Virus record (IMG/VR): IMGVR_UViG_2698536355_000010 | Origin: a virus | Lineage: Duplodnaviria > Heunggongvirae > Uroviricota > Caudoviricetes | Length of the DNA stretch: 39,062 nucleotides | Strand: one strand, 5' to 3' | Shown here: positions 1 to 39,062 of the stretch, piece after piece | How the letters are laid out: the number at the start of each line of letters is the position of its first letter | Position numbering within the stretch: the first letter of the stretch is position 1 | Notes under the pieces: model-generated | Databases searched by the model: none | The model's input: the letters and a program-made list of their open reading frames with translations, nothing else | Told to the model about the DNA's origin: nothing | Program-made: the position numbers and the translations under genes

Positions 1-258
1 ATGCAAACCGTTATTTTTGGTCGTTCGGGTTGCCCTTACTGTGTGCGTGCAAAAGATCTGGCTGAGAAATTGAGCAATGAACGCGATGATTTTCAGTATC
101 AGTATGTAGATATTCGTGCGGAAGGGATCACTAAAGAAGATCTACAACAAAAGGCAGGTAAACCCGTAGAAACCGTGCCGCAGATTTTTGTCGATCAGCA
201 ACATATCGGCGGCTATACCGATTTTGCTGCATGGGTGAAAGAAAATCTGGACGCCTGA
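1..258 (+). CDS. grxA: glutaredoxin 1
   Basis: 85-aa ORF with CPYC active-site motif (GCPYCVRAKDLAEKL); matches remembered E. coli GrxA over its full length; ATG at 1, TGA at 256-258. Confidence 0.9.
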   Translation: MQTVIFGRSGCPYCVRAKDLAEKLSNERDDFQYQYVDIRAEGITKEDLQQKAGKPVETVPQIFVDQQHIGGYTDFAAWVKENLDA

Positions 259-268
259 TCGTCTGACA

Positions 269-300
269 AGCCCTCGCGTTGAGGGCTTTACTGATTTTTT
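269..300. terminator. bidirectional rho-independent terminator between convergent grxA and ybjM
   Basis: Hairpin agccctc-gcgtt-gagggct (269..287) followed by a T-run (295..300), in the 30-bp gap between two convergent stops. Confidence 0.55.
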
Positions 301-665
301 CTGTGCTGTGGTTTAAACAAACTACTGATAAATAAGAAACACAGTGCCCCCAGCGCACACCAGAACACCGCGCTTAGTAACCATGCCAGCTCTTGCCAGA
401 ATGAGCGCGTCGGTGAAAAAAACAGCCGCATAATGAGCATCGAACAGGGTGCCGCCAGCATTGCGCCAAACAGAGGTTTCAGGACTTCTCTACGCTGTGA
501 AAAGAAGCTGGCGACTGCTCCAGGAAGAATGAAAAATAGCAAGCCGATTTCAGGATGCCCGGCAGCCCGAAAAGCGCCTTTCATGTGCGTCGCCAGAAAA
601 AGGCACACCACAATGAAGAGGACAAAACAGCAGATTGCCCCCGCCCAACGTTGTTTATGTTTCAC
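288..665 (-). CDS. ybjM: inner membrane protein YbjM
   Basis: 125-aa hydrophobic multi-TM ORF; length and position between grxA and ybjL match the E. coli arrangement as remembered. Confidence 0.75.
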   Translation of the reverse strand: MKHKQRWAGAICCFVLFIVVCLFLATHMKGAFRAAGHPEIGLLFFILPGAVASFFSQRREVLKPLFGAMLAAPCSMLIMRLFFSPTRSFWQELAWLLSAVFWCALGALCFLFISSLFKPQHRKNQ

Positions 666-934
666 TCGTTCCTCCTGACACTGCGTCTATCGAACACATT
701 TTTCGCCAGTGTGGCGTTCAGTAAGATAAAGCCGCTTCGCATTCCATGCTAATATAGGCCAACGCAATTCATATAGCCGTTGATACCTAATGTGATTACA
801 CTAGTAAAATATATTGTTACTTTACTATCGTTTAGGTGCGCTGAATGAATCTGCGCCCTGAATTCTGGTAAAAAACATTATCGTAAATTACCATTTCTTT
901 CAACAGCTTACTAGTAAACAAGAAGTTAGCCTCC

Positions 935-2620
935 GTGAATATAAACGTCGCCGAATTGTTAAATGGGAATTACATTCTGTTATTATTTGTGGTCCTCGCG
1001 CTTGGGCTATGTCTCGGAAAGTTACGACTTGGTTCGATCCAACTGGGTAATTCCATTGGCGTTTTAGTCGTATCGCTGTTATTAGGCCAACAACATTTCA
1101 GCATTAACACCGATGCGCTTAATCTTGGCTTTATGCTGTTTATTTTCTGCGTCGGGGTCGAAGCCGGACCGAACTTTTTTTCCATTTTTTTTCGCGATGG
1201 GAAAAATTACCTAATGTTAGCACTGGTGATGGTTGGCAGTGCGCTGGTGATCGCCTTAGGGTTAGGTAAGCTGTTTGGCTGGGATATTGGCCTGACGGCC
1301 GGTATGTTAGCAGGCTCTATGACGTCGACACCGGTTCTGGTCGGTGCTGGCGATACACTGCGTCATTCCGGCATGGAAAGCAGGCAGCTCTCACTGGCAC
1401 TGGATAATCTGAGCCTCGGGTATGCCTTAACCTATTTAATCGGTCTGGTGAGTTTGATTGTTGGTGCGCGTTACTTGCCGAAATTGCAGCATCAGGACTT
1501 ACAGACCAGCGCCCAGCAAATCGCCCGCGAACGTGGCCTGGACACTGATGCCAACCGTAAGGTTTATTTACCGGTGATCCGCGCCTATCGCGTCGGCCCG
1601 GAACTGGTGGCCTGGACCGACGGCAAAAATCTGCGTGAACTGGGTATTTATCGACAAACCGGCTGCTACATTGAACGTATTCGACGTAACGGGATTCTGG
1701 CAAATCCAGACGGTGATGCCGTGCTACAAATGGGCGATGAAATAGCGTTGGTAGGCTATCCCGACGCCCATGCCCGACTCGATCCCAGCTTCCGTAACGG
1801 TAAAGAAGTTTTCGATCGTGACCTTCTCGACATGCGTATCGTCACTGAAGAAGTGGTCGTTAAAAACCATAACGCTGTAGGTAAACGTCTCGCACAACTG
1901 AAGTTGACCGATCACGGTTGCTTCCTTAACCGCGTCATTCGTAGCCAGATTGAGATGCCGATAGATGACAACGTCGTACTTAACAAAGGTGACGTTTTAC
2001 AAGTCAGCGGCGATGCCCGCCGCGTAAAAACCATCGCCGATCGCATCGGCTTTATCTCGATTCACAGCCAGGTCACTGACCTGCTGGCATTCTGCGCCTT
2101 CTTTGTTATTGGGCTGATGATCGGGATGATCACCTTCCAGTTCAGCACATTCAGTTTCGGCATGGGGAACGCTGCCGGGTTGTTATTCGCCGGAATTATG
2201 CTGGGCTTTATGCGTGCTAACCACCCGACCTTCGGTTACATTCCGCAGGGTGCATTAAGCATGGTGAAAGAGTTCGGCTTGATGGTGTTTATGGCAGGCG
2301 TTGGTCTGAGCGCCGGTAGCGGTATTAATAACGGCCTGGGCGCGATTGGCGGTCAGATGTTGATTGCCGGATTGATTGTCAGTCTGGTGCCCGTGGTTAT
2401 CTGTTTCTTGTTCGGTGCTTATGTATTGCGAATGAACCGCGCGCTGTTGTTCGGCGCAATGATGGGCGCACGTACCTGCGCGCCGGCAATGGAGATCATC
2501 AGTGATACAGCTCGCAGTAACATCCCGGCGCTGGGCTATGCGGGCACCTATGCAATCGCCAACGTCCTGCTGACGCTGGCAGGGACAATCATCGTCATGG
2601 TATGGCCAGGATTAGGATAA
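935..2620 (+). CDS. ybjL: putative transporter YbjL (AAE-family permease with central soluble domains)
   Basis: 561-aa ORF with hydrophobic N- and C-terminal halves and a soluble middle; N-terminus [20 protein letters not shown] as remembered for YbjL. Confidence 0.8.
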
Positions 2621-2732
2621 AACTGAAGTTGCCCTGAAAATGAAATTTTTTTGCACAACCGCAGAACTTTTCCGCAGGGCATCAGTCTTAATTAGTGCCA
2701 CTGCTTTTCTTTGATGTCCCCATTTTGTGGAG

Positions 2733-2776
2733 CCCATCAACCCCGCCATTTCGGTTCAAGGTTGATGGGTTTTTTG
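2733..2776 (+). terminator. rho-independent terminator downstream of ybjL
   Basis: 10-bp stem cccatcaacc (2733..2742) pairing with ggttgatggg (2760..2769), followed by tttttt (2770..2776). Confidence 0.6.
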
Positions 2777-2855
2777 TTGCCTGAAATTTAAGCTGTTTAA
2801 AATCATGATGTTAGAAACACTGTTTTTTAACGATGGCGACAAAATGGCGGCAGCG

Positions 2856-3074
2856 TCAAAGAGAGAGCGCCACCTGTCCTGATTTCATTGGATGCGGCTG
2901 AACCGGATTTGACTCTTTTGGCGTTGCAATCGAACGAACAAAAGTTTCATGGGTAACAAAAGTATGGCTGCAGTTAATGTTCTGGCACTGGTTGTAACGC
3001 TCTTTGGTCAATGAAGATACCTGAAAACTGCTGCGAGTATGGGCGGCACTTCCACACAGTGGGCAAATCATCAT
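2856..3074 (-). CDS. ogr: late gene transcriptional activator (Ogr/B zinc-finger family)
   Basis: Protein MMICPLCGSAAHTRSS...KERYNQCQNINCSHTF has the Cys4 pattern and KERY-QCQN-NC motif of P2 Ogr; start placed at the second-to-last ATG (3074) to give about 72 aa as in Ogr. Confidence 0.8.
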   Translation of the reverse strand: MMICPLCGSAAHTRSSFQVSSLTKERYNQCQNINCSHTFVTHETFVRSIATPKESNPVQPHPMKSGQVALSL

Positions 3075-3164
3075 TTTTCGAGTTCTCCCCATTTTTGCTA
3101 AATTCACAATAATGATACCGCATTATTCCATTTTGCAAACTTAAAAGTTCTCCATTGCGAAGAA

Positions 3165-4265
3165 TCATTCCATTTCGAAATCATCAATCCTCACTTCAAG
3201 CTCCAGACTGGTCGTAAAACCATTATCCGGGCTGACAGTATGTGTCAGGGTGGTAATGGTCCATTCCGCATCATCTATCGGCTGTTTAAAGCCACTGACC
3301 TTCACAGGCATTTCCGTGTAGAGATCTGCCCGACCTTCCGCCAGTTGTAGCGAGAATGACGCAACACCGCGTTGCAGGCGTTCCCACTGCATTTTCGCCG
3401 CTCGTTCGGCGTTGCTCCGGTTGGCATAAGTGCGATTAAGTACCAGCACGTTTTCATCCGTCCCCACCAGGTAATCGCCCTGCTTCGCTTCCGGCTCTTT
3501 CTTCTGCTTCTTAGTCCTGCGCTTACGCTTCACCGTGGTGCTTTCTTTCTTCGCGGGTTCGCGGGTATGCAACCAGCTGGCAATTACGCCCGTGTAGGCT
3601 CCGCGATCTGCCAGGGTAAAGCGGTGACTGTCGCCGTCCTTCCGTGTGATAGTGATCACCGGCAGTGGTTTACCGCTGGCGCTTTTACCCTGTCCCTGCC
3701 GGATGAATAACAGATTGCCATTTTTCACCGACGCAATAGCACCGTACTGGCGCGCCAGCCGCATCAGAAAACTGCCGTCACTCTCATTGGTCTGGTCTAT
3801 ATGCTCCACGGGTTTATCCGACAGGTCTTCACCCAATGCCATCTTCAGTTTGTGCCGCGCAGCTATTTCCTTCACCACTTCCCCAACGGTGGTCTTGTGC
3901 CACGATTTTTCACGGCGGGTATTCAGGGTTTCACGAAAATCAGCACTTCGCGCCCGGATAGTCAGGCGGTCCGGTGCGCCAGTGTGTTCAATCTCGTCCA
4001 CCGTGAATGCTCCTTTCGGGAAAAGCGGCTGCCCCTTCCAGCCCAGCGCCAGCGTAATGACCGCACCACGGCGCGGCAGCACGATTTTTCCGTCGGCGTC
4101 GTCCAGCTCCAGATCAAGCTGGTCTGCTTCAAAGCCCCGGTTATCCGTCAGCGTCAGCCCCATCAGGCGGTTGTCCAGCACAGTGGTGATATCCCTGCCT
4201 TCAATACTGATGCTGAATGCCGGAGTTTTGTTGCCTTTGTTAAGCAGTTCAGAGCTGAAATTCAC
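3165..4265 (-). CDS. D: tail protein D (late control gene D)
   Basis: 366-aa ORF in the P2 gpD position, last tail gene before ogr; family-level similarity by recollection. Confidence 0.8.
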   Translation of the reverse strand: MNFSSELLNKGNKTPAFSISIEGRDITTVLDNRLMGLTLTDNRGFEADQLDLELDDADGKIVLPRRGAVITLALGWKGQPLFPKGAFTVDEIEHTGAPDRLTIRARSADFRETLNTRREKSWHKTTVGEVVKEIAARHKLKMALGEDLSDKPVEHIDQTNESDGSFLMRLARQYGAIASVKNGNLLFIRQGQGKSASGKPLPVITITRKDGDSHRFTLADRGAYTGVIASWLHTREPAKKESTTVKRKRRTKKQKKEPEAKQGDYLVGTDENVLVLNRTYANRSNAERAAKMQWERLQRGVASFSLQLAEGRADLYTEMPVKVSGFKQPIDDAEWTITTLTHTVSPDNGFTTSLELEVRIDDFEME

Positions 4266-4747
4266 GACAGCAGCCCTCCCACCGTTTTACTGATATCGCT
4301 TAAGGCAGACGTTGCCGTGTCCTGCAGATTATTCAGCTGCGCACTGAGATCACCGAACATATCGGACAGGGATTCATCCACCCGTTTGAGCGACAGAGTG
4401 AACTCAATCCGGCGCGGCATACCGTCGCGGAAAAACTCCGTTTTAGTCTGATTCAGTCCCTCAATCACATACATGCCGTAAATCGTGCCGCTGCCTTCAA
4501 TCAGGGGCCATGCTTTCCCCTGTTCTGCCATCTGCTCAAGTGCCAGCAACGACAGCCTGCCACCTGTTATCTCCGGCATAAGAACACCGGAAAGCGTCAG
4601 CATGTCGTTGTCCGGTCCCAGAAACTGCGTGGACGGACGTCGGTTTACCCGGCTGTTTGCCGCATGTCGCCAGCTGCGTTGATACTGCAGTTCCTGATAC
4701 GGCGCGGTGCGCAGCATAAACACGTACAATCCCAGCACCATCATCAT
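4262..4747 (-). CDS. U: tail protein U
   Basis: 161-aa ORF starting MMMVLGL..., overlaps D start by 4 nt; P2 gpU-like N-terminus and position. Confidence 0.8.
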   Translation of the reverse strand: MMMVLGLYVFMLRTAPYQELQYQRSWRHAANSRVNRRPSTQFLGPDNDMLTLSGVLMPEITGGRLSLLALEQMAEQGKAWPLIEGSGTIYGMYVIEGLNQTKTEFFRDGMPRRIEFTLSLKRVDESLSDMFGDLSAQLNNLQDTATSALSDISKTVGGLLS

Positions 4748-7700
4748 GCGTCGTATCCCCCCTGATCGCTGTAGTTACTCCTGGCTTTTGCCTTCAGCCT
4801 GCGTTCACGTTCATCAAGCTGTCGGGCCACCTCCCGCGCAATATCCTGCGCACTTTGTCCTGGCTGCGTCTGGATGATGATCTGCGTCGGTGCCTCAATC
4901 CGTTGAGCGGGCGGCACAGTGGCTGCACGACTCACCATCGCTTCGCCGCCTTTCGCGGGAAGTGCCAAAGGATGTAACGGCGGAAGCTCTGCAGGCGCGG
5001 CAGCAACGCCCATCATTCCGGCAACAACGGCAGCCAGTGCAGCTGTATTTCTCCGGCTGGTCACATTTGCCGGGCCGTTAACAATTTCCGGCCCGTTCTC
5101 ACCGACAATGCCAAACTGCCCGCGCGGGATATACCCACCGCTGTCATACATCCCCGCAAAACCATATCCCCATGATGGAAAACCACCTGATGGCATCATC
5201 ACTTTACCGTCTGTATTCACCGTCGCAGGTTGCTGACGCGTCACGCTTTCCGGCAGTTTTGCCTTTGCGGCCTCTTTACTGACAATGCCAAGTTTCTCCA
5301 GCAACCAGGAAACGCCGGATTTCAGCGAGTCCAGCGGATGCATGACCATATTCAGCCCTTCCGCCAGCGCCTCCCCGAATCGTCGCCCCATTGCCGCTGC
5401 GCTCTGCAGTTCGGCAGAGGTCGACTTAACGGGCGTCAGCAGATCAGTAAACCAGCCCCACAACGCCTGTACTTTGTCGCCAATCCACTGGAACACGGGC
5501 TTAAGCGGTTCGAATGCAGCACTGATGGGACCTGCCGCCGCTTTGAATCCTTCCACCACGCCACCGAGAAATGCGGTGATGGGTTGCCAGTATTTCCAGA
5601 CAACCAGCGCCACGCCCGCCAGTGCAGTAACCACAAGACCTATCGGACTGAGCAGAGCACCTAACAGACCAGATACGGCATACAGGGCAACGCGCAGCAT
5701 CGCCAGCGGACCGGATGCCAGCACACGCAGCACCGCGCCTGCGGCAGCCAGTCCACCGCGCAGTGCTGCCAGTGGATTCATAAACATCACAGCAACCGCA
5801 CGTAAACCGGATAATCCAGACCGCAAAAGTGCAACCGGCGCACCTGCTACCGTTTTCAGGACATTTCCCGTCAGTGATGTCGTGCGGCGCAAAGACGACA
5901 ACGGCGCAGTAAGTAAACCTGCGGCGTTGCCCGATGAAGCAAGCCCGCGTCGCAGCAGTGCCAGTGGTGCGCCAGCCAGCCAGGACAACGCGCTGCTGGT
6001 TCGAGTTACTGCTGCCGTAACGGAAGGTAACGTTTTGATACCCAGCACAGAGAATCCCAGACGGATCACTGCCAGCGGCCCCAGCACTGCAGCCAGCGCC
6101 ACCGCTAAGGTGCCGAGGCCCACGGTAACGGCAGCCACCACAGCGGCTACTTTCATCAGTGTGCCTGTCAGTTCCGGGTTAGCTTCCACCCAGCGACGCA
6201 ACGCCCCTGTGACGCTTTTCACCGTGTACAGAATATCCATCAGCGGCTGGCGCAGCGTTTCGCCCAGGCTGCTGAAGGTGTTCTGTGCTCCGGTTTTGAC
6301 CAGCAACCACTGCGCAGAAAGTGAATCCTTGTTGATGTCGGATTCTTTCTGCATGGAGCCGAGCGCATCATTGCCCGCTGTCAGTTTTAACTGACGCTGC
6401 AGTTCCGGCAGGTTGTTTGCCAGTTTCGCCGCGTCATCGCCAAACTCTTTACCAAACAACATGGTCATGGCAGACAGACGCTTATCCTGCGGCAGTGCGT
6501 TCACCTTCTCCAGCACGCGCTGGATGGTTCCCATCGCATCCTTCGTCATCTGCTTTTCAATCACTTCAGGATTGAGTTTCAGCAGATTCATCCCTTCAAA
6601 GAAACTCTTGCTTTGCATGGTGGCAATGGACAATTCACGCACCATCGCGTTTGCTGCACTGGCTGCAACCTCTGGCGCAGCGCCCAGTGTAAGGAAGGTG
6701 GAACCCAGCGCCGCCGCTTTACGATAATCCAGACGATCAGCCACACCGCCCAGACGTTGCATGACATCAATGATGTCTGCCCCTTTCGACATGGCGTTAT
6801 CATCCAGATAGTTCAGCGCATCACCGAGCTGTTCAATATTGCGGGTAGGGATTTTGTAGAGTTGGGCGATTTTCCCCAGACTTTCTGACAGTTCATCCGC
6901 AGGCAACTCAAAGGCTGTTGCCGCCTTTGCTGCCGTGCTGGCGAAGGCCAGCAGATCACGTTTCTGGTCTTCCCAGCTGTCGTCAGGGTTTGCGATGTTC
7001 ATGCGCGCACCACCTTCAACCAGTGCGGCGAAGTCCACCGCACCGTTTTCCATCGGCAACTGTTCGCTGGCAGCTTTGATGGCATCCTGCATTTCATAAA
7101 AACGTGCAGTGCGGTTGCCATTATCGTCACGCAGACCATTGACCTGCTTTGCCACACCTTTCATGGCATCTTCCATGCTGGTATAGCTTTTTACTGCCGC
7201 CATCACTGGCGTCCCCATTGCCAGCCCTGCAGCCGTGGTGGTGGCTCCGGCTCCTGCGATGCGATCGCGCACCTCCAGAGAACGAGCATAACTGGCACGC
7301 GCTGCATTCATCCTGCGCTGAGCTTCCCCCAGTCGCTTCAGCCGCGCCTCCTGTTTCGACAGTTCCTGGTTATAACGTGATGTTTCACGGGCTAAACGGG
7401 CAGTTGCTCCCGCATCATCTTTCGCAGAAATTCCCGCCCGGTACAGTTCTGCACGCACAAGCGCCGTTTGCTTCTGCAAATATTTTTGTTGTTCTTCCAG
7501 GCGTTGGACTGCCAGCGTTTGCCGACCTAAAGCCACAAGGTGCCGTTGTGATGGTTGTTCCATCGACTCCAGCTCAGAGCTAAGCAAATTAGCCTTCTGT
7601 CTGGCATAGTTCAGCCTGTCGCCTAACTTCTTGTTATCGACCTGCAGCTTGCGAAATTTTTCCAGGCTGTTACCCGCCTGATTGAGTTGCTTTAATGCGT

Positions 7701-7821
7701 CACGGGAGTTTCTGATTGCGCCAGCCAGCTCTTTCGAACTGGCCTGTGCAGCACGGAATGGGCGGGTGAGTTTGTCAACCGCATTAAGAATGACCTGCAG
7801 GCGCAGGTTATTATCACTCAT
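4744..7821 (-). CDS. T: tail tape measure protein
   Basis: 1025-aa ORF, coiled-coil N-terminal third, Ala/Gly-rich hydrophobic middle, positioned between E/E' and U. Confidence 0.85.
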   Translation of the reverse strand: MSDNNLRLQVILNAVDKLTRPFRAAQASSKELAGAIRNSRDALKQLNQAGNSLEKFRKLQVDNKKLGDRLNYARQKANLLSSELESMEQPSQRHLVALGRQTLAVQRLEEQQKYLQKQTALVRAELYRAGISAKDDAGATARLARETSRYNQELSKQEARLKRLGEAQRRMNAARASYARSLEVRDRIAGAGATTTAAGLAMGTPVMAAVKSYTSMEDAMKGVAKQVNGLRDDNGNRTARFYEMQDAIKAASEQLPMENGAVDFAALVEGGARMNIANPDDSWEDQKRDLLAFASTAAKAATAFELPADELSESLGKIAQLYKIPTRNIEQLGDALNYLDDNAMSKGADIIDVMQRLGGVADRLDYRKAAALGSTFLTLGAAPEVAASAANAMVRELSIATMQSKSFFEGMNLLKLNPEVIEKQMTKDAMGTIQRVLEKVNALPQDKRLSAMTMLFGKEFGDDAAKLANNLPELQRQLKLTAGNDALGSMQKESDINKDSLSAQWLLVKTGAQNTFSSLGETLRQPLMDILYTVKSVTGALRRWVEANPELTGTLMKVAAVVAAVTVGLGTLAVALAAVLGPLAVIRLGFSVLGIKTLPSVTAAVTRTSSALSWLAGAPLALLRRGLASSGNAAGLLTAPLSSLRRTTSLTGNVLKTVAGAPVALLRSGLSGLRAVAVMFMNPLAALRGGLAAAGAVLRVLASGPLAMLRVALYAVSGLLGALLSPIGLVVTALAGVALVVWKYWQPITAFLGGVVEGFKAAAGPISAAFEPLKPVFQWIGDKVQALWGWFTDLLTPVKSTSAELQSAAAMGRRFGEALAEGLNMVMHPLDSLKSGVSWLLEKLGIVSKEAAKAKLPESVTRQQPATVNTDGKVMMPSGGFPSWGYGFAGMYDSGGYIPRGQFGIVGENGPEIVNGPANVTSRRNTAALAAVVAGMMGVAAAPAELPPLHPLALPAKGGEAMVSRAATVPPAQRIEAPTQIIIQTQPGQSAQDIAREVARQLDERERRLKAKARSNYSDQGGYDA

Positions 7822-8250
7822 CGTTGGCCCCGCTTCTCTGAATCGCTTTATACCGCCATTCCAGCACTTCGGTCAGCGGCATAACGTCAGTAACGGATGG
7901 CGGCCAGTGAAAGATGGTGGCAATATCTGCCACCAGATCGTCAACCGTCAGGCTGTCGGTAAACCGGCAAGCACCGACTTCTTCAACAAAAAAGTGACAA
8001 CCTCAACCGACATGGCAGTGAGATCTGCCGGGTCCATCTCTGCAATTTCCTGTGCGGTCAGTGCCGGGCTGGAGATGCGGGGGATCACGGTCATCATCGC
8101 GTTCACATCCATATCCATAATGGCCTGCAGGCGTGTACCGCGCAGCGCACCGGACTGCGGTTTACGCAGCACAATTTCGGTGATTTCTGTTTTACCGCGC
8201 TTGATAGGGGTATCCAGTTGAATGGTCTTTTCAGTCTGCTTATCGCTCAT
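7814..8250 (-). CDS. E+E' fusion product via programmed -1 frameshift
   Basis: Slippery heptamer TTTTTTG on minus strand (plus coords 7987..7993). Manual translation of the -1 frame from 7987 gives VEEVGACRFTDSLTVDDLVADIATIFHWPPSVTDVMPLTEVLEWRYKAIQRSGANDE with no stops until TGA at 7814..7816, overlapping the T start as in P2. Confidence 0.6.
7948..8250 (-). CDS. E: tail assembly chaperone E
   Basis: 100-aa acidic ORF immediately upstream of T; contains slippery T_TTT_TTG in codons 86-88. Confidence 0.8.
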   Translation of the reverse strand: MSDKQTEKTIQLDTPIKRGKTEITEIVLRKPQSGALRGTRLQAIMDMDVNAMMTVIPRISSPALTAQEIAEMDPADLTAMSVEVVTFLLKKSVLAGLPTA

Positions 8251-8304
8251 TTTGCTGTCCTGTAAATTGGGTTCTGGCGCGGTATCCCGCGCCGTTCAGA
8301 TACA

Positions 8305-8820
8305 TCAGAGGCCGAGGGCGTTGCGGTGCGCTTCCATCAGGTCCACACCGTCCACAATTTCCACCATGTTGATAAGGTCCACTTCATAGAGCACCTCACC
8401 ATTGATGGTCAGCTTCGCGTAGCTGTTGGTACTGGTCACTTTGGTGGTGTTGCTTTCGCCCGTCTTCCACTCACCGGAATCCACTTCTTTGTGACGTCCA
8501 CGCACCACAAGCTCCACGGCCTGCACTTCCCCGGTATCGTCACGCTGGATAGAGCCGGTAAAGCGCAGCTGGATGCCATCCACCGTGGCTTTGCCCATCT
8601 GCTTAAACAGCAGCAGTTCAGTACCACCAATGGAAAATTCTGTGTCCAGCGCACTGTCATCAAGCCCCAGATCCACATCCACTGCCCCCGGCATTCCGCC
8701 GCCGCGATACTTCTCATATTTGCGGGTGAATTTCGGCAGCGTCAGCGACTCAACGATCCCCTGCCAGTTGTTCCCGTCGTTAAACAGGTTCAGGTGTTTT
8801 AATTTGCGTGGTAAAGCCAT
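8305..8820 (-). CDS. FII: major tail tube protein FII
   Basis: 171-aa ORF, position and size of P2 gpFII downstream of sheath gene. Confidence 0.85.
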   Translation of the reverse strand: MALPRKLKHLNLFNDGNNWQGIVESLTLPKFTRKYEKYRGGGMPGAVDVDLGLDDSALDTEFSIGGTELLLFKQMGKATVDGIQLRFTGSIQRDDTGEVQAVELVVRGRHKEVDSGEWKTGESNTTKVTSTNSYAKLTINGEVLYEVDLINMVEIVDGVDLMEAHRNALGL

Positions 8821-8829
8821 GTTGTCCCC

Positions 8830-10002
8830 TTACGCGCTGACCTGGCTGGCGAAATTCACCAGGTACTGATCGGTGATGCGCTGACGCAACATCAGGTTTT
8901 CAAGTGGCGGCACTGGCGTGTAGTCGTAGTCGATGGTGAGTTTTCCGGCTTTCAGAGTGTCTTTGTCGTTCACCGACTCGTCCAGCCAGCAATCACCACC
9001 AATGAGATACCCCTGACTGACCAGGCTGCGCATTTTGGCGCGGATGCCCTCGATAATGTCGCGCGCCAGCGACGGGTTCAGCGGTTTGTCCACTGCCCAC
9101 ATGTGTGCTTCTGCCATCGTGTCCATCAGCACCTGCGCCGTGCGGGTGTAGTTTTCGAAGGCAAAGAGCGGGTCATCACTCAGGCAGCGGGAACCCCAGA
9201 AGCGGAAACCGTCTTTGCGGATAAGGGTGGTGACGTCGTTCTGGTTCAGCAGTCCAGCATCGGTTGCCGTGTCCTGCAGATCCCAGAACACATCAGCAGA
9301 AATTCCAGTGACACCGTTAACGCCCACATTGGACAGGCTTTTGTGCCATCCGGTCTGATCATCAATTTTGGCACGCAGACCAAGCGCACGGGCGGTGGCA
9401 TAAGCCGTTGCTTCGGCATTCAGCACCGTGTCCCAGCCAGTAAAGTCAGGCCAGATCAGCATCCCTTCGCGCTGGCTGAAGTTTTCGCGGTAAGTGATCG
9501 CCTCCTGCACAGTCTTGCAGCCATACGCTGACAGGTAAGCAAACCCACGCAGGCTTTGCGCCACGCCCAGCAACTCAGTAGCTACCGCCTTGGTGTCGTG
9601 GCCTGGCACGCCGAGAATGCGCGGTTTAACGCCGAGCTGTGACTGGGCAGATAACAGGGCTTTCATACCTGTTTTTTTACCTTCAGCAGTCACTGCGCCG
9701 ATGATATTGGTCGTGGTTTCTTCTTCCGTTTCACCCTGCGGCACACGCACAACAACGGTCACGGGTTTTGCCTGGTCAGCGATGGCATCCAGCGAACGGG
9801 CCAGCGTGCCGGACTCACCCGCTTTACCGCTGGCAGTCAGCACATCAGTGATCAGCACGGGTTTATTAAGAGGAAACATTTTTGCATCGGCATCATCGCC
9901 CGTGCAGACCATACCCACGATGGCGGTGCTCACCGTGGTAATGGATCGGGTGCCTTCGTTGACTTCAACAACGCGCACCCCGTGGTGGTAATCCTGAGCC
10001 AT
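8830..10002 (-). CDS. FI: tail sheath protein FI
   Basis: 390-aa ORF, P2 gpFI-like, first gene of F operon. Confidence 0.85.
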
Positions 10003-10078
10003 AGTGGCGAACCTCCTGATTGGATTAGGCTTCGCCCTATGTTGAAGTGATTGTGCCTGACAAACAGCTAAGCGCAGT

Positions 10079-10096
10079 TGTACCGTTATTCACACA
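10079..10096 (-). promoter_or_regulatory. candidate Ogr/B-dependent late promoter element (P_F)
   Basis: TGT-N12-ACA dyad tgtaccgttattcacaca centred about 85 bp upstream of FI start; near-identical to dyads at 23283 and 15833. Confidence 0.5.
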
Positions 10097-10144
10097 AAAT
10101 GACGGTATTTGTCTGCTTGCAGGGATAATCAAAATAATGCTGAT

Positions 10145-10711
10145 TCAGGGAGATTCATTGCTCTTATTTGCCGGAAATTTTCTATAAATGGTAGAAACGC
10201 CTACATCAAAAATCAGTGCAATACGCAGTCTTGATTCTCCGGCCTCGAGTAAACGTCCAATCTGTGCCCACTGTTCGGTGGTCAACTTAGGACGGCGTCC
10301 ACCTACTCTGCCTTTAGCACGAGCTGCAGCCAGCCCTGCCCTGGTACGTTCAACTATCAGTTCGCGTTCCATTTCAGCCAGGGCACCCATGACATGAAAA
10401 AAGAAACGGCCCATTGGGGTACTGGTATCAATACTGTCAGTCAGGCTTCTGAAATTCACACCACGCTGGCGCAACTCTTCTATCAGCGTAACAAGATGCC
10501 GCATACTGCGCCCCAACCTGTCCAGCTTCCAGACAACCAGCGTGTCTCCTGCCGATAGTGTCCTGAGCAGTTTTTTCAGCCCCGGTCTGTCGGACTTAGT
10601 GCCACTGATTTTATCCTCAAAAATCCGCTCACATCCCGCGCAGTTCAGTGCATTACGTTGCAAATCGGTGTTCTGGTCATTTGTTGACACGCGTACATAG
10701 CCAATAAGCAT
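10145..10711 (-). CDS. serine-recombinase DNA invertase (Gin/Hin/Pin/Cin family)
   Basis: N-terminus MLIGYVRVSTNDQNTDLQRNAL with catalytic Ser motif and C-terminal HTH; start set at third ATG (10711) which has GGGGGA 5 nt upstream. Confidence 0.9.
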   Translation of the reverse strand: MLIGYVRVSTNDQNTDLQRNALNCAGCERIFEDKISGTKSDRPGLKKLLRTLSAGDTLVVWKLDRLGRSMRHLVTLIEELRQRGVNFRSLTDSIDTSTPMGRFFFHVMGALAEMERELIVERTRAGLAAARAKGRVGGRRPKLTTEQWAQIGRLLEAGESRLRIALIFDVGVSTIYRKFPANKSNESP

Positions 10712-10738
10712 GATCATCCCCCTGAATAAAAACCGGAG

Positions 10739-11248
10739 ATGATGCCAGTTAGCCGTAATCTCTGCATTTTCTTAAACGTTGGTTTGGGAGAAACGATAAA
10801 TAAAGCCTCCGGAGCTATGCAGAAATCGGCCAATGGATCTGATATTTCTGATGTATCAGCCTTCCGAAATGCGCTCCAGTTAGGGACCGCCGCAACACGA
10901 GATGTTGGAGCAGATAATGCCTCGAAGTTACTGGATTTAGACAGCTTCAGGTCAATGATGTCAGGGAATGGCTACATCTACATTCCATGCATTGCGACGA
11001 CAGGAAACCCGGTGAAACTTATGTTGCAGTGGGGAACGGTGGCAACACAAAAGGGAGCTGATGCTGGATATGCCTTACCATTTGCTTTTCCCTATGCAGG
11101 CTTATTTGCGACCGGAAACCGTGGAACATCTGGCTACAATGCCGCGATGAATGTGCGTATTGCCAGCAGAACGCATATCAGTATTCAGAACTGGTCGCCA
11201 TCCGGAGAGGGCACCGAAGATTGTTGTTTTATCGCGCTGGGGTATTAA
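10739..11248 (+). CDS. alternative tail-fibre C-terminal segment (Sv'-like), expressed only after inversion
   Basis: ORF on opposite strand to H ending ...CCFIALGY (H ends ...HFEAIGY); shares A-x-x-RDVG block with H; likely lacks its own start and is read only when fused to the H constant region after inversion. Confidence 0.65.
   Translation: MMPVSRNLCIFLNVGLGETINKASGAMQKSANGSDISDVSAFRNALQLGTAATRDVGADNASKLLDLDSFRSMMSGNGYIYIPCIATTGNPVKLMLQWGTVATQKGADAGYALPFAFPYAGLFATGNRGTSGYNAAMNVRIASRTHISIQNWSPSGEGTEDCCFIALGY
10767..10792. repeat. candidate invertase crossover site (gix/hix-like), right
   Basis: ttttcttaaacg-tt-ggtttgggagaa fits TTnTCnAAAACC-nn-GGTTTTnGAnAA half-site pattern at 17 of 20 defined positions; 56 bp upstream of invertase start. 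Confidence 0.5.
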
Positions 11249-11250
11249 GA

Positions 11251-11661
11251 ATGAATAAATTTTATAAAGGCTCTTTCTATCCGAAAGCACTAAAAGGGGT
11301 ATATATCAGCGCCGGTTCATGGCCTGAAAATGGCGTTGATGTTGATGATGAAACAATGGCAATTTACACAGGCGTAGCGCCACAAGGCAAAACGCTGGGG
11401 GCTGATAAAAATGGTAATCCTGCGTGGATTGATATCCCGCCACTCTCCGCTGAACAACAGATTATTCAGGCTGAACAGAAAAGAACAGTATTGCGTTCTA
11501 TGGCTGATAAGGAAATAGTCTGGAGACAGGATGCTTTTGATGCGGAAATCGCGACGGCAGAAGAAACCGCCGCGTTATCTGAATGGAAAAAATACCGGGT
11601 CTTGCTGATGCGCGTTGATACAGCAAAACCCGTATGGCCTGTCAATCCGCAGGATATTTAA
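11251..11661 (+). CDS. tail fibre assembly protein (Tfa'/U'-like)
   Basis: Starts MNKFYKGSFYP; C-terminus EWKKYRVLLMRVDTAKPVWPVNP is the conserved Tfa C-terminal motif. Confidence 0.8.
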   Translation: MNKFYKGSFYPKALKGVYISAGSWPENGVDVDDETMAIYTGVAPQGKTLGADKNGNPAWIDIPPLSAEQQIIQAEQKRTVLRSMADKEIVWRQDAFDAEIATAEETAALSEWKKYRVLLMRVDTAKPVWPVNPQDI

Positions 11662-11875
11662 CGGGGGCGTTGTAGGTGGTGACATATTCAAGCAGTTCTG
11701 TTGGATATGTCACCGTTGCTGCATCTCGCTCTACGTTAAATGTATCCGCTCCCCAGATAACACACTCCCTCAAAAATGCCTCCACCTCTGGCGAGACTTC
11801 AACCGCATCATCAGGTCGCTCTTGTTCAGAAACATAAAAACCAACGGTCGTTGGGCTGAAATAGATATTCTCCAT
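11642..11875 (-). CDS. tail fibre assembly protein N-terminal fragment (apparently truncated)
   Basis: 77-aa ORF MENIYFSPTTVGFY... directly downstream of H with a Tfa-type N-terminus but no conserved C-terminal domain; overlaps convergent tfa' by 20 bp. Confidence 0.45.
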   Translation of the reverse strand: MENIYFSPTTVGFYVSEQERPDDAVEVSPEVEAFLRECVIWGADTFNVERDAATVTYPTELLEYVTTYNAPVKYPAD

Positions 11876-11877
11876 AT

Positions 11878-13362
11878 TTAGTATCCTATTGCTTCAAAAT
11901 GCAGTGTCGGTGTTTCGCCGAGATTGGGTGTCGTATACGCCACAGTGAATCGCGTTCTTGATACGTCAGCGCCAGAATCAGTATCGCGATGCGTTGACAG
12001 TGATTTTCCGGCCATTGTTGTCTGTTTCGAAAACTCTGAGCTCGCTAGTGTTGCCAGCGTTGCTATTTGTGCATTTGGGAATTGTCTGGGGAAATTAACC
12101 CTGTAGTAATGGGTGTAGTACGTCACCCCACCAAGCACCTGCGCGTTGAAGTTACCAACTGGTGTCAGTGTCACAGTGCCAGCCTGTCGAATCATACCAT
12201 TTGGGAGAATATCCCAGGCAGTTTGTCCGTTTCGCGACATACCAAATGCGGACATGTCCGGGAGTTGATTATTACCGGTTCCGACATCCCGTTTTGCCGC
12301 TTCTCCCAATTGAAGGTATGCGAGAAGACCAGCTACATCCTTTCCACTCAAATTAGTCAGCGTATTGTCCAGCGGTTGTTTACCTGCCAGCGCATTAAGC
12401 ATTGTCGTGGCAAAGTTCGGATCATTCCCCAGTGCCGCCGCCAGTTCGTTCAGTGTATCCAGTGCAGCAGGTGCAGAACCCACCATTGCCGCAATCGCCG
12501 ATTTCACAAAAGCCGTGGTGGCAATCTGTGTATTGTTGACCGACTGTGCCGCAGTAGGTGCTGTTGGCGTTCCGGTGAGTGCCGGACTCGACAACGGCGC
12601 TTTCAGTGCCAGCGCATTGTTAATGGTGGTACTGAAATTCGGATCATTGTTAATGGCTGCGGCTATTTCTTTTAGCGTGTCCAGCGTGGCTGGCGCACCA
12701 TTAATAAGGGCCGTCAGTGCCGCCTGAACAAACGCGGTGGTCGCAACCTGCGTGGTGTTATTCCCTGCCGCTGGCGTTGGCGCTTTGGGGGTTCCGGTAA
12801 ATGTCGGGCTGGCTTTTGGCGCATACTGTGAATGTGGGTCCTGTGCGGCAAGATGTTTTGCCATCAGGTCATCCACGTACACTTTCAGCTCCAGTACCTT
12901 GTCATCCACATACTTGCGGGTTGCCAGCACTACGGCAGGGTCGATTTTCAGGGTGATATTGTCCGTGCTGCTGGTAATCAGCACCATGCGCACGGTCTGG
13001 GTGCGCCCGCTGCCTTCAGCCAGTTGCGGCTTATAGCTTTCCGGGCAGTTGCCCACGGCAATCAATGCTCCGGACTCATCAAACAGGCCCACTTCACGTA
13101 TCCACCAACCGCCCTCGTTTTCAGGGATCACCTGTTCAGCAATAATCTGGCTGCTGTTCTGCGGGTCGATATAGAGCATATTCAGCGCAGCCCGGCGTTT
13201 CTCATTTACCAGTGCAGTCTGCTTTGCGTCCGGCGTTGGCAATGTCCCTCCGCCATCGCCGACCGCCATATGGGTAATTTTTAAAGGCACACCGAGCGCG
13301 GCGGCGCTGGCAAGTTTCGCCGCGCCAATATCCGTCAGCAGGGTATAAAATTTTGTGCTCAT
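11878..13362 (-). CDS. H: tail fibre protein H
   Basis: 494-aa ORF; N-terminal roughly 330 aa resemble P2 gpH (MAVGDGGG, AESYKP...AEGSGR, NELAAALGNDPNFATTM), C-terminal part divergent. Confidence 0.85.
   Translation of the reverse strand: MSTKFYTLLTDIGAAKLASAAALGVPLKITHMAVGDGGGTLPTPDAKQTALVNEKRRAALNMLYIDPQNSSQIIAEQVIPENEGGWWIREVGLFDESGALIAVGNCPESYKPQLAEGSGRTQTVRMVLITSSTDNITLKIDPAVVLATRKYVDDKVLELKVYVDDLMAKHLAAQDPHSQYAPKASPTFTGTPKAPTPAAGNNTTQVATTAFVQAALTALINGAPATLDTLKEIAAAINNDPNFSTTINNALALKAPLSSPALTGTPTAPTAAQSVNNTQIATTAFVKSAIAAMVGSAPAALDTLNELAAALGNDPNFATTMLNALAGKQPLDNTLTNLSGKDVAGLLAYLQLGEAAKRDVGTGNNQLPDMSAFGMSRNGQTAWDILPNGMIRQAGTVTLTPVGNFNAQVLGGVTYYTHYYRVNFPRQFPNAQIATLATLASSEFSKQTTMAGKSLSTHRDTDSGADVSRTRFTVAYTTPNLGETPTLHFEAIGY
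12311..12336. repeat. candidate invertase crossover site, left (inside H)
   Basis: Minus-strand ttctcgcatacc-tt-caattgggagaa matches the right site at 18 of 26 positions (9-bp block ttgggagaa identical), at the same position relative to the RDVG block. Confidence 0.35.
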
Positions 13363-13964
13363 GGATTCACTCTCATTGTGTCAATAACATGGACCACCCC
13401 GCCTTCATGCGCGGTGCCGCCAGAAATAATTGTTTCGTTGATATACGGATAGATCGTGATTTCTTCGCCAAGATAGCTGGCGGCACCCACCCAATGCGGA
13501 CCGCTGGTCTGCAGATTGATGGACATGCCGATCATGTGACGGCTACATGGTTTGGCATCGCTTATCAGTCGCTCAAGTTCCAGATAGGTATCTTCAGTGA
13601 TGCCCTGGTCCTGCACGCCGATATCCAGACGAAACGTGCCCGGTGTCTCTCCGGTCTGCCACCACTCAATAATGCGGATCAGAAAGCCGAACGGCTCCAC
13701 CACCCGACGCACGGCACTGGTGGTCCCTTTATGCTGATGAATATAAAAAGCATCCTTCACCACCTGGCGCTTGACGCTTTCTGTCCAGCCCTCGTCCCAG
13801 CGATCCACAGAGAACGCCCAGGCGAGATAAGGCAGGAAGCTGACCGGACAGGTAGCCGGATTCCACAAGTCACGCAGCGGCACCTGCAGATCAGAAATCC
13901 CGCTACAGGTCTGCGCCAGTCGGCGCTCCAGTGAAGTTGAACCCGGTGGCAGCAGACTATTCAT
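13359..13964 (-). CDS. I: baseplate assembly protein I
   Basis: 201-aa ORF between J and H, P2 gpI position. Confidence 0.8.
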   Translation of the reverse strand: MNSLLPPGSTSLERRLAQTCSGISDLQVPLRDLWNPATCPVSFLPYLAWAFSVDRWDEGWTESVKRQVVKDAFYIHQHKGTTSAVRRVVEPFGFLIRIIEWWQTGETPGTFRLDIGVQDQGITEDTYLELERLISDAKPCSRHMIGMSINLQTSGPHWVGAASYLGEEITIYPYINETIISGGTAHEGGVVHVIDTMRVNP

Positions 13965-14865
13965 CCGTTCCTCCGTTGGTTACGCTCCACTGCGTACATG
14001 ATGCGGCCTGTGTTTTGTTCAGGACCACATCAGCCAGCGGTGAAGCCAGTTCCACACGCTGAACACCCTCAACATGCAGCGCGGCACAAATAGCACTACG
14101 GCGAATATCCCGACCGAGCCGCGTCTGACTGGCGATGTACCTCTGCAGGCTGACTTTTGCCGCTGCCATTACCGGCTCTGCTTCCGGTCCCGGATAAAGA
14201 AAAATGGTGGCTTCCACACGGTACGGGATGATTTCTGCGCTGCGAACCGTCAGACGGTCAGCCACCGGGCGGACGTTCTCACTGTTCAGGGCTTTCTCCA
14301 CCACATCCAGCAAGTCTTTTTCTGCTGTTCCGTCGCCTTCGCGGCTAAGGACAGTCAGCACCACCTCTGCAGGTGCCGGACTGGTTGCACTGGCATCCGC
14401 CACCCGACCGTCGGCGCTTCGGGCATGAAATTCATAAGCGGCAGTTGGTCCCGCAACTGAAAGCCCCTCAAAGGCTGCAGGCACACGCAGGCGTAACGCT
14501 TCATCGCTTTCCATCACTGCTGCAACGGGCGGCACAGCGTCATCATCAGCAGGTGTCACCGTCAGACGTTTCACGTTGTAATTGGCGGCGAGCTGGTCAA
14601 GATCGCCGCCCATCGCGTAAGCCACCATTACCGCCTGCGCGGCTTCGTTAATGCGCTGGCGCAGAAGCAACTCACGGTAAGCGTTCTCCTGCAACAATTT
14701 GGTGACGGGTTCAGATTCCAGTTCCAGCGTACGCATCACAGCCTCCTGTTCATCTTTCGGATGAAGCGCCACAAATTCTGCCTTGCGTGCGGCAAGCAGC
14801 GTCTCAAAGTCCGGCACATCCACAATCTGCGGCGCAGGCAACTGCGAAAGGTCAATCACTGCCAT
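13957..14865 (-). CDS. J: baseplate assembly protein J
   Basis: Start set at internal ATG 14865 (MAVIDLSQLP) giving 302 aa as in P2 gpJ. Confidence 0.8.
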   Translation of the reverse strand: MAVIDLSQLPAPQIVDVPDFETLLAARKAEFVALHPKDEQEAVMRTLELESEPVTKLLQENAYRELLLRQRINEAAQAVMVAYAMGGDLDQLAANYNVKRLTVTPADDDAVPPVAAVMESDEALRLRVPAAFEGLSVAGPTAAYEFHARSADGRVADASATSPAPAEVVLTVLSREGDGTAEKDLLDVVEKALNSENVRPVADRLTVRSAEIIPYRVEATIFLYPGPEAEPVMAAAKVSLQRYIASQTRLGRDIRRSAICAALHVEGVQRVELASPLADVVLNKTQAASCTQWSVTNGGTDE

Positions 14866-15211
14866 TCTCTGCTCCTGTTGATACGGAAAGGGAAACAGGC
14901 ACACCGTTATTACGCCGCCCGGTCAGCTCCACCACCATTGAACCGTCAAAATTGCTGTTAATGGTGATGGAATCCAGCGTCAGCCGTGGCTCCCAGCGAC
15001 TCAGCGCCACATACACTGCCGACATGACCTGCAGGCGTAATGCCGGATTTTGTGGCTGGTCTATCAGTGCCGACAGCAGAGAACCATATTCCCGACGGGC
15101 AATACGGCTACCCTGCGGTGTCAGCAGAATGTCCCGCACCGACTGGCGCAGATGGTCAATATCAGTAATGACTTTACCGCTGGTATTGTTCATCCCGATA
15201 TAAAGCGTCAT
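14852..15211 (-). CDS. W: baseplate wedge protein W (gp25-like)
   Basis: 119-aa ORF MTLYIGMN...; P2 gpW-like. Confidence 0.8.
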   Translation of the reverse strand: MTLYIGMNNTSGKVITDIDHLRQSVRDILLTPQGSRIARREYGSLLSALIDQPQNPALRLQVMSAVYVALSRWEPRLTLDSITINSNFDGSMVVELTGRRNNGVPVSLSVSTGAENGSD

Positions 15212-15786
15212 ACCGGGCCTCCGGTTGTATCGCCGCCTTTCAGGACGCCAGTATGCTCATGGTCGTCAACCACGACTCCGTTGGAACTCATCGCGCCGCC
15301 GCCTTGGGTGACGCCACCATTGATCACCACCTCGCTGTTGATGCGCGTGGTGTCAGCCTCCACCACAAACTGACCGGTTTTGAGGGTGATATTGTCTGCC
15401 GCCTCGATCACCATGGATTTGATACCCCGGACGTACCATCGCCCGGTGGCGGGTTCGTACTCAAACCTGCCGCCGTCCGGGTACTCCGTCACGCAGCCGT
15501 CCACGGAATCCGACGGAGGCGCAAACTGACTGGAGTAGATGGCGGGCAGCACAAAAGCGGTTTCCAGATTGCCCCCCATGCTCAGCACCACCACCTGCTC
15601 ATCCGGCGACGGACACCACCATGTACGGGCACCACCGGCACGCAGCGTCAGCCAGTTAATCCAGTTGGTTTCGAGGTCGCCTGTTTTCACCCGGCAAAGC
15701 CAGTTTTCCCGATCCACTTCGGTCACGGTGCCGGTGCGGATCAGGTTGGTGATAAGGCGCATGATTTCGGTTAGTTGTGCGTTCAT
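15208..15786 (-). CDS. V: baseplate spike/assembly protein V
   Basis: P2 gpV-like; start placed at ATG 15786 (MNAQLTEIMRLITNLIRTG) by alignment to remembered P2 V N-terminus; ATG 15762 is an alternative. Confidence 0.8.
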   Translation of the reverse strand: MNAQLTEIMRLITNLIRTGTVTEVDRENWLCRVKTGDLETNWINWLTLRAGGARTWWCPSPDEQVVVLSMGGNLETAFVLPAIYSSQFAPPSDSVDGCVTEYPDGGRFEYEPATGRWYVRGIKSMVIEAADNITLKTGQFVVEADTTRINSEVVINGGVTQGGGAMSSNGVVVDDHEHTGVLKGGDTTGGPV

Positions 15787-15832
15787 ATGGAAATCATTGC
15801 CTATCGTAAACGACAGTGATATTAAAGAGGTT

Positions 15833-15850
15833 TGTGCAGTCACCCACACA
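15833..15850 (-). promoter_or_regulatory. candidate Ogr/B-dependent late promoter element (P_V)
   Basis: tgtgcagtcacccacaca, TGT-N12-ACA with the same extended pattern and orientation as the P_F and P_O dyads; centre only about 55 bp from V ATG. Confidence 0.4.
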
Positions 15851-15884
15851 AGATGATCATCAAATCTGTTTTGGAAGGATTCTT

Positions 15885-17405
15885 ATGAGTTGCTTAGATC
15901 AATTATCTTCAGAAAATAAAAAATCCCTATTATCATCAGTATTTTCAAAGAGCTATTTCCTCTGGATTGGCTCTGGATTTTCGTACAATTTCGGATATCC
16001 AAGTTGGGGGGCCGTACTTGAAGAAATAGCAAAGCGAATAGAGTACCCGTTAAAATTAGATTCATCACAGCCTCTGCGTGCTGCAGAATTACTTTTAAGT
16101 TATGCGATGAGTGAATCATCAATAAAAGAATATGATTTCAATTCGCTCGTTGCCAGGACGATTATAGATTTAAAAACAGAAACTAAAGAACCAAGATGGC
16201 TTAAAAGATTCAAACTCTTCGCTCCCAATACAATTGTAACAACTAACTGGGATGAGGTGCTTGAAGAAACATTTGAGCATATGGCAAATAAAATCATCAG
16301 AAAGGATCCATTCCCTAAAGTATCAACAAAAGGGAAAAATATCTTCAAAATTCATGGTGACGTCGGAAAACCTGATTCGATTGTTATAACACAAAGTCAA
16401 TACTTTTCTTTTCAGCGCGAAGACACTTATCTTAGCCGAAAAATTTACACATTGTTTTCAGAAATGTCCCCTATATTCATCGGTTACAGCTTAACCGACC
16501 CAAATATAGGTTTCCTTTATGAAGAAGCATTAGCACATCTGCATGGAAAAAACCCGCCAGCATTCATGGTAATTCACCCAGATGCAAACCCTTTAACTTT
16601 CGAGGAGACAAAGTATTTATTTAAATCAAAAAATATACACCTGATTAAAGCAACCATAGAAGACTTCCTTGCAGATTTATCTCAGGAATATAAATCCTTT
16701 AAAGAATCACCTCATCGTTTCAACCTTGAGCACGAACATGTTCTTCCCAAAATAAAAACTGTAATGGATACCGTTACGAAAGGAAAAAAAAATAAAAAAG
16801 CGGAACTAGAAGCCTTATGTCCTCAAAGAGCTGCAAGCTGGGCCGTGACAAAAGCCATAATTGACATTCTAAAGAAACCAATATTGTACATTCAATTCGG
16901 CGGAAAACTTCTTTCTCCAGACAATATTATCCCCTACAGAGAGTTCGATGCTTTAGTTAATGTAGTCATAACACTTAGCAACAATCACGGTTACCCTGAC
17001 GAGCTTATACGTCAAGATTTTCATGCTTCTGTTGTCAAAATGTGCATCGAAACAGAAGGGGTTTGGGACTTCAACTATGCTGAAGTACCTTTCTCTAACA
17101 TTTTAAGAATAAGCCCTAGCCCCGGCACTGAAAGTTTCGACAAAAAAATATCCCATATAATAGAAATTATGCGATGGTCGTCCCCATCTGAAATAGGGAA
17201 GTGCTGGGCAACATGGAATGTATTTAAAGAAAAACAAGATTGGATTAGCCACAGTGATATTGTTGGCATTCTTTCGAAACTTGAAACCGATGGTGACTTA
17301 GAATACCAACCCAGAGATAAAAAATGGCTAAACATCCTGAAAAAATGCCCTCACGCAACGGCTGCAGATATCAAGAGAATTGATACTCTGATAACCCCAG
17401 CTTAG
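15885..17405 (+). CDS. SIR2-like (DHS-like NAD-binding fold) protein with uncharacterised C-terminal domain
   Basis: Motifs FLWIGSGFS (GxGxS), IVTTNWDEVLEE (TTNYD-type), KIHGD, IFIGYSLTDPNI; ATG 15885 preceded by GGAAGGA; gene strongly AT-rich versus flanks. Confidence 0.8.
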   Translation: MSCLDQLSSENKKSLLSSVFSKSYFLWIGSGFSYNFGYPSWGAVLEEIAKRIEYPLKLDSSQPLRAAELLLSYAMSESSIKEYDFNSLVARTIIDLKTETKEPRWLKRFKLFAPNTIVTTNWDEVLEETFEHMANKIIRKDPFPKVSTKGKNIFKIHGDVGKPDSIVITQSQYFSFQREDTYLSRKIYTLFSEMSPIFIGYSLTDPNIGFLYEEALAHLHGKNPPAFMVIHPDANPLTFEETKYLFKSKNIHLIKATIEDFLADLSQEYKSFKESPHRFNLEHEHVLPKIKTVMDTVTKGKKNKKAELEALCPQRAASWAVTKAIIDILKKPILYIQFGGKLLSPDNIIPYREFDALVNVVITLSNNHGYPDELIRQDFHASVVKMCIETEGVWDFNYAEVPFSNILRISPSPGTESFDKKISHIIEIMRWSSPSEIGKCWATWNVFKEKQDWISHSDIVGILSKLETDGDLEYQPRDKKWLNILKKCPHATAADIKRIDTLITPA

Positions 17406-17408
17406 AAT

Positions 17409-17861
17409 TTAGTTATCTTTTGTCATCCACCTCAAGAGAGTGTTTAGAATTATCTGGTTACTCTCTTGGGTTTGTCCCAGCAATCTGCGAGCTGGGTATT
17501 TAATACTTTTGCTTCTTTTACCTATCCGCTCTCTCAATCCGTAGTGGTGAACACGGGCAATGCGCTGTACCTTGCCTTCAAACTGCACGCTGGCAGAGTC
17601 GGCGCTGGCGGAAGTTTTCAGGTATTTTGTGGTGCGCAGCTTTGCAAACATCTGACGTTTGATACGGCCTTTTTTACTGCGTGCTGTTACCCGTCGCGGT
17701 TCATAACTGCTGCCATCTGGATTGCGCTGCATTCTGATATTTTGCTGCTGTGTCCGGCGTAGTTCCTGCGCCAGCTGGCGCATCATGCGGCTTCTTGCGG
17801 CTGGCTCCAGATTCGCCAGCAAGGCACTCAGCCAGTCGTCCACTTTCTGCAGTTCAGCCAC
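17409..17861 (-). CDS. S: tail completion protein S
   Basis: 150-aa ORF in P2 gpS position; its stop lies 3 bp from the convergent SIR2-like stop. Confidence 0.8.
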   Translation of the reverse strand: MAELQKVDDWLSALLANLEPAARSRMMRQLAQELRRTQQQNIRMQRNPDGSSYEPRRVTARSKKGRIKRQMFAKLRTTKYLKTSASADSASVQFEGKVQRIARVHHYGLRERIGKRSKSIKYPARRLLGQTQESNQIILNTLLRWMTKDN

Positions 17862-18306
17862 GTTTCACCGTCCACATTTCTTCAGGTTCATCAGGTTCCG
17901 CTATAGCTTCAACGCTCGACACACTGCCGTCAGTGCTGACCAGCACACGCTCCGTCAGTTGCAGGTTGAGGCTGATATCACAGACATCGTTGCGCAGAAT
18001 ATCCACCTCAAAGGTGAATAGCTTTTCCCGTAACGCCGGGTTATTGATGGCATCGGGCTGGTTATCACGCAGCCACAGCAAAACCGGGGCCATCAGCAGA
18101 TTCTGGTCGCCGCTGAAATCCTCAATCACCACGTTCAGGGTGTAGCGGTACTCCCATGACATGGAGCTGGCCCCCGTGGCAACCAGCGAACCGTTATCCA
18201 CAAACAGATGCAGTTTGTCCGGGTTATTGCGGACATAAGGCACCGCTTTATTGAGGGCGTGGCGCAGGGATTGTGGTTTGTTCACTGTTTCGCTCCTGAC
18301 ACGCAA
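17854..18306 (-). CDS. R: tail completion protein R
   Basis: 150-aa ORF in P2 gpR position. Confidence 0.8.
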   Translation of the reverse strand: MRVRSETVNKPQSLRHALNKAVPYVRNNPDKLHLFVDNGSLVATGASSMSWEYRYTLNVVIEDFSGDQNLLMAPVLLWLRDNQPDAINNPALREKLFTFEVDILRNDVCDISLNLQLTERVLVSTDGSVSSVEAIAEPDEPEEMWTVKRG

Positions 18307-18538
18307 TAATCATGTCCACTTTGTCTGCACAGACCGCCCAGGCGGCCTCCGTTTCATCCAGCAACGCATTCAGATCACCGTTAGTGCGCGGTGCTGCCTG
18401 CTCCAGCCGACACGGCGTCACTCGCGGACAACCACTGACGGTAAGCTGCACCTCCGGTGAGTGCCGGACGTTCCCGCAGCCGGATAATGTCAGCAGGCAA
18501 AGGAGTATCAGCCCAGTGGCGTAAATCCTCGTTCTCAC
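18248..18538 (-). CDS. lysC: outer-membrane lipoprotein spanin (LysC/Rz1-like)
   Basis: Signal peptide plus lipobox LTLSGC; embedded out of frame in the 3' part of lysB. Confidence 0.7.
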   Translation of the reverse strand: MRTRIYATGLILLCLLTLSGCGNVRHSPEVQLTVSGCPRVTPCRLEQAAPRTNGDLNALLDETEAAWAVCADKVDMIIACQERNSEQTTIPAPRPQ

Positions 18539-18809
18539 GTTTCAGTTCCTCGATCCGGCGTTGTCGTTGTCTCAGCTGTGCGCTGGTCTGTTCTGCTTCG
18601 GCATAGAGCCGCGCCTGCTCCCGGTTATTGGTTTCAGTCAGAATGGACAGGCTGATCAGCTGGCTGTTACTCTTTGCCAGTGCCTGGCTTTTGCTCCGAA
18701 GCTCGTCTGCCTGCGTGCTGATGGTCTGGCTGGCATCAGCCAGCCGCCACGTCTGCCAGCCCAGCGCCGCCAGTAATAACGCCAGCACAACCAGCAGCAA
18801 CCGGTTCAT
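18381..18809 (-). CDS. lysB: inner-membrane spanin (LysB/Rz-like)
   Basis: N-terminal TM helix then coiled-coil periplasmic domain; contains the embedded lysC. Confidence 0.75.
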   Translation of the reverse strand: MNRLLLVVLALLLAALGWQTWRLADASQTISTQADELRSKSQALAKSNSQLISLSILTETNNREQARLYAEAEQTSAQLRQRQRRIEELKRENEDLRHWADTPLPADIIRLRERPALTGGAAYRQWLSASDAVSAGAGSTAH

Positions 18810-19183
18810 GCTGCTACCTGTTGCGCCATCTGATTACGGGTGATCCAGAAGGCAATAACGGTCAGCAGATAAAAGACCAGGGTAATAGCCCACCCCGTCC
18901 AGGCGAGACTGACGACAATCAGCAATCGCATCATCCAGCTGATAAATACGTTTTCTTTTCGGGTAATTTTCTTCAGCAAAGATGCCCTCAACTCCTGCCA
19001 GAGCGGGCCGTTCTTAATTAACGCAGCCAGTGCTACCGGAATTACTGCCCATGTCAGCAGACAGGCTACCCAGACACCAGATGCTGCCAGTACCGGAAAA
19101 ATCCCCTGCGGATACACCATTGCGGCGATTAACAGAGCTATCCATAACATCAGAAACAGCCCGCTGATTACTTTCTTTTTCAT
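18806..19183 (-). CDS. lysA: lysis regulatory membrane protein (LysA-like)
   Basis: Multi-TM small protein; start set at ATG 19183 (MKKKVISG...) just after the endolysin stop. Confidence 0.55.
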   Translation of the reverse strand: MKKKVISGLFLMLWIALLIAAMVYPQGIFPVLAASGVWVACLLTWAVIPVALAALIKNGPLWQELRASLLKKITRKENVFISWMMRLLIVVSLAWTGWAITLVFYLLTVIAFWITRNQMAQQVAA

Positions 19184-19184
19184 T

Positions 19185-19697
19185 TCAGTTTGCTCCCTGT
19201 AAGCACCAGGCCATCTCCCGCGCACGGCGGTTATCCAGCCCCTGATTAAACACACCTTTAACATAAACCCAGCGCGGCAACTGTCGGCACGCATCCGCCC
19301 AGAGCCGCTGATTGAGTAATTTCACCAGTGTGGAACTGCAGGCATTGCCCGTTCCCACGTTGAAGGCAAACGACACCACCGCGTCATACACCTTTTGCGG
19401 CGGCTGTTGCTTCACACACCTTTCCAGTGCCCGCTCCACACGCAGCACGTTGGAAATCAGCCCTTCTGCTGCCTGTCGTTCCGTGATTGTTTTGCCGGGA
19501 ATGACGCCCGATGTATTACCAATGCCGTCGGTCCAGACACCTGCACTGCACTGATACGGCTGCAGACGGCAGCCTTCGTAATCGGCAATTAGTTTCAGCC
19601 CCTCCACGGAGGTGTGAAGCTGCTGAAAACCCGGCAACGTAGCTGCAATAGCCAGCACGGCCCCGACAAGGCAGCGTTTAACGATTGATGGATTCAT
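19185..19697 (-). CDS. K: endolysin, phage lysozyme family with N-terminal SAR-type signal anchor
   Basis: EGCRLQPYQCSAGVWTDGIGNT (lysozyme E-D-T block) preceded by hydrophobic CLVGAVLAIAATLPG. Confidence 0.85.
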   Translation of the reverse strand: MNPSIVKRCLVGAVLAIAATLPGFQQLHTSVEGLKLIADYEGCRLQPYQCSAGVWTDGIGNTSGVIPGKTITERQAAEGLISNVLRVERALERCVKQQPPQKVYDAVVSFAFNVGTGNACSSTLVKLLNQRLWADACRQLPRWVYVKGVFNQGLDNRRAREMAWCLQGAN

Positions 19698-19893
19698 AGT
19701 CCTCCCGCGAGATCTGCCCGTCGCGCAGAAGCTGGTAGGCTTTATGTTTGTAGTACCAGTTGATAGCCAGCATCAGCACACCAATCATCAGGCCGCCCAG
19801 CGTTGAGGCATCCTTGATGGACAAATCGCCCAGCCAGGCCAGCACGACGGCGATGCAATACGTGATAAAGGCGCTGATTCGCTCAAGCGTCAT
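19678..19893 (-). CDS. putative holin
   Basis: 71 aa, two predicted TM helices and charged C-terminus, directly upstream of endolysin. Confidence 0.55.
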   Translation of the reverse strand: MTLERISAFITYCIAVVLAWLGDLSIKDASTLGGLMIGVLMLAINWYYKHKAYQLLRDGQISREDYESINR

Positions 19894-19896
19894 AAT

Positions 19897-20103
19897 TCAG
19901 TCCCATAGCTGGACGGTCTGCACGGTGGTGGGGGTGGTCGGAATGTCCGGCAGCTCCACCTGCAGCCCGTGAGGTAAAAAGGGGCCGTATTCGGCAAGCC
20001 CCGGATTTGCCTTCAGTACCTGCTCCGTGACACCCTGCGTGCGCCCGTAATGACGCCAGCAAAGTGCGTCCACCGTGTCATACTGATGCGCACGCACTTT
20101 CAT
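19897..20103 (-). CDS. X: tail protein X
   Basis: 68 aa; YGRT-G--E-VL-ANPGLAE pattern as in P2 gpX. Confidence 0.8.
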   Translation of the reverse strand: MKVRAHQYDTVDALCWRHYGRTQGVTEQVLKANPGLAEYGPFLPHGLQVELPDIPTTPTTVQTVQLWD

Positions 20104-20630
20104 CAGATAAGCTCCACTGTGCAGTGCGGCGCATCCTGCACCCGGCTGATGGCCCAGCGGGCGTCACGCCATAAATCACCGCTTGCTTCCGCCAGTTCCT
20201 CGCCTCGCTTCGCACCGGATGCCGTGGCGTCATAGTCCTGGTAACGTTCGTTGAGCATGGCGCGTGCCCAGCAGTAAACCGCGTTGAAATAGTGCTGAAT
20301 GCGCTCGCTTTTGCCGTCCAGTTGTTCCGCCGGGACTTCTGCCAGCGAGGCATACCCCAGCATCTGCTGGCGTCTGCGAAACTCATACAGCTCTGCGTTG
20401 ACCTCCGAAATTGCCGACAGCGCAACCTGCTTTAAACGCGGCTGCGTCACCGTGCCGTCAGTGCGCATGACACTGCGAAACTCCGACAGGTCCACATCAG
20501 GCCAGAACGGCGTATTTCTGATGATTTCCGCCTGTTCCGGTGCCTGTTCTGGCGCAACAAACTTCATGCTGCTTTCTCCTGAAATAGAGGGCGGTGGACG
20601 GGGTTTTGATGTGGCAGTGCCTTTCGCCAC
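20103..20630 (-). CDS. L: head completion/stabilisation protein L
   Basis: P2 gpL-like (NTPFWPDVD, ELWRDARWAISRVQ); start uncertain between 20630 and internal ATG. Confidence 0.75.
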   Translation of the reverse strand: MAKGTATSKPRPPPSISGESSMKFVAPEQAPEQAEIIRNTPFWPDVDLSEFRSVMRTDGTVTQPRLKQVALSAISEVNAELYEFRRRQQMLGYASLAEVPAEQLDGKSERIQHYFNAVYCWARAMLNERYQDYDATASGAKRGEELAEASGDLWRDARWAISRVQDAPHCTVELI

Positions 20631-20662
20631 CCCGTGCCGCCCGTGCGCGGGGGCACGTTCTG

Positions 20663-21313
20663 TCAGCGGCTGTCATTGCGCAGTCTGCGCTCCAGCTGCT
20701 GTTTGTCTTTTTTCACGCCACAGCGGGGATCGAGCTGTAACGCATGGTTGAAATGATTAAGGGCAGACGCCGGATTGCCTTCACTCAGGACCGCGCCAAT
20801 CGCTTTATGCAGACGCGCCCGTGACTGATCCGGCATATCCAGACCGTCTGTCAGCTCCAGCGTCTGCAGCAACAGATCGGCATCAAAGCCGGTGGCAGCA
20901 AGCATTGCGCTCTGCGCCGCGTCTGCCATTTCCTCTGCCAGCACGGTCTGCACGTTGCGGTTACCCAGCGGCATCACCCAGCCATGACGCAGGGCATGAC
21001 GCCCGATCTCCAGCGCCCCGGCATAATCTCCGGCATCAATGCGCCACAGCATCACGTACATCAGCACGTCATCCTGTTGAGCGCCTCCGGCAGCCAGAAC
21101 GCCCTCCGCCCAGGCGGCATATTTCGGCAGCAGCTCCACCTTTATTTCCGCTTTTTTCACCGTGGACTGAACGCCCTTGAGACGGCGGCGGTCTTCCGCC
21201 AGTTGCAGCAGCATCAGGTCATAGCCCGACGCGTGGCGAACACTGCCGCCCTCACGGGCGGCCTGTTCAGCCTGAACGCGCAGGCGATGCTGCCGTGCGG
21301 GACTCAGGCTCAT
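20663..21313 (-). CDS. M: terminase endonuclease (small) subunit M
   Basis: 216-aa ORF in P2 gpM position between N and L. Confidence 0.8.
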   Translation of the reverse strand: MSLSPARQHRLRVQAEQAAREGGSVRHASGYDLMLLQLAEDRRRLKGVQSTVKKAEIKVELLPKYAAWAEGVLAAGGAQQDDVLMYVMLWRIDAGDYAGALEIGRHALRHGWVMPLGNRNVQTVLAEEMADAAQSAMLAATGFDADLLLQTLELTDGLDMPDQSRARLHKAIGAVLSEGNPASALNHFNHALQLDPRCGVKKDKQQLERRLRNDSR

Positions 21314-21316
21314 GGA

Positions 21317-22375
21317 TTACGCTCCGGTTTCTGCTGCGGCGGCGCTGAAGTCGCCAATCTGGATGTTTTCCACCAGTGCGGCGCAGCGGTAGTCCTCAAC
21401 CACATAGGCTTCGTTAACGGATTCAAAATTTTCAATCCGGTCACGTTTCGGGTTGTCGATAACTGAACGGCGGCGGGTGTCTTCCTGCCAGTAGATGGAC
21501 AGGTTATCCAGACGGGTGATTAGCAACGCATTCGGCGGGAAGAACGGCGCACGCACGGCCTGCAGGCCACCCATGCGTTTCTGACTGATGATCATATCGG
21601 CAGCGAGTTTTTCACTGTTTTCCTGCTCTTTGTTGACCAGCGGGAAATACTTGTCAGACAGCAGTTCACGACCGCAAATCACCACCAGATCGTCATCGTC
21701 CTGGTAGACCACGTCGATAAGCTCATTAACGGCATCCATCACCACGGCGTCCAGGTTGGCATATTCGCCACCTTTACCGACTTTCACCGCGCCCGGTGTG
21801 GTTTCACCGCCCGTGGTGGTGCTGCCCATGACGTGATCCGGTGCATCCTCACGGATTTTCTGCAGCCAGCCTTTATTCACATCCTGCAGCAGCGGGTTTT
21901 CGCTACGGTTGGAGGTTTTCGCACGCTTCACGCCGTTAAAGCCGATCATGATGCGGTCCAGTGCCTGACGTTTCACGATGGCGTTACGGATACGCACCTG
22001 GAAATCCTGAAACTTCGCCCACAGGTCCAGCTTCGCGTAGGTCAGCACCGTGTCAAAGTTAGTCTGCTCGCATTTATATTCCACATCGACCATCAGCGTC
22101 GGATCGACAGGCTCACGCTCTTTCGCGGTGGTATCAGTGGTTCCGGCAATGGTGCTGCCAACACCCAATCCAAGCAGCTGACCGGACTGCTCAGTCACTG
22201 GCGTAACGTTAATCAGCGTCAGGAATGCGGCGGACTGCTGGATCTGGTCTTCCAGCGTCTGCTGTACAGACGGCTCTACGGTGAATTTGCTGGACAGTTC
22301 TTCAACTGCCACACCGTTCAGACGCGCCAGCTGCTGCAGGTAAGCGTTAAAAGCAAAGCGGGTATTCTTCTTCAT
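21317..22375 (-). CDS. N: major capsid protein N
   Basis: 352 aa; TRFAFNAYL...KFTVEPSV and downstream blocks match remembered P2 gpN. Confidence 0.9.
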   Translation of the reverse strand: MKKNTRFAFNAYLQQLARLNGVAVEELSSKFTVEPSVQQTLEDQIQQSAAFLTLINVTPVTEQSGQLLGLGVGSTIAGTTDTTAKEREPVDPTLMVDVEYKCEQTNFDTVLTYAKLDLWAKFQDFQVRIRNAIVKRQALDRIMIGFNGVKRAKTSNRSENPLLQDVNKGWLQKIREDAPDHVMGSTTTGGETTPGAVKVGKGGEYANLDAVVMDAVNELIDVVYQDDDDLVVICGRELLSDKYFPLVNKEQENSEKLAADMIISQKRMGGLQAVRAPFFPPNALLITRLDNLSIYWQEDTRRRSVIDNPKRDRIENFESVNEAYVVEDYRCAALVENIQIGDFSAAAAETGA

Positions 22376-22391
22376 CAGGTTTTGTGCTCCA

Positions 22392-23204
22392 TCAGCAATT
22401 GGTCAGAGTGTCAGCGGGGGCGTTACCGCCTGTTGCACGCTGGCGGTAGTCCTGGCGGCTGTCTTCATGACTCAGCTTATTCACCAGTTCGTTAAAGGCG
22501 GTCTGCTGTGCCTGCAGGGCAGTCTCCAGCTCAGACAGGGATTTTTCGGTACGCACACTCAGGTTTTGCTGCTCAGTGGCGACCAGCTCCACGGCCTTAT
22601 GCACATCAGAGAACCGGGCGTCATCGGACTGCTCTTTTTTGGTAAACAGCGCCGTGACACGGGCAAACAGGGACGGTTTGTCCTCCTGGATTTCTTCCAG
22701 TTCGATCACCGTTTCCTCTGCAGCGGTAAAAAGATTGGCGGGATTCTGCTTGCGGTTTGCCAGCGGGTTATGGGCTGCACTGGCGCTGAATGTCAGCATT
22801 TCAGTGCCCAGACTGGCAGGGTCATCAGTGGCAGCCAGGCCGACCAGGTAGGCTTTGCCCGTATCAGCAAAGTTCGGGCTGACTTCCATAGAGGTGAATA
22901 ATTTCTGGCCTTTTTTCACCAGTTCCACCAGGGACTCCGTTGGCTCAACGTCGGCATACAGCGCCATCTTGCCTGCCAGCGGACCTTCCGTGATTTCTTC
23001 AGCAAACAGCGCCGTCACCTTGCCGTAGCGGTTAAAGGTGCTGTCCGGCAGATAAGACTTGATGTGCTCAAGGTTAATCAGCGCGGTATACACCGCCGGG
23101 TTGTAGCTGGCTGCCATCTGTTCCAGCCATTCACGCTGGATTTCGCGTCCGTCGGTGGTGGCACCTTCCACCCCGATGCGAAAACGCTTTGCTTTCACTG
23201 TCAT
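22392..23204 (-). CDS. O: capsid scaffolding protein O
   Basis: 270-aa ORF in P2 gpO position. Confidence 0.85.
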   Translation of the reverse strand: MTVKAKRFRIGVEGATTDGREIQREWLEQMAASYNPAVYTALINLEHIKSYLPDSTFNRYGKVTALFAEEITEGPLAGKMALYADVEPTESLVELVKKGQKLFTSMEVSPNFADTGKAYLVGLAATDDPASLGTEMLTFSASAAHNPLANRKQNPANLFTAAEETVIELEEIQEDKPSLFARVTALFTKKEQSDDARFSDVHKAVELVATEQQNLSVRTEKSLSELETALQAQQTAFNELVNKLSHEDSRQDYRQRATGGNAPADTLTNC

Positions 23205-23282
23205 GAGCCGTGCTCCGTTAGAAAAAACTTACTGGAGCCTTATGGTTGCGGTGATAGGGGCAGTGAAACAATGCGCGGTATT

Positions 23283-23300
23283 TGTACCGACAACCACACA
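23283..23300 (-). promoter_or_regulatory. candidate Ogr/B-dependent late promoter element (P_O, possibly shared with P_P)
   Basis: tgtaccgacaaccacaca, TGT-N12-ACA dyad centred about 87 bp upstream of O start in the O/P divergent intergenic region. Confidence 0.5.
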
Positions 23301-23346
23301 AACCGCAGGCGGGGAAAGCCTTCATTCAAGGCTGTAGGTTTGTTCC

Positions 23347-25113
23347 ATGAACACCACACTGACACCCGCAGATCTCGATCCCCGTCGGCAGGCCATGCTG
23401 CTGTACTTTCAGGGATACCGCGTAGCCCGCATTGCTGAAATGCTGGGCGAGAAAGTTGCAACCGTTCACAGCTGGAAAAAACGCGACAAGTGGGGTGACT
23501 ATGGGCCGCTGGATCAGATGCAGCTCACCACCGCCGCACGCTACTGCCAGCTCATTATGAAGGAGCACAAAGAAGGGAAAGATTTCAAAGAGATTGACCT
23601 GCTGGCGCGCCAGTCGGAACGCCACGCGCGGATCGGCAAGTTTAACAATGGCGGCAACGAAGCCGACTTAAACCCTAACGTCGCCAACCGCAACAAAGGC
23701 CCGCGCCGTCAGCCGGAAAAGAATGTTTTCACCGATGAGCAGATTGAGAAGCTGGAAGAAATCTTCCATTCCTCCATGTTCAACTACCAGCACCACTGGT
23801 GGGAAGCCGGAAAAACCAACCGCATCCGCAACCTGCTGAAGTCACGCCAGATCGGCGCGACCTTTTACTTTGCCCGTGAAGCCCTGATTGACGCTCTGCT
23901 TACCGGACGTAACCAAATTTTCCTTTCCGCCAGCAAGGCACAGGCCCACGTCTTTAAGCAGTACATCATCGACTTCGCTAAAGAAGTGGAGGTGGAGCTG
24001 AAAGGCGATCCGATGGTGCTTCCTAACGGGGCCACGCTTTACTTCCTCGGCACCAATGCCCGCACGGCCCAGAGTTATCACGGCAACCTGTATCTGGATG
24101 AATATTTCTGGATACCGAAATTCCAGGAGCTGCGCAAAGTGGCTTCCGGTATGGCTATTCACAAAAAATGGCGACAGACCTATTTTTCCACGCCATCCAG
24201 CCTGACACACAGTGCTTATCCGTTCTGGTCCGGTGCGCTGTTCAACCGTGGGCGCAACAAAGCCGATAAGGTGGACATCGACCTGTCCCACAGCAATCTG
24301 GCCCCCGGCCTGCTGTGCGCAGACGGACAATACCGCCAGATAGTCACCGTGGAAGATGCGGTGCGCGGCGGCTGTAACCTGTTCGACCTTGACCAGTTGC
24401 GCATGGAATACAGCCCGGACGAATACCAGAACCTGCTGATGTGTGAGTTCGTGGACGATCTCGCGTCCGTGTTCCCGCTCAGCGAACTGCAGGCGTGCAT
24501 GGTGGACAGTTGGGAAGTCTGGACCGACTTTCATGCACTGGCCCTGCGCCCGTTTGGCTGGCGCGAAGTATGGATCGGTTATGACCCCGCAAAAGGTACT
24601 CAGAACGGCGACAGTGCCGGATGCGTGGTGGTGGCACCGCCAGCCGTACCGGGCGGTAAATTCCGCATTCTTGAGCGTCACCAGTGGCGCGGGATGGACT
24701 TCCGCGCTCAGGCTGACGCCATCAAAAAACTGACCGAACAGTACAACGTGACTTATATCGGTATCGACTCAACCGGCGTTGGTCACGGGGTTTACGAGAA
24801 CGTGAAAGCATTCTTTCCTGCCGTCCGGGAGTTTGTCTACAACCCCAACGTTAAAAACGCCCTGGTGCTCAAGGCCTACGACATTATCAGCCACCGCCGT
24901 CTGGAGTTTGACGCCGGGCACACCGACATTGCGCAATCATTTATGGCAATCCGTCGCGCTACCACCGCCAGCGGCAACCGCCCGACCTATGAAGCCAGCC
25001 GCAGCGAAGAAGCCAGCCACGCCGATCTGGCCTGGGCAACGATGCACGCACTGTTTAACGAACCGCTGCAGGGCGAATCCGCCAATGCCAGCAATATTGT
25101 GGAGATTTTTTGA
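23347..25113 (+). CDS. P: terminase ATPase (large) subunit P
   Basis: 588-aa ORF, P2 gpP-like. Confidence 0.9.
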   Translation: MNTTLTPADLDPRRQAMLLYFQGYRVARIAEMLGEKVATVHSWKKRDKWGDYGPLDQMQLTTAARYCQLIMKEHKEGKDFKEIDLLARQSERHARIGKFNNGGNEADLNPNVANRNKGPRRQPEKNVFTDEQIEKLEEIFHSSMFNYQHHWWEAGKTNRIRNLLKSRQIGATFYFAREALIDALLTGRNQIFLSASKAQAHVFKQYIIDFAKEVEVELKGDPMVLPNGATLYFLGTNARTAQSYHGNLYLDEYFWIPKFQELRKVASGMAIHKKWRQTYFSTPSSLTHSAYPFWSGALFNRGRNKADKVDIDLSHSNLAPGLLCADGQYRQIVTVEDAVRGGCNLFDLDQLRMEYSPDEYQNLLMCEFVDDLASVFPLSELQACMVDSWEVWTDFHALALRPFGWREVWIGYDPAKGTQNGDSAGCVVVAPPAVPGGKFRILERHQWRGMDFRAQADAIKKLTEQYNVTYIGIDSTGVGHGVYENVKAFFPAVREFVYNPNVKNALVLKAYDIISHRRLEFDAGHTDIAQSFMAIRRATTASGNRPTYEASRSEEASHADLAWATMHALFNEPLQGESANASNIVEIF

Positions 25114-26147
25114 TGGGAAAGAGTAAGAAGAACCGCGCTGCGGCGACGAATCAGATCCAGCTTAAAAGTCAAACTACAGCCGAAGCATTCAGCTTCGGCG
25201 ATCCCGTTCCTGTTCTGGACCGCCGAGAATTACTGGACTATGTGGAATGCGTACAGATGGACCGTTGGTATGAGCCGCCCGTCAGCTTTGACGGACTGGC
25301 GCGCACCTTCCGCGCTGCCGTGCATCACAGTTCCCCGATTGCAGTAAAGTGCAACATTCTGACCAGTACCTATATCCCTCACCCGCTGCTCAGCCAGCAG
25401 GCTTTTTCACGTTTTGTGCAGGACTACCTGGTATTTGGTAACGCCTACCTGGAGAAACGCACGAACCGCTTCGGTGAAGTTATCGCCCTTGAGCCTGCGC
25501 TGGCAAAATACACCCGACGCGGGTTAGACCTGGATACCTACTGGTTTGTGCAATACGGTATGACAACCCAGCCGTATCAGTTCACGAAAGGCAGCATTTT
25601 TCATCTGATGGAACCGGACATCAACCAGGAGATCTACGGCTTGCCCGGCTATCTTTCTGCCATTCCATCCGCCCTGCTCAACGAATCCGCCACGCTGTTC
25701 CGCCGTAAGTATTACATCAACGGCAGCCATGCAGGCTTCATCATGTACATGACCGACGCCGCGCAGAATCAGGAGGATGTGAACAACCTCCGCAACGCGA
25801 TGAAAAGCGCCAAAGGTCCAGGCAACTTCCGCAACCTGTTTATGTACTCGCCTAACGGCAAAAAGGACGGGCTTCAGATCATTCCTCTGTCAGAAGTCGC
25901 AGCGAAGGATGAGTTTCTGAATATCAAAAATGTCAGTCGCGATGACATGATGGCAGCACACCGCGTACCGCCGCAAATGATGGGGATTATGCCGAATAAT
26001 GTTGGGGGTTTTGGGGATGTGGAGAAGGCGAGTCGAGTTTTTGTGCGAAATGAATTGAGGCCACTACAAAAGAGCCTATTAGAGCTGAACAACTGGTTAA
26101 AGGAGGATGTAATACATTTTGAGGATTATAACTTAGATATTCAATAA
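25110..26147 (+). CDS. Q: portal protein Q
   Basis: 345 aa; AEAFSFGDPVPVLDRR..LDYVEC...WYEPPVSF matches remembered P2 gpQ; last approx 60 codons AT-rich and divergent. Confidence 0.9.
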   Translation: MMGKSKKNRAAATNQIQLKSQTTAEAFSFGDPVPVLDRRELLDYVECVQMDRWYEPPVSFDGLARTFRAAVHHSSPIAVKCNILTSTYIPHPLLSQQAFSRFVQDYLVFGNAYLEKRTNRFGEVIALEPALAKYTRRGLDLDTYWFVQYGMTTQPYQFTKGSIFHLMEPDINQEIYGLPGYLSAIPSALLNESATLFRRKYYINGSHAGFIMYMTDAAQNQEDVNNLRNAMKSAKGPGNFRNLFMYSPNGKKDGLQIIPLSEVAAKDEFLNIKNVSRDDMMAAHRVPPQMMGIMPNNVGGFGDVEKASRVFVRNELRPLQKSLLELNNWLKEDVIHFEDYNLDIQ

Positions 26148-26151
26148 TCTT

Positions 26152-26175
26152 AAAAACCTGCATATGCAGGTTTTT
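26152..26175. terminator. bidirectional hairpin terminator between Q and the cargo operon
   Basis: aaaaa-cctgcatatgcagg-ttttt, palindrome flanked by an A-run and a T-run. Confidence 0.6.
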
Positions 26176-26210
26176 ACATTATATAGTTATAAAACTAACA
26201 AAAATCATAT

Positions 26211-26876
26211 TCAAAGCTCTGAGTCTACAGGCTCATGATAAAGGTTTACAGGGTAGTGTATAACCTCATAATTAAGTTGACTAACAGTGTGAGTATGTTG
26301 ACTGTAAAAAACCAATGGGTTTCTCTTACAAGGAGTTATCGAGATAGACTTACAAGCATGAATTCTTGGAGCCGATTTATCTAAATGAGCCTTCCACTTA
26401 GTCATCATTTCATTACATTTTTTATTACGCGTATATATAATTAACCCACCACTTGCACTGTCTACAGTACCAGTGCTATATCGCTCAGTGAGTTGTGCAT
26501 ACCCTTTAAATAAATAACCATATGAACCAGTGTGTTTTTTGGCCTCGCCATGCCAAGTAAATCTATTCAACTTTATTGTTATATCACAATGACCTCGTTG
26601 ATTATTTTCATGATATGCTTCAATTCCCATATCTTTATTTTTTATATTTGCCAGTAAAATTAAAGTAAGCTGATCTTCTGTTAAATCAAAATTCAATTTA
26701 TTTGAATTTTCCTCAATTGCCTGTACAGCAGAATCAAGCTCAATTCTTACAAACTGTTTGACGTTCTCATACGACTGGAGAGCAAACCTAACGCGAGTAA
26801 TAGAAGCATTGATACGCTGAAGAAAAATATCATTATCAATTTCAGCTAAACTCATTGGTGCAGACATTTTTAACAT
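26211..26876 (-). CDS. hypothetical protein, cargo operon gene 3 (possible PD-(D/E)xK-like motif)
   Basis: 221 aa; ATG overlaps upstream stop (ATGA); HCDITIK...(14)...GEAKK resembles a D...ExK motif; AT-rich. Confidence 0.6.
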   Translation of the reverse strand: MLKMSAPMSLAEIDNDIFLQRINASITRVRFALQSYENVKQFVRIELDSAVQAIEENSNKLNFDLTEDQLTLILLANIKNKDMGIEAYHENNQRGHCDITIKLNRFTWHGEAKKHTGSYGYLFKGYAQLTERYSTGTVDSASGGLIIYTRNKKCNEMMTKWKAHLDKSAPRIHACKSISITPCKRNPLVFYSQHTHTVSQLNYEVIHYPVNLYHEPVDSEL

Positions 26877-27310
26877 CAGACAATATCCTTTAATTTAGAT
26901 TCATCTAATGTAAAAAAAGGAAAGACGAAGGACTTATAGTCATACATAATCTCCCCTGTAAATGGGTTTACTAAAGATTGATTAATTTCAGCCTCTATAA
27001 CATCTTCTAACTCAAGCTCAATAGGATCATGAAAATCATCAATAAACCAATAATTGAGTTTTAAAAACTCAACCTTTGGACTACAAAGAATTTGTATAGC
27101 TGGGTACACAACCTGCTCATATGCTTCAGGTTGTATACATCCTTTATAACCATTAACGATACTAAATAAATCTTTATAACTCAGAGCTATATTAGGCGAT
27201 TTCTTTGCTCTCACACCAATTTCATCATACAAATAGCAAGCTAGCGCCCCTATATCAGGGCGCTCTGCACATATTTCTTTGATGATCTGGGGCATATCAC
27301 CATCCTTCAT
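26876..27310 (-). CDS. hypothetical acidic protein, cargo operon gene 2
   Basis: 144 aa from ATG 27310 with GGAG 6 nt upstream; tightly packed between genes 1 and 3. Confidence 0.55.
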   Translation of the reverse strand: MKDGDMPQIIKEICAERPDIGALACYLYDEIGVRAKKSPNIALSYKDLFSIVNGYKGCIQPEAYEQVVYPAIQILCSPKVEFLKLNYWFIDDFHDPIELELEDVIEAEINQSLVNPFTGEIMYDYKSFVFPFFTLDESKLKDIV

Positions 27311-27322
27311 TGCTGACTCCAA

Positions 27323-28429
27323 TTATAATATCAGCTTTGTGAGGGTTTCGAAATCATCTTTGGATATACATTTGCTTAATATAGCATAATTGACAGGAGA
27401 GCACCCACTACCACCTAAATGTCTGCGTAATGTTCCTGGAATGATAAGCTCTACACTATCCGCCAATTGCAATTTTGGATTATTCCTATCTACTCTAATT
27501 CCAATACGATATAAACCAATATTACCTACAGCTTTAATGCCCTCTTTATTAAACAGATCATCACGCAAGTCTTTCTTAGCCACATTTTTCTTTTCCTTAT
27601 GAGTGGTTCCCTCATAAGTTAAAAATGACAAATCGAACACCTTATAACTTAAACTTGAATATGGCATTACATTTTGCTTGAAAATTGGCTCAATTAATGG
27701 ATAAAAATCCTTTTCCGATGAATTAAATTGATAACCTGCGCAATTATATAACTCACGAATAAAATTCGTTTTCGCAAAAACGATATTATCACCAACAACA
27801 TTACCATTAGTATCAATTAATACATGGATTTTATTTGAAGCTGAATCTAATATACACACATCAAAACACTGACGTTTTTCTTTTCTCTTCGCAATGATTT
27901 CATCAAACTGTTTGTATGCTGCTAACTTTGACGGAGGGACTTTCTCTCTTACAACCAGCTCCCTGATAGATGAAAATACCAAAATAGACTGAGTATTTTG
28001 CTTAGAGTAATTAACAAGCTCAAGTTGATTTTTAATAGCATGCTGTAATTGAACATCATCAACAATCGTTTCGACTAATGATGTTGGTTGCTTCATCATA
28101 TTCCATTGGAGAGCATATCTATCATCAAGTAATTTAATTACTTGACTATCTACAGACAAACTAAATATTGCTTTTTCACCATAAACAACCTGCCCAAAGA
28201 CTAAATCATTTACACTTGCAATGATTTTGTCAAATTTTTGCCTATCTTTCTTTTTAAAATCAATGAGGCTTTCTAGTATTTTGTCGTTTGTTGCTTCACG
28301 CCCTCTACCTGTAGGTAGCCCTAAAGAAGCAATAATTGGTCTGGCGATATGCCACGTAAAACGTTCAGTTAAGGCTAAGATCGACTTTAACTCAAAGTCA
28401 GAAAGCACCACTGGGACACCACTTGTCAT
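27323..28429 (-). CDS. hypothetical protein, cargo operon gene 1
   Basis: 368 aa from ATG 28429 with AGGTG upstream; no nucleotide-binding or other motif recognised by eye; AT-rich. Confidence 0.6.
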   Translation of the reverse strand: MTSGVPVVLSDFELKSILALTERFTWHIARPIIASLGLPTGRGREATNDKILESLIDFKKKDRQKFDKIIASVNDLVFGQVVYGEKAIFSLSVDSQVIKLLDDRYALQWNMMKQPTSLVETIVDDVQLQHAIKNQLELVNYSKQNTQSILVFSSIRELVVREKVPPSKLAAYKQFDEIIAKRKEKRQCFDVCILDSASNKIHVLIDTNGNVVGDNIVFAKTNFIRELYNCAGYQFNSSEKDFYPLIEPIFKQNVMPYSSLSYKVFDLSFLTYEGTTHKEKKNVAKKDLRDDLFNKEGIKAVGNIGLYRIGIRVDRNNPKLQLADSVELIIPGTLRRHLGGSGCSPVNYAILSKCISKDDFETLTKLIL

Positions 28430-28589
28430 AACATGCACCTAGTCAACCCAAAAGCAATTGAAAATCGCTCTTGTCTTAATTTTTTCCATCAATATCTAAC
28501 AAATTACCTTAATGTTGAAAAAGTTTGCAAGCCATTTGCGTCTAAAAAGTGACTTGACTCAATGTGTTACAAAGCTTAGCGAGCGCGCG

Positions 28590-28608
28590 CTCGTATCCCC
28601 GCCACGCC
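28590..28608 (-). other. cos-like cohesive-end site
   Basis: Minus strand reads GGCGTGGCGGGGATACGAG followed by CGCGCGCT, closely resembling the remembered P2/186 cos (GGCG[A/T]GGCGGGGAAAGCA...GCGCGCT). Confidence 0.5.
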
Positions 28609-28647
28609 TGCCCGCTTTATGTAGTGGTTTTCATGCACCTGCATGAC

Positions 28648-28676
28648 ATAAGCAAAAGCCCGCCAGCTCTGGCGGG
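28648..28676 (-). terminator. rho-independent terminator downstream of HNH gene
   Basis: Stem gcccgccag/ctggcgggc (28657..28676) followed on minus strand by TTTTGCTT. Confidence 0.5.
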
Positions 28677-28790
28677 CATCAGCAAAAACGATCCTCAAAC
28701 GATCATGCGATTTCATGCGACATAGACATGCGTTGGCAAAAATGTACGAAATACTCAGCTTACAGGAAATGGTCTTTTTCCAACCTCCAG

Positions 28791-29510
28791 TTAGCCAAAG
28801 CAGAAACCAATATTGCAATTTGAAACTCCACAGTTGTGAAATTGATGTGGACCGACTCTTAGCTTGTGTTCGTCTCCTACAATCCGAGTCCCCTTAACCA
28901 ACATATCTAATCTTTCCACAATCAATCTTTCAGGCGCATCAACTTTAATAATTAAACGAGGACCTTTCCTTTTTTCTATAATAGTTATTCTAGGACCAAC
29001 AACCTGAACATCCCAATGCCTTGCACTACAAACCCACTCATTCTTAATTAATTCAAGATTAACAATACCTTGACTATCGTAAAATTTACCCGAAATAAGA
29101 AAAGCATTATTTTCTTTTTCAATGGTTAACAATGGCTCATTTTGAAACATTATTGGTACAGTACAGGATTCAAACGTCGCACCACCAAATATTATTGTTG
29201 GATGCCTATCAGAAAAGTCCAATATATCGGCCACATTCCCTTTTTGTAAGGCTGCAGGAGATTCCATTGCTTTAATTATTTTCTCTTTAGAGTAAAGACG
29301 TTTCGTTACTTTCGCATGGCACGTAGGACAAAGTAGTGCTATTGCATTTGGAGAGTGCTCCTTTGCATCAGCGTATGTGGGAATTACATGCTCATACTCA
29401 ACAATGGGAGAAGCACAAACAACGCAACCAAAGCCACAGCGCTGCCTTACCTCCAGTTTTACAGGTTCAGGAATTGTTCTAGATAACCCATGCTTGTTAA
29501 TAGTTGTCAT
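28791..29510 (-). CDS. HNH-endonuclease-domain protein
   Basis: N-terminal CGFGCVVC...EYEHVIP...N...LLCPTCH (HNH pattern); C-terminal 160 aa unassigned; AT-rich; AAGGTAAGG before ATG. Confidence 0.7.
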   Translation of the reverse strand: MTTINKHGLSRTIPEPVKLEVRQRCGFGCVVCASPIVEYEHVIPTYADAKEHSPNAIALLCPTCHAKVTKRLYSKEKIIKAMESPAALQKGNVADILDFSDRHPTIIFGGATFESCTVPIMFQNEPLLTIEKENNAFLISGKFYDSQGIVNLELIKNEWVCSARHWDVQVVGPRITIIEKRKGPRLIIKVDAPERLIVERLDMLVKGTRIVGDEHKLRVGPHQFHNCGVSNCNIGFCFG

Positions 29511-29632
29511 AACCTTACCTTAAAACTTCGAGAAACCTTTTATATATTGATACTATATCAACTAACGCCTCGCACAGCTCGTTGTTCAACCTTGCTGACG
29601 CCAGAAGCAAGTTCAGACGCCAGCAACGTTTC

Positions 29633-29866
29633 TTAATGCAGCCAGCTGTCGTCTTCCCACACCTTCTGCATAATTTTCATCACTTGCTTCCTTTCTTCGT
29701 CCAGTTGCAGTCCGGTCAGTTCCACACCGTTAGAGCTACCTTTGCGGATACGAATTACCGTTTTGGGATACAGGGGGCGCAGATTACGGTAAAGCTCGGA
29801 TTCAAGGGCGTCTAGGGTAGACTGGCTAATCTTCTGCTCTTTATCGATCATTATTTCAATGCGCAT
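29633..29866 (-). CDS. DinI-like protein
   Basis: MRIEIMIDKEQKISQSTLDALESELYRNL...WEDDSW resembles DinI (MRIEVTIAK...ALAGEL...TWESADDW); GAGGTGA 6 nt upstream of ATG 29866. Confidence 0.7.
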   Translation of the reverse strand: MRIEIMIDKEQKISQSTLDALESELYRNLRPLYPKTVIRIRKGSSNGVELTGLQLDEERKQVMKIMQKVWEDDSWLH

Positions 29867-29876
29867 AAAAGTCACC

Positions 29877-30065
29877 TCAACTGATGACATCCATTGAGCG
29901 GTTGTATTCGTGGGTTCTGATTTTTGCCATGAGTTCATCTGTTAGTTCAGAAACCCACTGCAAAGCCAGCCCCTTCTCTTCATCACTACACTCACTAGCC
30001 GCTACAAGCTTAAGAAAAAAATCAATGCGCTGGAGCTTCAAAGACTCCAAAAAATAGTCCTGCAT
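29877..30065 (-). CDS. small hypothetical protein, first gene of SOS-box operon
   Basis: 62 aa from ATG 30065 with AGGAGG 4 nt upstream; stop lies inside the dinI-like RBS. Confidence 0.5.
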   Translation of the reverse strand: MQDYFLESLKLQRIDFFLKLVAASECSDEEKGLALQWVSELTDELMAKIRTHEYNRSMDVIS

Positions 30066-30108
30066 CTTTCCTCCTATGACACCACAAGAAATACTGTATA
30101 CATAACCA

Positions 30109-30124
30109 CTGTTTATAATTACAG
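30109..30124 (-). promoter_or_regulatory. LexA (SOS) box
   Basis: aCTGTttataattACAGta, a CTGT-N8-ACAG palindrome with AT-rich spacer, about 45 bp upstream of the small gene start. Confidence 0.6.
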
Positions 30125-30218
30125 TATATAATAATCTTACTGATGTAAAACGTTTTTTTACGTTCATCAGCCTGATATGCCTGGTATTATTAAGAGCACG
30201 GATTGTTAACCCGCGTGA

Positions 30219-32633
30219 TTAATACAGGTTCCGCCACTTATCATCTTCCTGCAAACGCTGGTTCCGATAGAAGATACGCAGGCCTGCTCCTGACGGAATA
30301 CTGCCACCGCGAAGGAGCAAATCGACCTCTTTCTCGCTGCCATCAAATCCTCTGGACTTCAGTTCATAGACGAGCTGCTGACGCTGATACTCTGTAATTC
30401 GCTGTTTGTAGTCTTTACGCCGTTTCGGTTTAACCAGGCGTAATCTTGCTGCCAGTTCCCGGCGCTCTTTTTTGCTCATACTGTGCAGGTAATCGTGCAA
30501 CTCCTTGTCATCCATGCGGGTGATATCCGTTCTGGTATCCCCATCAGCTGATTTGTCTTTCCCTTGTTGGTTCAAATTTTCAGCAAGGGGACAGTTATTG
30601 CCACGAGTCCAAGGGGCGCAAGCGCCCTGGTCGGCTGCCGCCTCCTGAACGTCAACGGCTTTACGAACCATTTTCCACTTCACTGCATGAGTGCAGATCT
30701 TGCCCTCTGCAATGGGTGACCAGATGCCATAAATACGAATGCCGTGATCGCCATAGGCGGTCGGCTCTTCGTTGATTTCATAAGCGGTTCTGATGAGGTG
30801 ATATTTACGGGGAACCAGTACGCCGCCCTGCTTCATGATGTAGGTGGCAAAACAACCAGCATCAGCAGCAGCCAGAATGGCATCAAGGCGCGGGTTATCC
30901 AGTACCGGCGCACCTGCTTTTTTGTCACCCTGTTGCCTTGCCGCCTGACCAGCCAGCAAGCGAAGTTCACGGTAAGCCTGACGCCCCGGAATACCAAAGA
31001 AGCGGAATTGCTGAACACGATGCAGAGACGCCCAGGCATTCACGTATTCAGCGTTATCACGCAGAGATTTACCCGTTTCCTTGCTGATCTCGCCAGCCAG
31101 ACCACGACCGTCAATGTTCTTACTGATATATTTCGCGATGTAGCTTGTCGGCGTTCCTTTGCGCGGGTTAATCAACTCAGACTTAAAGCGCGGCCCAGTG
31201 TTATTGCCCAGCTCCTCGCGGTCTTCACGGATGGCAAACTTACGCAGTAATGCAGTGATGGCACGGCGGTCTTTTTTGCGCATGAAACACAACAGGTGCC
31301 AGTGAACTGTGCCATCATGATGCGGCTCAGCCACCCGCACGCCATACCAGCGCAACCCGGCTTTGTGCATCGCCTTACGAAATGCAGCAAACATGCCGAC
31401 CAGATAATCGCTGCTTTGTCTTACCGTCGCGTTTGTCCAGGTCGGGTTTGGTCTGCCGTTATTTAGCGTGGAATGGAAACGCGACGGACAGGTGATAGTG
31501 TAGAAAACGGCGCAGTCACCGCGCATTTCCGCGATAAGCTCCAGACCTTTAACACAGGCCATCATCTCATTGCGGCGATGCGCAGGGTTGCTGCTGCTGG
31601 CGTTTACCACATCCTCCATGTCCAGCGTGTCGCCGTCTTCGTTCACCAGTTCATGAGAACGGAAAAACTCCAGCGACTTACGGCGCTGCTCACGTTTATG
31701 CATCACGGCTTCATAGCTGACATAAGGAGATGCTTTTTTGCTGACCAGGCAAACAGCGCGCAACTGCTCTTCCCGCCATTCGCAACGCATCTTCCATAAT
31801 TTCCGATACCACCAGTCGGCGCACAACATACGCGCCAGCGAACCCGGAATGAGTTCATAGGGCACGGGTTTACGGCGGTTTCTTTTCCGGCGGAGTTGCT
31901 CAAACGCAGGTGGGATGACATCCAGACGCAGGGTTTCCGCTGCCACCTTTTCCCATGTCTTGCGGATTTCTTCTGGCTTAACGTCATCGGTGGCATACAA
32001 ATCACCACAAGCTGCATCAAGGCACATACTCATATGCGCAGCTACCAGGGTGGACAGGCGTTTCACCTGATCCTGACTCATTTCAGGCAGGATCAGCAGG
32101 CCGTCCAGCCCTTCATGGCTTGCCATAAAGCGAAAAGATGCAGATAGCTGACTGTCGCGTACATGCTCCAGTCGTTCCAGACATGGCTTAATCGTCTCAC
32201 GTAAATAGCGGGAATAAGCCTTTGGCCTGCCCAGGCTGCTGAAGTATTCAATACGTTGCATCAGCGGCTTGCTGATATGGGAAGGCTGGGCGTTGACGTC
32301 CGCCAGAATGACCATGTCTGAATTAAAACGCTGCTGCTCATGCGCCAGCTTTGCCCGGCTAATGAGCTTATCCTGCTCCATTTCGCGCTGGACAGGATCA
32401 CGTGATTCATTAAAGAAATAACGCTCCCAGACCTGATCACTCAGTGCCTCGCGGCGCAACTGTTCCTGCTCGTTATCGGCAGCGTACAGAGTGATCAGGT
32501 TTGAAAGCGTAGAAACCGGCGCAACTTCCGCCGGGTCCAGATAAGGGTTAATGGCCTTTTTCGGGCTGTTCCATGAGAATGCTGCGGCAGCCTCGTTAAA
32601 GCCGCAGCAGTTGTTCATATCGGCATGACTCAT
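30219..32633 (-). CDS. A: replication initiation endonuclease A (rolling-circle)
   Basis: 804-aa ORF, P2/186 gpA-like size and position. Confidence 0.85.
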
Positions 32634-33487
32634 GCACGTACTCCGTACACGGCAGAACTATCCACGCCACGCGAATAATCAAATCCCATCCAGCAGCGCG
32701 GCCCGGAAACAGCAATGATTTCTGTTGCTGATTTACCCTCGCCAGCTGCCACACCGATGCTGCGTTTTACCTTGATATAGTGGTGAGTAAAATTGCGATA
32801 CAGCGAACGGATCAGGGATGTGTCACTGTTAGAAACAATGACCGGATGTCCTTCTGATGACCGATGTTCAAGAACGGATGCCAGGTGATACTGGTCATCT
32901 TCAGTGAAACCATCAGTGTGATAGCCGGAAAACGTACCGTCATATGGCGGATCGCAATACACCACATCTCCCGCCTTCAACATCGCCAGCGTTTCATCAA
33001 AGCTGGCGCAGATAAACGTTGCTCGCTGGGCTTTTTCTGCAAATGTGCGAAGTTCTTTTTCAGGGAAATACGGATTTTTATAATTACCGTAGGGAATGTT
33101 GAAATGCCCGCTCTTGTTATAGCGACATAAACCACGGTAACCGTGACGATTGAGATACAGGAAATATACCGCTTTCATGAAATCAGTAATTTCAGTTGAG
33201 CAGTTAAACTCCTGCCTTATGTTGTAATAAGCCACCTCCCTGTTTGCGATCTCAAATAAAACTCTGGCGCGAGATATAAACGATTCACAATCAGCGACAA
33301 CCTTTTTATAGAGGTTGATTAAATCAGGATTAATATCCGCAACCAGATAGCTGGGATAATCCGTTTCCATCATCACAGCACAGGAACCCGCGAAAGGTTC
33401 AACCAGTCGCGGGCCAGCAGGAAGGTATTTTTTCAGTTCTGGCATAATGGCGGTTTTATTTCCCGCCCATTTCAGGATGGTGCTCAT
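32630..33487 (-). CDS. dam: DNA adenine methyltransferase (Dam-like)
   Basis: [14 protein letters not shown] and DPPY motifs; start set at ATG 33487 ([11 protein letters not shown]). Confidence 0.85.
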
Positions 33488-33711
33488 ACAGCACCTCCGT
33501 TGTAATGTTTGCCTTTCAGTTCTGCGATTTCCTGACAGGTAATGCAAAGCTGCACTCCCGGAATGGCGCGGCGTCGTGCTGGCGGAATTGGCGCTTCACA
33601 TTCAATGCAAAGTACGCGTGACACGCCCGGTGATTTGGCACGGGCTGCACGGATATGGCGCTGGCGTTCTTCTTCAACGCGCTGCTGTACGAGATCCATT
33701 GCATCAGCCAT
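33484..33711 (-). CDS. TraR/DksA-family C4 zinc-finger protein
   Basis: 75 aa with CIEC...(17)...CITC four-Cys pattern. Confidence 0.7.
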   Translation of the reverse strand: MADAMDLVQQRVEEERQRHIRAARAKSPGVSRVLCIECEAPIPPARRRAIPGVQLCITCQEIAELKGKHYNGGAV

Positions 33712-33950
33712 TAGTGGATCTCCTGCGCTTCGTTCTGGATTGCTTCAGCAGTCACGCGCAGCAGTTCTGCCGCTTCCACGTGGTTTAGCTGGCGGGATGA
33801 GATATGACACGCCAGGCTATCAAGGCGAGCAGCCATTGCTTCAGCCCTTGCCCGGCGTTCTTCCAGACGAGCCTCTGTCAGTAAAATATTAAGCCCTGCG
33901 TCATCCGGTCCGGTTTTAGTCGTGAGGGTTTCAATATTACGCATAATCAA
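33711..33950 (-). CDS. hypothetical early protein
   Basis: 79-aa ORF in early operon, no motif recognised. Confidence 0.45.
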   Translation of the reverse strand: MIMRNIETLTTKTGPDDAGLNILLTEARLEERRARAEAMAARLDSLACHISSRQLNHVEAAELLRVTAEAIQNEAQEIH

Positions 33951-34011
33951 TTCTCCTGAATTTAGATAAAGGGATGCCCGGCGGGTTCACGCCATTAATT
34001 TCATTAGTTGG

Positions 34012-34353
34012 TTAATTCGGCATGGTTAGCCGTCTGGGAAATAAGCTCACCACTGCACGAAAATGATTCATTGCTTTAATCAGCTCCCGCTTTTCGTCAG
34101 TGGTCAGCTCATTAATGCTGATGCTATGACGTTCAGCTGGAATTTTTGCCATAAAGAATATGGCAGCCAGTGCCCGTTTATTTTGTTCATTATTGATATC
34201 CCGTGGATCACGCATATCTTTAATAAACCGCTCAAGCTCTGACTCAATATTCAGGCCAAAAACTTTCGCCCTTAACTCCGCAATGTGATTAAGTCCATTC
34301 AGGCGTTCACCGGGGCTTAATGGAACAGTTGCTGCAGCGCCATTAATTGCCAT
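34012..34353 (-). CDS. hypothetical early protein
   Basis: 113-aa ORF in early operon, no motif recognised. Confidence 0.45.
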   Translation of the reverse strand: MAINGAAATVPLSPGERLNGLNHIAELRAKVFGLNIESELERFIKDMRDPRDINNEQNKRALAAIFFMAKIPAERHSISINELTTDEKRELIKAMNHFRAVVSLFPRRLTMPN

Positions 34354-34375
34354 ACTTCATATCCCCCAAACGCAG

Positions 34376-34600
34376 CTATCGTTCTTTGTTCTTACGGTAA
34401 CGCTCAAGAGGAGATACATTTTTTCGTATCGTCTCTTTAACCTGCTCTCCCCGTAAAAACGTCCCATCCTTTAACGTGAAAAAGTAACTGCCATCGCCCG
34501 ACAATGACGGATAGCAACAGAGCAAATCATCTTCAGGTACTGAATAACTCTCCCCTCTGTAACGAAACTGATAAACCACTTCACTTTCTGCCGCATACAT
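34376..34600 (-). CDS. hypothetical early protein
   Basis: 74-aa ORF with ATG and GGAG upstream; overlaps the next ORF by 130 bp. Confidence 0.4.
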   Translation of the reverse strand: MYAAESEVVYQFRYRGESYSVPEDDLLCCYPSLSGDGSYFFTLKDGTFLRGEQVKETIRKNVSPLERYRKNKER

Positions 34601-34767
34601 TTGGACTTTCTCCGTTTCCTCGTGGTCAATTCAGACAGCAATTCATCTTGTGAATGACATGGATGCCAGCGTTTTCCATCCTCACCCGTGATCCAGCCGT
34701 GACCGTAGTGCATTGCCGGGCTTTGTTTTACCAGCAGCGATGCAAATGATGGTTCTTTCGTCAGCAT
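34471..34767 (-). CDS. hypothetical early protein (3' part likely out of frame)
   Basis: 98 aa from ATG 34767; first about 47 aa protein-like, remainder K/R/C-rich and overlapping the 74-aa ORF. Confidence 0.3.
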   Translation of the reverse strand: MLTKEPSFASLLVKQSPAMHYGHGWITGEDGKRWHPCHSQDELLSELTTRKRRKSKCMRQKVKWFISFVTEGRVIQYLKMICSVAIRHCRAMAVTFSR

Positions 34768-34774
34768 AAACACC

Positions 34775-35284
34775 TCACAGCAAACCGAATGAAGCACCAA
34801 GGCCAGTCATGGTATCAACTGCACTCGCCATCGCAGGATTAGCCTGTAAACGGGCTTGCAATGAAACAGCAGCCAGCGCCATCAGTCGTGTTACAGAGTT
34901 AATGCTGCTGATAGCATCACGACGACCGGCACTAGTTTTTACATCACCAGATACCGCACCTGCTGCAACACGCCCGATCTCTGCAGTTGCGCTCATGACG
35001 TAATGCGGCAGTTTCTCTTTTGCTACCTCATTAATCGGTACACATGGCAGACAATGAATCTGTGCCAGAAAACCATCTACCAACGTTGAATCTTCAGTCA
35101 GATCGGTAAGCAGCCAGATTTCTGGTGCGGTTAATAAATGAGGTTGAGCTGGGTTCAGCTTGTTCCGCAGAATCTGCACATTCATGCCCGCACGTTCTGC
35201 CAGTTGCACCAGATTGTGGCGCAGTGCGAATGCACGACAGGCTTCATCAAAATGTGGATGTTTGGAAACTTGGTAATCAAACAT
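34775..35284 (-). CDS. cII: CII-like lysogeny-establishment transcriptional activator (phage 186 type)
   Basis: 169 aa from ATG 35284 ([19 protein letters not shown]...); matches remembered 186 CII in length and sequence blocks. Confidence 0.8.
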
Positions 35285-35316
35285 GGTCGACACCTCTGAT
35301 GTATCCCAAAATGGAA

Positions 35317-35538
35317 CTAGTTGAATACAACATTGCAATCAGTAAGTGCATCAACGGTAAGAGCAGCAAGGTTGATCATTACCTTTTCTCTTTTCTTGTC
35401 TTTACGAAGACGATGCCGAGGAATGCGACCATCCGCCAACATATCGTTGATTGTGTCGATTGAAAGACCAGTAAGTTCGCTATAACGCTCGATTGTGACG
35501 TGTGGCGTATTCAGAGTTATTGAAATGTTAGGGGTCAT
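35317..35538 (-). CDS. apl: Apl/Cox-like excisionase and lytic-switch repressor
   Basis: 73 aa from ATG 35538, HTH-like ([22 protein letters not shown]), immediately upstream of cII and divergent from cI. Confidence 0.65.
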
Positions 35539-35588
35539 GATGCAACATCTCCTATTGGCTTGTGGTGAGCCTGTAGTAATCGTGACAA

Positions 35589-35604
35589 GTACCCAATTGG
35601 GTAC
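35589..35604. promoter_or_regulatory. perfect 16-bp palindrome in the cI/apl switch region (candidate operator)
   Basis: gtacccaattgggtac in the 95-bp region between the divergent apl and cI starts. Confidence 0.45.
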
Positions 35605-35633
35605 AAAACTGATACTAGGATCGCAAAAGAGAT

Positions 35634-36230
35634 ATGTCAACATCAAAGTACCCAAGTGAGATCAAAATAAATCCCAATAAAGGTGGTAAGGCTGCGATTG
35701 AGCGATTAGTCGAAGCCTATGGCTTTACGACACGACAGGCTTTAGCTGATCACTTGGAAGTATCAAAAAGCACACTAGCGAACAGGTATTTGCGGGATAC
35801 ATTTCCTGCTGACTGGATAATCCAATGTGCTCTTGAAACAGGAACCTCCCTCAAATGGTTAACTACCGGACAAGGCCTTAAGCAAAGCTCGCTGACAGCA
35901 GCTACAGAAGAGCTTGTTAAGTTTCGCCTTGCCGCAGGCAAAATGATTGAAGACGGTTCATATGTCTTCGATTCATCATTTCTTCCTGCAAACCTTTCAT
36001 CACCAATTGTTGTTCAGGATGGACTCGTCACATACATTTGTGATCAAAAATTTTCTGAAGTACTTGATGGAAACTGGTTAATCAATATCGACGGAACCTA
36101 TTCCATTCGAAAAATCACAAGGCTTCCTAAAGGAAGGATTAAAATTACAACAGCAGAGAATAGCTTTGAATGTGCATTTTCTGATATTGAAGTGGTTGCT
36201 TGTATAAGAAGTACAATAGTCTCGAATTAA
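35634..36230 (+). CDS. cI: CI immunity repressor (phage 186 type)
   Basis: 198-aa ORF with N-terminal HTH (TTRQALADHLEVSKSTLANR); divergent from apl. Confidence 0.8.
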   Translation: MSTSKYPSEIKINPNKGGKAAIERLVEAYGFTTRQALADHLEVSKSTLANRYLRDTFPADWIIQCALETGTSLKWLTTGQGLKQSSLTAATEELVKFRLAAGKMIEDGSYVFDSSFLPANLSSPIVVQDGLVTYICDQKFSEVLDGNWLINIDGTYSIRKITRLPKGRIKITTAENSFECAFSDIEVVACIRSTIVSN

Positions 36231-36250
36231 TATAGTAAAAGGATTTTAAA

Positions 36251-37927
36251 ATGAATTCATTTGCCATCGTTATACTCTTATTAGCATTTCTCGCCCCTGT
36301 TCTAGCTGTAATATTATTTAAACAAAGTAAAAAACACAAAGCGGCTATAGATAACCTGACAGCTAACAACATAGCCCTTTCTAACCAACTGATTGAAAAT
36401 CAAGAAAAACTAGCACAGACCGTACGAGAATTATCAGAGCTTGAAGGGCGAGCAGCACCATTGTGGCAATACGAAGAATTGCACAGCGCAGTAATGGATG
36501 CAGAGAATAAGATAAAAAATGCGGACTCAATAGCCAAGCAAAAAATAGATGAAGCCCAAATTAAGGCGGCTAAAACAGTAAACGAAGCAAATTATCAAGC
36601 TCAGATGACAATAAGCAACGCTAATAGCGAAGCTATAGCAATCACCAAAGACGCTCGCGATGCACGCCTGAAAGCCAAAGAACGTCTTGATAATGCTAAT
36701 AATAAAGCAAATGAGCTAATCTCAAATGCTAATGACAATGCAGTAAAAATTATTTCTGATGCAGAAGAAAGAGCAAAGGAGATTGCTGGTTCAGCATATG
36801 AAGCTAAAGAGTTTGCAGAAAAATATGAAGCAGTTGCAAAATCAATGAAAAATAAAATTGAAGGTTATGGTGATGAATGGATCATCCCTAACCGTAGTGT
36901 ACTTGATGAGCTGGCAGAAAATTATGAATTTACAGATGCAGGCAAGGAATTACAAAAAGCCAGAGAGTTAACCAAATCATTAATAAAAACTAATAAAGCT
37001 GCTTCGTGTGATTATGTTGAGCAAAACAGGCGTAATACTGCCATAAACTTTGTTTTGGATGCCTTCAATGGAAGAGTTGACAGTATTTTATCAAAAGTCA
37101 AACACAACAATTTTGGAAAACTTTCCCAAGAAATAAAAGATGCATTTCAACTAGTAAATTACAATGGCTCTGCCTTTAGGTCCGCAAAAATAAGTGACAT
37201 CTATCTTCAGGCAAGACTCAACGAGCTAAAATGGGGTGTAGCAGTTAATGAAATTATGCTCGAAGAAAAAGAAGAGCAAAGAAGGATTAAAGAACAGCTT
37301 CGTGAAGAGGAAAGAGCTCGTAGAGAATATGAAAAAGCGATAAAAGAAGCTGAAAAAGAAGAAAAAGCTATTCAGCAAGCTATAAATAAAGCAACGAAAG
37401 AACTTATGCTTGCAAATGAAGAACAACGCTTAGCTTTAGAGCAAAAAATAGCTGAACTACAGTTAAAATATGAAGAAGCTGAAGCTAAAAATCAACGAGC
37501 TATTTCTATGGCTCAACAAACCAGATCAGGCCACGTCTATATCATTAGTAATATTGGTTCATTTGGCGAAGATGTATATAAAATTGGAATGACACGCCGC
37601 CTTGAACCACTTGATCGTGTTCGTGAACTCGGAGATGCTAGTGTTCCTTTTTCGTTCGATGTTCATGCGATGATTTATAGTGATGATGCACCATCATTAG
37701 AAAACCATCTGCATAAAGTTTTCAACGAAAAGCAGGTCAATAAAATTAACTCACGAAAAGAGTTTTTTAACGTAAATTTAAAAGAAATCAAATCAGTTAT
37801 TGAAGACATGAACATCAACGCCCACTGGACAATGTTTGCAGAGGCGAAAGAATATAGAGAGTCTCTAGCTATTGAGCAGGAGCGCAAAGCAGCCACTTCC
37901 GCCAACGATGAACTACATGTTGCTTAG
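36251..37927 (+). CDS. membrane-anchored coiled-coil protein with C-terminal T5orf172/GIY-YIG-like domain
   Basis: N-terminal TM helix (FAIVILLLAFLAPVLAVILF), roughly 400 aa A/E/K/N-rich coiled coil, C-terminus VYIISNIGSFGEDVYKIGMTRR...PFSFDV...LENHLHKVF...EFF; AT-rich; AGGA before ATG. Confidence 0.75.
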   Translation: MNSFAIVILLLAFLAPVLAVILFKQSKKHKAAIDNLTANNIALSNQLIENQEKLAQTVRELSELEGRAAPLWQYEELHSAVMDAENKIKNADSIAKQKIDEAQIKAAKTVNEANYQAQMTISNANSEAIAITKDARDARLKAKERLDNANNKANELISNANDNAVKIISDAEERAKEIAGSAYEAKEFAEKYEAVAKSMKNKIEGYGDEWIIPNRSVLDELAENYEFTDAGKELQKARELTKSLIKTNKAASCDYVEQNRRNTAINFVLDAFNGRVDSILSKVKHNNFGKLSQEIKDAFQLVNYNGSAFRSAKISDIYLQARLNELKWGVAVNEIMLEEKEEQRRIKEQLREEERARREYEKAIKEAEKEEKAIQQAINKATKELMLANEEQRLALEQKIAELQLKYEEAEAKNQRAISMAQQTRSGHVYIISNIGSFGEDVYKIGMTRRLEPLDRVRELGDASVPFSFDVHAMIYSDDAPSLENHLHKVFNEKQVNKINSRKEFFNVNLKEIKSVIEDMNINAHWTMFAEAKEYRESLAIEQERKAATSANDELHVA

Positions 37928-37985
37928 CAATGTATGTTTCATAGTAATCACACATTGATTACTGGTTACATATACAGTTAAATTT

Positions 37986-38009
37986 AGCCCTCTGATATGA
38001 GGGCTTTTT
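37986..38009 (+). terminator. hairpin terminator abutting the int start
   Basis: agccctc-tgatat-gagggct followed by tttt, ending 1 nt before the int ATG; the stem contains the only SD-like sequence (GAGGG) for int. Confidence 0.5.
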
Positions 38010-39062
38010 ATGGCAGTACGAAAACTAACCACAGGGAAATGGCTTTGCGAATGTTACCCCGCCGGACGAAGTGGGCGTCGTGTGCGTAAACAATTCGCTA
38101 CCAAAGGCGAAGCACTGGCTTTTGAGCGCCACACGATGGAAGAAACCGAAGCAAAGCCCTGGCTGGGTGAATCAGTGGATCGTCGAACACTGAAAGACGT
38201 GGTTGAGCTATGGTTCAAACTACATGGTAAATCTCTGACAGCTGGGCAGCATGTCTATGACAAATTGCTGTTGATGGTTGACGCTCTGGGCAATCCTCTT
38301 GCAACCGATCTCACCTCTAAAATGTTTGCCCACTATCGAGATAAACGCCTGACAGGCGAGATCTACTTCAGCGAGAAATGGAAGAAAGGAGCAAGCCCGG
38401 TCACCATTAACCTGGAGCAAAGCTATCTAAGTAGTGTTTTTAGCGAACTATCCCGTCTGGGCGAATGGTCGTATCCGAACCCACTGGAGAACATGCGAAA
38501 ATTCACCATCGCAGAAAAAGAGATGGCATGGCTTACCCATGAGCAGATTGTTGAATTGCTGGCTGATTGCAAACGTCAGGACCCAATTCTGGCACTGGTA
38601 GTTAAGATATGCTTAAGCACAGGCGCACGCTGGCGTGAAGCCGTAAATCTTACCCGCTCACAGGTGACCAAATACCGAATTACCTTTGTCAGAACGAAGG
38701 GGAAGAAAAACAGAAGCATCCCTATCAGTAAAGAGCTTTACGAAGAGATCATGGCGCTTGATGGGTTCAATTTCTTCACAGACTGCTATTTTCAATTTTT
38801 ATCCGTGATGGAAAAAACGTCTATCGTGCTCCCTCGCGGTCAACTCACACACGTTCTGCGCCATACGTTTGCGGCGCACTTCATGATGTCGGGTGGAAAC
38901 ATTCTGGCCTTACAAAAAATTCTCGGACACCACGATATAAAAATGACTATGCGTTACGCACATCTGGCACCGGATCATCTAGAAACGGCGCTCCGTTTCA
39001 ATCCTCTGGCAACGCTGCCAAGTGGCGACAAAGTGGCGGCAGCGGTTGGCATTACCCCGTAA
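38010..39062 (+). CDS. int: tyrosine integrase
   Basis: 350 aa; LSTGARWREA, HVLRHTFA and MRYAHL blocks match P2-family Int; stop at the window edge. Confidence 0.9.
   Translation: MAVRKLTTGKWLCECYPAGRSGRRVRKQFATKGEALAFERHTMEETEAKPWLGESVDRRTLKDVVELWFKLHGKSLTAGQHVYDKLLLMVDALGNPLATDLTSKMFAHYRDKRLTGEIYFSEKWKKGASPVTINLEQSYLSSVFSELSRLGEWSYPNPLENMRKFTIAEKEMAWLTHEQIVELLADCKRQDPILALVVKICLSTGARWREAVNLTRSQVTKYRITFVRTKGKKNRSIPISKELYEEIMALDGFNFFTDCYFQFLSVMEKTSIVLPRGQLTHVLRHTFAAHFMMSGGNILALQKILGHHDIKMTMRYAHLAPDHLETALRFNPLATLPSGDKVAAAVGITP

What the first reader, a model, noticed from the sequence alone, without database searches (positions are those of the whole stretch)
28590..28608. cos-like site 2.4 kb from the portal gene, with cargo on both sides
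The minus strand reads GGCGTGGCGGGGATACGAG followed by CGCGCGCT, close to my recollection of the P2/186 cohesive end and its flank. If this is cos, the three-gene operon occupies the extreme left end of the packaged genome and the HNH gene the extreme right end, so both genome termini carry cargo.
Basis: partly seen in the sequence, partly recalled or inferred. Interest (0 to 1): 0.4.

Follow-up and report, generated by a model that had tools for sequence, protein, structure and literature searches.

The report
P2-type cos site flanked by cargo
The flagged 19 bases are almost certainly the DNA-packaging cut site (cos) of a P2/186/Fels-2-like prophage, with variable accessory genes on both sides, an arrangement that is already described and is the norm in this phage lineage.

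Summary
The minus strand 28608->28590 reads GGCGTGGCGGGGATACGAG and is followed by CGCGCGC. A consensus built only from the annotated P2 and 186 cos junctions matches the window once, here, with 0 mismatches; none of 100 shuffles matched.

The 19-mer aligns in register with cosL of P2 (14/19) and 186 (15/19). It is identical to the published, annotation-based cos of Salmonella phage SEN8. It ends a sharply bounded 149-bp block (28583-28731) conserved in 55 related prophages from different species. That block has the same layout as the P2, 186 and P4 cos regions.

It lies between replication gene A and portal gene Q of a prophage with intact P2-type terminase genes. Low-GC cargo flanks it. A three-gene operon would sit at the left end of the packaged genome, and an HNH-domain gene at the right end. 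The two assort independently among E. coli prophages.

The gpA-gpQ region next to cos is the published P2 defence hotspot, and the cosL-Q interval was called a foreign-gene hotspot in the 1990s. In 52 species-level loci, 44 carry left cargo and 25 carry cargo on both sides.

Cleavage itself is inferred from homology, not shown. The uncharacterised operon is the most interesting by-product.

The parts
28590..28608 (-). Predicted cosN. This 19-nt sequence would become the 5' single-stranded cohesive end (GGCGTGGCGGGGATACGAG). The left end of the packaged genome would start at 28608 and read downward.
   Evidence: It aligns in register with the annotated cosL of P2 and 186. It is identical to the first 19 bases of SEN8 record NC_047753, annotated 'putative cos site'. 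It is also inside the annotated putative cos of phage Cartapus and identical in 34 of 63 genome loci.
28583..28731 (-). Complete conserved cos block of 149 bp: the cos 19-mer, 7 bp on the left-end side (CGCGCGC) and about 123 bp on the right-end side.
   Evidence: Similarity to phage records stops at these two edges. Per-column conservation across 55 loci from different species drops sharply at both edges. The breakpoint with E. coli prophages falls at 28731.
28701..28731 (-). Three direct GCATG repeats (starting at 28731, 28718 and 28708). They are candidate terminase-binding repeats. This function is inferred.
   Evidence: The columns are nearly invariant. The same triple TGCAT/GCATG arrangement is present in P2, 186 and P4. 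GCATG occurs 4 times in the block against 0.13 expected.
28658..28677 (-). GC-rich hairpin (GCCCGCCAG/CTGGCGGGC) followed by a T run. It looks like an intrinsic terminator for the gpA-DinI-HNH transcript and is a conserved inverted repeat inside the cos block.
   Evidence: The terminator scan finds it. The stem is conserved while the loop varies, and some loci show compensatory stem variants. 186 and P4 have an inverted repeat at the same relative position.
28627..28647 (-). Proximal repeat pair TCATGCAGGTGCATGAAAACC, followed by AAAGCGGGCA directly 5' of the cut site. This is part of the conserved core shared with P2, 186 and P4.
   Evidence: Over a 57-nt core the window matches P2 at 44/57 and 186 at 44/57; P2 and 186 match each other at 48/57.
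27323..28429 (-). Left-end cargo, gene A (368 aa from the ATG that RefSeq uses; the ORF list gives 371 aa from a GTG at 28438). The predicted fold is closest to the DNA-binding protein RdgC.
26876..27322 (-). Left-end cargo, gene B (148 aa, acidic, no assignable fold or family).
   Evidence: (PHROG 11490, unknown). It occurs together with A and C in distant relatives.
26211..26876 (-). Left-end cargo, gene C (221 aa): predicted PD-(D/E)xK nuclease.
26152..26175 (.). Palindromic hairpin AAAAACCTGCATATGCAGGTTTTT between the portal stop codon and the end of the operon. It looks like a bidirectional terminator and occupies the position of P2 tQ.
   Evidence: Read directly from the sequence. P2 and 186 annotate tQ/tW at the equivalent place.
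28791..29510 (-). Right-end cargo: a 239-aa protein with an N-terminal HNH zinc-finger nuclease motif and a C-terminal domain of unknown function.
   Evidence: Pfam HNH E 2.4e-5. PHROG 6544, unknown. Not homologous to the genes in the same slot in 186, Fels-2 or SEN8. Present next to DinI in 21 of 5,426 complete E. coli genomes. Absent from a prophage whose TerL is 99% identical.
29633..29938 (-). DinI/Tum-like gene. It is the last conserved gene on the gpA side and serves as the right anchor of the right cargo bay.
   Evidence: Pfam DinI E 1.3e-22. It has the same position in Fels-2, SEN8, MLG42 and E. coli prophages.
30219..32633 (-). Replication initiator gpA.
   Evidence: Pfam Phage_GPA E 1.4e-127.
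25110..26147 (+). Portal protein gpQ, the left anchor of the left cargo bay.
   Evidence: Pfam Phage_portal. 80 related loci were retrieved with it.
23347..25113 (+). Large terminase gpP (HTH + ATPase + RNase H-like nuclease). This is the enzyme expected to nick cos.
   Evidence: Pfam Terminase_5, Terminase_6N and Terminase_6C. 63% identical to P2 gpP.
20663..21313 (-). Small terminase gpM.
   Evidence: Pfam Phage_term_smal E 2.2e-40.

Best explanation
Positions 28590-28608 (minus strand) are the cosN site of a P2/186/Fels-2-type (Peduoviridae) prophage. They sit at one end of a 149-bp cos block (28583-28731).

Inferred mechanism, by homology with P2 and 186: after replication, the phage terminase (gpP 23347-25113 and gpM 20663-21313) binds the block. 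The likely contacts are the five GCATG-type repeats and the inverted repeat, which all lie on the right-end side. The terminase then makes two nicks 19 bp apart, and the genome is packaged as a linear molecule with 5' GGCGTGGCGGGGATACGAG cohesive ends.

In that linear molecule the three-gene operon (28429->26211) starts about 160 bp from the left terminus. The HNH gene (29510->28791) ends 182 bp from the right terminus.

Both genes are horizontally acquired cargo. They occupy two bays of the known gpA-gpQ hotspot: DinI-to-cos and cos-to-Q. The conserved cos block separates the bays and can act as a shared recombination anchor, so each bay swaps its content independently.

Shown here: the sequence, its homology, its conservation, the gene content and the variability. 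Inferred: terminase binding, the cut positions and the biological role of the cargo.
For: The sequence is present and unique, and it matches a consensus derived only from P2 and 186.

It aligns in register with the annotated cos of P2, 186 and P4, with a shared layout: 3x TGCAT, an inverted repeat, 2x TGCAT, AAAACC, AAGCGGGC, cos, YGCGCGC. Over the 57-nt core it matches P2 and 186 at 44/57, while P2 and 186 match each other at 48/57.

The identical 19-mer is published as the cos of the viable phage SEN8, whose record starts with it. It also lies in the annotated cos of phage Cartapus.

A cos motif (the GGCGNGGCGGGG core, read on the strand opposite the portal gene) was found downstream of the portal in 63 of 80 portal-anchored genome loci; 34 carry the exact 19-mer, in the window's orientation relative to the portal. 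In the 52 loci where gpA was also located, the motif lies between the portal and gpA. The conserved block has sharp edges.

An intact P2-type terminase is present.

Cargo status is supported by low GC and by independent assortment. Twelve E. coli genomes have the cos block plus the operon at >99% identity but no HNH gene. Twenty-one have the HNH gene; the one inspected (strain 23-AB02114) carries different left cargo. None of 5,426 genomes has both modules together. Each module stays on its own side of cos in distant relatives.

The literature describes the gpA-gpQ hotspot next to cos and the cosL-Q interval as a hotspot for foreign genes.
Against: No virion-end data exist for this prophage. 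As far as I could find, none exist for any phage with this exact 19-mer; the SEN8 cos was assigned by annotation. The last six bases of the 19-mer (TACGAG) differ from P2 and 186 (AAGCAC/T), so the exact nick positions are extrapolated. The prophage is at least 36.2 kb from Ogr to the integrase stop, about 8% longer than P2, and it carries four cargo loci. Whether it still packages efficiently is unknown. A scan of IMG/VR gave no contigs that end at the site, so there is no independent physical-end evidence.
Confidence: 0.9

Rival explanations
1. The site is a true cos homologue but is no longer used. The prophage would be defective or too large to package, and the block would be a relic.
For: The prophage is at least 36.2 kb and has four cargo insertions. 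There is no experimental evidence of induction. One related locus (L046, Rosenbergiella) carries the same operon but has no cos block between DinI and the operon, so cos loss does occur in this lineage.
Against: Every nearly invariant column of the 55-locus alignment is intact in the window. The 19-mer and its flank are identical to those of the viable phage SEN8. P, Q, M, gpA, the CI repressor and the integrase are all full-length. Deposited phage records that carry this cos block are 31-39 kb long.
Confidence: 0.08
2. The block is a functional cos, but the terminase cuts at positions shifted from those of P2 and 186, or leaves an overhang of a different length. The true ends would then not be exactly 28590/28608.
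For: Positions 14-19 of the 19-mer differ from P2 and 186. The ends were never determined for this variant.
Against: The bases on both sides of the two predicted nicks (GGGCR|GGCG and N|YGCGCGC) are conserved with P2, 186 and P4, and the spacing is unchanged. TerL is 63% identical to P2 gpP over its full length.
Confidence: 0.07
3. The HNH gene next to cos is not cargo. It would be a packaging accessory nuclease, as in HK97-type and staphylococcal cos phages that need an HNH protein for cos cleavage.
For: An HNH motif is present and the gene lies 182 bp from cos. SEN8 also has an HNH gene near cos. HNH-dependent cos packaging is known in other phage groups (cited).
Against: An E. coli prophage with 99% identical TerL and the same cos block has no HNH gene. 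The protein is unrelated to the SEN8 HNH protein and to the occupants of the same slot in 186 and Fels-2. It was found in only 1 of 80 related genome loci and in 21 of 5,426 E. coli genomes. Its GC content is 38% against 54% for the phage core. P2-type TerL carries its own RNase H-like nuclease domain.
Confidence: 0.03
4. The match is a chance GC-rich similarity with no packaging role.
For: None beyond the short length of the original 19-nt observation.
Against: A 29-specified-base consensus from P2 and 186 matches exactly, and 0 of 100 shuffles match. The surrounding 149-bp block is conserved in 55 species-level loci at the same gene position.
Confidence: 0.01

Closest known systems
cos of Salmonella phage SEN8 (Felsduovirus; NC_047753) and of Fels-2, Escherichia phage Cartapus and Yersinia phage MLG42 (the last two classified as Elveevirus in their records)
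   Same: The 19-mer and the CGCGCGC flank are identical. The window's 149-bp block matches the corresponding region of MLG42 at 96% and of Fels-2 and SEN8 at about 91-92% (83% to SEN8 in the wider 5-way MAFFT alignment). It has the same position between DinI/gpA and Q. These phages also carry cargo between cos and Q: 2 genes in SEN8, 1 in Fels-2, 1 in Cartapus.
   Different: The cargo genes differ on both sides. In those phages too, the cos assignment comes from annotation rather than end mapping.
cos of coliphages P2, 186 and satellite P4 (19-nt 5' cohesive ends; 55-bp core of Ziermann & Calendar 1990, as cited in PMC5694545 and PMC9122126)
   Same: The first 13 bases match 186 (12 of 13 match P2). 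The YGCGCGC and AAGYGGGCR flanks, the AAAACC box, the TGCAT repeats and the inverted repeat are shared, as is the orientation relative to Q and the type of terminase.
   Different: Bases 14-19 are TACGAG rather than AAGCAC/T, so the cohesive ends would not anneal with P2 or 186 ends. In P2 and 186 the Q stop is about 170 bp from cos with no cargo on the left. P2 carries old and tin only on the right, and 186 carries tum and orf97 on the right.
P2 gpA-gpQ anti-phage hotspot next to cos (Rousset et al. 2022, PMC9122126; 2026 NAR follow-up PMC13586616) and the cosL-Q foreign-gene hotspot (Dodd & Egan 1996 and Nakayama 1999, as cited in PMC5694545)
   Same: The interval is the same. The three operon proteins (WP_021580613/4/5) already appear as 'hypothetical' entries in Rousset's Table S5. 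The cloned 3HP system fragment contains this same cos variant.
   Different: In the text I read, those papers treat the interval as one hotspot. Here it resolves into two bays separated by a fixed 149-bp cos block. This operon is not homologous to the validated 3HP system and is not among the systems they cloned.

Membership tests
P2-family (Peduoviridae) cos site | A 19-nt GC-rich cohesive-end sequence beginning GGCG(A/T)GGCGGGG | tested here: met
   The 19-mer matches 186 at 15/19 and P2/P4 at 14/19.
P2-family (Peduoviridae) cos site | Conserved core around the cut site: TGCAT-AAAACC...AAGYGGGCR on the right-end side and YGCGCGC on the left-end side (the '55-bp core') | tested here: met
   (44/57 to P2 and to 186; P2 vs 186 is 48/57).
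P2-family (Peduoviridae) cos site | Location between the gpA-side early/accessory region and portal gene Q, with the GGCG end facing Q | tested here: met
   The motif was found downstream of the portal in 63 related loci, on the same strand relative to the portal by design of the search; gpA was located beyond it in 52 of them.
P2-family (Peduoviridae) cos site | A cognate P2-type terminase encoded in cis (gpP with HTH/ATPase/nuclease domains, and gpM) | tested here: met
P2-family (Peduoviridae) cos site | Terminase makes staggered nicks here, giving 19-nt 5' overhangs on virion DNA | not testable with these tools
   This needs virion DNA end sequencing. The IMG/VR scan gave no contig ends at the site.
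P2-family (Peduoviridae) cos site | The block is sufficient to direct packaging of a plasmid (cosmid transduction) | not testable with these tools
   An experiment is required.
P2 gpA-gpQ cargo/defence hotspot | Gene content between gpA and gpQ varies among otherwise near-identical prophages | tested here: met
   The interval lengths range from 148 to 3,499 bp on the left and 485 to 4,390 bp on the right.
P2 gpA-gpQ cargo/defence hotspot | The cargo confers anti-phage or other lysogenic-conversion activity | tested here: inconclusive
   There are no PADLOC hits at meaningful E-values. Protein C has a restriction-endonuclease-like fold with an intact D-ExK triad and protein A has an RdgC-like fold. 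This is suggestive only.
HNH packaging accessory of cos phages (HK97 gp74 / phi12 type) | The HNH protein is conserved together with the terminase and is required for cos cleavage | tested here: not met
   The gene is absent from a prophage with 99% identical TerL and the same cos block. It is rare among relatives.
Rousset '3HP' three-gene defence system | Homology to the three proteins of pFR109 | tested here: not met
   BLASTP finds no significant hits, and the gene sizes differ.

The most novel reading that the evidence does not exclude
The 149-bp cos block may act as a fixed recombination anchor that divides the P2 hotspot into two cargo bays. The bays would exchange content independently but share one size budget set by capsid capacity. 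Left and right interval lengths are negatively correlated: Spearman rho is -0.55 in 52 species-level loci and -0.40 in 30 IMG/VR loci. In this reading, the left bay here holds an undescribed three-gene anti-phage system (RdgC-like DNA binder, small acidic protein, BamHI-like PD-(D/E)xK nuclease) at the very left end of the packaged genome.
Probability: 0.35. Interest if true: 0.45.

Novelty: already known. Interest (0 to 1): 0.15.

Why it matters
For the finding itself, little changes. The work places the packaging site of this prophage, and so the ends of its virion DNA, on a sound comparative footing. It also shows that the "cargo at both termini" layout is the usual state of Fels-2/SEN8-type P2-like phages rather than an oddity.

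There are two practical uses. First, the sharply bounded 149-bp block (28583-28731) is a ready candidate for a minimal cos cassette for this terminase specificity, for example in cosmid or transducing-particle design. Second, cos can be used as a landmark to split the known hotspot into two bays when mining for defence genes.

The untested three-gene operon, a predicted nuclease with an RdgC-like partner, is a reasonable candidate for a new anti-phage system.

Tried and rejected
1. I looked for physical-end evidence in IMG/VR by scanning for the 25-mer that spans cos and its flank. It returned at least 120 stretches of DNA (80 were listed), and none started or ended at the site. This is uninformative, because most are prophage-derived contigs.

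2. I looked for phage records that begin at the site. SEN8 does, but by annotation rather than end mapping. Cartapus starts 32 bp upstream of the 19-mer.

3. I tested whether the operon is Rousset's validated three-hypothetical-protein system. It is not.

4. I tested whether the HNH protein is related to the occupants of the same slot in 186 (Orf97), Fels-2 (STM2726) or SEN8. It is not.

5. I tested the idea that the HNH protein is a packaging factor and rejected it.

6. Pfam, PADLOC, NCBIfam and PDB sequence searches for the operon proteins gave nothing. Only the fold searches were informative.

7. My first consensus pattern was one N too short and gave a false zero.

8. Literature searches for the operon accessions, and for RdgC together with anti-phage defence, found nothing.

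9. I could not retrieve the original Ziermann & Calendar 1990 paper. Its 55-bp core is quoted second-hand from PMC5694545.

Full report
**Observation.**
The minus strand of the window from 28608 down to 28590 reads GGCGTGGCGGGGATACGAG and continues with CGCGCGCT. The 19-mer occurs once in the window, even allowing three mismatches. That test is circular, so I also built a degenerate consensus from the annotated P2 and 186 cos junctions alone: AAGYGGGCR GGCGWGGCGGGGA N6 YGCGCGC. It matches the window once, at 28583-28617 on the minus strand, with no mismatch. None of 100 dinucleotide-preserving shuffles gave any match, even with one mismatch allowed. An earlier version of the pattern was one N short and gave a false zero.

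**Comparison with reference cos sites.**
- GenBank annotates cosL of P2 as bases 1-19, GGCGAGGCGGGGAAAGCAC. It annotates the cos of 186 as GGCGTGGCGGGGAAAGCAT.
- I joined the right and left ends of each record to rebuild the circular junction and aligned them with the window.
- The window 19-mer falls exactly in register. It matches 186 at 15/19 and P2 at 14/19. All differences but one lie in the last six bases.
- The flanks align too. AAAACC...AAGCGGGCA lies immediately 5' of the site and CGCGCGC immediately 3'.
- Adding SEN8 and satellite P4 (P4 sequence taken from Rousset Table S2) shows one common layout in all five. The order is: three TGCAT/GCATG repeats, a GC-rich inverted repeat, two more TGCAT-type repeats, AAAACC, AAGYGGGCR, the 19-mer, YGCGCGC.
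- Over a 57-nt core the window matches P2 and 186 at 44/57 each. P2 and 186, whose ends are experimentally known, match each other at 48/57.

**The same 19-mer in described phages.**
BLAST of the region against phage records finds 88-91 records (Klebsiella, Yersinia, Salmonella, Escherichia). The similarity is confined to window 28583-28731.
- The record of Salmonella phage SEN8 ends exactly at the base before the 19-mer and starts with ggcgtggcggggatacgagcgcgcgc. Bases 1-19 are annotated "putative cos site".
- The SEN8 genome announcement gives this very sequence as the cos site, found during annotation (PMC5427200). It is the only paper in the library containing the 19-mer.
- Phage Cartapus annotates bases 1-59, which include the 19-mer, as "putative cos site, homologous to the cos of P2 phage".
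- Fels-2 and Yersinia phage MLG42 carry the identical 19-mer.

**Conservation and boundaries.**
- With the portal protein as query I retrieved 80 loci from a one-genome-per-species collection.
- A cos motif (the GGCGNGGCGGGG core, searched on the strand opposite the portal gene) lies downstream of the portal in 63 of them. In the 52 where gpA was also located it lies between Q and gpA. The exact 19-mer occurs in 34, and single-base variants at position 13 occur in most of the rest.
- Per-column conservation across 55 of these loci defines a block from 28731 to 28583, with abrupt loss of similarity at both edges.
- The block extends only 7 bp beyond the 19-mer on the left-end side (toward the operon and Q), but about 123 bp on the right-end side. 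So any recognition sequences lie on the right-end side.
- Within the block GCATG occurs four times on the cos strand, against 0.13 expected from the window-wide frequency.
- A hairpin at 28677-28658 followed by a T run scores as an intrinsic terminator for minus-strand transcripts. Its stem is conserved, its loop varies, and a few loci show compensatory stem changes.

**Genomic context.**
The window holds an almost complete P2-like prophage.
- A host permease gene (935-2620) is followed by Ogr (2856-3107), then the tail and head genes.
- The packaging genes are small terminase gpM (20663-21313), large terminase gpP (23347-25113) and portal gpQ (25110-26147).
- After the cos region come DinI, gpA (30219-32633), a Dam-type methylase, a 186-type CI repressor and an integrase that ends at the window edge.
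- gpP has the HTH, ATPase and RNase H-like nuclease domains and is 63% identical to P2 gpP.
- The machinery expected to use the site is therefore present and looks intact.

**Are the flanking genes cargo?**
*Left of cos, in P2 orientation:*
- A three-gene operon runs on the minus strand (27323-28429, 26876-27322, 26211-26876).
- It ends at a palindromic terminator-like hairpin shared with the portal gene (26152-26175).

*Right of cos:*
- A 239-aa HNH-motif gene lies at 28791-29510.

*Evidence that both are acquired and exchangeable:*
- GC content is 34% for the operon and 38% for the HNH gene, against 53-55% for P, Q, gpA and the cos block.
- Twelve complete E. coli genomes carry window 26150-28731 (operon plus cos block) at more than 99% identity, and the match stops exactly at 28731. 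In strain SA53-3, DinI is followed after 82 bp by the cos block, with no HNH gene.
- Conversely, 21 E. coli genomes carry the HNH gene next to DinI. In strain 23-AB02114 the left side holds two different small genes.
- No complete E. coli genome has both modules together.
- In distant relatives, operon homologues (52-60% identity) again lie on the Q side. An HNH homologue (39% identity) again lies on the gpA side.
- The HNH protein is unrelated to 186 Orf97, Fels-2 STM2726 and the SEN8 HNH protein.
- Because TerL in the HNH-less SA53-3 prophage is 99% identical, the HNH protein is not a packaging cofactor of the HK97 type.

**How common is the layout?**

| Data set | Left cargo (Q stop to cos >= 500 bp) | Right cargo (cos to gpA stop >= 1,000 bp) | Both | Neither | Spearman rho, left vs right |
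|---|---|---|---|---|---|
| 52 species-level loci with both anchors | 44 | 32 | 25 | 1 | -0.55 (p = 2e-5) |
| IMG/VR loci with the exact cos | 45 of 52 | 30 of 52 | not counted | not counted | -0.40 (p = 0.03; 30 distinct pairs) |

- In the species-level set the median intervals are 1,686 bp on the left and 1,427 bp on the right. The window has 2,442 and 1,610 bp.
- The negative correlation was not corrected for phylogeny. I read it as a hint of a shared size budget, not as a result.

**What is already known.**
- Rousset et al. 2022 describe the region between gpA and gpQ, next to cos, as a hotspot of anti-phage systems in P2-like prophages. They note that P2 itself carries old and tin there (PMC9122126; P2 annotation).
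- The 2026 NAR follow-up repeats this (PMC13586616).
- The three operon proteins (WP_021580613/4/5) are listed as hypothetical proteins in Rousset's table of P2 loci. They are not among the systems Rousset cloned.
- The operon proteins are not homologous to the validated three-hypothetical-protein system. The cloned fragment of that system happens to carry this same cos variant.

**The cargo itself (by-product).**
- None of the three operon proteins hits Pfam, PADLOC or NCBIfam. They fall in PHROGs of unknown function.
- Homologues form about 40 clusters for each of proteins A and C, apparently confined to Enterobacterales. Several A and C homologues come from contigs of identical length or from the same named organism, which suggests they occur together.
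- A nuclease plus a DNA-binding partner in the defence hotspot suggests an anti-phage system, but nothing here tests that.

**Verdict.**
- The cut itself is inferred. No end mapping exists for this 19-mer variant.
- The arrangement is already described and is the majority state in this lineage, so the finding is ordinary.
- Three modestly new points emerged: the sharp 149-bp definition of the cos block, the two-bay structure of the hotspot with a possible size trade-off, and the uncharacterised nuclease operon.

Noticed in passing
[not shown]
   Followed up: partly
window 15816-17405 (+): A 529-aa SIR2_2-domain protein (Pfam E 3.5e-26) is inserted on the opposite strand between tail genes V (15208-15849) and S (17409-17861). 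This is a probable defence gene in a slot that P2 does not have.
   Followed up: no
window 36251-37927 (+): A 558-aa protein with DUF4041 and T5orf172/MUG113 domains lies between the CI repressor (35634-36230) and the integrase (38010-39062). It is a fourth cargo locus in the same prophage.
   Followed up: no
window 10145-10717 (-): A Hin/Gin-type serine invertase sits next to the tail-fibre genes. This suggests a switchable tail-fibre (host-range) segment.
   Followed up: no
52 genome loci L011-L072 and IMG/VR loci L091-L170: The Q-to-cos and cos-to-gpA interval lengths are negatively correlated (Spearman -0.55, p = 2e-5; and -0.40, p = 0.03 in a second set). The combined length reaches at most about 5.1 kb. 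This fits a shared cargo budget limited by the capsid. It was not corrected for phylogeny.
   Followed up: partly
L046 13640-13960 (Rosenbergiella epipactidis): A homologous operon sits between the portal and DinI, but no cos block is present in the AT-rich spacer. The prophage has either lost cos or is rearranged. A second, partial copy of the element lies on the same contig (L047).
   Followed up: partly
L160 3441-3465 and 6704-6728 (IMG/VR metagenome contig): Two copies of the cos block lie in inverted orientation 3.2 kb apart. Each is flanked outward by DinI and then by Q and P, and there is no gpA. This looks like a head-to-head chimeric assembly or a rearranged pair of prophages.
   Followed up: partly
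window 28658-28677 (minus strand): A conserved terminator-like hairpin lies inside the cos block. 186 and P4 have an inverted repeat at the same relative position but without the T run. It may therefore serve packaging rather than, or as well as, transcription termination.
   Followed up: partly
Rousset 2022 Table S2A, plasmid pFR109: The cloned fragment of the validated 'hp+hp+hp' system includes this same cos variant (CTCGTATCCCCGCCACGCC) and most of the cos block. Those test plasmids therefore carried a packaging signal for Fels-2/SEN8-type P2-like phages.
   Followed up: no

Follow-up and report, generated by a model that had tools for sequence, protein, structure and literature searches.

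Is the HNH protein encoded beside the cos site of this prophage a part of the packaging machinery, or is it cargo? The gene in question (28791..29510, minus strand) lies in a window of 39,062 nucleotides, the whole stretch of DNA analysed here, which presents a 186/P2-like prophage in reverse orientation. A first-pass annotation had placed an AT-rich gene for a 239-residue protein with an N-terminal HNH motif between an SOS-box/DinI-like module and cos, where P2 carries old and tin, and had proposed for it either a role as a defence nuclease or one as an accessory to cos cleavage.

The open reading frame starts with ATG and its product is identical to WP_000207842; in E. coli CI5 the same 720-bp coding sequence is annotated by RefSeq. 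The gene has a GC content of 0.382 and a GC3 of 0.279, compared with 0.53 and 0.573 for gpA of the same prophage, and a Shine-Dalgarno-like AAGGTAAGG can be read from the sequence at 29514..29522 (-), 3 nt before the ATG. The AT-rich composition (38% GC) and the ribosome-binding site of its own that had been described for the gene are thus both borne out. The N-terminal HNH nuclease domain (residues 1–85; 29256..29510, -) consists of a basic leader helix followed by CxxC...EH...H...CxxCH, and residues 29–71 match the Pfam HNH family (PF01844) with 24.8 bits, above the cut-off of 21.4. The remainder of the protein (residues 86–239; 28794..29255, -) is an all-beta domain of about 17 strands with a conserved NEW...WD motif. 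Past the HNH motif nothing was recognised in the protein by Pfam, NCBIfam or PADLOC. The full-length sequence matches phrog_6544 (E 2.5e-111), to which PHROGs assigns no function, and PADLOC-DB v2.0.0 returned no significant system-specific match, the top hit being mREase_IV (E 0.0095; HNH motif only). That the gene is real follows from its 269 homologous clusters at 90% identity, the invariant catalytic and zinc motif and a confident structure model, all described below.

Directly 5' of the HNH gene lies a DinI-like gene (29633..29866, -; Pfam DinI, 1.3e-22; annotated by RefSeq in CI5), preceded by a 62-residue ORF (orf62; 29877..30065, -; PHROGs match to phrog_698, and RefSeq of CI5). Both belong to the phage backbone. 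Upstream of them is a perfect LexA box, TACTGTAATTATAAACAG (30109..30126, -), which matches nowhere else in the window (chance expectation 0.03). Farther upstream come gpA, the replication endonuclease (30219..32633, -), and a D12-class adenine methylase (32630-33547, -). The operon headed by the box (orf62 and the DinI-like gene; 29562-30140, -) sits at what we take to be the position of the LexA-controlled tum antirepressor operon of phage 186 and, together with the 186-type CI, CII and Fil genes, suggests from gene content an SOS-inducible 186-like phage.

On the other side of the HNH gene an intrinsic terminator, GCCCGCCAGAGCTGGCGGGC followed by TTTTGC (28658..28677, -; an 8-bp GC stem, then UUUUGCUU), precedes the P2-family cos core GGCGTGGCGGGGATACGAG (28590..28608, -), which aligns with P2 cosR, GGCGAGGCGGGGAAAGCAC, at the end of NC_001895. 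A distance of 183 bp separates the end of the gene from the cos core. The terminator belongs to the backbone, being common to phages that do not carry the HNH gene, where it forms part of a conserved flank. Beyond cos and further cargo are the gpQ portal gene (25110..26147, +) and the gpP terminase gene (23347-25113), the latter more than 3.6 kb from the HNH gene. In P2 (NC_001895), tin and old occupy the equivalent interval, from orf91 to cosR; their transcription leads away from cos, that of the HNH gene towards it. The placement between the SOS module and cos, the terminator just before cos and the correspondence with the old/tin position therefore hold as first described, with the orientation reversed.

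The interval between gpA and gpQ in P2-like prophages is a known hotspot and reservoir of anti-phage systems, and the only region that P2 has in common with its parasite P4 is cos (Rousset et al. 2022, PMC9122126). The HNH gene lies between these two boundary genes and varies among otherwise similar prophages. It forms, together with 51 bp upstream and 59 bp downstream, an optional cassette of 830 bp (28732..29561) set between backbone flanks. These limits derive from phage vB_EcoM-813R9 and from E. coli prophages in which the flanks are contiguous: in vB_EcoM-813R9 only 9 bp separate the flank with cos and the terminator (28583-28731) from the one with the 3' end of the DinI gene (29562-29800). 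The empty junction reads ...catagacatgc, then the 9 bp ACTACAGAG, then ctaacgcc..., and it is these 9 bp that the cassette replaces. Among 5,426 complete E. coli genomes, either or both flanks were found in 1,279; the DinI–cos junction is empty in 328 and filled by the HNH cassette in 21 (99.1–99.9% identity; annotated as 'HNH endonuclease'). Three sampled genomes carry unrelated cassettes at the same junction, namely pairs of small coiled-coil and transmembrane proteins in CFT073 and 1002W03 and a 141-residue protein in USMARC-50748; that these might be diverged HNH genes was ruled out by BLASTP. We also observed that several unrelated cassettes have an identical right-hand junction (ctaacgcctcgca...) and a nearly identical left-hand one (...catagacatgc). 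Such shared junctions point to a defined exchange point within the hotspot, on the side of cos that faces DinI. The HNH gene is cargo of the gpA–gpQ hotspot, a cassette complete in itself and exchanged horizontally, with defined boundaries and an optional, mobile distribution.

A second cargo island of the window lies on the opposite side of cos. Between cos and gpQ, three co-oriented genes that overlap or abut each other (26211..28438, -; 371, 148 and 221 residues; phrogs 12777, 11490 and 9664; GC 0.34) gave no match in Pfam, PADLOC or NCBIfam. Of the complete E. coli genomes, 21 have all three together as a unit, at more than 99% identity in 12 and about 85% in nine. In all 21 the match ends at the cos flank and the HNH cassette is absent, and the HNH-bearing genomes do not have the block. 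A link between the HNH gene and the three-gene block is ruled out by this zero co-occurrence in complete E. coli genomes, and the combination found in the window represents a recombinant of two modules. The block was not found in the portion of Table S5 of Rousset et al. (2022, PMC9122126) available to us and is likely an uncharacterised three-gene hotspot system.

Across cos from the HNH gene or its homologs, the partners vary between prophages: a 555-residue P-loop/KAP-NTPase-like protein in E. coli CI5, a RES-domain protein of 384 residues in Citrobacter, a reverse transcriptase in Cronobacter and an AAA_15/21 ATPase pair in Hafnia, to which published locus tables (Rousset et al. 2022, Table S5A, PMC9122126) add TIR-like proteins and others. 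This variation and the separation from the three-gene block indicate that the HNH gene is independent of its neighbours. A RES-domain protein of 459 residues is also found in Enterobacter lambdoid prophages, downstream of the HNH homolog by two small ORFs; its appearance in two unrelated element types may be a coincidence within cargo regions or reflect a loose association, and the E. coli HNH copies have neighbours other than RES.

Two more cargo genes of the prophage match PADLOC defence models. A SIR2_2-domain protein of 529 residues (15816-17405, +; PDC-S25/ThsA-like, E 8e-29) is encoded in an AT-rich island (GC about 0.37) among the tail genes, which is the Z/fun cargo locus of P2. The gene for a protein of 558 residues with DUF4041 and T5orf172 domains (36251-37927, +; PD-Lambda-1, E 2.4e-120) has the CI repressor gene (35634-36230) on one side and the integrase gene (38010-) on the other, an insertion which by this match is a putative third site for defence cargo in the prophage.

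The protein itself has been listed before. An identical sequence from the same locus is curated system #159 in Table S5B of Rousset et al. (2022, PMC9122126), named 'HNH', with 11 occurrences and the comment 'Likely a nuclease', an entry given there without domain analysis or distribution; WP_000207842 recurs in their Table S5A. Among the nine supplementary files of that paper the sequence is present in Table S5 only and is absent from the table of tested systems. No phenotype test of WP_000207842 was found in the Domainator paper, DefensePredictor or the 2026 P2/P4 paper in NAR; the last of these, on the hotspots, tested P4 loci only. The accession appeared in no paper's main text in our literature search. 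Already published, then, are the hotspot, the idea that its cargo is swappable, and the candidacy of this very protein; what the present analysis clarifies are the defined cassette boundaries, the absence of a tie to the three-gene block and of a packaging role, and a broad two-domain family without a partner gene.

This family comprises 269 clusters at 90% identity, and a search with the C-terminal domain alone among 1.84 billion representatives yielded 462 clusters at 50% identity. Relatives occur in at least 234 species-representative genomes, from Proteobacteria, Cyanobacteria, Bacteroidota, Chloroflexi, Planctomycetes, Nitrospirota and Saccharibacteria to two archaeal MAGs. In the same search we asked whether the C-terminal domain is a promiscuous sensor shared with other effectors, and this was rejected: every N-terminal region present was the same HNH domain. 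Matches of about 165 residues consisting of the C-terminal domain only look like truncated calls, as they start at the conserved internal Met82 or inside the domain. About a quarter of the relatives are longer and carry extra C-terminal TPR, SEC-C or Zn-chelating CxxCxxCC modules. Of 71 family members, 39 match PF01844. Across the family, the invariant positions are N5, G8, L9, R22, G26, G28, C29, C32, H41, P44, A49, H52, L60, C61, P85, N157, W166, D167 and M203; E40 and C64 are conserved at 97–98%, and the terminal CxxC-H becomes CxxC-N in a lambdoid subclade (H65 to N). All the residues expected of the active and zinc sites (E40-H41, H52, C29/C32/C61/C64 and H65) are therefore invariant or conserved to at least 97%, apart from N65 in that one subclade, a pattern which by sequence is that of a zinc-ribbon HNH domain with a putative E-H general-base/metal pair. 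PADLOC applied to the 71 relatives gave scattered weak HNH-type matches only, including weak ones to the 'HEase' model in three.

The genomic settings of the homologs are diverse. In Citrobacter, Cronobacter and Hafnia they lie in the gpA–gpQ hotspot of P2-like prophages, 3' of a LexA box (CTGT-N8-ACAG) and a small ORF and in the same orientation. In Erwinia billingiae the homolog is found between gpV and gpS, i.e. at Z/fun, the second recognised cargo site of P2. Lambdoid prophages of Klebsiella, Enterobacter and E. coli encode relatives of 259–261 residues after the replication genes O and P, among the accessory genes of the nin region. In Acinetobacter a homolog is the neighbour of BrnT/A and of an AAA_15/21 ATPase on small Rep3/MobA plasmids, and Pseudomonas has one in a prophage, oriented opposite to its neighbours. 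In a sample of 62 diverse genomes (two genes on either side, 150 ORFs) no gene family recurred in more than three of the 150 neighbours, which argues that there is no partner gene. PADLOC matches (E < 1e-8) made up about 7% of these 150 neighbours and about 6% of 133 genes located 8–9 positions away, a comparison based on crude ORF calling and on no true genomic background. Many of the neighbours in diverse genomes are housekeeping genes, and the homologs are sporadic singletons across bacteria and archaea.

The protein was modelled with AlphaFold2 from a 71-sequence alignment (pLDDT 95.7; pTM 0.88). In the model, residues 1–90 form the HNH domain, a basic helix plus an HNH core with the beta-beta-alpha-metal fold, and superpose on the HNH domains of Cap5, McrA, IscB and GVE2. 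The closest solved HNH domains are those of the immune nucleases Cap5, EcoKMcrA and ScoMcrA (the latter at 26–28% identity over about 79 residues in Foldseek), with further good matches to IscB, a type I-E Cascade subunit (CasD chain, 'I-E HNH' complex), the HNH protein of phage GVE2 and P1 Ref. The Ref match ranks below those to Cap5 and McrA and is confined to the HNH core. The homology and structure search that had been proposed for the C-terminal domain gave a blank: the all-beta domain has no Pfam match and no counterpart among solved structures, be it SRA, PUA, McrA-N, SBD or any other known sensor or reader domain. Its median charge across the family is mildly acidic (-3), compared with +3.8 for the basic HNH domain, which argues against a classical DNA-binding module.

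These features distinguish the protein from the known systems to which it can be compared. Like P2 old/tin, the gene is optional AT-rich cargo in the map interval from the replication region to cos, and Old is also a nuclease. However, Old combines an ABC-ATPase with TOPRIM and has no sequence or fold relationship to the HNH and beta domains found here; moreover, old and tin have their own promoter, whereas the HNH gene apparently depends on the LexA-box operon. In the type IV HNH enzymes (EcoKMcrA of prophage e14, ScoMcrA, TagI, VcaM4I) the order of domains is the reverse, the reader being N-terminal in McrA, and the acidic C-terminal domain described here matches none of the type IV readers (McrA-N, SRA, SBD, PUA/EVE), which it also differs from in not being basic. 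Unlike the CBASS effector Cap5 (HNH-SAVED), the protein has no SAVED domain and, among the neighbours checked, no adjacent CD-NTase or operon partner. With the terminase-associated HNH proteins (HK97 gp74 type; GVE2 HNH) it shares the HNH fold and proximity to cos. It differs from them in having double the size and an additional domain, and its gene is neither conserved in the lineage nor a neighbour of the terminase.

How the gene is expressed bears on its function. No sigma-70-like promoter was recognised on the gene strand in the 120 bp upstream, and neither a structured RNA nor a promoter specific to the gene was convincing. The hairpin after DinI has no U-tract, so that the sole canonical (U-tract) terminator of the operon is the backbone one that comes after the HNH gene. 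With the cassette set between the DinI-like gene and this terminator, and no convincing promoter within it, transcription of the gene probably reads through from the LexA-controlled promoter of the SOS operon. By eye, the upstream DNA of the homologs in Hafnia, on the Acinetobacter plasmids and in one E. coli lambdoid prophage apparently contains its own terminator and/or promoter-like elements. A palindrome, TTGATATAGTATCAA (TTGATA-TAG-TATCAA; 29548-29562, -), was noted inside the cassette, 38 nt upstream of the start codon; its conservation does not extend to the Citrobacter version and its significance seems doubtful.

Which function, then, best fits these observations? The proposal that prompted the comparison with packaging enzymes, an HNH accessory to terminase-mediated cos cleavage as in HK97-like phages, has in its favour the 183 bp between gene and cos core. 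It is contradicted by the empty slot next to the same cos flank in 328 E. coli genomes, by the P2 interval, which has no HNH-annotated gene, and by homologs in tail-gene, nin-region, plasmid and chromosomal contexts, far from cos and packaging genes. The P2 terminase (gpP/gpM) needs no HNH factor to cut cos, and packaging HNH proteins are single-domain proteins of about 100–120 residues, unlike the two-domain protein described here, which moreover is not encoded adjacent to the terminase genes. We consider this role highly improbable, and the corresponding part of the first-pass annotation finds no support. A selfish, free-standing homing-type HNH endonuclease, which would spread by cutting alleles that lack the cassette and bring no benefit to phage or host, would account for the precise insertion of a single gene that replaces 9 bp between conserved flanks, for its rarity relative to empty sites (21 against 328 genomes), for singleton copies among housekeeping genes in many taxa and for the weak 'HEase' matches. 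Phage HNH homing enzymes have an N-terminal HNH and an extra C-terminal domain, a layout that the 239-residue protein resembles. Yet the same junction accepts several unrelated cassettes, the family is spread over at least four kinds of locus instead of one cognate target, and in P2-like phages the divergence of the HNH gene (86%, 61% and 53% identity) follows that of host and phage. No disrupted intein or intron, the context that had been named as evidence for homing, was seen around the gene, and the acidic all-beta domain of the family contains no NUMOD, IENR or HTH module. Being free-standing, at home in several unrelated loci and in a slot shared with unrelated cassettes, the gene was not assigned to the homing endonucleases, and this explanation is very unlikely.

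Two further possibilities assign the nuclease to the phage or element itself. It could be an induction-phase enzyme, expressed with the LexA-controlled tum/DinI-like operon and serving the phage instead of protecting the lysogen, for instance by degrading host or competitor DNA or in RecA/DinI-linked recombination like P1 Ref. The gene follows orf62 and DinI directly and in the same orientation, the only U-tract terminator is 3' of it, no promoter of its own was recognised, each of the four P2-like hosts examined has a LexA box ahead of the equivalent operon, and the lambdoid relatives reside in the replication/nin region, which is home to recombination nucleases too. On the other hand, the LexA/DinI module is backbone and is present in hundreds of prophages without the cassette, so that its adjacency to the HNH gene follows from the position of the hotspot. 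The relatives on plasmids, at Z/fun and in chromosomes have no SOS or DinI context, and the limited match to Ref mentioned above is weaker than those to Cap5 and McrA. On balance an induction-phase role is unlikely. Distinctly unlikely is a weapon or addiction module in the competition among mobile elements, directed against P4-type satellites or plasmids or acting as an element-stabilising toxin. The location next to cos, the one region that P2 and P4 share, and the plasmid copies beside a BrnT/A toxin–antitoxin pair would fit such a role, but no antitoxin-like partner was present at any locus sampled. The lack of an evident immunity gene, by which the activity of the protein must be conditional, was likewise counted in favour of such a role.

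The explanation we favour, with a probability of roughly 55%, is that of a single-protein HNH exclusion or defence nuclease whose beta domain regulates or targets the nuclease and which is probably expressed by read-through from the SOS operon. The basic N-terminal HNH domain, with its zinc ribbon (CxxC/CxxC) and a metal/base site at E40-H41...H65, would cut incoming DNA, be it from a superinfecting phage or from another invading element. Fused tightly to it, the mildly acidic all-beta domain would restrain or license the nuclease so that the lysogen's own DNA is spared, and may do so by sensing, by oligomerisation or by conferring specificity. Transcription of the cassette from the LexA-controlled promoter would be at a basal level in the lysogen and increase upon SOS. 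Nuclease activity, an anti-phage role, the function of the C-terminal domain and SOS-linked expression are what we infer for this protein. A defence function is suggested by membership of the hotspot, the optional nature of the cassette, its independence from neighbours and its relatives in other accessory loci; by invariant catalytic and zinc residues, the immune nucleases as closest solved HNH domains, the sporadic distribution without a partner and the added modules in long variants; and by the other cargo of the same prophage, with SIR2 at Z/fun and PD-Lambda-1 next to CI both matching PADLOC defence models. Against it stand the lack of a PADLOC family match, the absence of a clear defence-island signal in diverse genomes and a C-terminal domain without likeness to known sensors or readers. 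LexA-repressed read-through would also be odd for a constitutive defence of the lysogen, given that P2 old/tin have their own promoter, and counts against this reading. The earlier suggestion of cargo that might be a defence nuclease is supported by its context, namely the optional hotspot cassette, entry #159, the independence from neighbours and the relatives in accessory loci; the defence role as such keeps the probability stated above.

A broader proposal, which we hold more tentatively and at somewhat less than even odds, is that the whole family consists of widely scattered single-protein immune nucleases in which an acidic all-beta sensor checks the HNH domain, and that expression has become SOS-wired in 186/P2-like prophages. 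If this were true, the defence would be switched on by DNA damage or prophage induction instead of being constitutive, and such a coupling to a LexA operon, if confirmed, would be an uncommon way to control a defence carried by a prophage. Confirmation of the defence function would add one more compact single-gene nuclease, of only 239 residues, to the anti-phage repertoire, together with a structurally unassigned regulatory domain.

Follow-up and report, generated by a model that had tools for sequence, protein, structure and literature searches.

A probable split tumA–tumB SOS induction module behind a LexA double operator in a Fels-2-like prophage

Results

Organisation of the locus

In the window, that is, the whole stretch of viral DNA of 39,062 nucleotides analysed here, a complete Fels-2-like prophage of the P2/186 type carries, directly 3′ of its gpA replicase gene, two overlapping LexA boxes followed by a 62-aa gene and a gene of the DinI family, hereafter tumA and tumB (Table 1). 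All elements of the module lie on the minus strand, and the LexA box, the 62-aa gene and the DinI-like gene reported by an initial annotation of the sequence were found where it had placed them. The A gene, last of the early operon, anchors the module upstream and occupies an identical position in 186, PSP3, Fels-2 and DuoHS; the location after gene A, which the annotation had already pointed out, is thus borne out by synteny with 186, PSP3 and Fels-2. The strong ribosome-binding sites (RBS) that it had attributed to both genes are also present, AGGAGG for the 62-aa ORF and GAGGTGA for the DinI-like ORF, the latter overlapping the tumA stop codon. Its distances needed small corrections, the interval from box to ATG being 41 nt and not about 45, and the intercistronic gap 10 nt and not 11. 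Two longer ORFs of a mechanical ORF list (96 aa and 101 aa), running across the operator or into tumA, were discarded in favour of the short, RBS-preceded forms, which are conserved and annotated in RefSeq.

Table 1. Features of the module and of the loci discussed with it (positions in the window)
Feature	Position	Strand	Evidence and remarks
gpA-type replication endonuclease gene (gene A)	30219..32633	-	Pfam Phage_GPA, E 1.4e-127
Stem-loop directly after the A stop codon	30139..30171	-	RNA fold -12 kcal/mol, z -3.8, 0/200 shuffles equally stable
Proposed sigma-70 promoter of the SOS operon	30121..30149	-	TTTACA 30149-30144, 17-nt spacer, TACTGT 30126-30121
LexA box 1 (strong), TACTGTAATTATAAACAGTG	30107..30126	-	perfect CTGT-N8-ACAG, matrix score 22.0
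LexA box 2 (weak left half), CAGTGGTTATGTATACAGTA	30092..30111	-	matrix score 16.0
tumA-type gene, 62 aa, proposed CI antirepressor	29877..30065 (incl. stop)	-	ATG 30065, TGA 29877, AGGAGG 30075-30070
tumB-type gene, 77 aa, DinI family	29633..29866 (incl. stop)	-	ATG 29866, TAA 29633, RBS GAGGTGA 29878-29872
Stable stem-loop directly after tumB, no U-run	29588..29630	-	RNA fold -23.6 kcal/mol, z -3.0
HNH-like cargo gene	28791-29510	-	co-oriented with tumAB; three more co-oriented genes down to 26211
186-type CI immunity repressor gene, presumed TumA target	35634..36230	+	Pfam Phage_CI_repr 8.2e-32, Phage_CI_C 5.6e-28

Two stable RNA structures flank the module. The stem-loop at 30139-30171 may serve to terminate or insulate the early operon, and its 3′ arm includes the proposed -35 element of the tum promoter. 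The one that follows tumB, at 29588-29630, occupies the position of the partial terminator t95a of phage 186, and a scan for intrinsic terminators recovered no canonical one 3′ of tumB. A hairpin at the tumA/tumB junction, hiding the tumB RBS, was no stabler than shuffled sequences (z -1.2 to -1.8), and translational coupling through it is consequently not claimed. The phage record closest to the prophage is vB_EcoM-813R9; a literature search on it returned only a prophage-mining preprint, which contains no induction data.

LexA operator and proposed promoter

The near-consensus SOS box of the initial annotation, here box 1, matches both CTGT-N8-ACAG and the extended ACTGT-W8-ACAGT without mismatch and lies 41 nt upstream of the 62-aa ORF start. 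It is the sole perfect CTGT-N8-ACAG of the 39-kb window, where shuffled windows contain 0.37 on average; for the extended motif, 0.16 occurrences are expected when up to two mismatches are allowed. Scored with an approximate position-weight matrix of E. coli LexA sites, good for ranking only, box 1 reached 22.0 against best hits in shuffled windows that averaged 11.9 and peaked at 17.0.

A further box, missed by the initial annotation, overlaps box 1 by 5 nt. Taken alone, its score of 16.0 falls inside the range of the best chance hits (shuffle maximum 17.0). As a pair, the two 20-nt boxes are offset by 15 nt and share a CAGTG junction, a strong promoter-proximal box being combined with one whose left half is weak, which is the colicin-type pattern.

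The promoter itself was placed by its likeness to the annotated p95 of phage 186, with which it shares its architecture and -10 hexamer, and it should accordingly be read as a proposal. Its -10 element, TACTGT, consists of the first six bases of box 1 and is a poor match to the -10 consensus; the tum promoter was not picked up by a scan for consensus promoters. LexA would bind at both boxes, and transcription would probably start from this promoter. Away from the module, a second conserved LexA-like box (37960-37979) occurs in a promoter-like site directly upstream of int.

Likeness to bacteriocin operators

Colicin E1-like, pesticin and klebicin promoters contain the same pair of boxes at the same offset. 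When the 46-nt operator region was searched for in its Fels-2 form, about 1200 plasmids matched, most of them small and mobilizable, and three were inspected for context. In one, the match lies upstream of the pesticin gene of a Yersinia pestis plasmid, and in another upstream of a colicin-like tRNase bacteriocin gene from Klebsiella; the third is a 6647-bp plasmid with no gene annotated downstream of the match, which we take as ColE1-like from its size and aligned promoter. The operators of the colicin E1-type, pesticin and klebicin genes show 86-92% identity over about 35-43 nt and share the ACAGTGG / CCAGTGG motifs. The positions common to all five aligned sequences (the three plasmids, the window and Fels-2) are TGTA..ATA.AA.CAGTGGTT.T.T.TACAGTATT. 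The colicin promoters differ in two respects: their boxes lie 3′ of a consensus TTGACA-type promoter, as read from the alignment, and they drive a toxin gene instead of a phage switch. A literature search with the literal colicin operator string returned no match, and the likeness is therefore demonstrated directly on the plasmid sequences.

At colicin operator pairs, two LexA dimers bind cooperatively, resulting in tight repression and late induction. Should the pair described here behave likewise, only sustained DNA damage would commit the prophage to lysis.

The proteins of the module

TumB is a full-length member of the Pfam DinI family (PF06183, E 6.6e-23, 81.3 bits against a cut-off of 24.2). 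It also matches the structure of E. coli DinI (1GHH, E 2.7e-6) over residues 1-75, a stretch that takes in the acidic W-E-D-D-S-W segment at the C-terminus, and it aligns with the DinI-like C-terminal half of 186 Tum, with 41% identity to residues 71-145 (E 3e-24). By family membership, TumB may bind RecA filaments and modulate their coprotease activity.

The 62-aa protein is far more elusive. Profile searches assign it neither a Pfam family nor a relative in the PDB, and it is annotated as 'hypothetical protein' nearly everywhere, RefSeq and PHROGs listing it as of 'unknown function' or hypothetical. An exhaustive search of 1.84 billion representative proteins retrieved only 66 relatives, nearly all of 50-130 aa. 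AlphaFold2 predicts a two-helix hairpin (helices 2-23 and 28-61) with a mean pLDDT of 88.

The initial annotation had proposed aligning both proteins with 186 Tum. Pairwise alignment sufficed for the DinI-like protein, whereas BLASTP gave no alignment between the 62-aa protein and Tum, for which profiles were needed. With a profile built from an alignment of 28 diverse members of the TumA family, hhalign placed residues 5-44 on residues 5-44 of 186 Tum (probability 94.5%, E 7.6e-8). Among the PHROG profiles, 186 Tum matches phrog_698, the family of the window ORF, at 2.7e-5 over residues 7-44, and phrog_8554 is matched by both Tum and the window ORF. The latter also reaches phrog_1993, the family of PSP3 TumA, at 0.0022, while its direct comparison with PSP3 TumA is weak (hhalign probability 8.6%). 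Judged by two independent profile methods, TumA is a remote homologue of the N-terminal half of 186 Tum, a link carried by profiles and not by pairwise similarity. Since TumB matches the C-terminal half of 186 Tum and the profiles tie TumA to its N-terminal half, each cistron has its counterpart in one half of that protein.

The CI repressor

Both domains of the 186 CI family are present in the presumed target of TumA, which is encoded on the opposite strand. Among phages in which CI is no more than 40-55% identical to the window protein, TumA identity stays at 98-100%; individual CI values are 44.9% in Cartapus, 44.0% in 4LV2017, 41.5% in Fels-2 and 55% in DuoHS. TumA may therefore recognise a conserved surface of CI and could cross-induce heteroimmune relatives; alternatively, the tumA and cI modules may reassort freely. 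Because the window CI is only 55% identical to that of DuoHS, its neutralisation by TumA is an extrapolation from DuoHS and 186.

Previously described copies of the module

The split Tum module is already known. The window adds one more copy to those on record, since the split was reported for PSP3 and Fels-2 and the DuoHS ortholog has been examined by genetics. According to Lemire et al. 2011 (PMC3121763), a stop codon splits the tum of Fels-2 and PSP3 into two parts. The PSP3 record (NC_005340) describes tumA, at the same position, as 'similar to 5' end 186 tum; UV induction of prophage' and tumB as 'similar to dinI and 3' end of 186 tum', and the Fels-2 pair is STM2728 and STM2726.1. As relayed in PMC3121763, Bunny et al. 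2002 attributed the antirepressor activity of PSP3 to the upstream gene on the basis of a personal communication from G.E. Christie, and PMC12626290, citing the same study, states that every lexA sulA survivor of Salmonella LT2 had lost Fels-2.

The strongest support comes from DuoHS, a prophage of E. coli HS, in which an in-frame Δtum or lexA(Ind-) each abolishes lysis and virion formation upon mitomycin C treatment (PMC12055606). The supplement of that study gives the tum locus tag, ECHS_RS04495, and the deletion primers. Two of these, NHR24 and NHR28, have exact matches in the window, at 30063-30085 and 29857-29879, and ECHS_RS04495 is a 189-bp, 62-aa gene lying between the replicase gene and a DinI-like gene. 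Its product is identical to the window TumA at 61/62 positions, and the DuoHS DinI-like protein is 100% identical to TumB. The published deletion thus removes exactly the ortholog of the window 62-aa ORF, leaving the DinI gene and its RBS intact, and the small protein is therefore the one needed for induction. Others have in this way shown, with a 98%-identical ortholog, that mitomycin C induction depends on both tumA and a cleavable LexA. Binding of CI and the block of its DNA binding are, in the account given by PMC3121763 of Shearwin et al. 1998, known only for 186 Tum.

PSP3, Fels-2 and DuoHS share with the window the succession of gene A, LexA operator, a gene of 60-62 aa and a DinI-like gene of 77 aa. 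Fels-2 and DuoHS further share a TumA 98% identical to that of the window and a double operator with the same 15-nt offset, and differ from the window in the cargo that follows tumB. PSP3 is more remote, its TumA belonging to phrog_1993 whereas that of the window belongs to phrog_698, and its single consensus box lying nearer to the start codon. Phage 186 has a LexA box overlapping a TACTGT -10 after gene A, a CI of the same family and homologues of both Tum parts, but there the two parts are fused in one Tum of 146 aa, from which internal starts give DinI-like fragments, and a single LexA box stands in place of the overlapping pair. The proposal of the initial annotation, which saw a LexA-controlled antirepressor module like that of 186 in two cistrons, is supported by homology, by the 186-type CI and by the position after gene A. 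The same logic operates in the Gifsy prophages and in N15 with AntC, where a small LexA-controlled antirepressor inactivates a non-cleavable repressor and a DinI homologue belongs to the operon (PMC3121763). By contrast, the Gifsy order is reversed, the dinI homologue preceding gfoA/gftA, and these lambdoid, not P2-like, elements use unrelated families of antirepressor and repressor.

Distribution and conservation

The module was detected in 1125 of 5426 complete E. coli genomes (about one in five); 56 phage records, from Klebsiella, Escherichia, Salmonella and Yersinia, also contain it. Its conservation was surveyed on 160 IMG/VR loci, 80 of them close, with identical TumA, and 80 from a distant TumA clade, whose members are about 55-94% identical to a representative (P0147) that is itself 42% identical to the window protein. 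Intergenic regions of the close relatives are about 95% conserved throughout, such that variation per column carries little information, and the footprint argument rests for this reason on the distant relatives.

A DinI-like gene follows tumA at 9-10 nt in all 80 close loci, and in 79 of them (search within 200 nt) box 1 precedes the start codon by 41 nt; in the eightieth (L087) it is intact and separated from tumA by an inserted element, an intron. In the distant clade, a strong LexA box precedes tumA by 15-36 nt in 78/80 loci, usually at about 118 nt after gene A, the two exceptions being a locus with a group II intron upstream of tumA (L022) and one whose contig contains no upstream sequence (L029). 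Within 600 nt downstream of tumA, a DinI-like gene was found in none of these 80 distant loci. Cronobacter phage ESSI-2 and Escherichia phage ESSI2_ev015 likewise have the box and tumA with no DinI gene. As phage 186 has the DinI part fused, PSP3 and Fels-2 have it as a separate gene and the distant clade is without it, the conserved unit is the LexA box together with tumA, and the DinI part is accessory.

Discussion

With the anatomy of the locus, the homologies of its products and the joint conservation of LexA box and tumA observed directly, we consider it very probable that this region is a split tumA–tumB SOS induction module of a Fels-2-like (Peduoviridae) prophage, in which a LexA double operator controls a TumA that inactivates CI and a TumB that modulates RecA. 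In an undamaged cell, LexA would occupy the two overlapping boxes after gene A, covering the -10 and the start region, and would therefore keep the operon silent. DNA damage would activate RecA, LexA would cleave itself, and the promoter would fire, yielding the two small proteins. TumA would then bind the 186-type CI and stop it from binding its operators, as 186 Tum does, such that the inactivated repressor would release the early lytic promoter and the prophage would be induced with no need for CI cleavage. TumB, for its part, would act on RecA filaments and tune the SOS signal.

Three other explanations have to be weighed against this scheme. That the SOS-box match is a chance palindrome of an AT-rich intergenic region, the operon escaping LexA control, might be argued from the bare CTGT-N8-ACAG, which occurs at least once in 30 of 100 shuffled windows. 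However, the full 20-mer of box 1 scores far above every shuffle, the box is kept in place in relatives whose flanks and coding sequences have diverged to 40-50% protein identity as well as in 186 and PSP3, colicin and pesticin operators have a nearly identical double box, and lexA(Ind-) blocks the induction of DuoHS, all of which leaves this explanation with practically no credibility. Scarcely more plausible, and still very unlikely, is that the LexA box controls only a moron-borne SOS modulator of the DinI type, the 62-aa ORF being a leader peptide or some unrelated small gene that takes no part in the switch, and induction, if any, proceeding through CI cleavage or another route. The absence of a Pfam family, a PDB relative and BLASTP similarity to Tum, along with the prevailing 'hypothetical protein' label, would suit such an ORF. 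It is contradicted by the abolished induction of DuoHS when the 98%-identical ortholog alone is deleted in frame, by the profile homology to the N-terminal half of Tum, and by the 80 distant loci, in which the LexA box stays with tumA while the region downstream has no DinI-like gene.

A third explanation concerns the variable cargo between tumB and the portal gene, which the SOS promoter would mainly serve by read-through, tumA and tumB being the first genes of a longer damage-induced operon. It would add accessory or defence genes to the antirepressor function and would not replace it. All four cargo genes are co-oriented with tumAB, nothing resembling a canonical intrinsic terminator separates them from the module, and in 186 the annotated SOS operon extends past t95a into orf97 by read-through from p95. 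Furthermore, the gpA-gpQ interval is a known defence hotspot of P2 phages (PMC9122126), and the cargo varies between otherwise near-identical prophages. On the other hand, transcripts may be stopped or processed in the gap of 122 nt with its -23.6 kcal/mol hairpin, a lysogen normally expresses defence genes from promoters of their own, and none of the four cargo proteins of the tumB-to-portal interval matches a PADLOC model. We see cargo expression as the main business of the promoter as rather improbable. In two papers on the P2 defence hotspot, one of them PMC9122126, none of the terms tum, SOS, LexA and DinI occurs.

It is the antirepressor module that sets the moment at which prophages of this family, very common in E. 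coli, Salmonella and Klebsiella, exit lysogeny in response to DNA damage, that caused by quinolone antibiotics among it. The practical value of the present analysis lies mostly in annotation: the function of the 62-aa antirepressor is documented, yet the protein is labelled hypothetical in databases, which is what makes a correction useful. The colicin-like double operator, the LexA-box promoter before int and the conserved antirepressor facing diverged repressors are testable extensions and not discoveries.

Taken together, these extensions could form a broader scheme, tentative and in our judgement possible without being likely, in which LexA controls two nodes, tumAB and int, and the antirepressor acts across immunity groups. 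The colicin-type double operator on tumAB would set a high and late threshold of induction. With the insertion of a defence gene between cI and int, the latter would have gained a promoter of its own, having a LexA box as its spacer and lying within the 5′ arm of the terminator at the end of the insert, and Int would be made only after DNA damage. Read-through into the adjacent defence hotspot may place this hotspot under SOS control as well. Finally, the nearly invariant TumA would neutralise CIs that are 40-55% identical, and the SOS signal of one prophage could thereby induce heteroimmune relatives residing in the same cell.

Prophage organization and defence-type insert between cI and int

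The window (1-39062) contains a complete Fels-2-like prophage whose orientation is inverted relative to that of E. coli HS, and whose nearest phage record is vB_EcoM-813R9 (99.5% CI identity). Between cI and int lies an inserted gene of 558 aa, with hits to PADLOC's PD-Lambda-1 model (E 2.4e-120) and to the Pfam domains DUF4041 and T5orf172/MUG113; it is a defence-type moron in a secondary hotspot between these two genes, a spot occupied by other genes in DuoHS (the E. coli HS prophage), 4LV2017 and vB_YenM_31.17.

Coordinates of the prophage features and inserts
Feature	Location	Strand	Remarks
ybjL	window 935-2620		
Tail, capsid and packaging genes	window, after ybjL to ~26147		
Four-gene cargo	window 26211-29510	-	co-oriented; between tumB and portal gene
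Perfect palindrome TTGATA-TAG-TATCAA	window 29530-29545	-	read from sequence; gap between tumB and HNH-like gene
Hairpin GTCATC-loop-GGTGAC	window 29871-29888	-	covers tumA stop codon and tumB ribosome-binding site
Early operon	window	-	
cI and int	right end of window	+	
558-aa gene	window 36251-37927	+	inserted between cI and int
int-upstream element	window 37955-38012	+	LexA-like box, promoter-like site, terminator hairpin
int-upstream element, other copies	L003 (DuoHS) 18305-18360; also L172, L173, L174		
~1.9-kb insert	L087 (IMG/VR UViG_2634166506_000002) 551-2455	same as tumA	

A LexA-like box and a promoter-like site upstream of int

The top-scoring LexA-like box of the window, TACTGGTTACATATACAGTT (37960-37979; score 23.6 with an approximate matrix of E. 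coli LexA sites), is located 30 nt before the start codon of int (38010) and serves as the spacer in a promoter-like sequence, TTGATT-17-TTAAAT, whose counterpart in DuoHS reads TTGACA-16-TAAAAT. On the 3' side of this site lies a strong terminator hairpin (37986-38005; -13.3 kcal/mol, z -4.1), with a U-run that extends as far as the ATG of int. Transcription initiated ~7 nt past the -10 would begin within the 5' arm of this hairpin, and could escape termination. The element is kept between diverged flanks in phages of E. coli, Klebsiella (4LV2017, KP12) and Yersinia (vB_YenM_31.17), all of which carry differing inserts between cI and int. Fels-2 and 186, in which the two genes abut, lack the element. 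Our literature search found no paper describing this LexA-box element, which may represent an SOS-controlled int promoter.

An intron-like insert in the tum operator

In the surveyed tum locus L087, an insert splits the tum operator between LexA box 1, left intact upstream, and box 2. Because it codes for a 495-aa reverse-transcriptase-like protein and begins with GTGCGCC, this insert looks, from its sequence, like a group II intron. The sequence of its 3' end recurs upstream of tumA in L022, a locus of the distant clade with diverged TumA. If the proposed tum promoter is right, the insert would lie within the transcribed leader.

The tumA/tumB junction and downstream cargo

The hairpin at the tumA/tumB junction has the same stem in the window, DuoHS and Fels-2, with a variable loop, and is no more stable than shuffled sequences (z -1.2 to -1.8). 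Downstream of tumB, the cargo interval corresponds to the defence hotspot that P2-like phages have between gpA and gpQ (PMC9122126), and its gene content is not the same in DuoHS, Fels-2 and vB_EcoM-813R9. One cargo protein (239 aa) carries an HNH domain (Pfam HNH, 2.4e-5), and those of 371, 148 and 221 aa had no match in Pfam or PADLOC; together, the four genes may constitute an undescribed system. The palindrome, located ~20-35 nt before the start of the HNH-like gene, could be an operator or a piece of the cargo's own promoter.

Follow-up and report, generated by a model that had tools for sequence, protein, structure and literature searches.

A perfect 16-bp palindrome in the genetic switch of a 186-type E. 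coli prophage is probably the operator through which the prophage's own CI repressor acts on the lytic promoter, as judged from its sequence context. This palindrome, GTACCCAATTGGGTAC at positions 35589-35604 (hereafter O1), is identical to its own reverse complement and lies in the 95-bp gap (35539-35633) between the ATG of an apl-like gene on the minus strand (35538-35536) and the ATG of cI on the plus strand (35634). Sequence, coordinates, and placement between divergent apl and cI starts are as the original prediction had given them. All positions refer to the window, i.e., the whole stretch of 39,062 nucleotides that we analyzed. On our best reading, O1 would be the strongest site in a set of two or three operators through which CI occludes the lytic promoter. 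In the model that we propose, a CI dimer would bind O1 as its best-matching and most symmetric site just downstream of the lytic -10 box and over the predicted start site. O1 would act together with a second site, O2, which lies 59 bp away within the initial codons of cI, on the upstream side of the -35 box, while a weak site in the promoter spacer (Om) would probably contribute. CI, probably as a higher oligomer like in phage 186, would bracket and cooperatively occlude the lytic promoter, and apl, cII, and the replication genes would be shut off in the lysogen with the immunity specificity being set by these sites. Both cooperativity and the formation of a CI wheel would be expected from the homology of the CI C-terminal domain to the structure 2FKD.

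The window opens with E. coli grxA (1-258) and closes at the stop codon of int (39062), next to which rcdA (ybjK) is found in a genome of 100% identity, and we therefore view it as an integrated prophage. Its cI gene (35634-36230, plus strand) encodes a 198-aa immunity repressor of the 186 family with an N-terminal helix-turn-helix (HTH) and a C-terminal oligomerisation domain (Phage_CI_repr PF07022, 8e-32; Phage_CI_C PF16452, 6e-28). This protein shares 32% identity with 186 CI and matches the 186 CI crystal structure 2FJR across both domains (E=2.7e-27, residues 21-189) as well as 2FKD. The first gene of the lytic operon is the apl/cox-like gene (35317-35538, minus strand), coding for a 73-aa excisionase and repressor that belongs to PHROG 575 "Cox-like excisionase and repressor" (phrog_575, E=1e-31) and resembles 186 Apl in the HTH region only. 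The lysogeny-establishment activator gene cII (34775-35284, minus strand; PF06892, E=3e-42) encodes a protein 70% identical to 186 CII. Taken together, the Pfam and 2FJR matches of CI, the identity of CII, and the PHROG assignment bear out the 186-type switch that had been assumed from the letters alone. On the 3' side of cI follow a DUF4041/T5orf172 gene and then a P2-type integrase gene. The switch region (1,051 bp queried) is 99.9% identical to that of Escherichia phage vB_EcoM-813R9, and this type of switch was found in 168 of 5426 complete E. coli genomes (ca. 3%), while matches of at least 99% identity to the 97-nt operator region at 35572-35668 were detected in 97 of these 5426 genomes. 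P2/186-like prophages of this type are also present in Klebsiella, Citrobacter, Raoultella, and other enterobacteria.

A perfect 16-mer palindrome on its own is statistically unremarkable in 39 kb of DNA. In 200 dinucleotide-preserving shuffles of the window, we counted a mean of 0.75 perfect palindromes of at least 16 bp per window, with one or more in 55% of the shuffles, and the real window contains three of them (17767-17782, 26151-26176, and 35589-35604). Since such a palindrome is expected by chance, the case for O1 rests on its context. The sequence of O1 itself has a single match in the window even if up to 3 mismatches are permitted. Regarding the other two palindromes, the one at 17767-17782 is a second 16-bp sequence (TGCGCCAGCTGGCGCA), and the one at 26151-26176 (TAAAAACCTGCATATGCAGGTTTTTA) spans 26 bp between the end of a portal-like open reading frame on the plus strand (26147) and the end of another on the minus strand (26211), where it most likely forms a bidirectional intrinsic terminator. 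The shuffled controls would agree with O1 being a chance palindrome or the site of some other factor without any role in immunity, such as a host protein or a restriction/modification system that targets CAATTG or GTAC, and so would the lack of enrichment of the core pattern CCCANNTGGG across the window. We regard this explanation as very unlikely, though, because O1 sits at the predicted start of a promoter, has a copy nearby, and gives way to other sequence where the CI type changes, as described below.

The only strong sigma-70 match in the region 35200-36300 is located on the minus strand (35612-35640) and agrees with 10 of 12 consensus positions (-35 box TTGACA at 35640-35635, 17-bp spacer, and -10 box TAGTAT at 35617-35612). 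Given that it points toward apl and cII, we view this predicted lytic promoter as the equivalent of pR. Its -35 box overlaps the cI ATG, and relatives with other types of CI have the two hexamers in the same positions. Judging from the consensus promoter, transcription would start around 35605-35604, and O1, which begins 7 bp past the -10 box and ca. 1-2 bp past this predicted start, would thus cover approximately positions +2 to +17.

A 22-nt direct copy of this segment with 18 of 22 identical positions (82%) is found 59 bp from O1 (AAGTACCCAATTGGGTACAAAA compared to AAGTACCCAAGTGAGATCAAAA at 35646-35667). Within this copy lies O2 (GTACCCAAGTGAGATC, 35648-35663; core CCCAAGTGAG by pattern search), a degenerate version of O1 that shares AAGTACCCAA and a TG.G core with it. 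O2 occupies cI codons 5-10 at around -43 to -58 of the lytic promoter, i.e., upstream of the -35 box and 59 bp from O1 when measured from center to center. When the whole 39 kb were scanned with a position weight matrix built from the O1 sites of relatives, O1 and O2 obtained the top two scores (25.7 and 10.3, respectively). Neither pattern nor matrix scans of the window revealed any further O1-type site, with the best remaining scores at or below 6.8 compared to a mean maximum of 12.2 in shuffles. Between the two sites, GATCGCAAAAGAGATA (35619-35634) may be a weak middle operator, the Om candidate introduced above. It fills the 17-bp spacer of the lytic promoter except for one base, agrees with O2 in 10 of its 16 positions, and is kept in relatives; its distance is 30 bp to O1 and 29 bp to O2.

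The beginning of cI carries a signature of selection that does not seem to concern the protein. Among 40 distinct sequences, the synonymous entropy of cI codons 1-16 (35634-35681, plus strand) is only around 0-0.4 bits, whereas it mostly amounts to ca. 0.5-2.3 bits from codon 18 onward, and the codons overlapping O2 or the -35 box show no synonymous change at all in these 40 distinct relatives. Because synonymous sites are frozen in the first 16 codons and vary from codon 18 on, we conclude that this stretch is under constraint at the level of DNA. The frozen block spans the -35 box and O2 but also reaches approximately 18 bp past O2 (AAATAAATCCCAAT...). This extension may reflect an additional contact with protein, an UP element, or a signal for translation.

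To follow these sites through evolution, we used 118 loci that encode CI relatives, taken from genomes and viral contigs, together with annotated loci of phages and E. coli, and extracted the operator sites of relatives by offset. The set with the same CI DNA-binding domain (CI start MSTSKYP-like) comprises 78 loci that collapse into 43 distinct segments of 200 nt, and in this set the N-terminal DNA-binding domain of CI is nearly invariant while the full protein varies down to 52% identity. Across 42 distinct relatives, positions 4-6, 8, and 11-13 of O1 are invariant and positions 1, 2, 7, 10, 15, and 16 nearly so, with variation being confined to the mirror pair 3/14 and the central position 9. 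The consensus of O1 over these 42 distinct switches, GTnCCCAAnTGGGnAC, is therefore itself mirror-symmetric, and this symmetry of conservation points to a two-fold symmetric protein contact like that of a dimeric HTH protein. Perfection of the palindrome is not what is conserved: It is seen in only 1 of the 43 distinct segments, the class of the window, whereas the other relatives have 1-3 mismatched pairs (most commonly in the variants GTCCCCAAATGGGAAC and GTACCCAAATGGGGAC). The conserved feature is rather the core CCCA-N2-TGGG with an outer GT/AC. Conservation as such is weak evidence here because close relatives share most of the intergenic region. In the original prediction, absence from related switches, together with a lack of binding by CI or Apl, would have counted against the operator reading, and related switches do retain the element in the form of GTnCCCAAnTGGGnAC.

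The same alignments bear on the idea of a chance or unrelated site. Loss of the perfect palindrome in most relatives is what this idea would lead us to expect, but the symmetric conservation holds from 100% down to 52% CI identity. In particular, the conserved outer GT/AC would be dispensable for a restriction target, and GTAC and CAATTG are themselves lost in most relatives (giving GTCC... and CAAATG). Support for the preferred reading of O1 as a CI operator comes from loci L115 and L117 with CI of 52% identity. These have a TTGACA-17-TAGTAT promoter like the window and around it three clear GTTCACAnnTGGGTAC-like sites (GTTCACAtcTGGGTAC, GTCCACAtaTGGGAAG, and GTTCACAgaTGGGTAC), whose offsets are exactly those of O1, Om, and O2. 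This supports a layout of three operators for the lineage as a whole. Further away, loci L018-L046 from Xenorhabdus/Photorhabdus (around positions 1400-1530) encode CI of 45-48% identity and keep TTGACA-17-TAGTAT at the start of cI. They carry inverted repeats of ATCTCA/TGAGAT type, including one with 8-bp arms (CTCATCAA-N19-TTGATGAG), which suggests a family-wide half-site grammar of GTnCnCA / TGnGnAC.

Two proteins had been named as possible ligands of the palindrome, CI and Apl, and the comparison of switches with different CI types discriminates between them. The identical 73-aa Apl is encoded in nine loci, five of which have a different CI of ca. 300-316 aa with two tandem HTH domains (the CI of L003 is annotated from an internal start). 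In these five loci, TCACA-type repeats take the place of exactly the O1 and O2 segments, while most of the remaining gap and both promoter hexamers are retained. As identical Apl occurs without the palindrome when CI differs, the palindrome travels with CI and not with Apl, and the O1/O2 segments are thus swapped along with the CI type while Apl and CII stay the same, just as expected of determinants of immunity specificity. The operator reading of the original prediction therefore seems to hold for CI, given that O1 abuts the -10 box, has a second copy, is conserved symmetrically, and resembles 186, but not for Apl, whose identical form is found without the palindrome.

An Apl/Cox-like protein could in principle use O1 to repress lytic and lysogenic promoters from between them in the way of 186 Apl. 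The seven Apl sites of 186 run downstream from -6 of pR in the zone between pR and pL, which matches the location of O1, and O1 also adjoins a conserved block with candidate direct-repeat boxes. These three direct repeats, spaced by around 10 bp (TTGTCACG / TTACTACA / TCACCACA; 35561-35588, minus strand), might tentatively be read as Apl/Cox boxes, and the block that contains them is largely kept whatever the CI type, with the strongest conservation between the apl start and around 35570. However, 186 Apl recognizes 6-bp direct repeats at a spacing of 10-11 bp, i.e., one helical turn apart, of which at least three adjacent ones are needed as for Apl-type factors more generally (PMC7498355), whereas O1 is an inverted repeat. 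Its second copy is located inside cI and upstream of the -35 box, outside the zone between the promoters, and no O1-like sequence is found beside int at the attachment site. With the same 73-aa Apl being present in switches where the palindrome has been replaced, O1 does not track Apl either, and we consider a role as Apl/Cox site highly improbable.

Recognition by CI cannot simply be read from the protein sequence. The recognition helix of HTH2 in the two-HTH relatives (SKSTLA[N/T]RY) is the same as that of the window CI while the promoter-proximal sites are different, so that specificity is unreadable from the helix alone. Along the same lines, we discarded a code linking helix to site because the helices are near-identical (SKST[LM]ANRY) across groups with different operators. 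In the two-HTH loci L006 (1961), L009 (2001), L093 (1515), L119 (1791), and L122 (1800), an O2-like site such as GTCCCCAATTGGGAAC or ATCCCCAAATGAGAAC is located ca. 300 bp into cI, within the linker that precedes HTH2. FL occupies this position in 186, so that the O2-like site may be a distal one that is read by HTH2.

The palindrome might also act at the level of RNA. A 6-bp hairpin would then form where the lytic transcript begins, and within the cI leader, and would affect mRNA stability or translation. Indeed, the predicted fold of the leader RNA (35606-35539) has the palindrome as a hairpin at its 5' end (-18.7 kcal/mol; z = -2.3 compared to shuffles). Yet 38 of the 42 distinct relatives lack stem pair 3-14 without any compensatory pattern, O2 shares the left half of O1 but cannot form the hairpin, and changes in the segment follow the CI type and not the genes downstream. 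An Rfam search with the O1 segment gave no match, and a terminator scan at O1 made no call and saw no terminator-like T run. A function as RNA thus appears extremely improbable to us, and we return to O1 as a CI operator.

The original prediction had proposed a comparison of O1 with the operators of 186 (GenBank NC_001317, where the three CI sites at pR span 23011-23067), and this comparison turned out favorably. The 17-bp spacer of 186 pR is filled by a near-palindrome, ATCTCTCAATTGGGAGAT or ATCTCTCAATTGGGAGA(T), inside the annotated CI-binding region. We take this near-palindrome to be the middle of the three pR sites, presumably the "B-type" site (Dodd & Egan 1996; Shearwin et al. 2002). 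Its inner 10 bp, CTCAATTGGG, agree at 9 positions with those of O1, CCCAATTGGG, and the reverse complement of CTCAATTGGG likewise matches O2 (CCCAAGTGAG) at 9 positions. The two switches further share a PF07022 + PF16452 repressor and a cI / apl-cII arrangement with inverted repeats of 16-18 bp that overlap the lytic promoter, which in the window is a predicted one, and Om resembles 186 in that the near-palindrome of the latter also fills the pR spacer.

At the same time, the window differs from 186 in several respects. The outer half-site bases are GTAC in O1 but TCTC in 186, and the recognition helices read SKSTLANRY and ASSSLSNRY, respectively. The best site lies at around +2 to +17 (relative to the predicted start) in the window but in the pR spacer in 186, and the -35 box together with O2 falls into the cI reading frame unlike in 186, with a gap of 95 bp compared to 129 bp. 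Instead of three adjacent operators with a spacing of ca. 21 bp, the window has two clear sites and a weak middle candidate, covering 59 bp (30+29) where the three sites of 186 at 21-bp intervals span 56 bp. The 21-bp spacing of the CI sites at 186 pR corresponds to two turns of DNA (PMC3675496). P2 and W-phi as P2-like phages resemble the window in having convergent early promoters and immunity operators that overlap the early promoter (PMC1904263, PMC2995052), but P2 C is an unrelated protein of ca. 99 aa that acts on direct repeats, whereas the window encodes a 186-type repressor and has an inverted repeat.

The face-to-face promoters that had been expected in the gap are only half apparent. 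While the lytic promoter is a clear prediction, the lysogenic one is absent from the consensus scan of 35200-36300, which found no promoter above threshold on the plus strand. A candidate pL-like lysogenic promoter can nevertheless be composed at 35520-35548 (plus strand) from TTGAAA inside apl (35520-35525), a 17-bp spacer, and CAACAT (35543-35548), and the synonymous sites of apl codons 5-8, which cover TTGAAA, are frozen. The -35 box of 186 pL is located inside apl as well. An alternative lysogenic -10 box, CATGAT at 35536-35541, is identical to the -10 box of 186 pL. With either candidate, the cI transcript would read through O1 as it does in 186. We also considered that the palindrome might be the spacer of a lysogenic promoter (GTGACA-17-AAAACT), which is unlikely given that the would-be -11 A is a G in 7 of 43 distinct relatives.

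In 186, the FL and FR sites are A-type distal operators (ATTCAC-N5-GTGAAT) around 300 bp to either side that loop to the CI wheel bound at pR. Our matrix scan found no distal sites of O1 type above background in cI or apl/cII and no FL-like site. However, the element GTATCCCAAAATGGAAC (35302-35318) directly after the apl stop codon occupies the relative place of 186 FR and of the pE -10 box and consists of a partial inverted repeat (core CCCAAAATGGA) with a -10-like CAAAAT. This element is kept in all relatives whatever their type of CI. It is possibly a distal CI site and/or the -10 box of pE (CAAAAT), and it may be simply the latter because it is equally conserved with other CI types. A 17-nt inverted repeat of 88% complementarity (CAGAATCTGCACATTCA / TGAATGTGCATTTTCTG) was noticed between 35168-35184 in cII and 36167-36183 near the end of cI, with its arms at ca. 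450 and 550 bp from the promoter and both in coding sequence; it may be due to chance.

Most likely, O1 is an ordinary operator of a known type that has so far not been described for this type of immunity. The literature that we searched makes no mention of GTACCCAATTGGGTAC or of the 186 spacer-palindrome string, nor does the loopometer paper list any operator sequences. CI immunity classes have been described as little studied (PMC3448106). The general picture of such switches would remain unchanged, and the unusual spacing and the operator embedded in coding sequence are likely the only features that specialists may find worth their attention. As a somewhat doubtful but specific proposition, the window could belong to a widespread lineage of 186-family repressors with operators around 30 bp apart (30+29 for O1, Om, and O2, with the same offsets in L115/L117) instead of the 21 bp of 186, and with one operator and the -35 box placed in the first 16 codons of cI. 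In 186, ca. 180 bp are wrapped where 147 bp had been predicted, a discrepancy that has been discussed under the question "An inconsistency with the model?" (PMC3675496). If the CI oligomer truly contacts sites spaced by about three turns, the switch would be a natural test of this discrepancy, and wheel-type repressors would then tolerate or even prefer different operator phasing. For those who study 186, such switches would offer natural variants in the position of operators, their spacing, and their overlap with repressor coding sequence with which wrapping around the CI wheel could be probed. More practically, GTnCCCAAnTGGGnAC would be the probable immunity determinant of a prophage type present in around 3% of complete E. 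coli genomes and might be used for predicting superinfection immunity or, as a pair of promoter and repressor, as a genetic part.

Some observations concern the region between the switch and the attachment site. At the int-proximal junction (positions 1150-1253 of locus L129), we found two direct repeats of AACCTAACTTATTGTTTT that are likely arm sites of Int and two copies of ACCACCA, 11 bp apart beside int, that resemble the repeats at 35561-35588 and are possibly Apl/Cox boxes. The gene between cI and int (36251-37927) encodes a 558-aa protein with DUF4041 and T5orf172/GIY-YIG domains (PGAP "SNIPE associated domain"), and in relatives the same slot is taken by an ATP-dependent nuclease, a GmrSD-domain protein, or other hypothetical proteins, so that it looks like a hotspot of variable cargo or anti-phage defence.

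Follow-up and report, generated by a model that had tools for sequence, protein, structure and literature searches.

A 558-amino-acid (558-aa) gene in a P2/186-like prophage (186-like, P2 family) probably encodes a single-protein anti-phage defense of the SNIPE (PD-lambda-1) family, carried as prophage cargo between the repressor and integrase genes; we put the probability of this reading at about 0.8. Vassallo et al. (2022, PMC9519451) discovered PD-lambda-1 in E. coli ECOR26; Saxton et al., who gave it the name SNIPE, showed that this membrane-anchored GIY-YIG nuclease cuts siphovirus DNA during injection (bioRxiv 10.1101/2025.11.03.685801). The features that we refer to lie at the end of the window, by which we mean the whole 39,062-nucleotide stretch of DNA that was analyzed:

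35634..36230 (+): 186-type cI repressor, 198 aa (Pfam Phage_CI_repr, 8.2e-32; Phage_CI_C, 5.6e-28)
36231..36250 (+): 20-nt spacer from cI to the 558-aa gene, with the Shine-Dalgarno sequence AAAAGGA 8 nt before the ATG (direct sequence reading)
36251..37927 (+): probable SNIPE/PD-lambda-1 family gene, ATG start, 558 aa plus stop codon (open reading frame [ORF] call)
36260..36319 (+): predicted N-terminal transmembrane (TM) helix, aa 4-23 (FAIVILLLAFLAPVLAVILF), then KQSKKHK (hydropathy)
36320..36862 (+): N-terminal helical stalk, aa 24-204, rich in Ala, Asn, Lys, and Glu (AlphaFold2 [AF2] helices 3-179 and 181-204)
36863..37240 (+): helical globular domain with DUF4041, aa 205-330 (AF2 pLDDT 89-98)
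37049-37216 (+): Pfam core of DUF4041 (PF13250), aa 267-322 (46.6 bits against a gathering cutoff of 27; 3.1e-12)
37241..37525 (+): Glu/Lys/Arg-rich helical hairpin linker, aa 331-425 (AF2 helices 316-387 and 390-425)
37526..37810 (+): C-terminal GIY-YIG-type nuclease domain (T5orf172/MUG113), aa 426-520 (Pfam)
37700-37702 (+): predicted catalytic glutamate E484 (GAA codon, checked)
37928..38009 (+): 82-nt 3' spacer with two hairpins (RNA fold of -30.3 kcal/mol, z = -4.66; terminator scan)
38010..39062 (+): tyrosine integrase (int), 350 aa (Pfam Int_N, 3.2e-32; Phage_integrase, 7.2e-22), whose stop codon ends at the last base of the window

Identity and conservation of the gene

The sequence-only reading had described an AT-rich gene between the repressor and integrase genes, and the ORF call, the Pfam matches of the neighbors, and base composition bear this out: GC content is 0.370 (GC3, 0.272), against 0.499 for the whole window and 0.488 (GC3, 0.504) for int. 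In PHROGs, the protein matches phrog_1847 (6.6e-133), whose function is unannotated. RefSeq names it "DUF4041 / SNIPE associated domain-containing protein," most genome records label the gene a DUF4041 protein, and the phage records ON470620 and OM835953 in GenBank annotate it as a "chromosome segregation ATPase." Literature searches with the protein accession and with phage vB_EcoM-813R9 found no functional work on the 558-aa variant. Orthologs in Klebsiella and Citrobacter keep 84-85% protein identity (dN about 0.10) despite saturated synonymous sites, which argues against a chance ORF and points to purifying selection on the gene; because of that saturation, no dN/dS figure is given.

Relation to SNIPE

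The protein matches the PADLOC PD-Lambda-1 models PDLC03976 (E = 2.4e-120, aa 106-550 against model positions 36-481 of 491) and PDLC03977 (E = 7.9e-117). For a residue-level comparison we used a 500-aa E. coli DUF4041 protein (L001:6984-8486) found by distant blastn. It has the length of PD-lambda-1 (1503 nt) and carries nine of nine residues from the SNIPE paper (E223, N250, L253, W257, E264, K305, I308, T319, and E414), and from these two features we infer that it is the studied SNIPE (PD-lambda-1, RCP76574.1); a cluster look-up did not list RCP76574.1. BLASTP aligned aa 265-555, a region comprising DUF4041, the linker, and the nuclease, to the 500-aa protein with 50% identity (E = 4e-77), whereas the N-terminal 264 aa could not be aligned by BLASTP to the 195-aa N terminus of the 500-aa SNIPE. 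In this alignment, SNIPE E414 is paired with E484 of the 558-aa protein. In SNIPE itself, a TM anchor at the N terminus is followed by DUF4041, which binds DNA, and by a GIY-YIG nuclease whose E414A mutant is dead (10.1101/2025.11.03.685801).

The two proteins are thus alike in the order of their parts (a TM helix with a basic flank, a helical stalk, DUF4041, a helical linker, and a GIY-YIG T5orf172/MUG113 domain), in the retained catalytic glutamate, and in being prophage-borne, single-gene systems. They differ in length (558 against 500 aa) and at positions tied to SNIPE specificity, where E223 is replaced by S292, W257 by K327, K305 by Q375, and T319 by N389. They differ also in location, since the 558-aa gene lies between cI and int in a myovirus prophage of the P2/186 type and the 500-aa type lies in a lambdoid prophage of strain 118UI. 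Because the N terminus cannot be aligned with that of SNIPE, association with ManYZ should not be assumed, and both partner and target range may differ. Membership in the family is likewise no guarantee of activity: one Streptococcus thermophilus homolog of SNIPE protects against phages, and of two S. thermophilus homologs that are 98.5% identical, one gives full protection and the other none.

Protein architecture

Residues 4-23 have a maximum Kyte-Doolittle 19-mer mean of 3.16 and form the only segment at or above 1.6, with basic residues on their C-terminal side. From hydropathy and this basic flank we infer a single N-terminal TM helix with the N terminus out and the C terminus in. A TM-like segment within the first 80 aa is shared by 106 of the 121 closest full-length family representatives. 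The AF2 model (mean pLDDT, 86.4) has an overall layout of TM helix plus stalk, globular DUF4041, helical hairpin, and alpha/beta nuclease domain.

In aa 30-200, hydrophobic residues recur with a peak period of 10 to 11 residues and not 7, which does not support a coiled coil of the classical heptad kind for the stalk. The stalk has sub-threshold matches to ATP-synt_B, V-ATPase_G_2, and DivIVA, and an NCBIfam search returned sub-threshold coiled-coil matches only. When a profile of 58 sequences was searched against PDB sequences, the stalk alone gave a weak match, to ATP synthase b (E = 1e-3), and the DUF4041 and nuclease parts had no relative of solved structure. The stalk is also the fastest-evolving part of the protein, with 67-77% identity in the N-terminal 264 aa against 89-94% elsewhere among the Klebsiella and Citrobacter orthologs. 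An SMC or "chromosome segregation ATPase" identity was rejected: the 558-aa protein has no Walker A motif, SMC_prok_A scored 15.5 bits against a cutoff of 729, and matches to SMC, DivIVA, and ATPase subunits were far sub-threshold and confined to the stalk.

On the isolated fragment, the DUF4041 match rises to 51.8 bits (7.3e-14), and a newer Pfam release names PF13250 "SNIPE," the label that it places on orthologs. The net charge of aa 201-330 is +1, a value that says little about a DNA-binding surface. The hairpin linker is without Pro or Gly and aligns to the SNIPE linker helix.

The C-terminal domain scores above the gathering threshold for both T5orf172 (aa 427-520, 63.3 bits against a cutoff of 20, 3.2e-17) and MUG113 (aa 443-520, 72.7 bits, 3.7e-20). 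The GIY-YIG core residues Y430, Y443, G446, R449/R450, E484, and N497/N500 are present, and all except Y443 (that is, Y430, G446, R449, R450, E484, N497, and N500) are invariant across 58 diverse homologs. AF2 places the domain in a beta-beta-alpha-beta-alpha fold (pLDDT, 86.9). In Foldseek, the only globular PDB matches were GIY-YIG proteins, mainly Slx1, at non-significant values (E = 0.26-0.36, probability 0.69-0.90). The likeness to Slx1 and other GIY-YIG nucleases lies in the core Tyr, Gly, Arg, Glu, and Asn; only the catalytic core of about 95 residues is shared, and partners and biology differ.

What had been observed in the letters alone is upheld throughout by these analyses. The single N-terminal TM helix agrees with the hydropathy, and DUF4041 and T5orf172, which had been named for a Pfam check, both exceed their gathering thresholds. 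The long coiled coil is borne out by the long AF2 helices but lacks heptad periodicity, so the term applies in a broad sense only. The suggestion of a single-gene, membrane-tethered nuclease serving as an exclusion gene coincides with the published mechanism of the matched family (PD-Lambda-1, 2.4e-120; E484 conserved), and the idea is no longer new, having already been described for SNIPE.

Neighboring genes, spacers, and expression

The upstream gene, identical to one that RefSeq calls "phage repressor protein CI," is presumably the first gene of the lysogenic operon. Cotranscription of the 558-aa gene with cI is plausible from the 20-nt gap, the AAAAGGA Shine-Dalgarno sequence, and a terminator scan that predicted none in this spacer. 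The AAAAGGA core is kept at the orthologous loci in Klebsiella and Citrobacter. A promoter scan found no sigma-70-like plus-strand site upstream of the 558-aa gene or of cI; the sole promoter that it found there is the divergent lytic promoter at 35640-35612 (-).

On the 3' side, the second hairpin of the spacer (37986-38005, AGCCCTC-TGATAT-GAGGGCT) is followed by a T-run and stops 4 nt short of the int ATG. It resembles an intrinsic terminator, and in the predicted fold it also sequesters the sole Shine-Dalgarno-like sequence for int. Prophages with other cargo keep the hairpin upstream of int, in two sequence versions. The host gene rcdA adjoins int in strains that include E. coli MS8345.

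Distribution and the cI-int slot

An identical cI-gene-int block is present in 164 of 5,426 complete E. coli genomes (3%). The Klebsiella and Citrobacter copies have the same arrangement, the gene being inherited with cI and int across genera, and it was also found in Salmonella. The integrase gene with its 60- to 80-nt leader is far more widespread (1,135 of the 5,426 genomes). In about 970 further E. coli prophages that share this int, the slot holds different cargo or nothing; homology with these begins at about 37930-37952. A conserved core gene at this position, which would have spoken against the exclusion-gene idea, is therefore not what we found.

Sister prophages carry Old (5.6e-234), an AriA-like ATPase, PDC-S20 / KAP NTPase, or a 63-aa ORF in its place. 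Old, the AriA-like ATPase, and PDC-S20 in this position mark the cI-int interval as a slot for defense cargo. Klebsiella phage 4LV2017 has a 349-aa hypothetical protein there, an example of slot cargo for mining.

The gene resembles Old, Tin, and Fun(Z) of P2 and other defense cargo of P2-like hotspots (Rousset et al. 2022, PMC9122126; PMC13586616) in being an AT-rich accessory gene in a fixed P2-family slot, presumably expressed in the lysogen to exclude phages, and an Old homolog occupies exactly the cI-int slot of sister prophages. It differs in that the slot is cI-int and not the gpA-portal or tail-gene hotspots and in that protein family and mechanism are unrelated. In a 2026 survey in NAR, "integrase to primase" ranks only among the minor hotspots, with 8% of the P2 defense systems (PMC13586616). 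With Zorya, Kiwa, and superinfection exclusion of the HK97 gp15 type, the likeness is one of place and time, the inner membrane at genome injection, and HK97 gp15, too, needs the tape measure protein (10.1101/2025.11.03.685801). Those systems, however, consist of several proteins or block without a nuclease, and none is related in sequence or domains to the 558-aa gene, whose product joins anchor and nuclease in one polypeptide.

Proposed mechanism and alternatives

For SNIPE, experiments have established N-out/C-in topology and membrane localization, have shown that 32P-labeled lambda DNA is cut as it is injected, and have placed the protein next to ManYZ and tape measure proteins by proximity or crosslinking; its DUF4041 binds DNA and contacts tape measure proteins (10.1101/2025.11.03.685801). 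We propose that in a lysogen the 558-aa gene would be transcribed with cI from the lysogenic promoter. Its product would insert into the inner membrane through the single N-terminal helix, with three N-terminal residues predicted to be periplasmic and the remainder cytoplasmic, and the long helical stalk would hold DUF4041 and the C-terminal GIY-YIG nuclease beneath the membrane. By homology with SNIPE, DUF4041 would engage the tape measure protein and the entering DNA as an invading phage, most likely a siphovirus, delivers its genome. The nuclease would then cut that DNA and the cell would survive, as expected of direct defense and not of abortive infection, while the membrane tether would keep the nuclease off the chromosome and the resident prophage. 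More speculatively, the N-terminal 264 aa would probably choose the membrane partner and hence the phages affected.

That last step leads to a variant in which the protein is a SNIPE-type nuclease with a different trigger or target range, its longer N-terminal stalk docking to a complex other than the mannose permease and its targets extending to phages beyond lambda-like siphoviruses or to conjugative or transforming DNA. We consider this possible, at well below even odds, and it refines rather than contradicts the best explanation. It would account for an N-terminal region that is both unalignable to SNIPE and fastest evolving, and it agrees with the proposal that the SNIPE N terminus, hypervariable in 474 homologs, is a specificity adapter (10.1101/2025.11.03.685801); the same SNIPE region is proposed to contact ManYZ. 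The lysine at 327 points the same way, as it occupies the position of SNIPE W257, where W257R shifts specificity towards Bas14-18 (10.1101/2025.11.03.685801). However, SNIPE blocks most siphoviruses independently of ManYZ, via contacts between DUF4041 and tape measure proteins (10.1101/2025.11.03.685801), and DUF4041 is conserved in the 558-aa protein; no data point to non-siphovirus targets.

The protein could instead be an abortive-infection toxin that infection frees or activates, so that host and phage DNA are degraded and the cell dies. Many prophage cargo nucleases work by abortive infection, and SNIPE without its TM helix is highly toxic and causes double-strand breaks in the chromosome; yet cells with full-length SNIPE live through infection at high multiplicity and go on growing, and membrane-tethered host DNA is uncut (10.1101/2025.11.03.685801). 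Given the same architecture in the 558-aa protein, we regard the toxin as very unlikely. Less probable again, to a degree that we find hard to credit, is a role outside defense, as a selfish T5orf172-type homing or DNA-binding protein or as a structural "chromosome segregation ATPase." The annotation of ON470620 and OM835953 and the occurrence of T5orf172 domains in phage proteins of unclear role speak for it, whereas the full-length match is to PD-Lambda-1, and the TM anchor, stable linkage to cI and int, and purifying selection suit a homing element poorly.

Within the SNIPE-family reading, we also entertain a compound proposal, which we hold to be doubtful: that in the 558-aa subfamily the hendecad-periodic stalk docks elsewhere than at the mannose permease and that cI, Shine-Dalgarno sequence, cargo, terminator-like hairpin, and int together form an exchangeable expression cassette. 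If true, another docking partner would imply a target range unseen for SNIPE, and the cassette would let 186-like prophages swap single-gene defenses (SNIPE, Old, the AriA-like ATPase, and the KAP NTPase) under control of the repressor operon. The main value of the analysis would lie in correct filing, moving a "chromosome segregation ATPase" or DUF4041 protein into the family of SNIPE-type nucleases that act at the injection stage. In addition, a minor defense hotspot of the P2 family is mapped more finely by the cI-int slot and its conserved terminator-like hairpin, and other single-gene systems could be sought in this slot.

A SNIPE-family gene between the repressor and integrase genes

The window comes from an E. 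coli chromosome: the host gene ybjM and a gene for a ybjL-like permease lie at its start, and a P2/186-like prophage fills it from ~3.1 kb through the final base. The gene under study and its neighbors are as follows.

Genes of the cI-int region
35634..36230, +, 186-type CI repressor gene, directly upstream of the window gene (Pfam Phage_CI_repr 8e-32, Phage_CI_C 6e-28)
36251..37927, +, window gene, intact ORF of 558 aa
38010..39062, +, tyrosine integrase gene int, directly downstream of the window gene

The sequence-only reading had described an AT-rich gene between repressor and integrase whose product has one N-terminal transmembrane helix and a C-terminal T5orf172/GIY-YIG-like domain, and all of this was borne out. 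The GC content of the gene is 0.370 (GC3, 0.272), against 0.499 for the window and 0.488 (GC3, 0.504) for int. Amino acids 4 to 23 are the sole hydrophobic segment (Kyte-Doolittle mean, 3.16), and the proposed Pfam search matched DUF4041 (amino acids 267 to 322) and T5orf172/MUG113 (amino acids 427 to 520), all exceeding gathering thresholds. The invariant residues of a 58-sequence alignment include Y430, G446, R449, R450, E484, N497, and N500, which are the GIY-YIG core set.

Using PADLOC, we found that two PD-Lambda-1 models match the window protein with nearly the entire model covered (E = 2.4e-120 and 7.9e-117). PD-lambda-1 came from E. coli ECOR26 by functional selection; it is 1503 nt long and encodes DUF4041 at amino acids 197 to 252 and T5orf172 at amino acids 357 to 448 (Vassallo et al. 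2022, PMC9519451). Saxton et al. gave it the name SNIPE (bioRxiv 10.1101/2025.11.03.685801). PF13250 is “SNIPE” in a newer Pfam release, and in E. coli the identical gene carries the RefSeq name “DUF4041 domain-containing protein” or “SNIPE associated domain-containing protein.” The window gene is a new SNIPE-family member, already labeled by standard tools. Two phage records call the product a “chromosome segregation ATPase,” a label that is wrong because the protein has no Walker A motif. When 1.84 billion cluster representatives were searched with no word index, 3,368 of them fell in the family at E <= 1e-3, of which 1,409 passed E <= 1e-30. A transmembrane-like segment lies within the first 80 amino acids in 106 of the 121 closest full-length representatives.

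Comparison with the studied SNIPE

SNIPE's DUF4041 domain binds DNA and cross-links to siphovirus tape measure proteins, and its GIY-YIG nuclease is dead in an E414A mutant; the protein associates with the mannose permease ManYZ, cuts lambda DNA while it is injected and not afterwards, protects against siphoviruses only, and without its transmembrane helix is toxic and breaks the chromosome (bioRxiv 10.1101/2025.11.03.685801). For alignment we used a 500-aa DUF4041 protein from a lambdoid prophage of E. coli strain 118UI (comparison locus L001:6984-8486), which we took to be the studied SNIPE (RCP76574.1) or nearly so because it has the same length as PD-lambda-1 and carries all nine residues named in the SNIPE paper (E223, N250, L253, W257, E264, K305, I308, T319, and E414). 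BLASTP gave 50% identity to the window protein over amino acids 265 to 555 (E = 4e-77), with E484 aligned to E414. At the positions of specificity-changing SNIPE mutations, the window protein has other residues, namely S292, K327, Q375, and N389.

The AlphaFold2 model (mean pLDDT, 86.4) has a very long helix at amino acids 3 to 179, a second helix at 181 to 204, a globular helical domain at 205 to 330, a helical hairpin at 316 to 425, and an alpha/beta domain at 427 to 520; the C-terminal 141 amino acids modeled separately gave a pLDDT of 86.9. The stalk has a hydrophobic periodicity of 10 to 11 residues, and its matches to the ATP synthase b, V-ATPase G, and DivIVA families were all subthreshold.

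The family match supports the earlier proposal of a membrane-tethered defense nuclease, a mechanism published since 2025. We put at about 0.8 the probability that the window protein would act as SNIPE does, cleaving entering phage DNA at the injection site from its membrane tether so that the infected cell survives. The uncertainty lies chiefly in specifics, not in the kind of protein. BLASTP found no alignment to the 118UI protein for the first 264 amino acids, and it is possible, though we would not bet on it, that an N-terminal half unrelated to that of SNIPE alters the membrane partner and target range, which would refine the nuclease reading. N-terminal regions are hypervariable among 474 SNIPE homologues (bioRxiv 10.1101/2025.11.03.685801). 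Close SNIPE homologues can be inactive. The SNIPE data and the architecture make an abortive-infection mode improbable and a role outside defense more improbable still.

The cI-int interval as a cargo slot

The int gene and its 60- to 80-nt leader recur in some 970 additional E. coli genomes, with homology starting at 37930 to 37952, directly past the window-gene stop codon. These genomes carry different cI alleles and different same-strand genes in the interval between cI and int (the slot).

Other contents of the cI-int slot
Old homologue, same strand (PADLOC 5.6e-234)
AriA/OLD-like ATPase, same strand
KAP NTPase (PDC-S20), same strand (4.2e-82)
63-aa ORF only
349-aa gene, unassigned (Klebsiella phage 4LV2017)

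The interval is empty in ESSI2_ev129 and RE-2010. Because related prophages bear other genes or nothing in the slot, the window gene is, on this comparison, cargo and not the conserved core gene that would have counted against the sequence-only reading. “Integrase to primase” appears among the minor P2 defense hotspots in a 2026 survey, where it accounts for 8% of systems (PMC13586616).

In the 186-like lineage that integrates beside rcdA, the interval is an exchangeable slot (window 35634-39062; L003 and L007-L012), with cargo always on the cI/int strand and cI-to-cargo gaps of 0 to 43 nt. In some sister prophages, CI has 312 aa and carries a tandem pair of Phage_CI_repr helix-turn-helix domains (L007:2255-3193 and L008:2064-2999). 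The 198-aa window CI aligns to both copies (49% and 52% identity), and the longer protein looks like a repressor with a duplicated DNA-binding domain.

An identical cI-gene-int block is present in 164 of 5,426 complete E. coli genomes, and the gene's neighbors are the same in essentially all genomes carrying it (n = 165). The block also occurs in Escherichia phage vB_EcoM-813R9 (99.9% identity) and Klebsiella phage KP12 (95.9%). Klebsiella and Citrobacter prophages encode 84 to 85% identical proteins in exactly the same geometry (198-aa cI, 20-nt gap, 558-aa gene, 82-nt gap, int), with 76 to 80% nucleotide identity for all three genes. With synonymous sites saturated and dN at ~0.10, the block has evidently long been co-inherited under purifying selection. 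The N-terminal 200 amino acids evolve fastest (67 to 77% identity versus 89 to 94% elsewhere), which fits the published “adapter” idea for this region.

Expression signals

The 20-nt gap 3' of cI contains a Shine-Dalgarno sequence, AAAAGGA, and terminator prediction found none there. In the 82-nt spacer before int (37928-38009), RNA folding gave two hairpins (-30.3 kcal/mol, z = -4.66). A U-run follows the second, a GC-rich hairpin that stops 4 to 5 nt short of the int ATG (4 nt in the window); GAGGG in its 3' arm is the only Shine-Dalgarno-like sequence for int. This hairpin comes in two sequence versions and is kept in prophages whatever their cargo type (L007-L013 and L018). One version looks like a bidirectional terminator because an upstream A-tract pairs with the U-run. 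The hairpin's probable role is to end transcription from cI through the cargo, to mask translation of int, or to do both. We infer that cI and cargo would form a constitutive lysogenic transcript, with int expression damped at the hairpin.

In phage 186, the lytic and lysogenic promoters lie face-to-face. A strong sigma-70-like promoter at 35612-35640 (-) (TTGACA, 17-nt spacer, TAGTAT) overlaps the cI start codon and is directed toward the apl/cox-like gene, away from cI, which fits that layout; the promoter scan did not detect a lysogenic promoter.

Other variable loci

A second variable slot separates int from the end of the prophage (att); in the window this slot is past the final base.

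Contents of the int-att slot in comparison loci from other genomes
L010:6299-7051, -, DUF2971 protein (PADLOC PDC-S31)
L011:6246-7474, +, Panacea-domain gene and hypothetical gene
L004:3872-4489, +, serine acetyltransferase
L005:3153-4358, +, 401-aa hypothetical protein
L013:7910-8770, +, pentapeptide-repeat protein

Three further regions of the window stood out.

10145-10717, -, serine invertase gene adjoining tail-fiber genes
15816-17405, +, SIR2-family gene (529 aa, GC ~0.37) among tail/baseplate genes, in the P2 Z/fun slot
26211-29510, -, four AT-rich ORFs (221, 148, 371, and 239 aa; GC 0.34 to 0.39) at the classical P2 hotspot, portal gene to gpA

With its Resolvase (2.2e-53) and HTH_7 matches, the invertase suggests an invertible host-range switch of the Cin/Gin type. 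The SIR2-family gene matches Pfam SIR2_2 (3.5e-26), PADLOC PDC-S25 (7.6e-29), and ThsA-like models (7e-25), and only 7 of 5,426 complete E. coli genomes hold it at >=80% coverage. PADLOC gave no match to the four ORFs, and Pfam matched the 239-aa ORF alone (HNH, 2.4e-5). No complete E. coli genome matches more than 80% of 26211-29510; only 6 of 5,426 reach that level, and the ORFs there are annotated “hypothetical.” This region is a candidate defense cassette and, compared with the SNIPE homologue, may be the more novel of the two.

Follow-up and report, generated by a model that had tools for sequence, protein, structure and literature searches.

The integrase gene (int) of the 186-like (P2 family) prophage analyzed here raises a question about its own expression. 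Its Shine-Dalgarno (SD) sequence is part of a terminator-like hairpin that ends at the start codon, so on which transcripts does this hairpin act, and how is Int made? In the window, by which we mean the whole stretch of 39,062 nucleotides analyzed, the following genes and reference sites provide the context.

30092-30126, no strand: LexA boxes, with a split tum/dinI operon behind them (ORF list, Pfam, position weight matrix (PWM))
30107-30126, no strand: reference LexA box of the tum/dinI (p95-like) promoter (LexA PWM, Pfam)
34775-35284, minus strand: cII (Pfam CP76; product 70% identical to 186 CII)
35258-35284, no strand: putative CII operator of the window's own pE, ATGTTTG-N13-CAAACAT, at the cII start (motif match)
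between cII and cI: apl-like gene (ORF list)
35634-36230, plus strand: cI repressor, first gene of the upstream (lysogenic) transcript (Pfam Phage_CI_repr and Phage_CI_C)
36251-37927, plus strand: cargo gene with DUF4041 and MUG113/T5orf172 nuclease-like domains (Pfam, ORF list)
38010-39062, plus strand: int, a 350-aa tyrosine integrase (Pfam Int_N and Phage_integrase; 56% identical to 186 Int)

The cargo gene follows cI after 21 nt and is probably co-transcribed with it. In E. coli genomes, the RefSeq annotation places an integrase of equal length (1053 nt) here. The phage record vB_EcoM-813R9 is nearly identical to the window (99.9% identity). The hairpin occupies the last nucleotides before int and is composed of these parts.

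37986-37992, plus strand: 5' arm AGCCCTC, the anti-SD (sequence, folding, terminator scan, covariation)
37993-37998, plus strand: loop TGATAT (sequence)
37999-38005, plus strand: 3' arm GAGGGCT, which holds the int SD GAGGG at 37999-38003 (sequence, folding, covariation)
38006-38009, plus strand: T-tract (U-tract in RNA) TTTT after the stem, touching the int ATG (sequence, terminator scan)
38010-38012, plus strand: int ATG (sequence)

The first-pass annotation had described these arms, the loop and the T-run ahead of int, and the sequence agrees with it, except that the 1-nt gap placed between hairpin and ATG does not exist: the T-run directly abuts the start codon. It had also stated that the only SD-like sequence of int is the 3' arm, and indeed GAGGG, located 6 nt from the ATG, is the sole SD-like purine run within the last 20 nt. 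Folding yielded a stable stem (-13 to -15.5 kcal/mol). The hairpin by itself gave -13.3 kcal/mol and was retained in a 201-nt fold, and its 51-nt context gave -15.5 kcal/mol with a z-score of -3.36, a stability equaled by 1 of 200 shuffled sequences. The hairpin is real and beyond chance. It also has the features of an intrinsic terminator, with a stem of 7 pairs (5 of them G-C), a 6-nt loop and a U-tract of UUUU followed by AUGG (5 T when the closing pair is included). In a terminator scan, it ranked first among terminator-like sites on either strand of positions 35000-39062, and no other convincing plus strand terminator was detected between cI and int. A scan of positions 37700-38300 against Rfam 15 gave nothing at the gathering score; the best match was RyhB (28.5 versus 55 bits), probably due to the stem plus U-run. 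An RNA thermometer was dismissed on judgement, as fourU or ROSE features are missing and the stability of the stem (-13 kcal/mol) seems too high. A riboswitch-like or antiterminator switch was not supported; the 201-nt fold shows no rival pairing for either arm.

To examine the hairpin in related phages, we used a comparison set of 81 loci, consisting of 77 GTDB species genomes chosen as encoding relatives of the window Int, three E. coli genomes and one phage record (ev040), with phage 186 added as a reference record. Of 35 distinct sequences upstream of int, which came from many enterobacterial genera, 33 had an SD-burying hairpin in the corresponding position; two lineages (L024, L043) lacked a convincing one. 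The sequence of the hairpin region is unconserved across the 35 sequences. There are 28 distinct stem sequences among the SD-burying hairpins, and the 3' arm always contains the SD. Native hairpins had a mean stability of -12.1 kcal/mol versus -6.6 kcal/mol for chimeras in which the 5' and 3' halves were exchanged between lineages. Covariation was analyzed in 47 sites aligned with a covariance model that included the promoter (model R2, alignment A4). In this alignment, which is fitted to the structure and contains related sequences, 81.5% of cells pair versus 68.2% after shuffling, double-change cells number 40 versus 15, and the covariation score is 0.437 versus 0.227 (reached by 0 of 500 shuffles), falling to 0.26 or less when the partners are slid. 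An earlier covariance model restricted to the hairpin and short flanks (R1), together with alignment A3, was dropped because of spurious and antisense matches. A clean compensatory change of C-G to U-A is present in an IMG/VR contig with a near-identical int (L138, AGTCCTC/GAGGACT). On this comparative evidence, the hairpin is under selection as an RNA structure.

The U-tract has a narrower distribution. It is present in 16 of the 35 distinct sequences, which are of the Escherichia/Klebsiella/Citrobacter/Enterobacter type and include the window, and is absent from Yersinia, Serratia, Rahnella, Pantoea, Brenneria and phage ev040, where the SD is still paired at the same place. SD sequestration is near-universal and is the common denominator, whereas the T-tract is found in about half of the sequences. 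The core function that has been conserved thus seems to be insulation of translation, and termination would be an addition in the Escherichia/Klebsiella-type lineage, to which the window belongs.

The hairpin could be a feature of either the cargo gene or int. Of 5426 complete E. coli genomes, 1108 are homologous to the window from about 37928-37954 onward, a point right after the cargo stop. In the cI-int interval, strain E2348/69 has a KAP NTPase and a CI-like gene, PCP07083 an OLD-like nuclease and ATCC 8739 a 64-aa ORF, and phage ev040 (L079) carries no cargo there; the hairpin and the promoter-like module described below persist in all of them (the three strains are loci L080-L082). A scan of viral contigs returned only ints at least 99% identical; in 80 such contigs, the sequence upstream fell into 32 distinct contexts, with two alternative types of promoter/hairpin and no new lineages. 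The module is constant while the cargo varies or is absent, and therefore the hairpin belongs to the int cassette and lies at the fixed border of a cI-int cargo hotspot. For P2-related phages of Vibrio, a hotspot between cI and int was described earlier (PMC9122126).

The 58 nt between the cargo stop (37927) and the stem are filled by this promoter-like module, which has the following elements.

37930-37955, no strand: inverted repeat ATGTATG-N12-CACACAT, putative 186-type CII operator (motif match, conserved position in loci)
37955-37960, plus strand: candidate -35 hexamer TTGATT, with a 17-nt spacer to the -10 (comparison with relatives, mostly TTGACC/TTGACA)
37960-37979, no strand: putative LexA (SOS) box TACTGGTTACATATACAGTT, covering -30 to -11 relative to the predicted start (PWM)
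37978-37983, plus strand: candidate -10 hexamer TTAAAT, or TAAATT at 37979-37984 in the other register (relatives)
37990 +/- 2 nt, plus strand: predicted int transcription start site (TSS), inside the hairpin 5' arm, giving a 20-nt leader (promoter and 186 pE geometry)

The int promoter was recognized only by comparison with relatives. In the window, both hexamers are weak (TTGATT/TTAAAT, 8 of 12 positions matched), and a consensus promoter scan of the window did not flag them. Most relatives have the stronger -35 TTGACC or TTGACA, and the int promoter there may consequently be active without CII. An alternative -10 within the LexA box, TACAGT, would leave a spacer of just 12 nt to the -35 and was therefore rejected. 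The order of elements is ATGTWTG-N12/13-CAWACAT, TTGAC(C), CTG-N10-CAG, T(A/T)AAAT, SD hairpin and ATG. This CII-site/promoter/hairpin architecture is shared over the ~90 nt before int in 40 sequences (39 of the 77 genomic loci and the window), with unrelated sequences farther upstream, and the module lies ahead of int in 44 of the 81 comparison loci regardless of the cargo upstream. Across the 35 distinct sequences, the invariant columns are limited to the right CII half-site (nearly invariant), CTG, CAGT and ATG.

The LexA box was scored with a PWM built from 23 E. coli LexA sites (training median, 20.2 bits). Positions 37960-37979 were the top match in the whole window (23.7 bits, above the training median), followed by the two tum promoter boxes (21.7 and 15.8 bits), with the next site at 9.4 bits. 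The presence of a LexA box at the tum/dinI promoter indicates that the window phage uses LexA control. Within 150 nt of int, LexA scores were bimodal: 44 of 81 loci scored 14.6-27.3 bits and the remainder 7.5 bits or less, and a distance of 27-36 nt separated the box from the int ATG in every one of these 44 loci. The candidate box has the CTG-N10-CAG palindrome with an AT-rich center, overlaps the core promoter and is conserved in position, as would be expected of a LexA site. With such a box, int would be under direct LexA (SOS) control via its own promoter.

The second putative regulatory site resembles the CII site of phage 186 pE. In the 186 GenBank record (NC_001317), this site (23435-23462) is ATGTTTG-N13-CAAACAT and overlaps the cII start, as does the motif at the pE of the window, and its half-sites are centered at -58 and -38 (PMC6593788). 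Counted from the predicted transcription start, the putative int operator has its half-sites centered at about -57 and -38, a pE-type spacing. At the int promoter and at the pE of the window alike, 22 nt separate the right half-site from the -10, and the spacing at 186 pE is within ~1 nt of this. The int operator of the window has N12, 19 bp from center to center versus the consensus 20 bp, and one non-consensus C; the int-upstream operators of relatives have N12 or N13 and a consensus right half-site. The CII protein of the window is 70% identical to that of 186. Both the pE and the int-upstream sites occur in many loci, whereas loci with a 186-type cI/int overlap have the pE site only. According to its annotation, 186 itself belongs to the latter type, with cI overlapping int and no int promoter module, and its int was reported to lie within the leftward cI operon (PMC7708051); the missing module and the overlap are consistent with co-transcription of int and cI in 186.

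Where the int transcript begins determines whether its mRNA contains the hairpin. Standard sigma-70 geometry, with the -10 at -12 to -7, places +1 at 37990, and transfer of the experimentally mapped 186 pE geometry (right half-site center at -38) gives the same position, which is base 5 of the seven in the 5' arm. We infer from these predictions that the int promoter starts at ~37990, within the 5' arm, and this is the weakest step of the model. In every locus, the predicted +1 falls 2-12 nt downstream of the first base of the fold that includes the 5' arm, and in four loci (L001, L009, L013, L015) this fold overlaps the -10 hexamer itself. We used the opening energy of positions -15 to +3 relative to the int start as a measure of ribosome-binding site (RBS) accessibility. 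The mean opening cost was 13.8 kcal/mol for read-through RNA versus 4.5 kcal/mol for own-promoter RNA, and the values for the window were 12.6 versus 4.9 kcal/mol. The own-promoter RNA of the window lineage has a leftover CUC(A)/(U)GAG mini-stem. The window-type sequence is most sensitive to the exact TSS: a start 3 nt upstream (G37987) keeps almost the whole stem and raises the opening cost to 12.1 kcal/mol, and positions 37988-37993 are all pyrimidines, i.e., poor starting nucleotides, which counts against the predicted start. A measure based on how often an SD 5-mer, chosen automatically, is unpaired on average was discarded as uninformative, as ATGAG was picked over GAGGG in the main lineage. 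With +1 inside the 5' arm, the hairpin would act on upstream transcripts only and not on int's own mRNA.

These data suggest that the hairpin serves as a read-through insulator, which blocks int expression from the cI/cargo transcript, whereas transcripts from int's own promoter, under CII and LexA control, would begin within the stem and so evade it; we consider this somewhat better than an even bet (probability roughly 0.55). Transcripts from the lysogenic promoters through cI and the cargo gene would carry both arms, allowing the stem to form, and the U-tract would bring about intrinsic termination right at the int ATG. In RNA escaping termination, GAGGG would be locked in the -13 kcal/mol stem and int would not be translated. 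Instead, int would be served by its own promoter in the 58-nt interval, whose 20-nt leader would lack the anti-SD arm and would neither self-terminate nor hide the RBS. Two situations would then yield Int: the establishment of lysogeny, through high CII, and SOS induction, through cleavage of LexA, in which Tum is made as well. The constitutive cI-cargo transcript would not yield it, and int expression would be independent of the cargo residing in the hotspot. A point that we count against this reading is that it does not account for activation by CII with LexA occupying -30 to -11 during infection.

Other explanations of the hairpin may be considered. It is unlikely that it is just a plain intrinsic terminator which ends the cI-cargo operon, with the SD overlap a by-product of tight packing that plays no part in translation, and int expressed from its own promoter. 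This would account for the canonical terminator features, for the absence of another good plus strand terminator downstream of cI and for the conservation of the T-tract in the Escherichia/Klebsiella-type lineage. However, about half of the distinct sequences pair the SD at the same place without a T-tract, some of these T-tract-less loci (L029, L031, L036, L043) have a terminator elsewhere, shortly before the CII site/promoter, and the SD is always in the 3' arm, with which the 5' arm covaries. The perfect 7-bp inverted repeat beside a recombinase gene might also suggest a palindrome bound by a protein at the DNA level (Int, Apl or IHF), or a chance feature, and both are very improbable. The arms differ completely between lineages with pairing kept, as the 28 distinct stems illustrate, and U-G wobbles make several stems (for example, L026, L036 and L072) markedly weaker on the antisense strand; the invariable position of the SD in the 3' arm and the single shuffle in 200 of equal stability argue against chance as well. 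The 186 Int arm-type consensus YAYCGCCAYTY (186 annotation) was not seen when the sequence was read by eye.

The remaining possibility is that the hairpin functions within int's own mRNA, transcribed from a TSS upstream of 37986, as an attenuator, a translational throttle or a 5' stabilizing stem-loop. We regard it as distinctly unlikely, even when taken jointly with the variant that Int is always kept low or that the stem is opened by some further factor. The TSS at 37990 is a prediction, a start at G37987 would keep most of the stem, and purines, which are preferred starting nucleotides, are available at 37986-37987. However, these two positions are just 2-4 nt past either -10 register, compared with the usual ~7 nt, and use of the alternative -10 TACAGT would leave the 12-nt spacer mentioned above. 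In the four loci in which the 5' arm overlaps the -10, the arm is not fully transcribable from the int promoter. The 201-nt fold also contains no alternative (antiterminator) pairing by which such a leader could switch. Finally, transcripts ending before their only gene would be futile, and the same holds for a promoter followed by a terminator within 2 nt ahead of that gene, unless initiation bypasses the stem.

Insulation of int from read-through is thus the reading that we prefer, and it modifies the functions originally proposed for the hairpin in the first-pass annotation. Termination or attenuation of read-through is consistent with the canonical terminator features and SD burial, but can be generalized only in part, as the T-tract is found in just 16 of 35 distinct sequences. 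Gating of int translation fits the buried SD and the covariation, but int's own mRNA would be ungated if the predicted +1 at ~37990 is right. The hairpin had also been tied to read-through from cI and the cargo gene; it is part of the int module and not of the cargo gene, as homology begins after the cargo stop. Moreover, the first-pass annotation had not included the promoter-like module (CII-type operator, -35, LexA box and -10) between the cargo stop and the stem.

In a broader context, we tentatively propose, at slightly less than even odds, that a widespread lineage of 186-like prophages replaced the ancestral cI-int co-transcription by a self-contained, cargo-independent int cassette that is the fixed downstream border of a defence-gene hotspot. 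This cassette would be CII-activated and LexA-repressed and would start inside a terminator/anti-SD hairpin, so that its own transcripts alone are translatable. Among complete E. coli genomes, ~20% carry the lineage, as do many other Enterobacterales. If true, this would explain how highly expressed defence cargo can be swapped between cI and int with integrase control undisturbed, and it would hold for a very common prophage family of E. coli and Klebsiella. In 186-like phages, the direct SOS regulon, so far limited to the Tum antirepressor, would be enlarged by the integrase, and CII of the 186 type would acquire a second target, analogous to lambda pI. In addition, a promoter with an embedded read-through insulator may be a compact natural part for synthetic biology. 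Within the searchable literature, whose coverage is incomplete, we found no LexA box, CII site or hairpin described at an int gene of the P2/186 family. Each component is known in kind, and the interest lies in their combination, which was found nowhere in that literature, and in its prevalence.

Each of these components has a counterpart in a known system. In IS10/Tn10 (and IS50), read-through transcripts reportedly fold and sequester the start signals of transposase, with the 5' pairing partner being absent from own-promoter transcripts. The int hairpin may be similar in that its SD/start region pairs with sequence upstream of the native (here, predicted) TSS, so that only outside transcripts would be silenced; this region is in a conserved stem in 33 of 35 sequences, with covariation. 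In both cases, the protected gene codes for a DNA recombinase whose uncontrolled expression is harmful. In contrast to IS10, outside transcription here originates in the lysogenic operon of the phage itself, with a cargo gene added, the stem in the window lineage doubles as a candidate intrinsic terminator, and the native promoter has putative LexA and CII sites. PMC13181058 cites Davis, Simons & Kleckner 1985 (pmid 2416461) for translation signals sequestered in secondary structure.

Lambda pI is a CII-activated promoter dedicated to int (PMC7708051, introduction). As in lambda, an activator of lysogeny establishment named CII would drive a separate int promoter, uncoupled from its neighbors. 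However, the two CII proteins have unrelated sequences, and the operator of the 186 type is a 7-bp inverted repeat with ~20 bp from center to center. Lambda also has sib retroregulation from the 3' end, which was not seen here, and lambda pI has no LexA box. The int-upstream site resembles that of 186 pE in its half-sites (ATGTWTG/CAWACAT) and in the distance from the right half-site to the -10. In 186, pE is the only known CII target; the int-upstream site differs from pE in having a good -35 in most relatives and in overlapping the LexA box, and its copy in the window has N12.

LexA-repressed promoters are known for the integron integrase intI (PMC3108266) and for 186 p95-tum (PMC7708051). 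As at intI, a CTG-N10-CAG box lies over the core promoter of an integrase gene, and SOS would switch on recombination. Here, by contrast, the gene codes for a tyrosine integrase of a P2/186-family prophage, and the box is joined with a putative CII operator and a hairpin that would block read-through. The gene order cII-apl / cI-(cargo)-int and the protein families are those of canonical P2/186 phages, in which int is co-transcribed with the immunity repressor gene. In 186, the cI stop and the int start overlap, whereas in the window the cI-int interval is a cargo hotspot, and int is separated from the repressor gene, appears to be insulated from it and probably has its own promoter.

In the 80 viral contigs (IMG/VR; L083-L162) whose int is at least 99% identical to that of the window, the gene is found in 32 distinct contexts on its 5' side. 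Int genes that are 99-100% identical are preceded by two differing promoter/hairpin types, TAAAAATGCTCTC...GAGGGCAT versus TTAAATTTAGCCCTC...GAGGGCT (for example, L092 versus L088), which suggests a recombination junction at or very close to the int ATG. In another of these contigs, L138 (~1440-1503), the hairpin reads AGTCCTC/GAGGACT, a clean compensatory change (C-G to U-A) relative to AGCCCTC/GAGGGCT of the window.

The interval between cI and int is a cargo hotspot, and its contents were as follows:

Window, 36251-37927: DUF4041 and MUG113/T5orf172, called 'SNIPE associated domain' in some RefSeq records
E. coli E2348/69: KAP NTPase and a CI-like gene
E. coli PCP07083: OLD-like ATP-dependent nuclease
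E. coli ATCC 8739: a 64-aa ORF
Phage ev040: empty, no cargo

In all three E. coli genomes inspected (L080-L082), rcdA/ybjJ adjoins the int end of the prophage, indicating a common integration site in these chromosomes.

Other observations concern the int module itself. An 8-bp palindrome, AGTAATCA/TGATTACT, spans the right half-site of the putative CII site and the -35 element (37943-37963); it is specific to the window, and most relatives have TTGACC instead at that place. The Brenneria locus L072 carries a second module (CII site, LexA box, -10 and 5' arm; 1261-1325) 1.7 kb 5' of int and ahead of the intervening sequence, and the promoter may have been duplicated at the time of cargo insertion. 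Pantoea, Winslowiella and Mixta loci (L029, L031, L036 and L043) have a separate GC-rich terminator directly 5' of the CII site (~2895-2915; for example, GCCCGCTCAGCGGGCTTTTT), and their SD hairpin is not followed by a T-tract. An Rfam match to RyhB at 37944-38012 of the window scored 28.5 bits, below the gathering score of 55; it was taken as a chance match and ascribed to the stem and U-run.

Elsewhere in the window, a split tum/dinI operon is preceded by two LexA boxes that overlap each other:

29633-30126, minus strand: tum/dinI operon together with its LexA boxes
29877-30065: tum-like gene
29633-29866: dinI-like gene
30092-30111: LexA box, 15.8 bits
30107-30126: LexA box, 21.7 bits

This arrangement of separate tum-like and dinI-like genes resembles that of Fels-2/PSP3, whereas in phage 186 Tum is fused.
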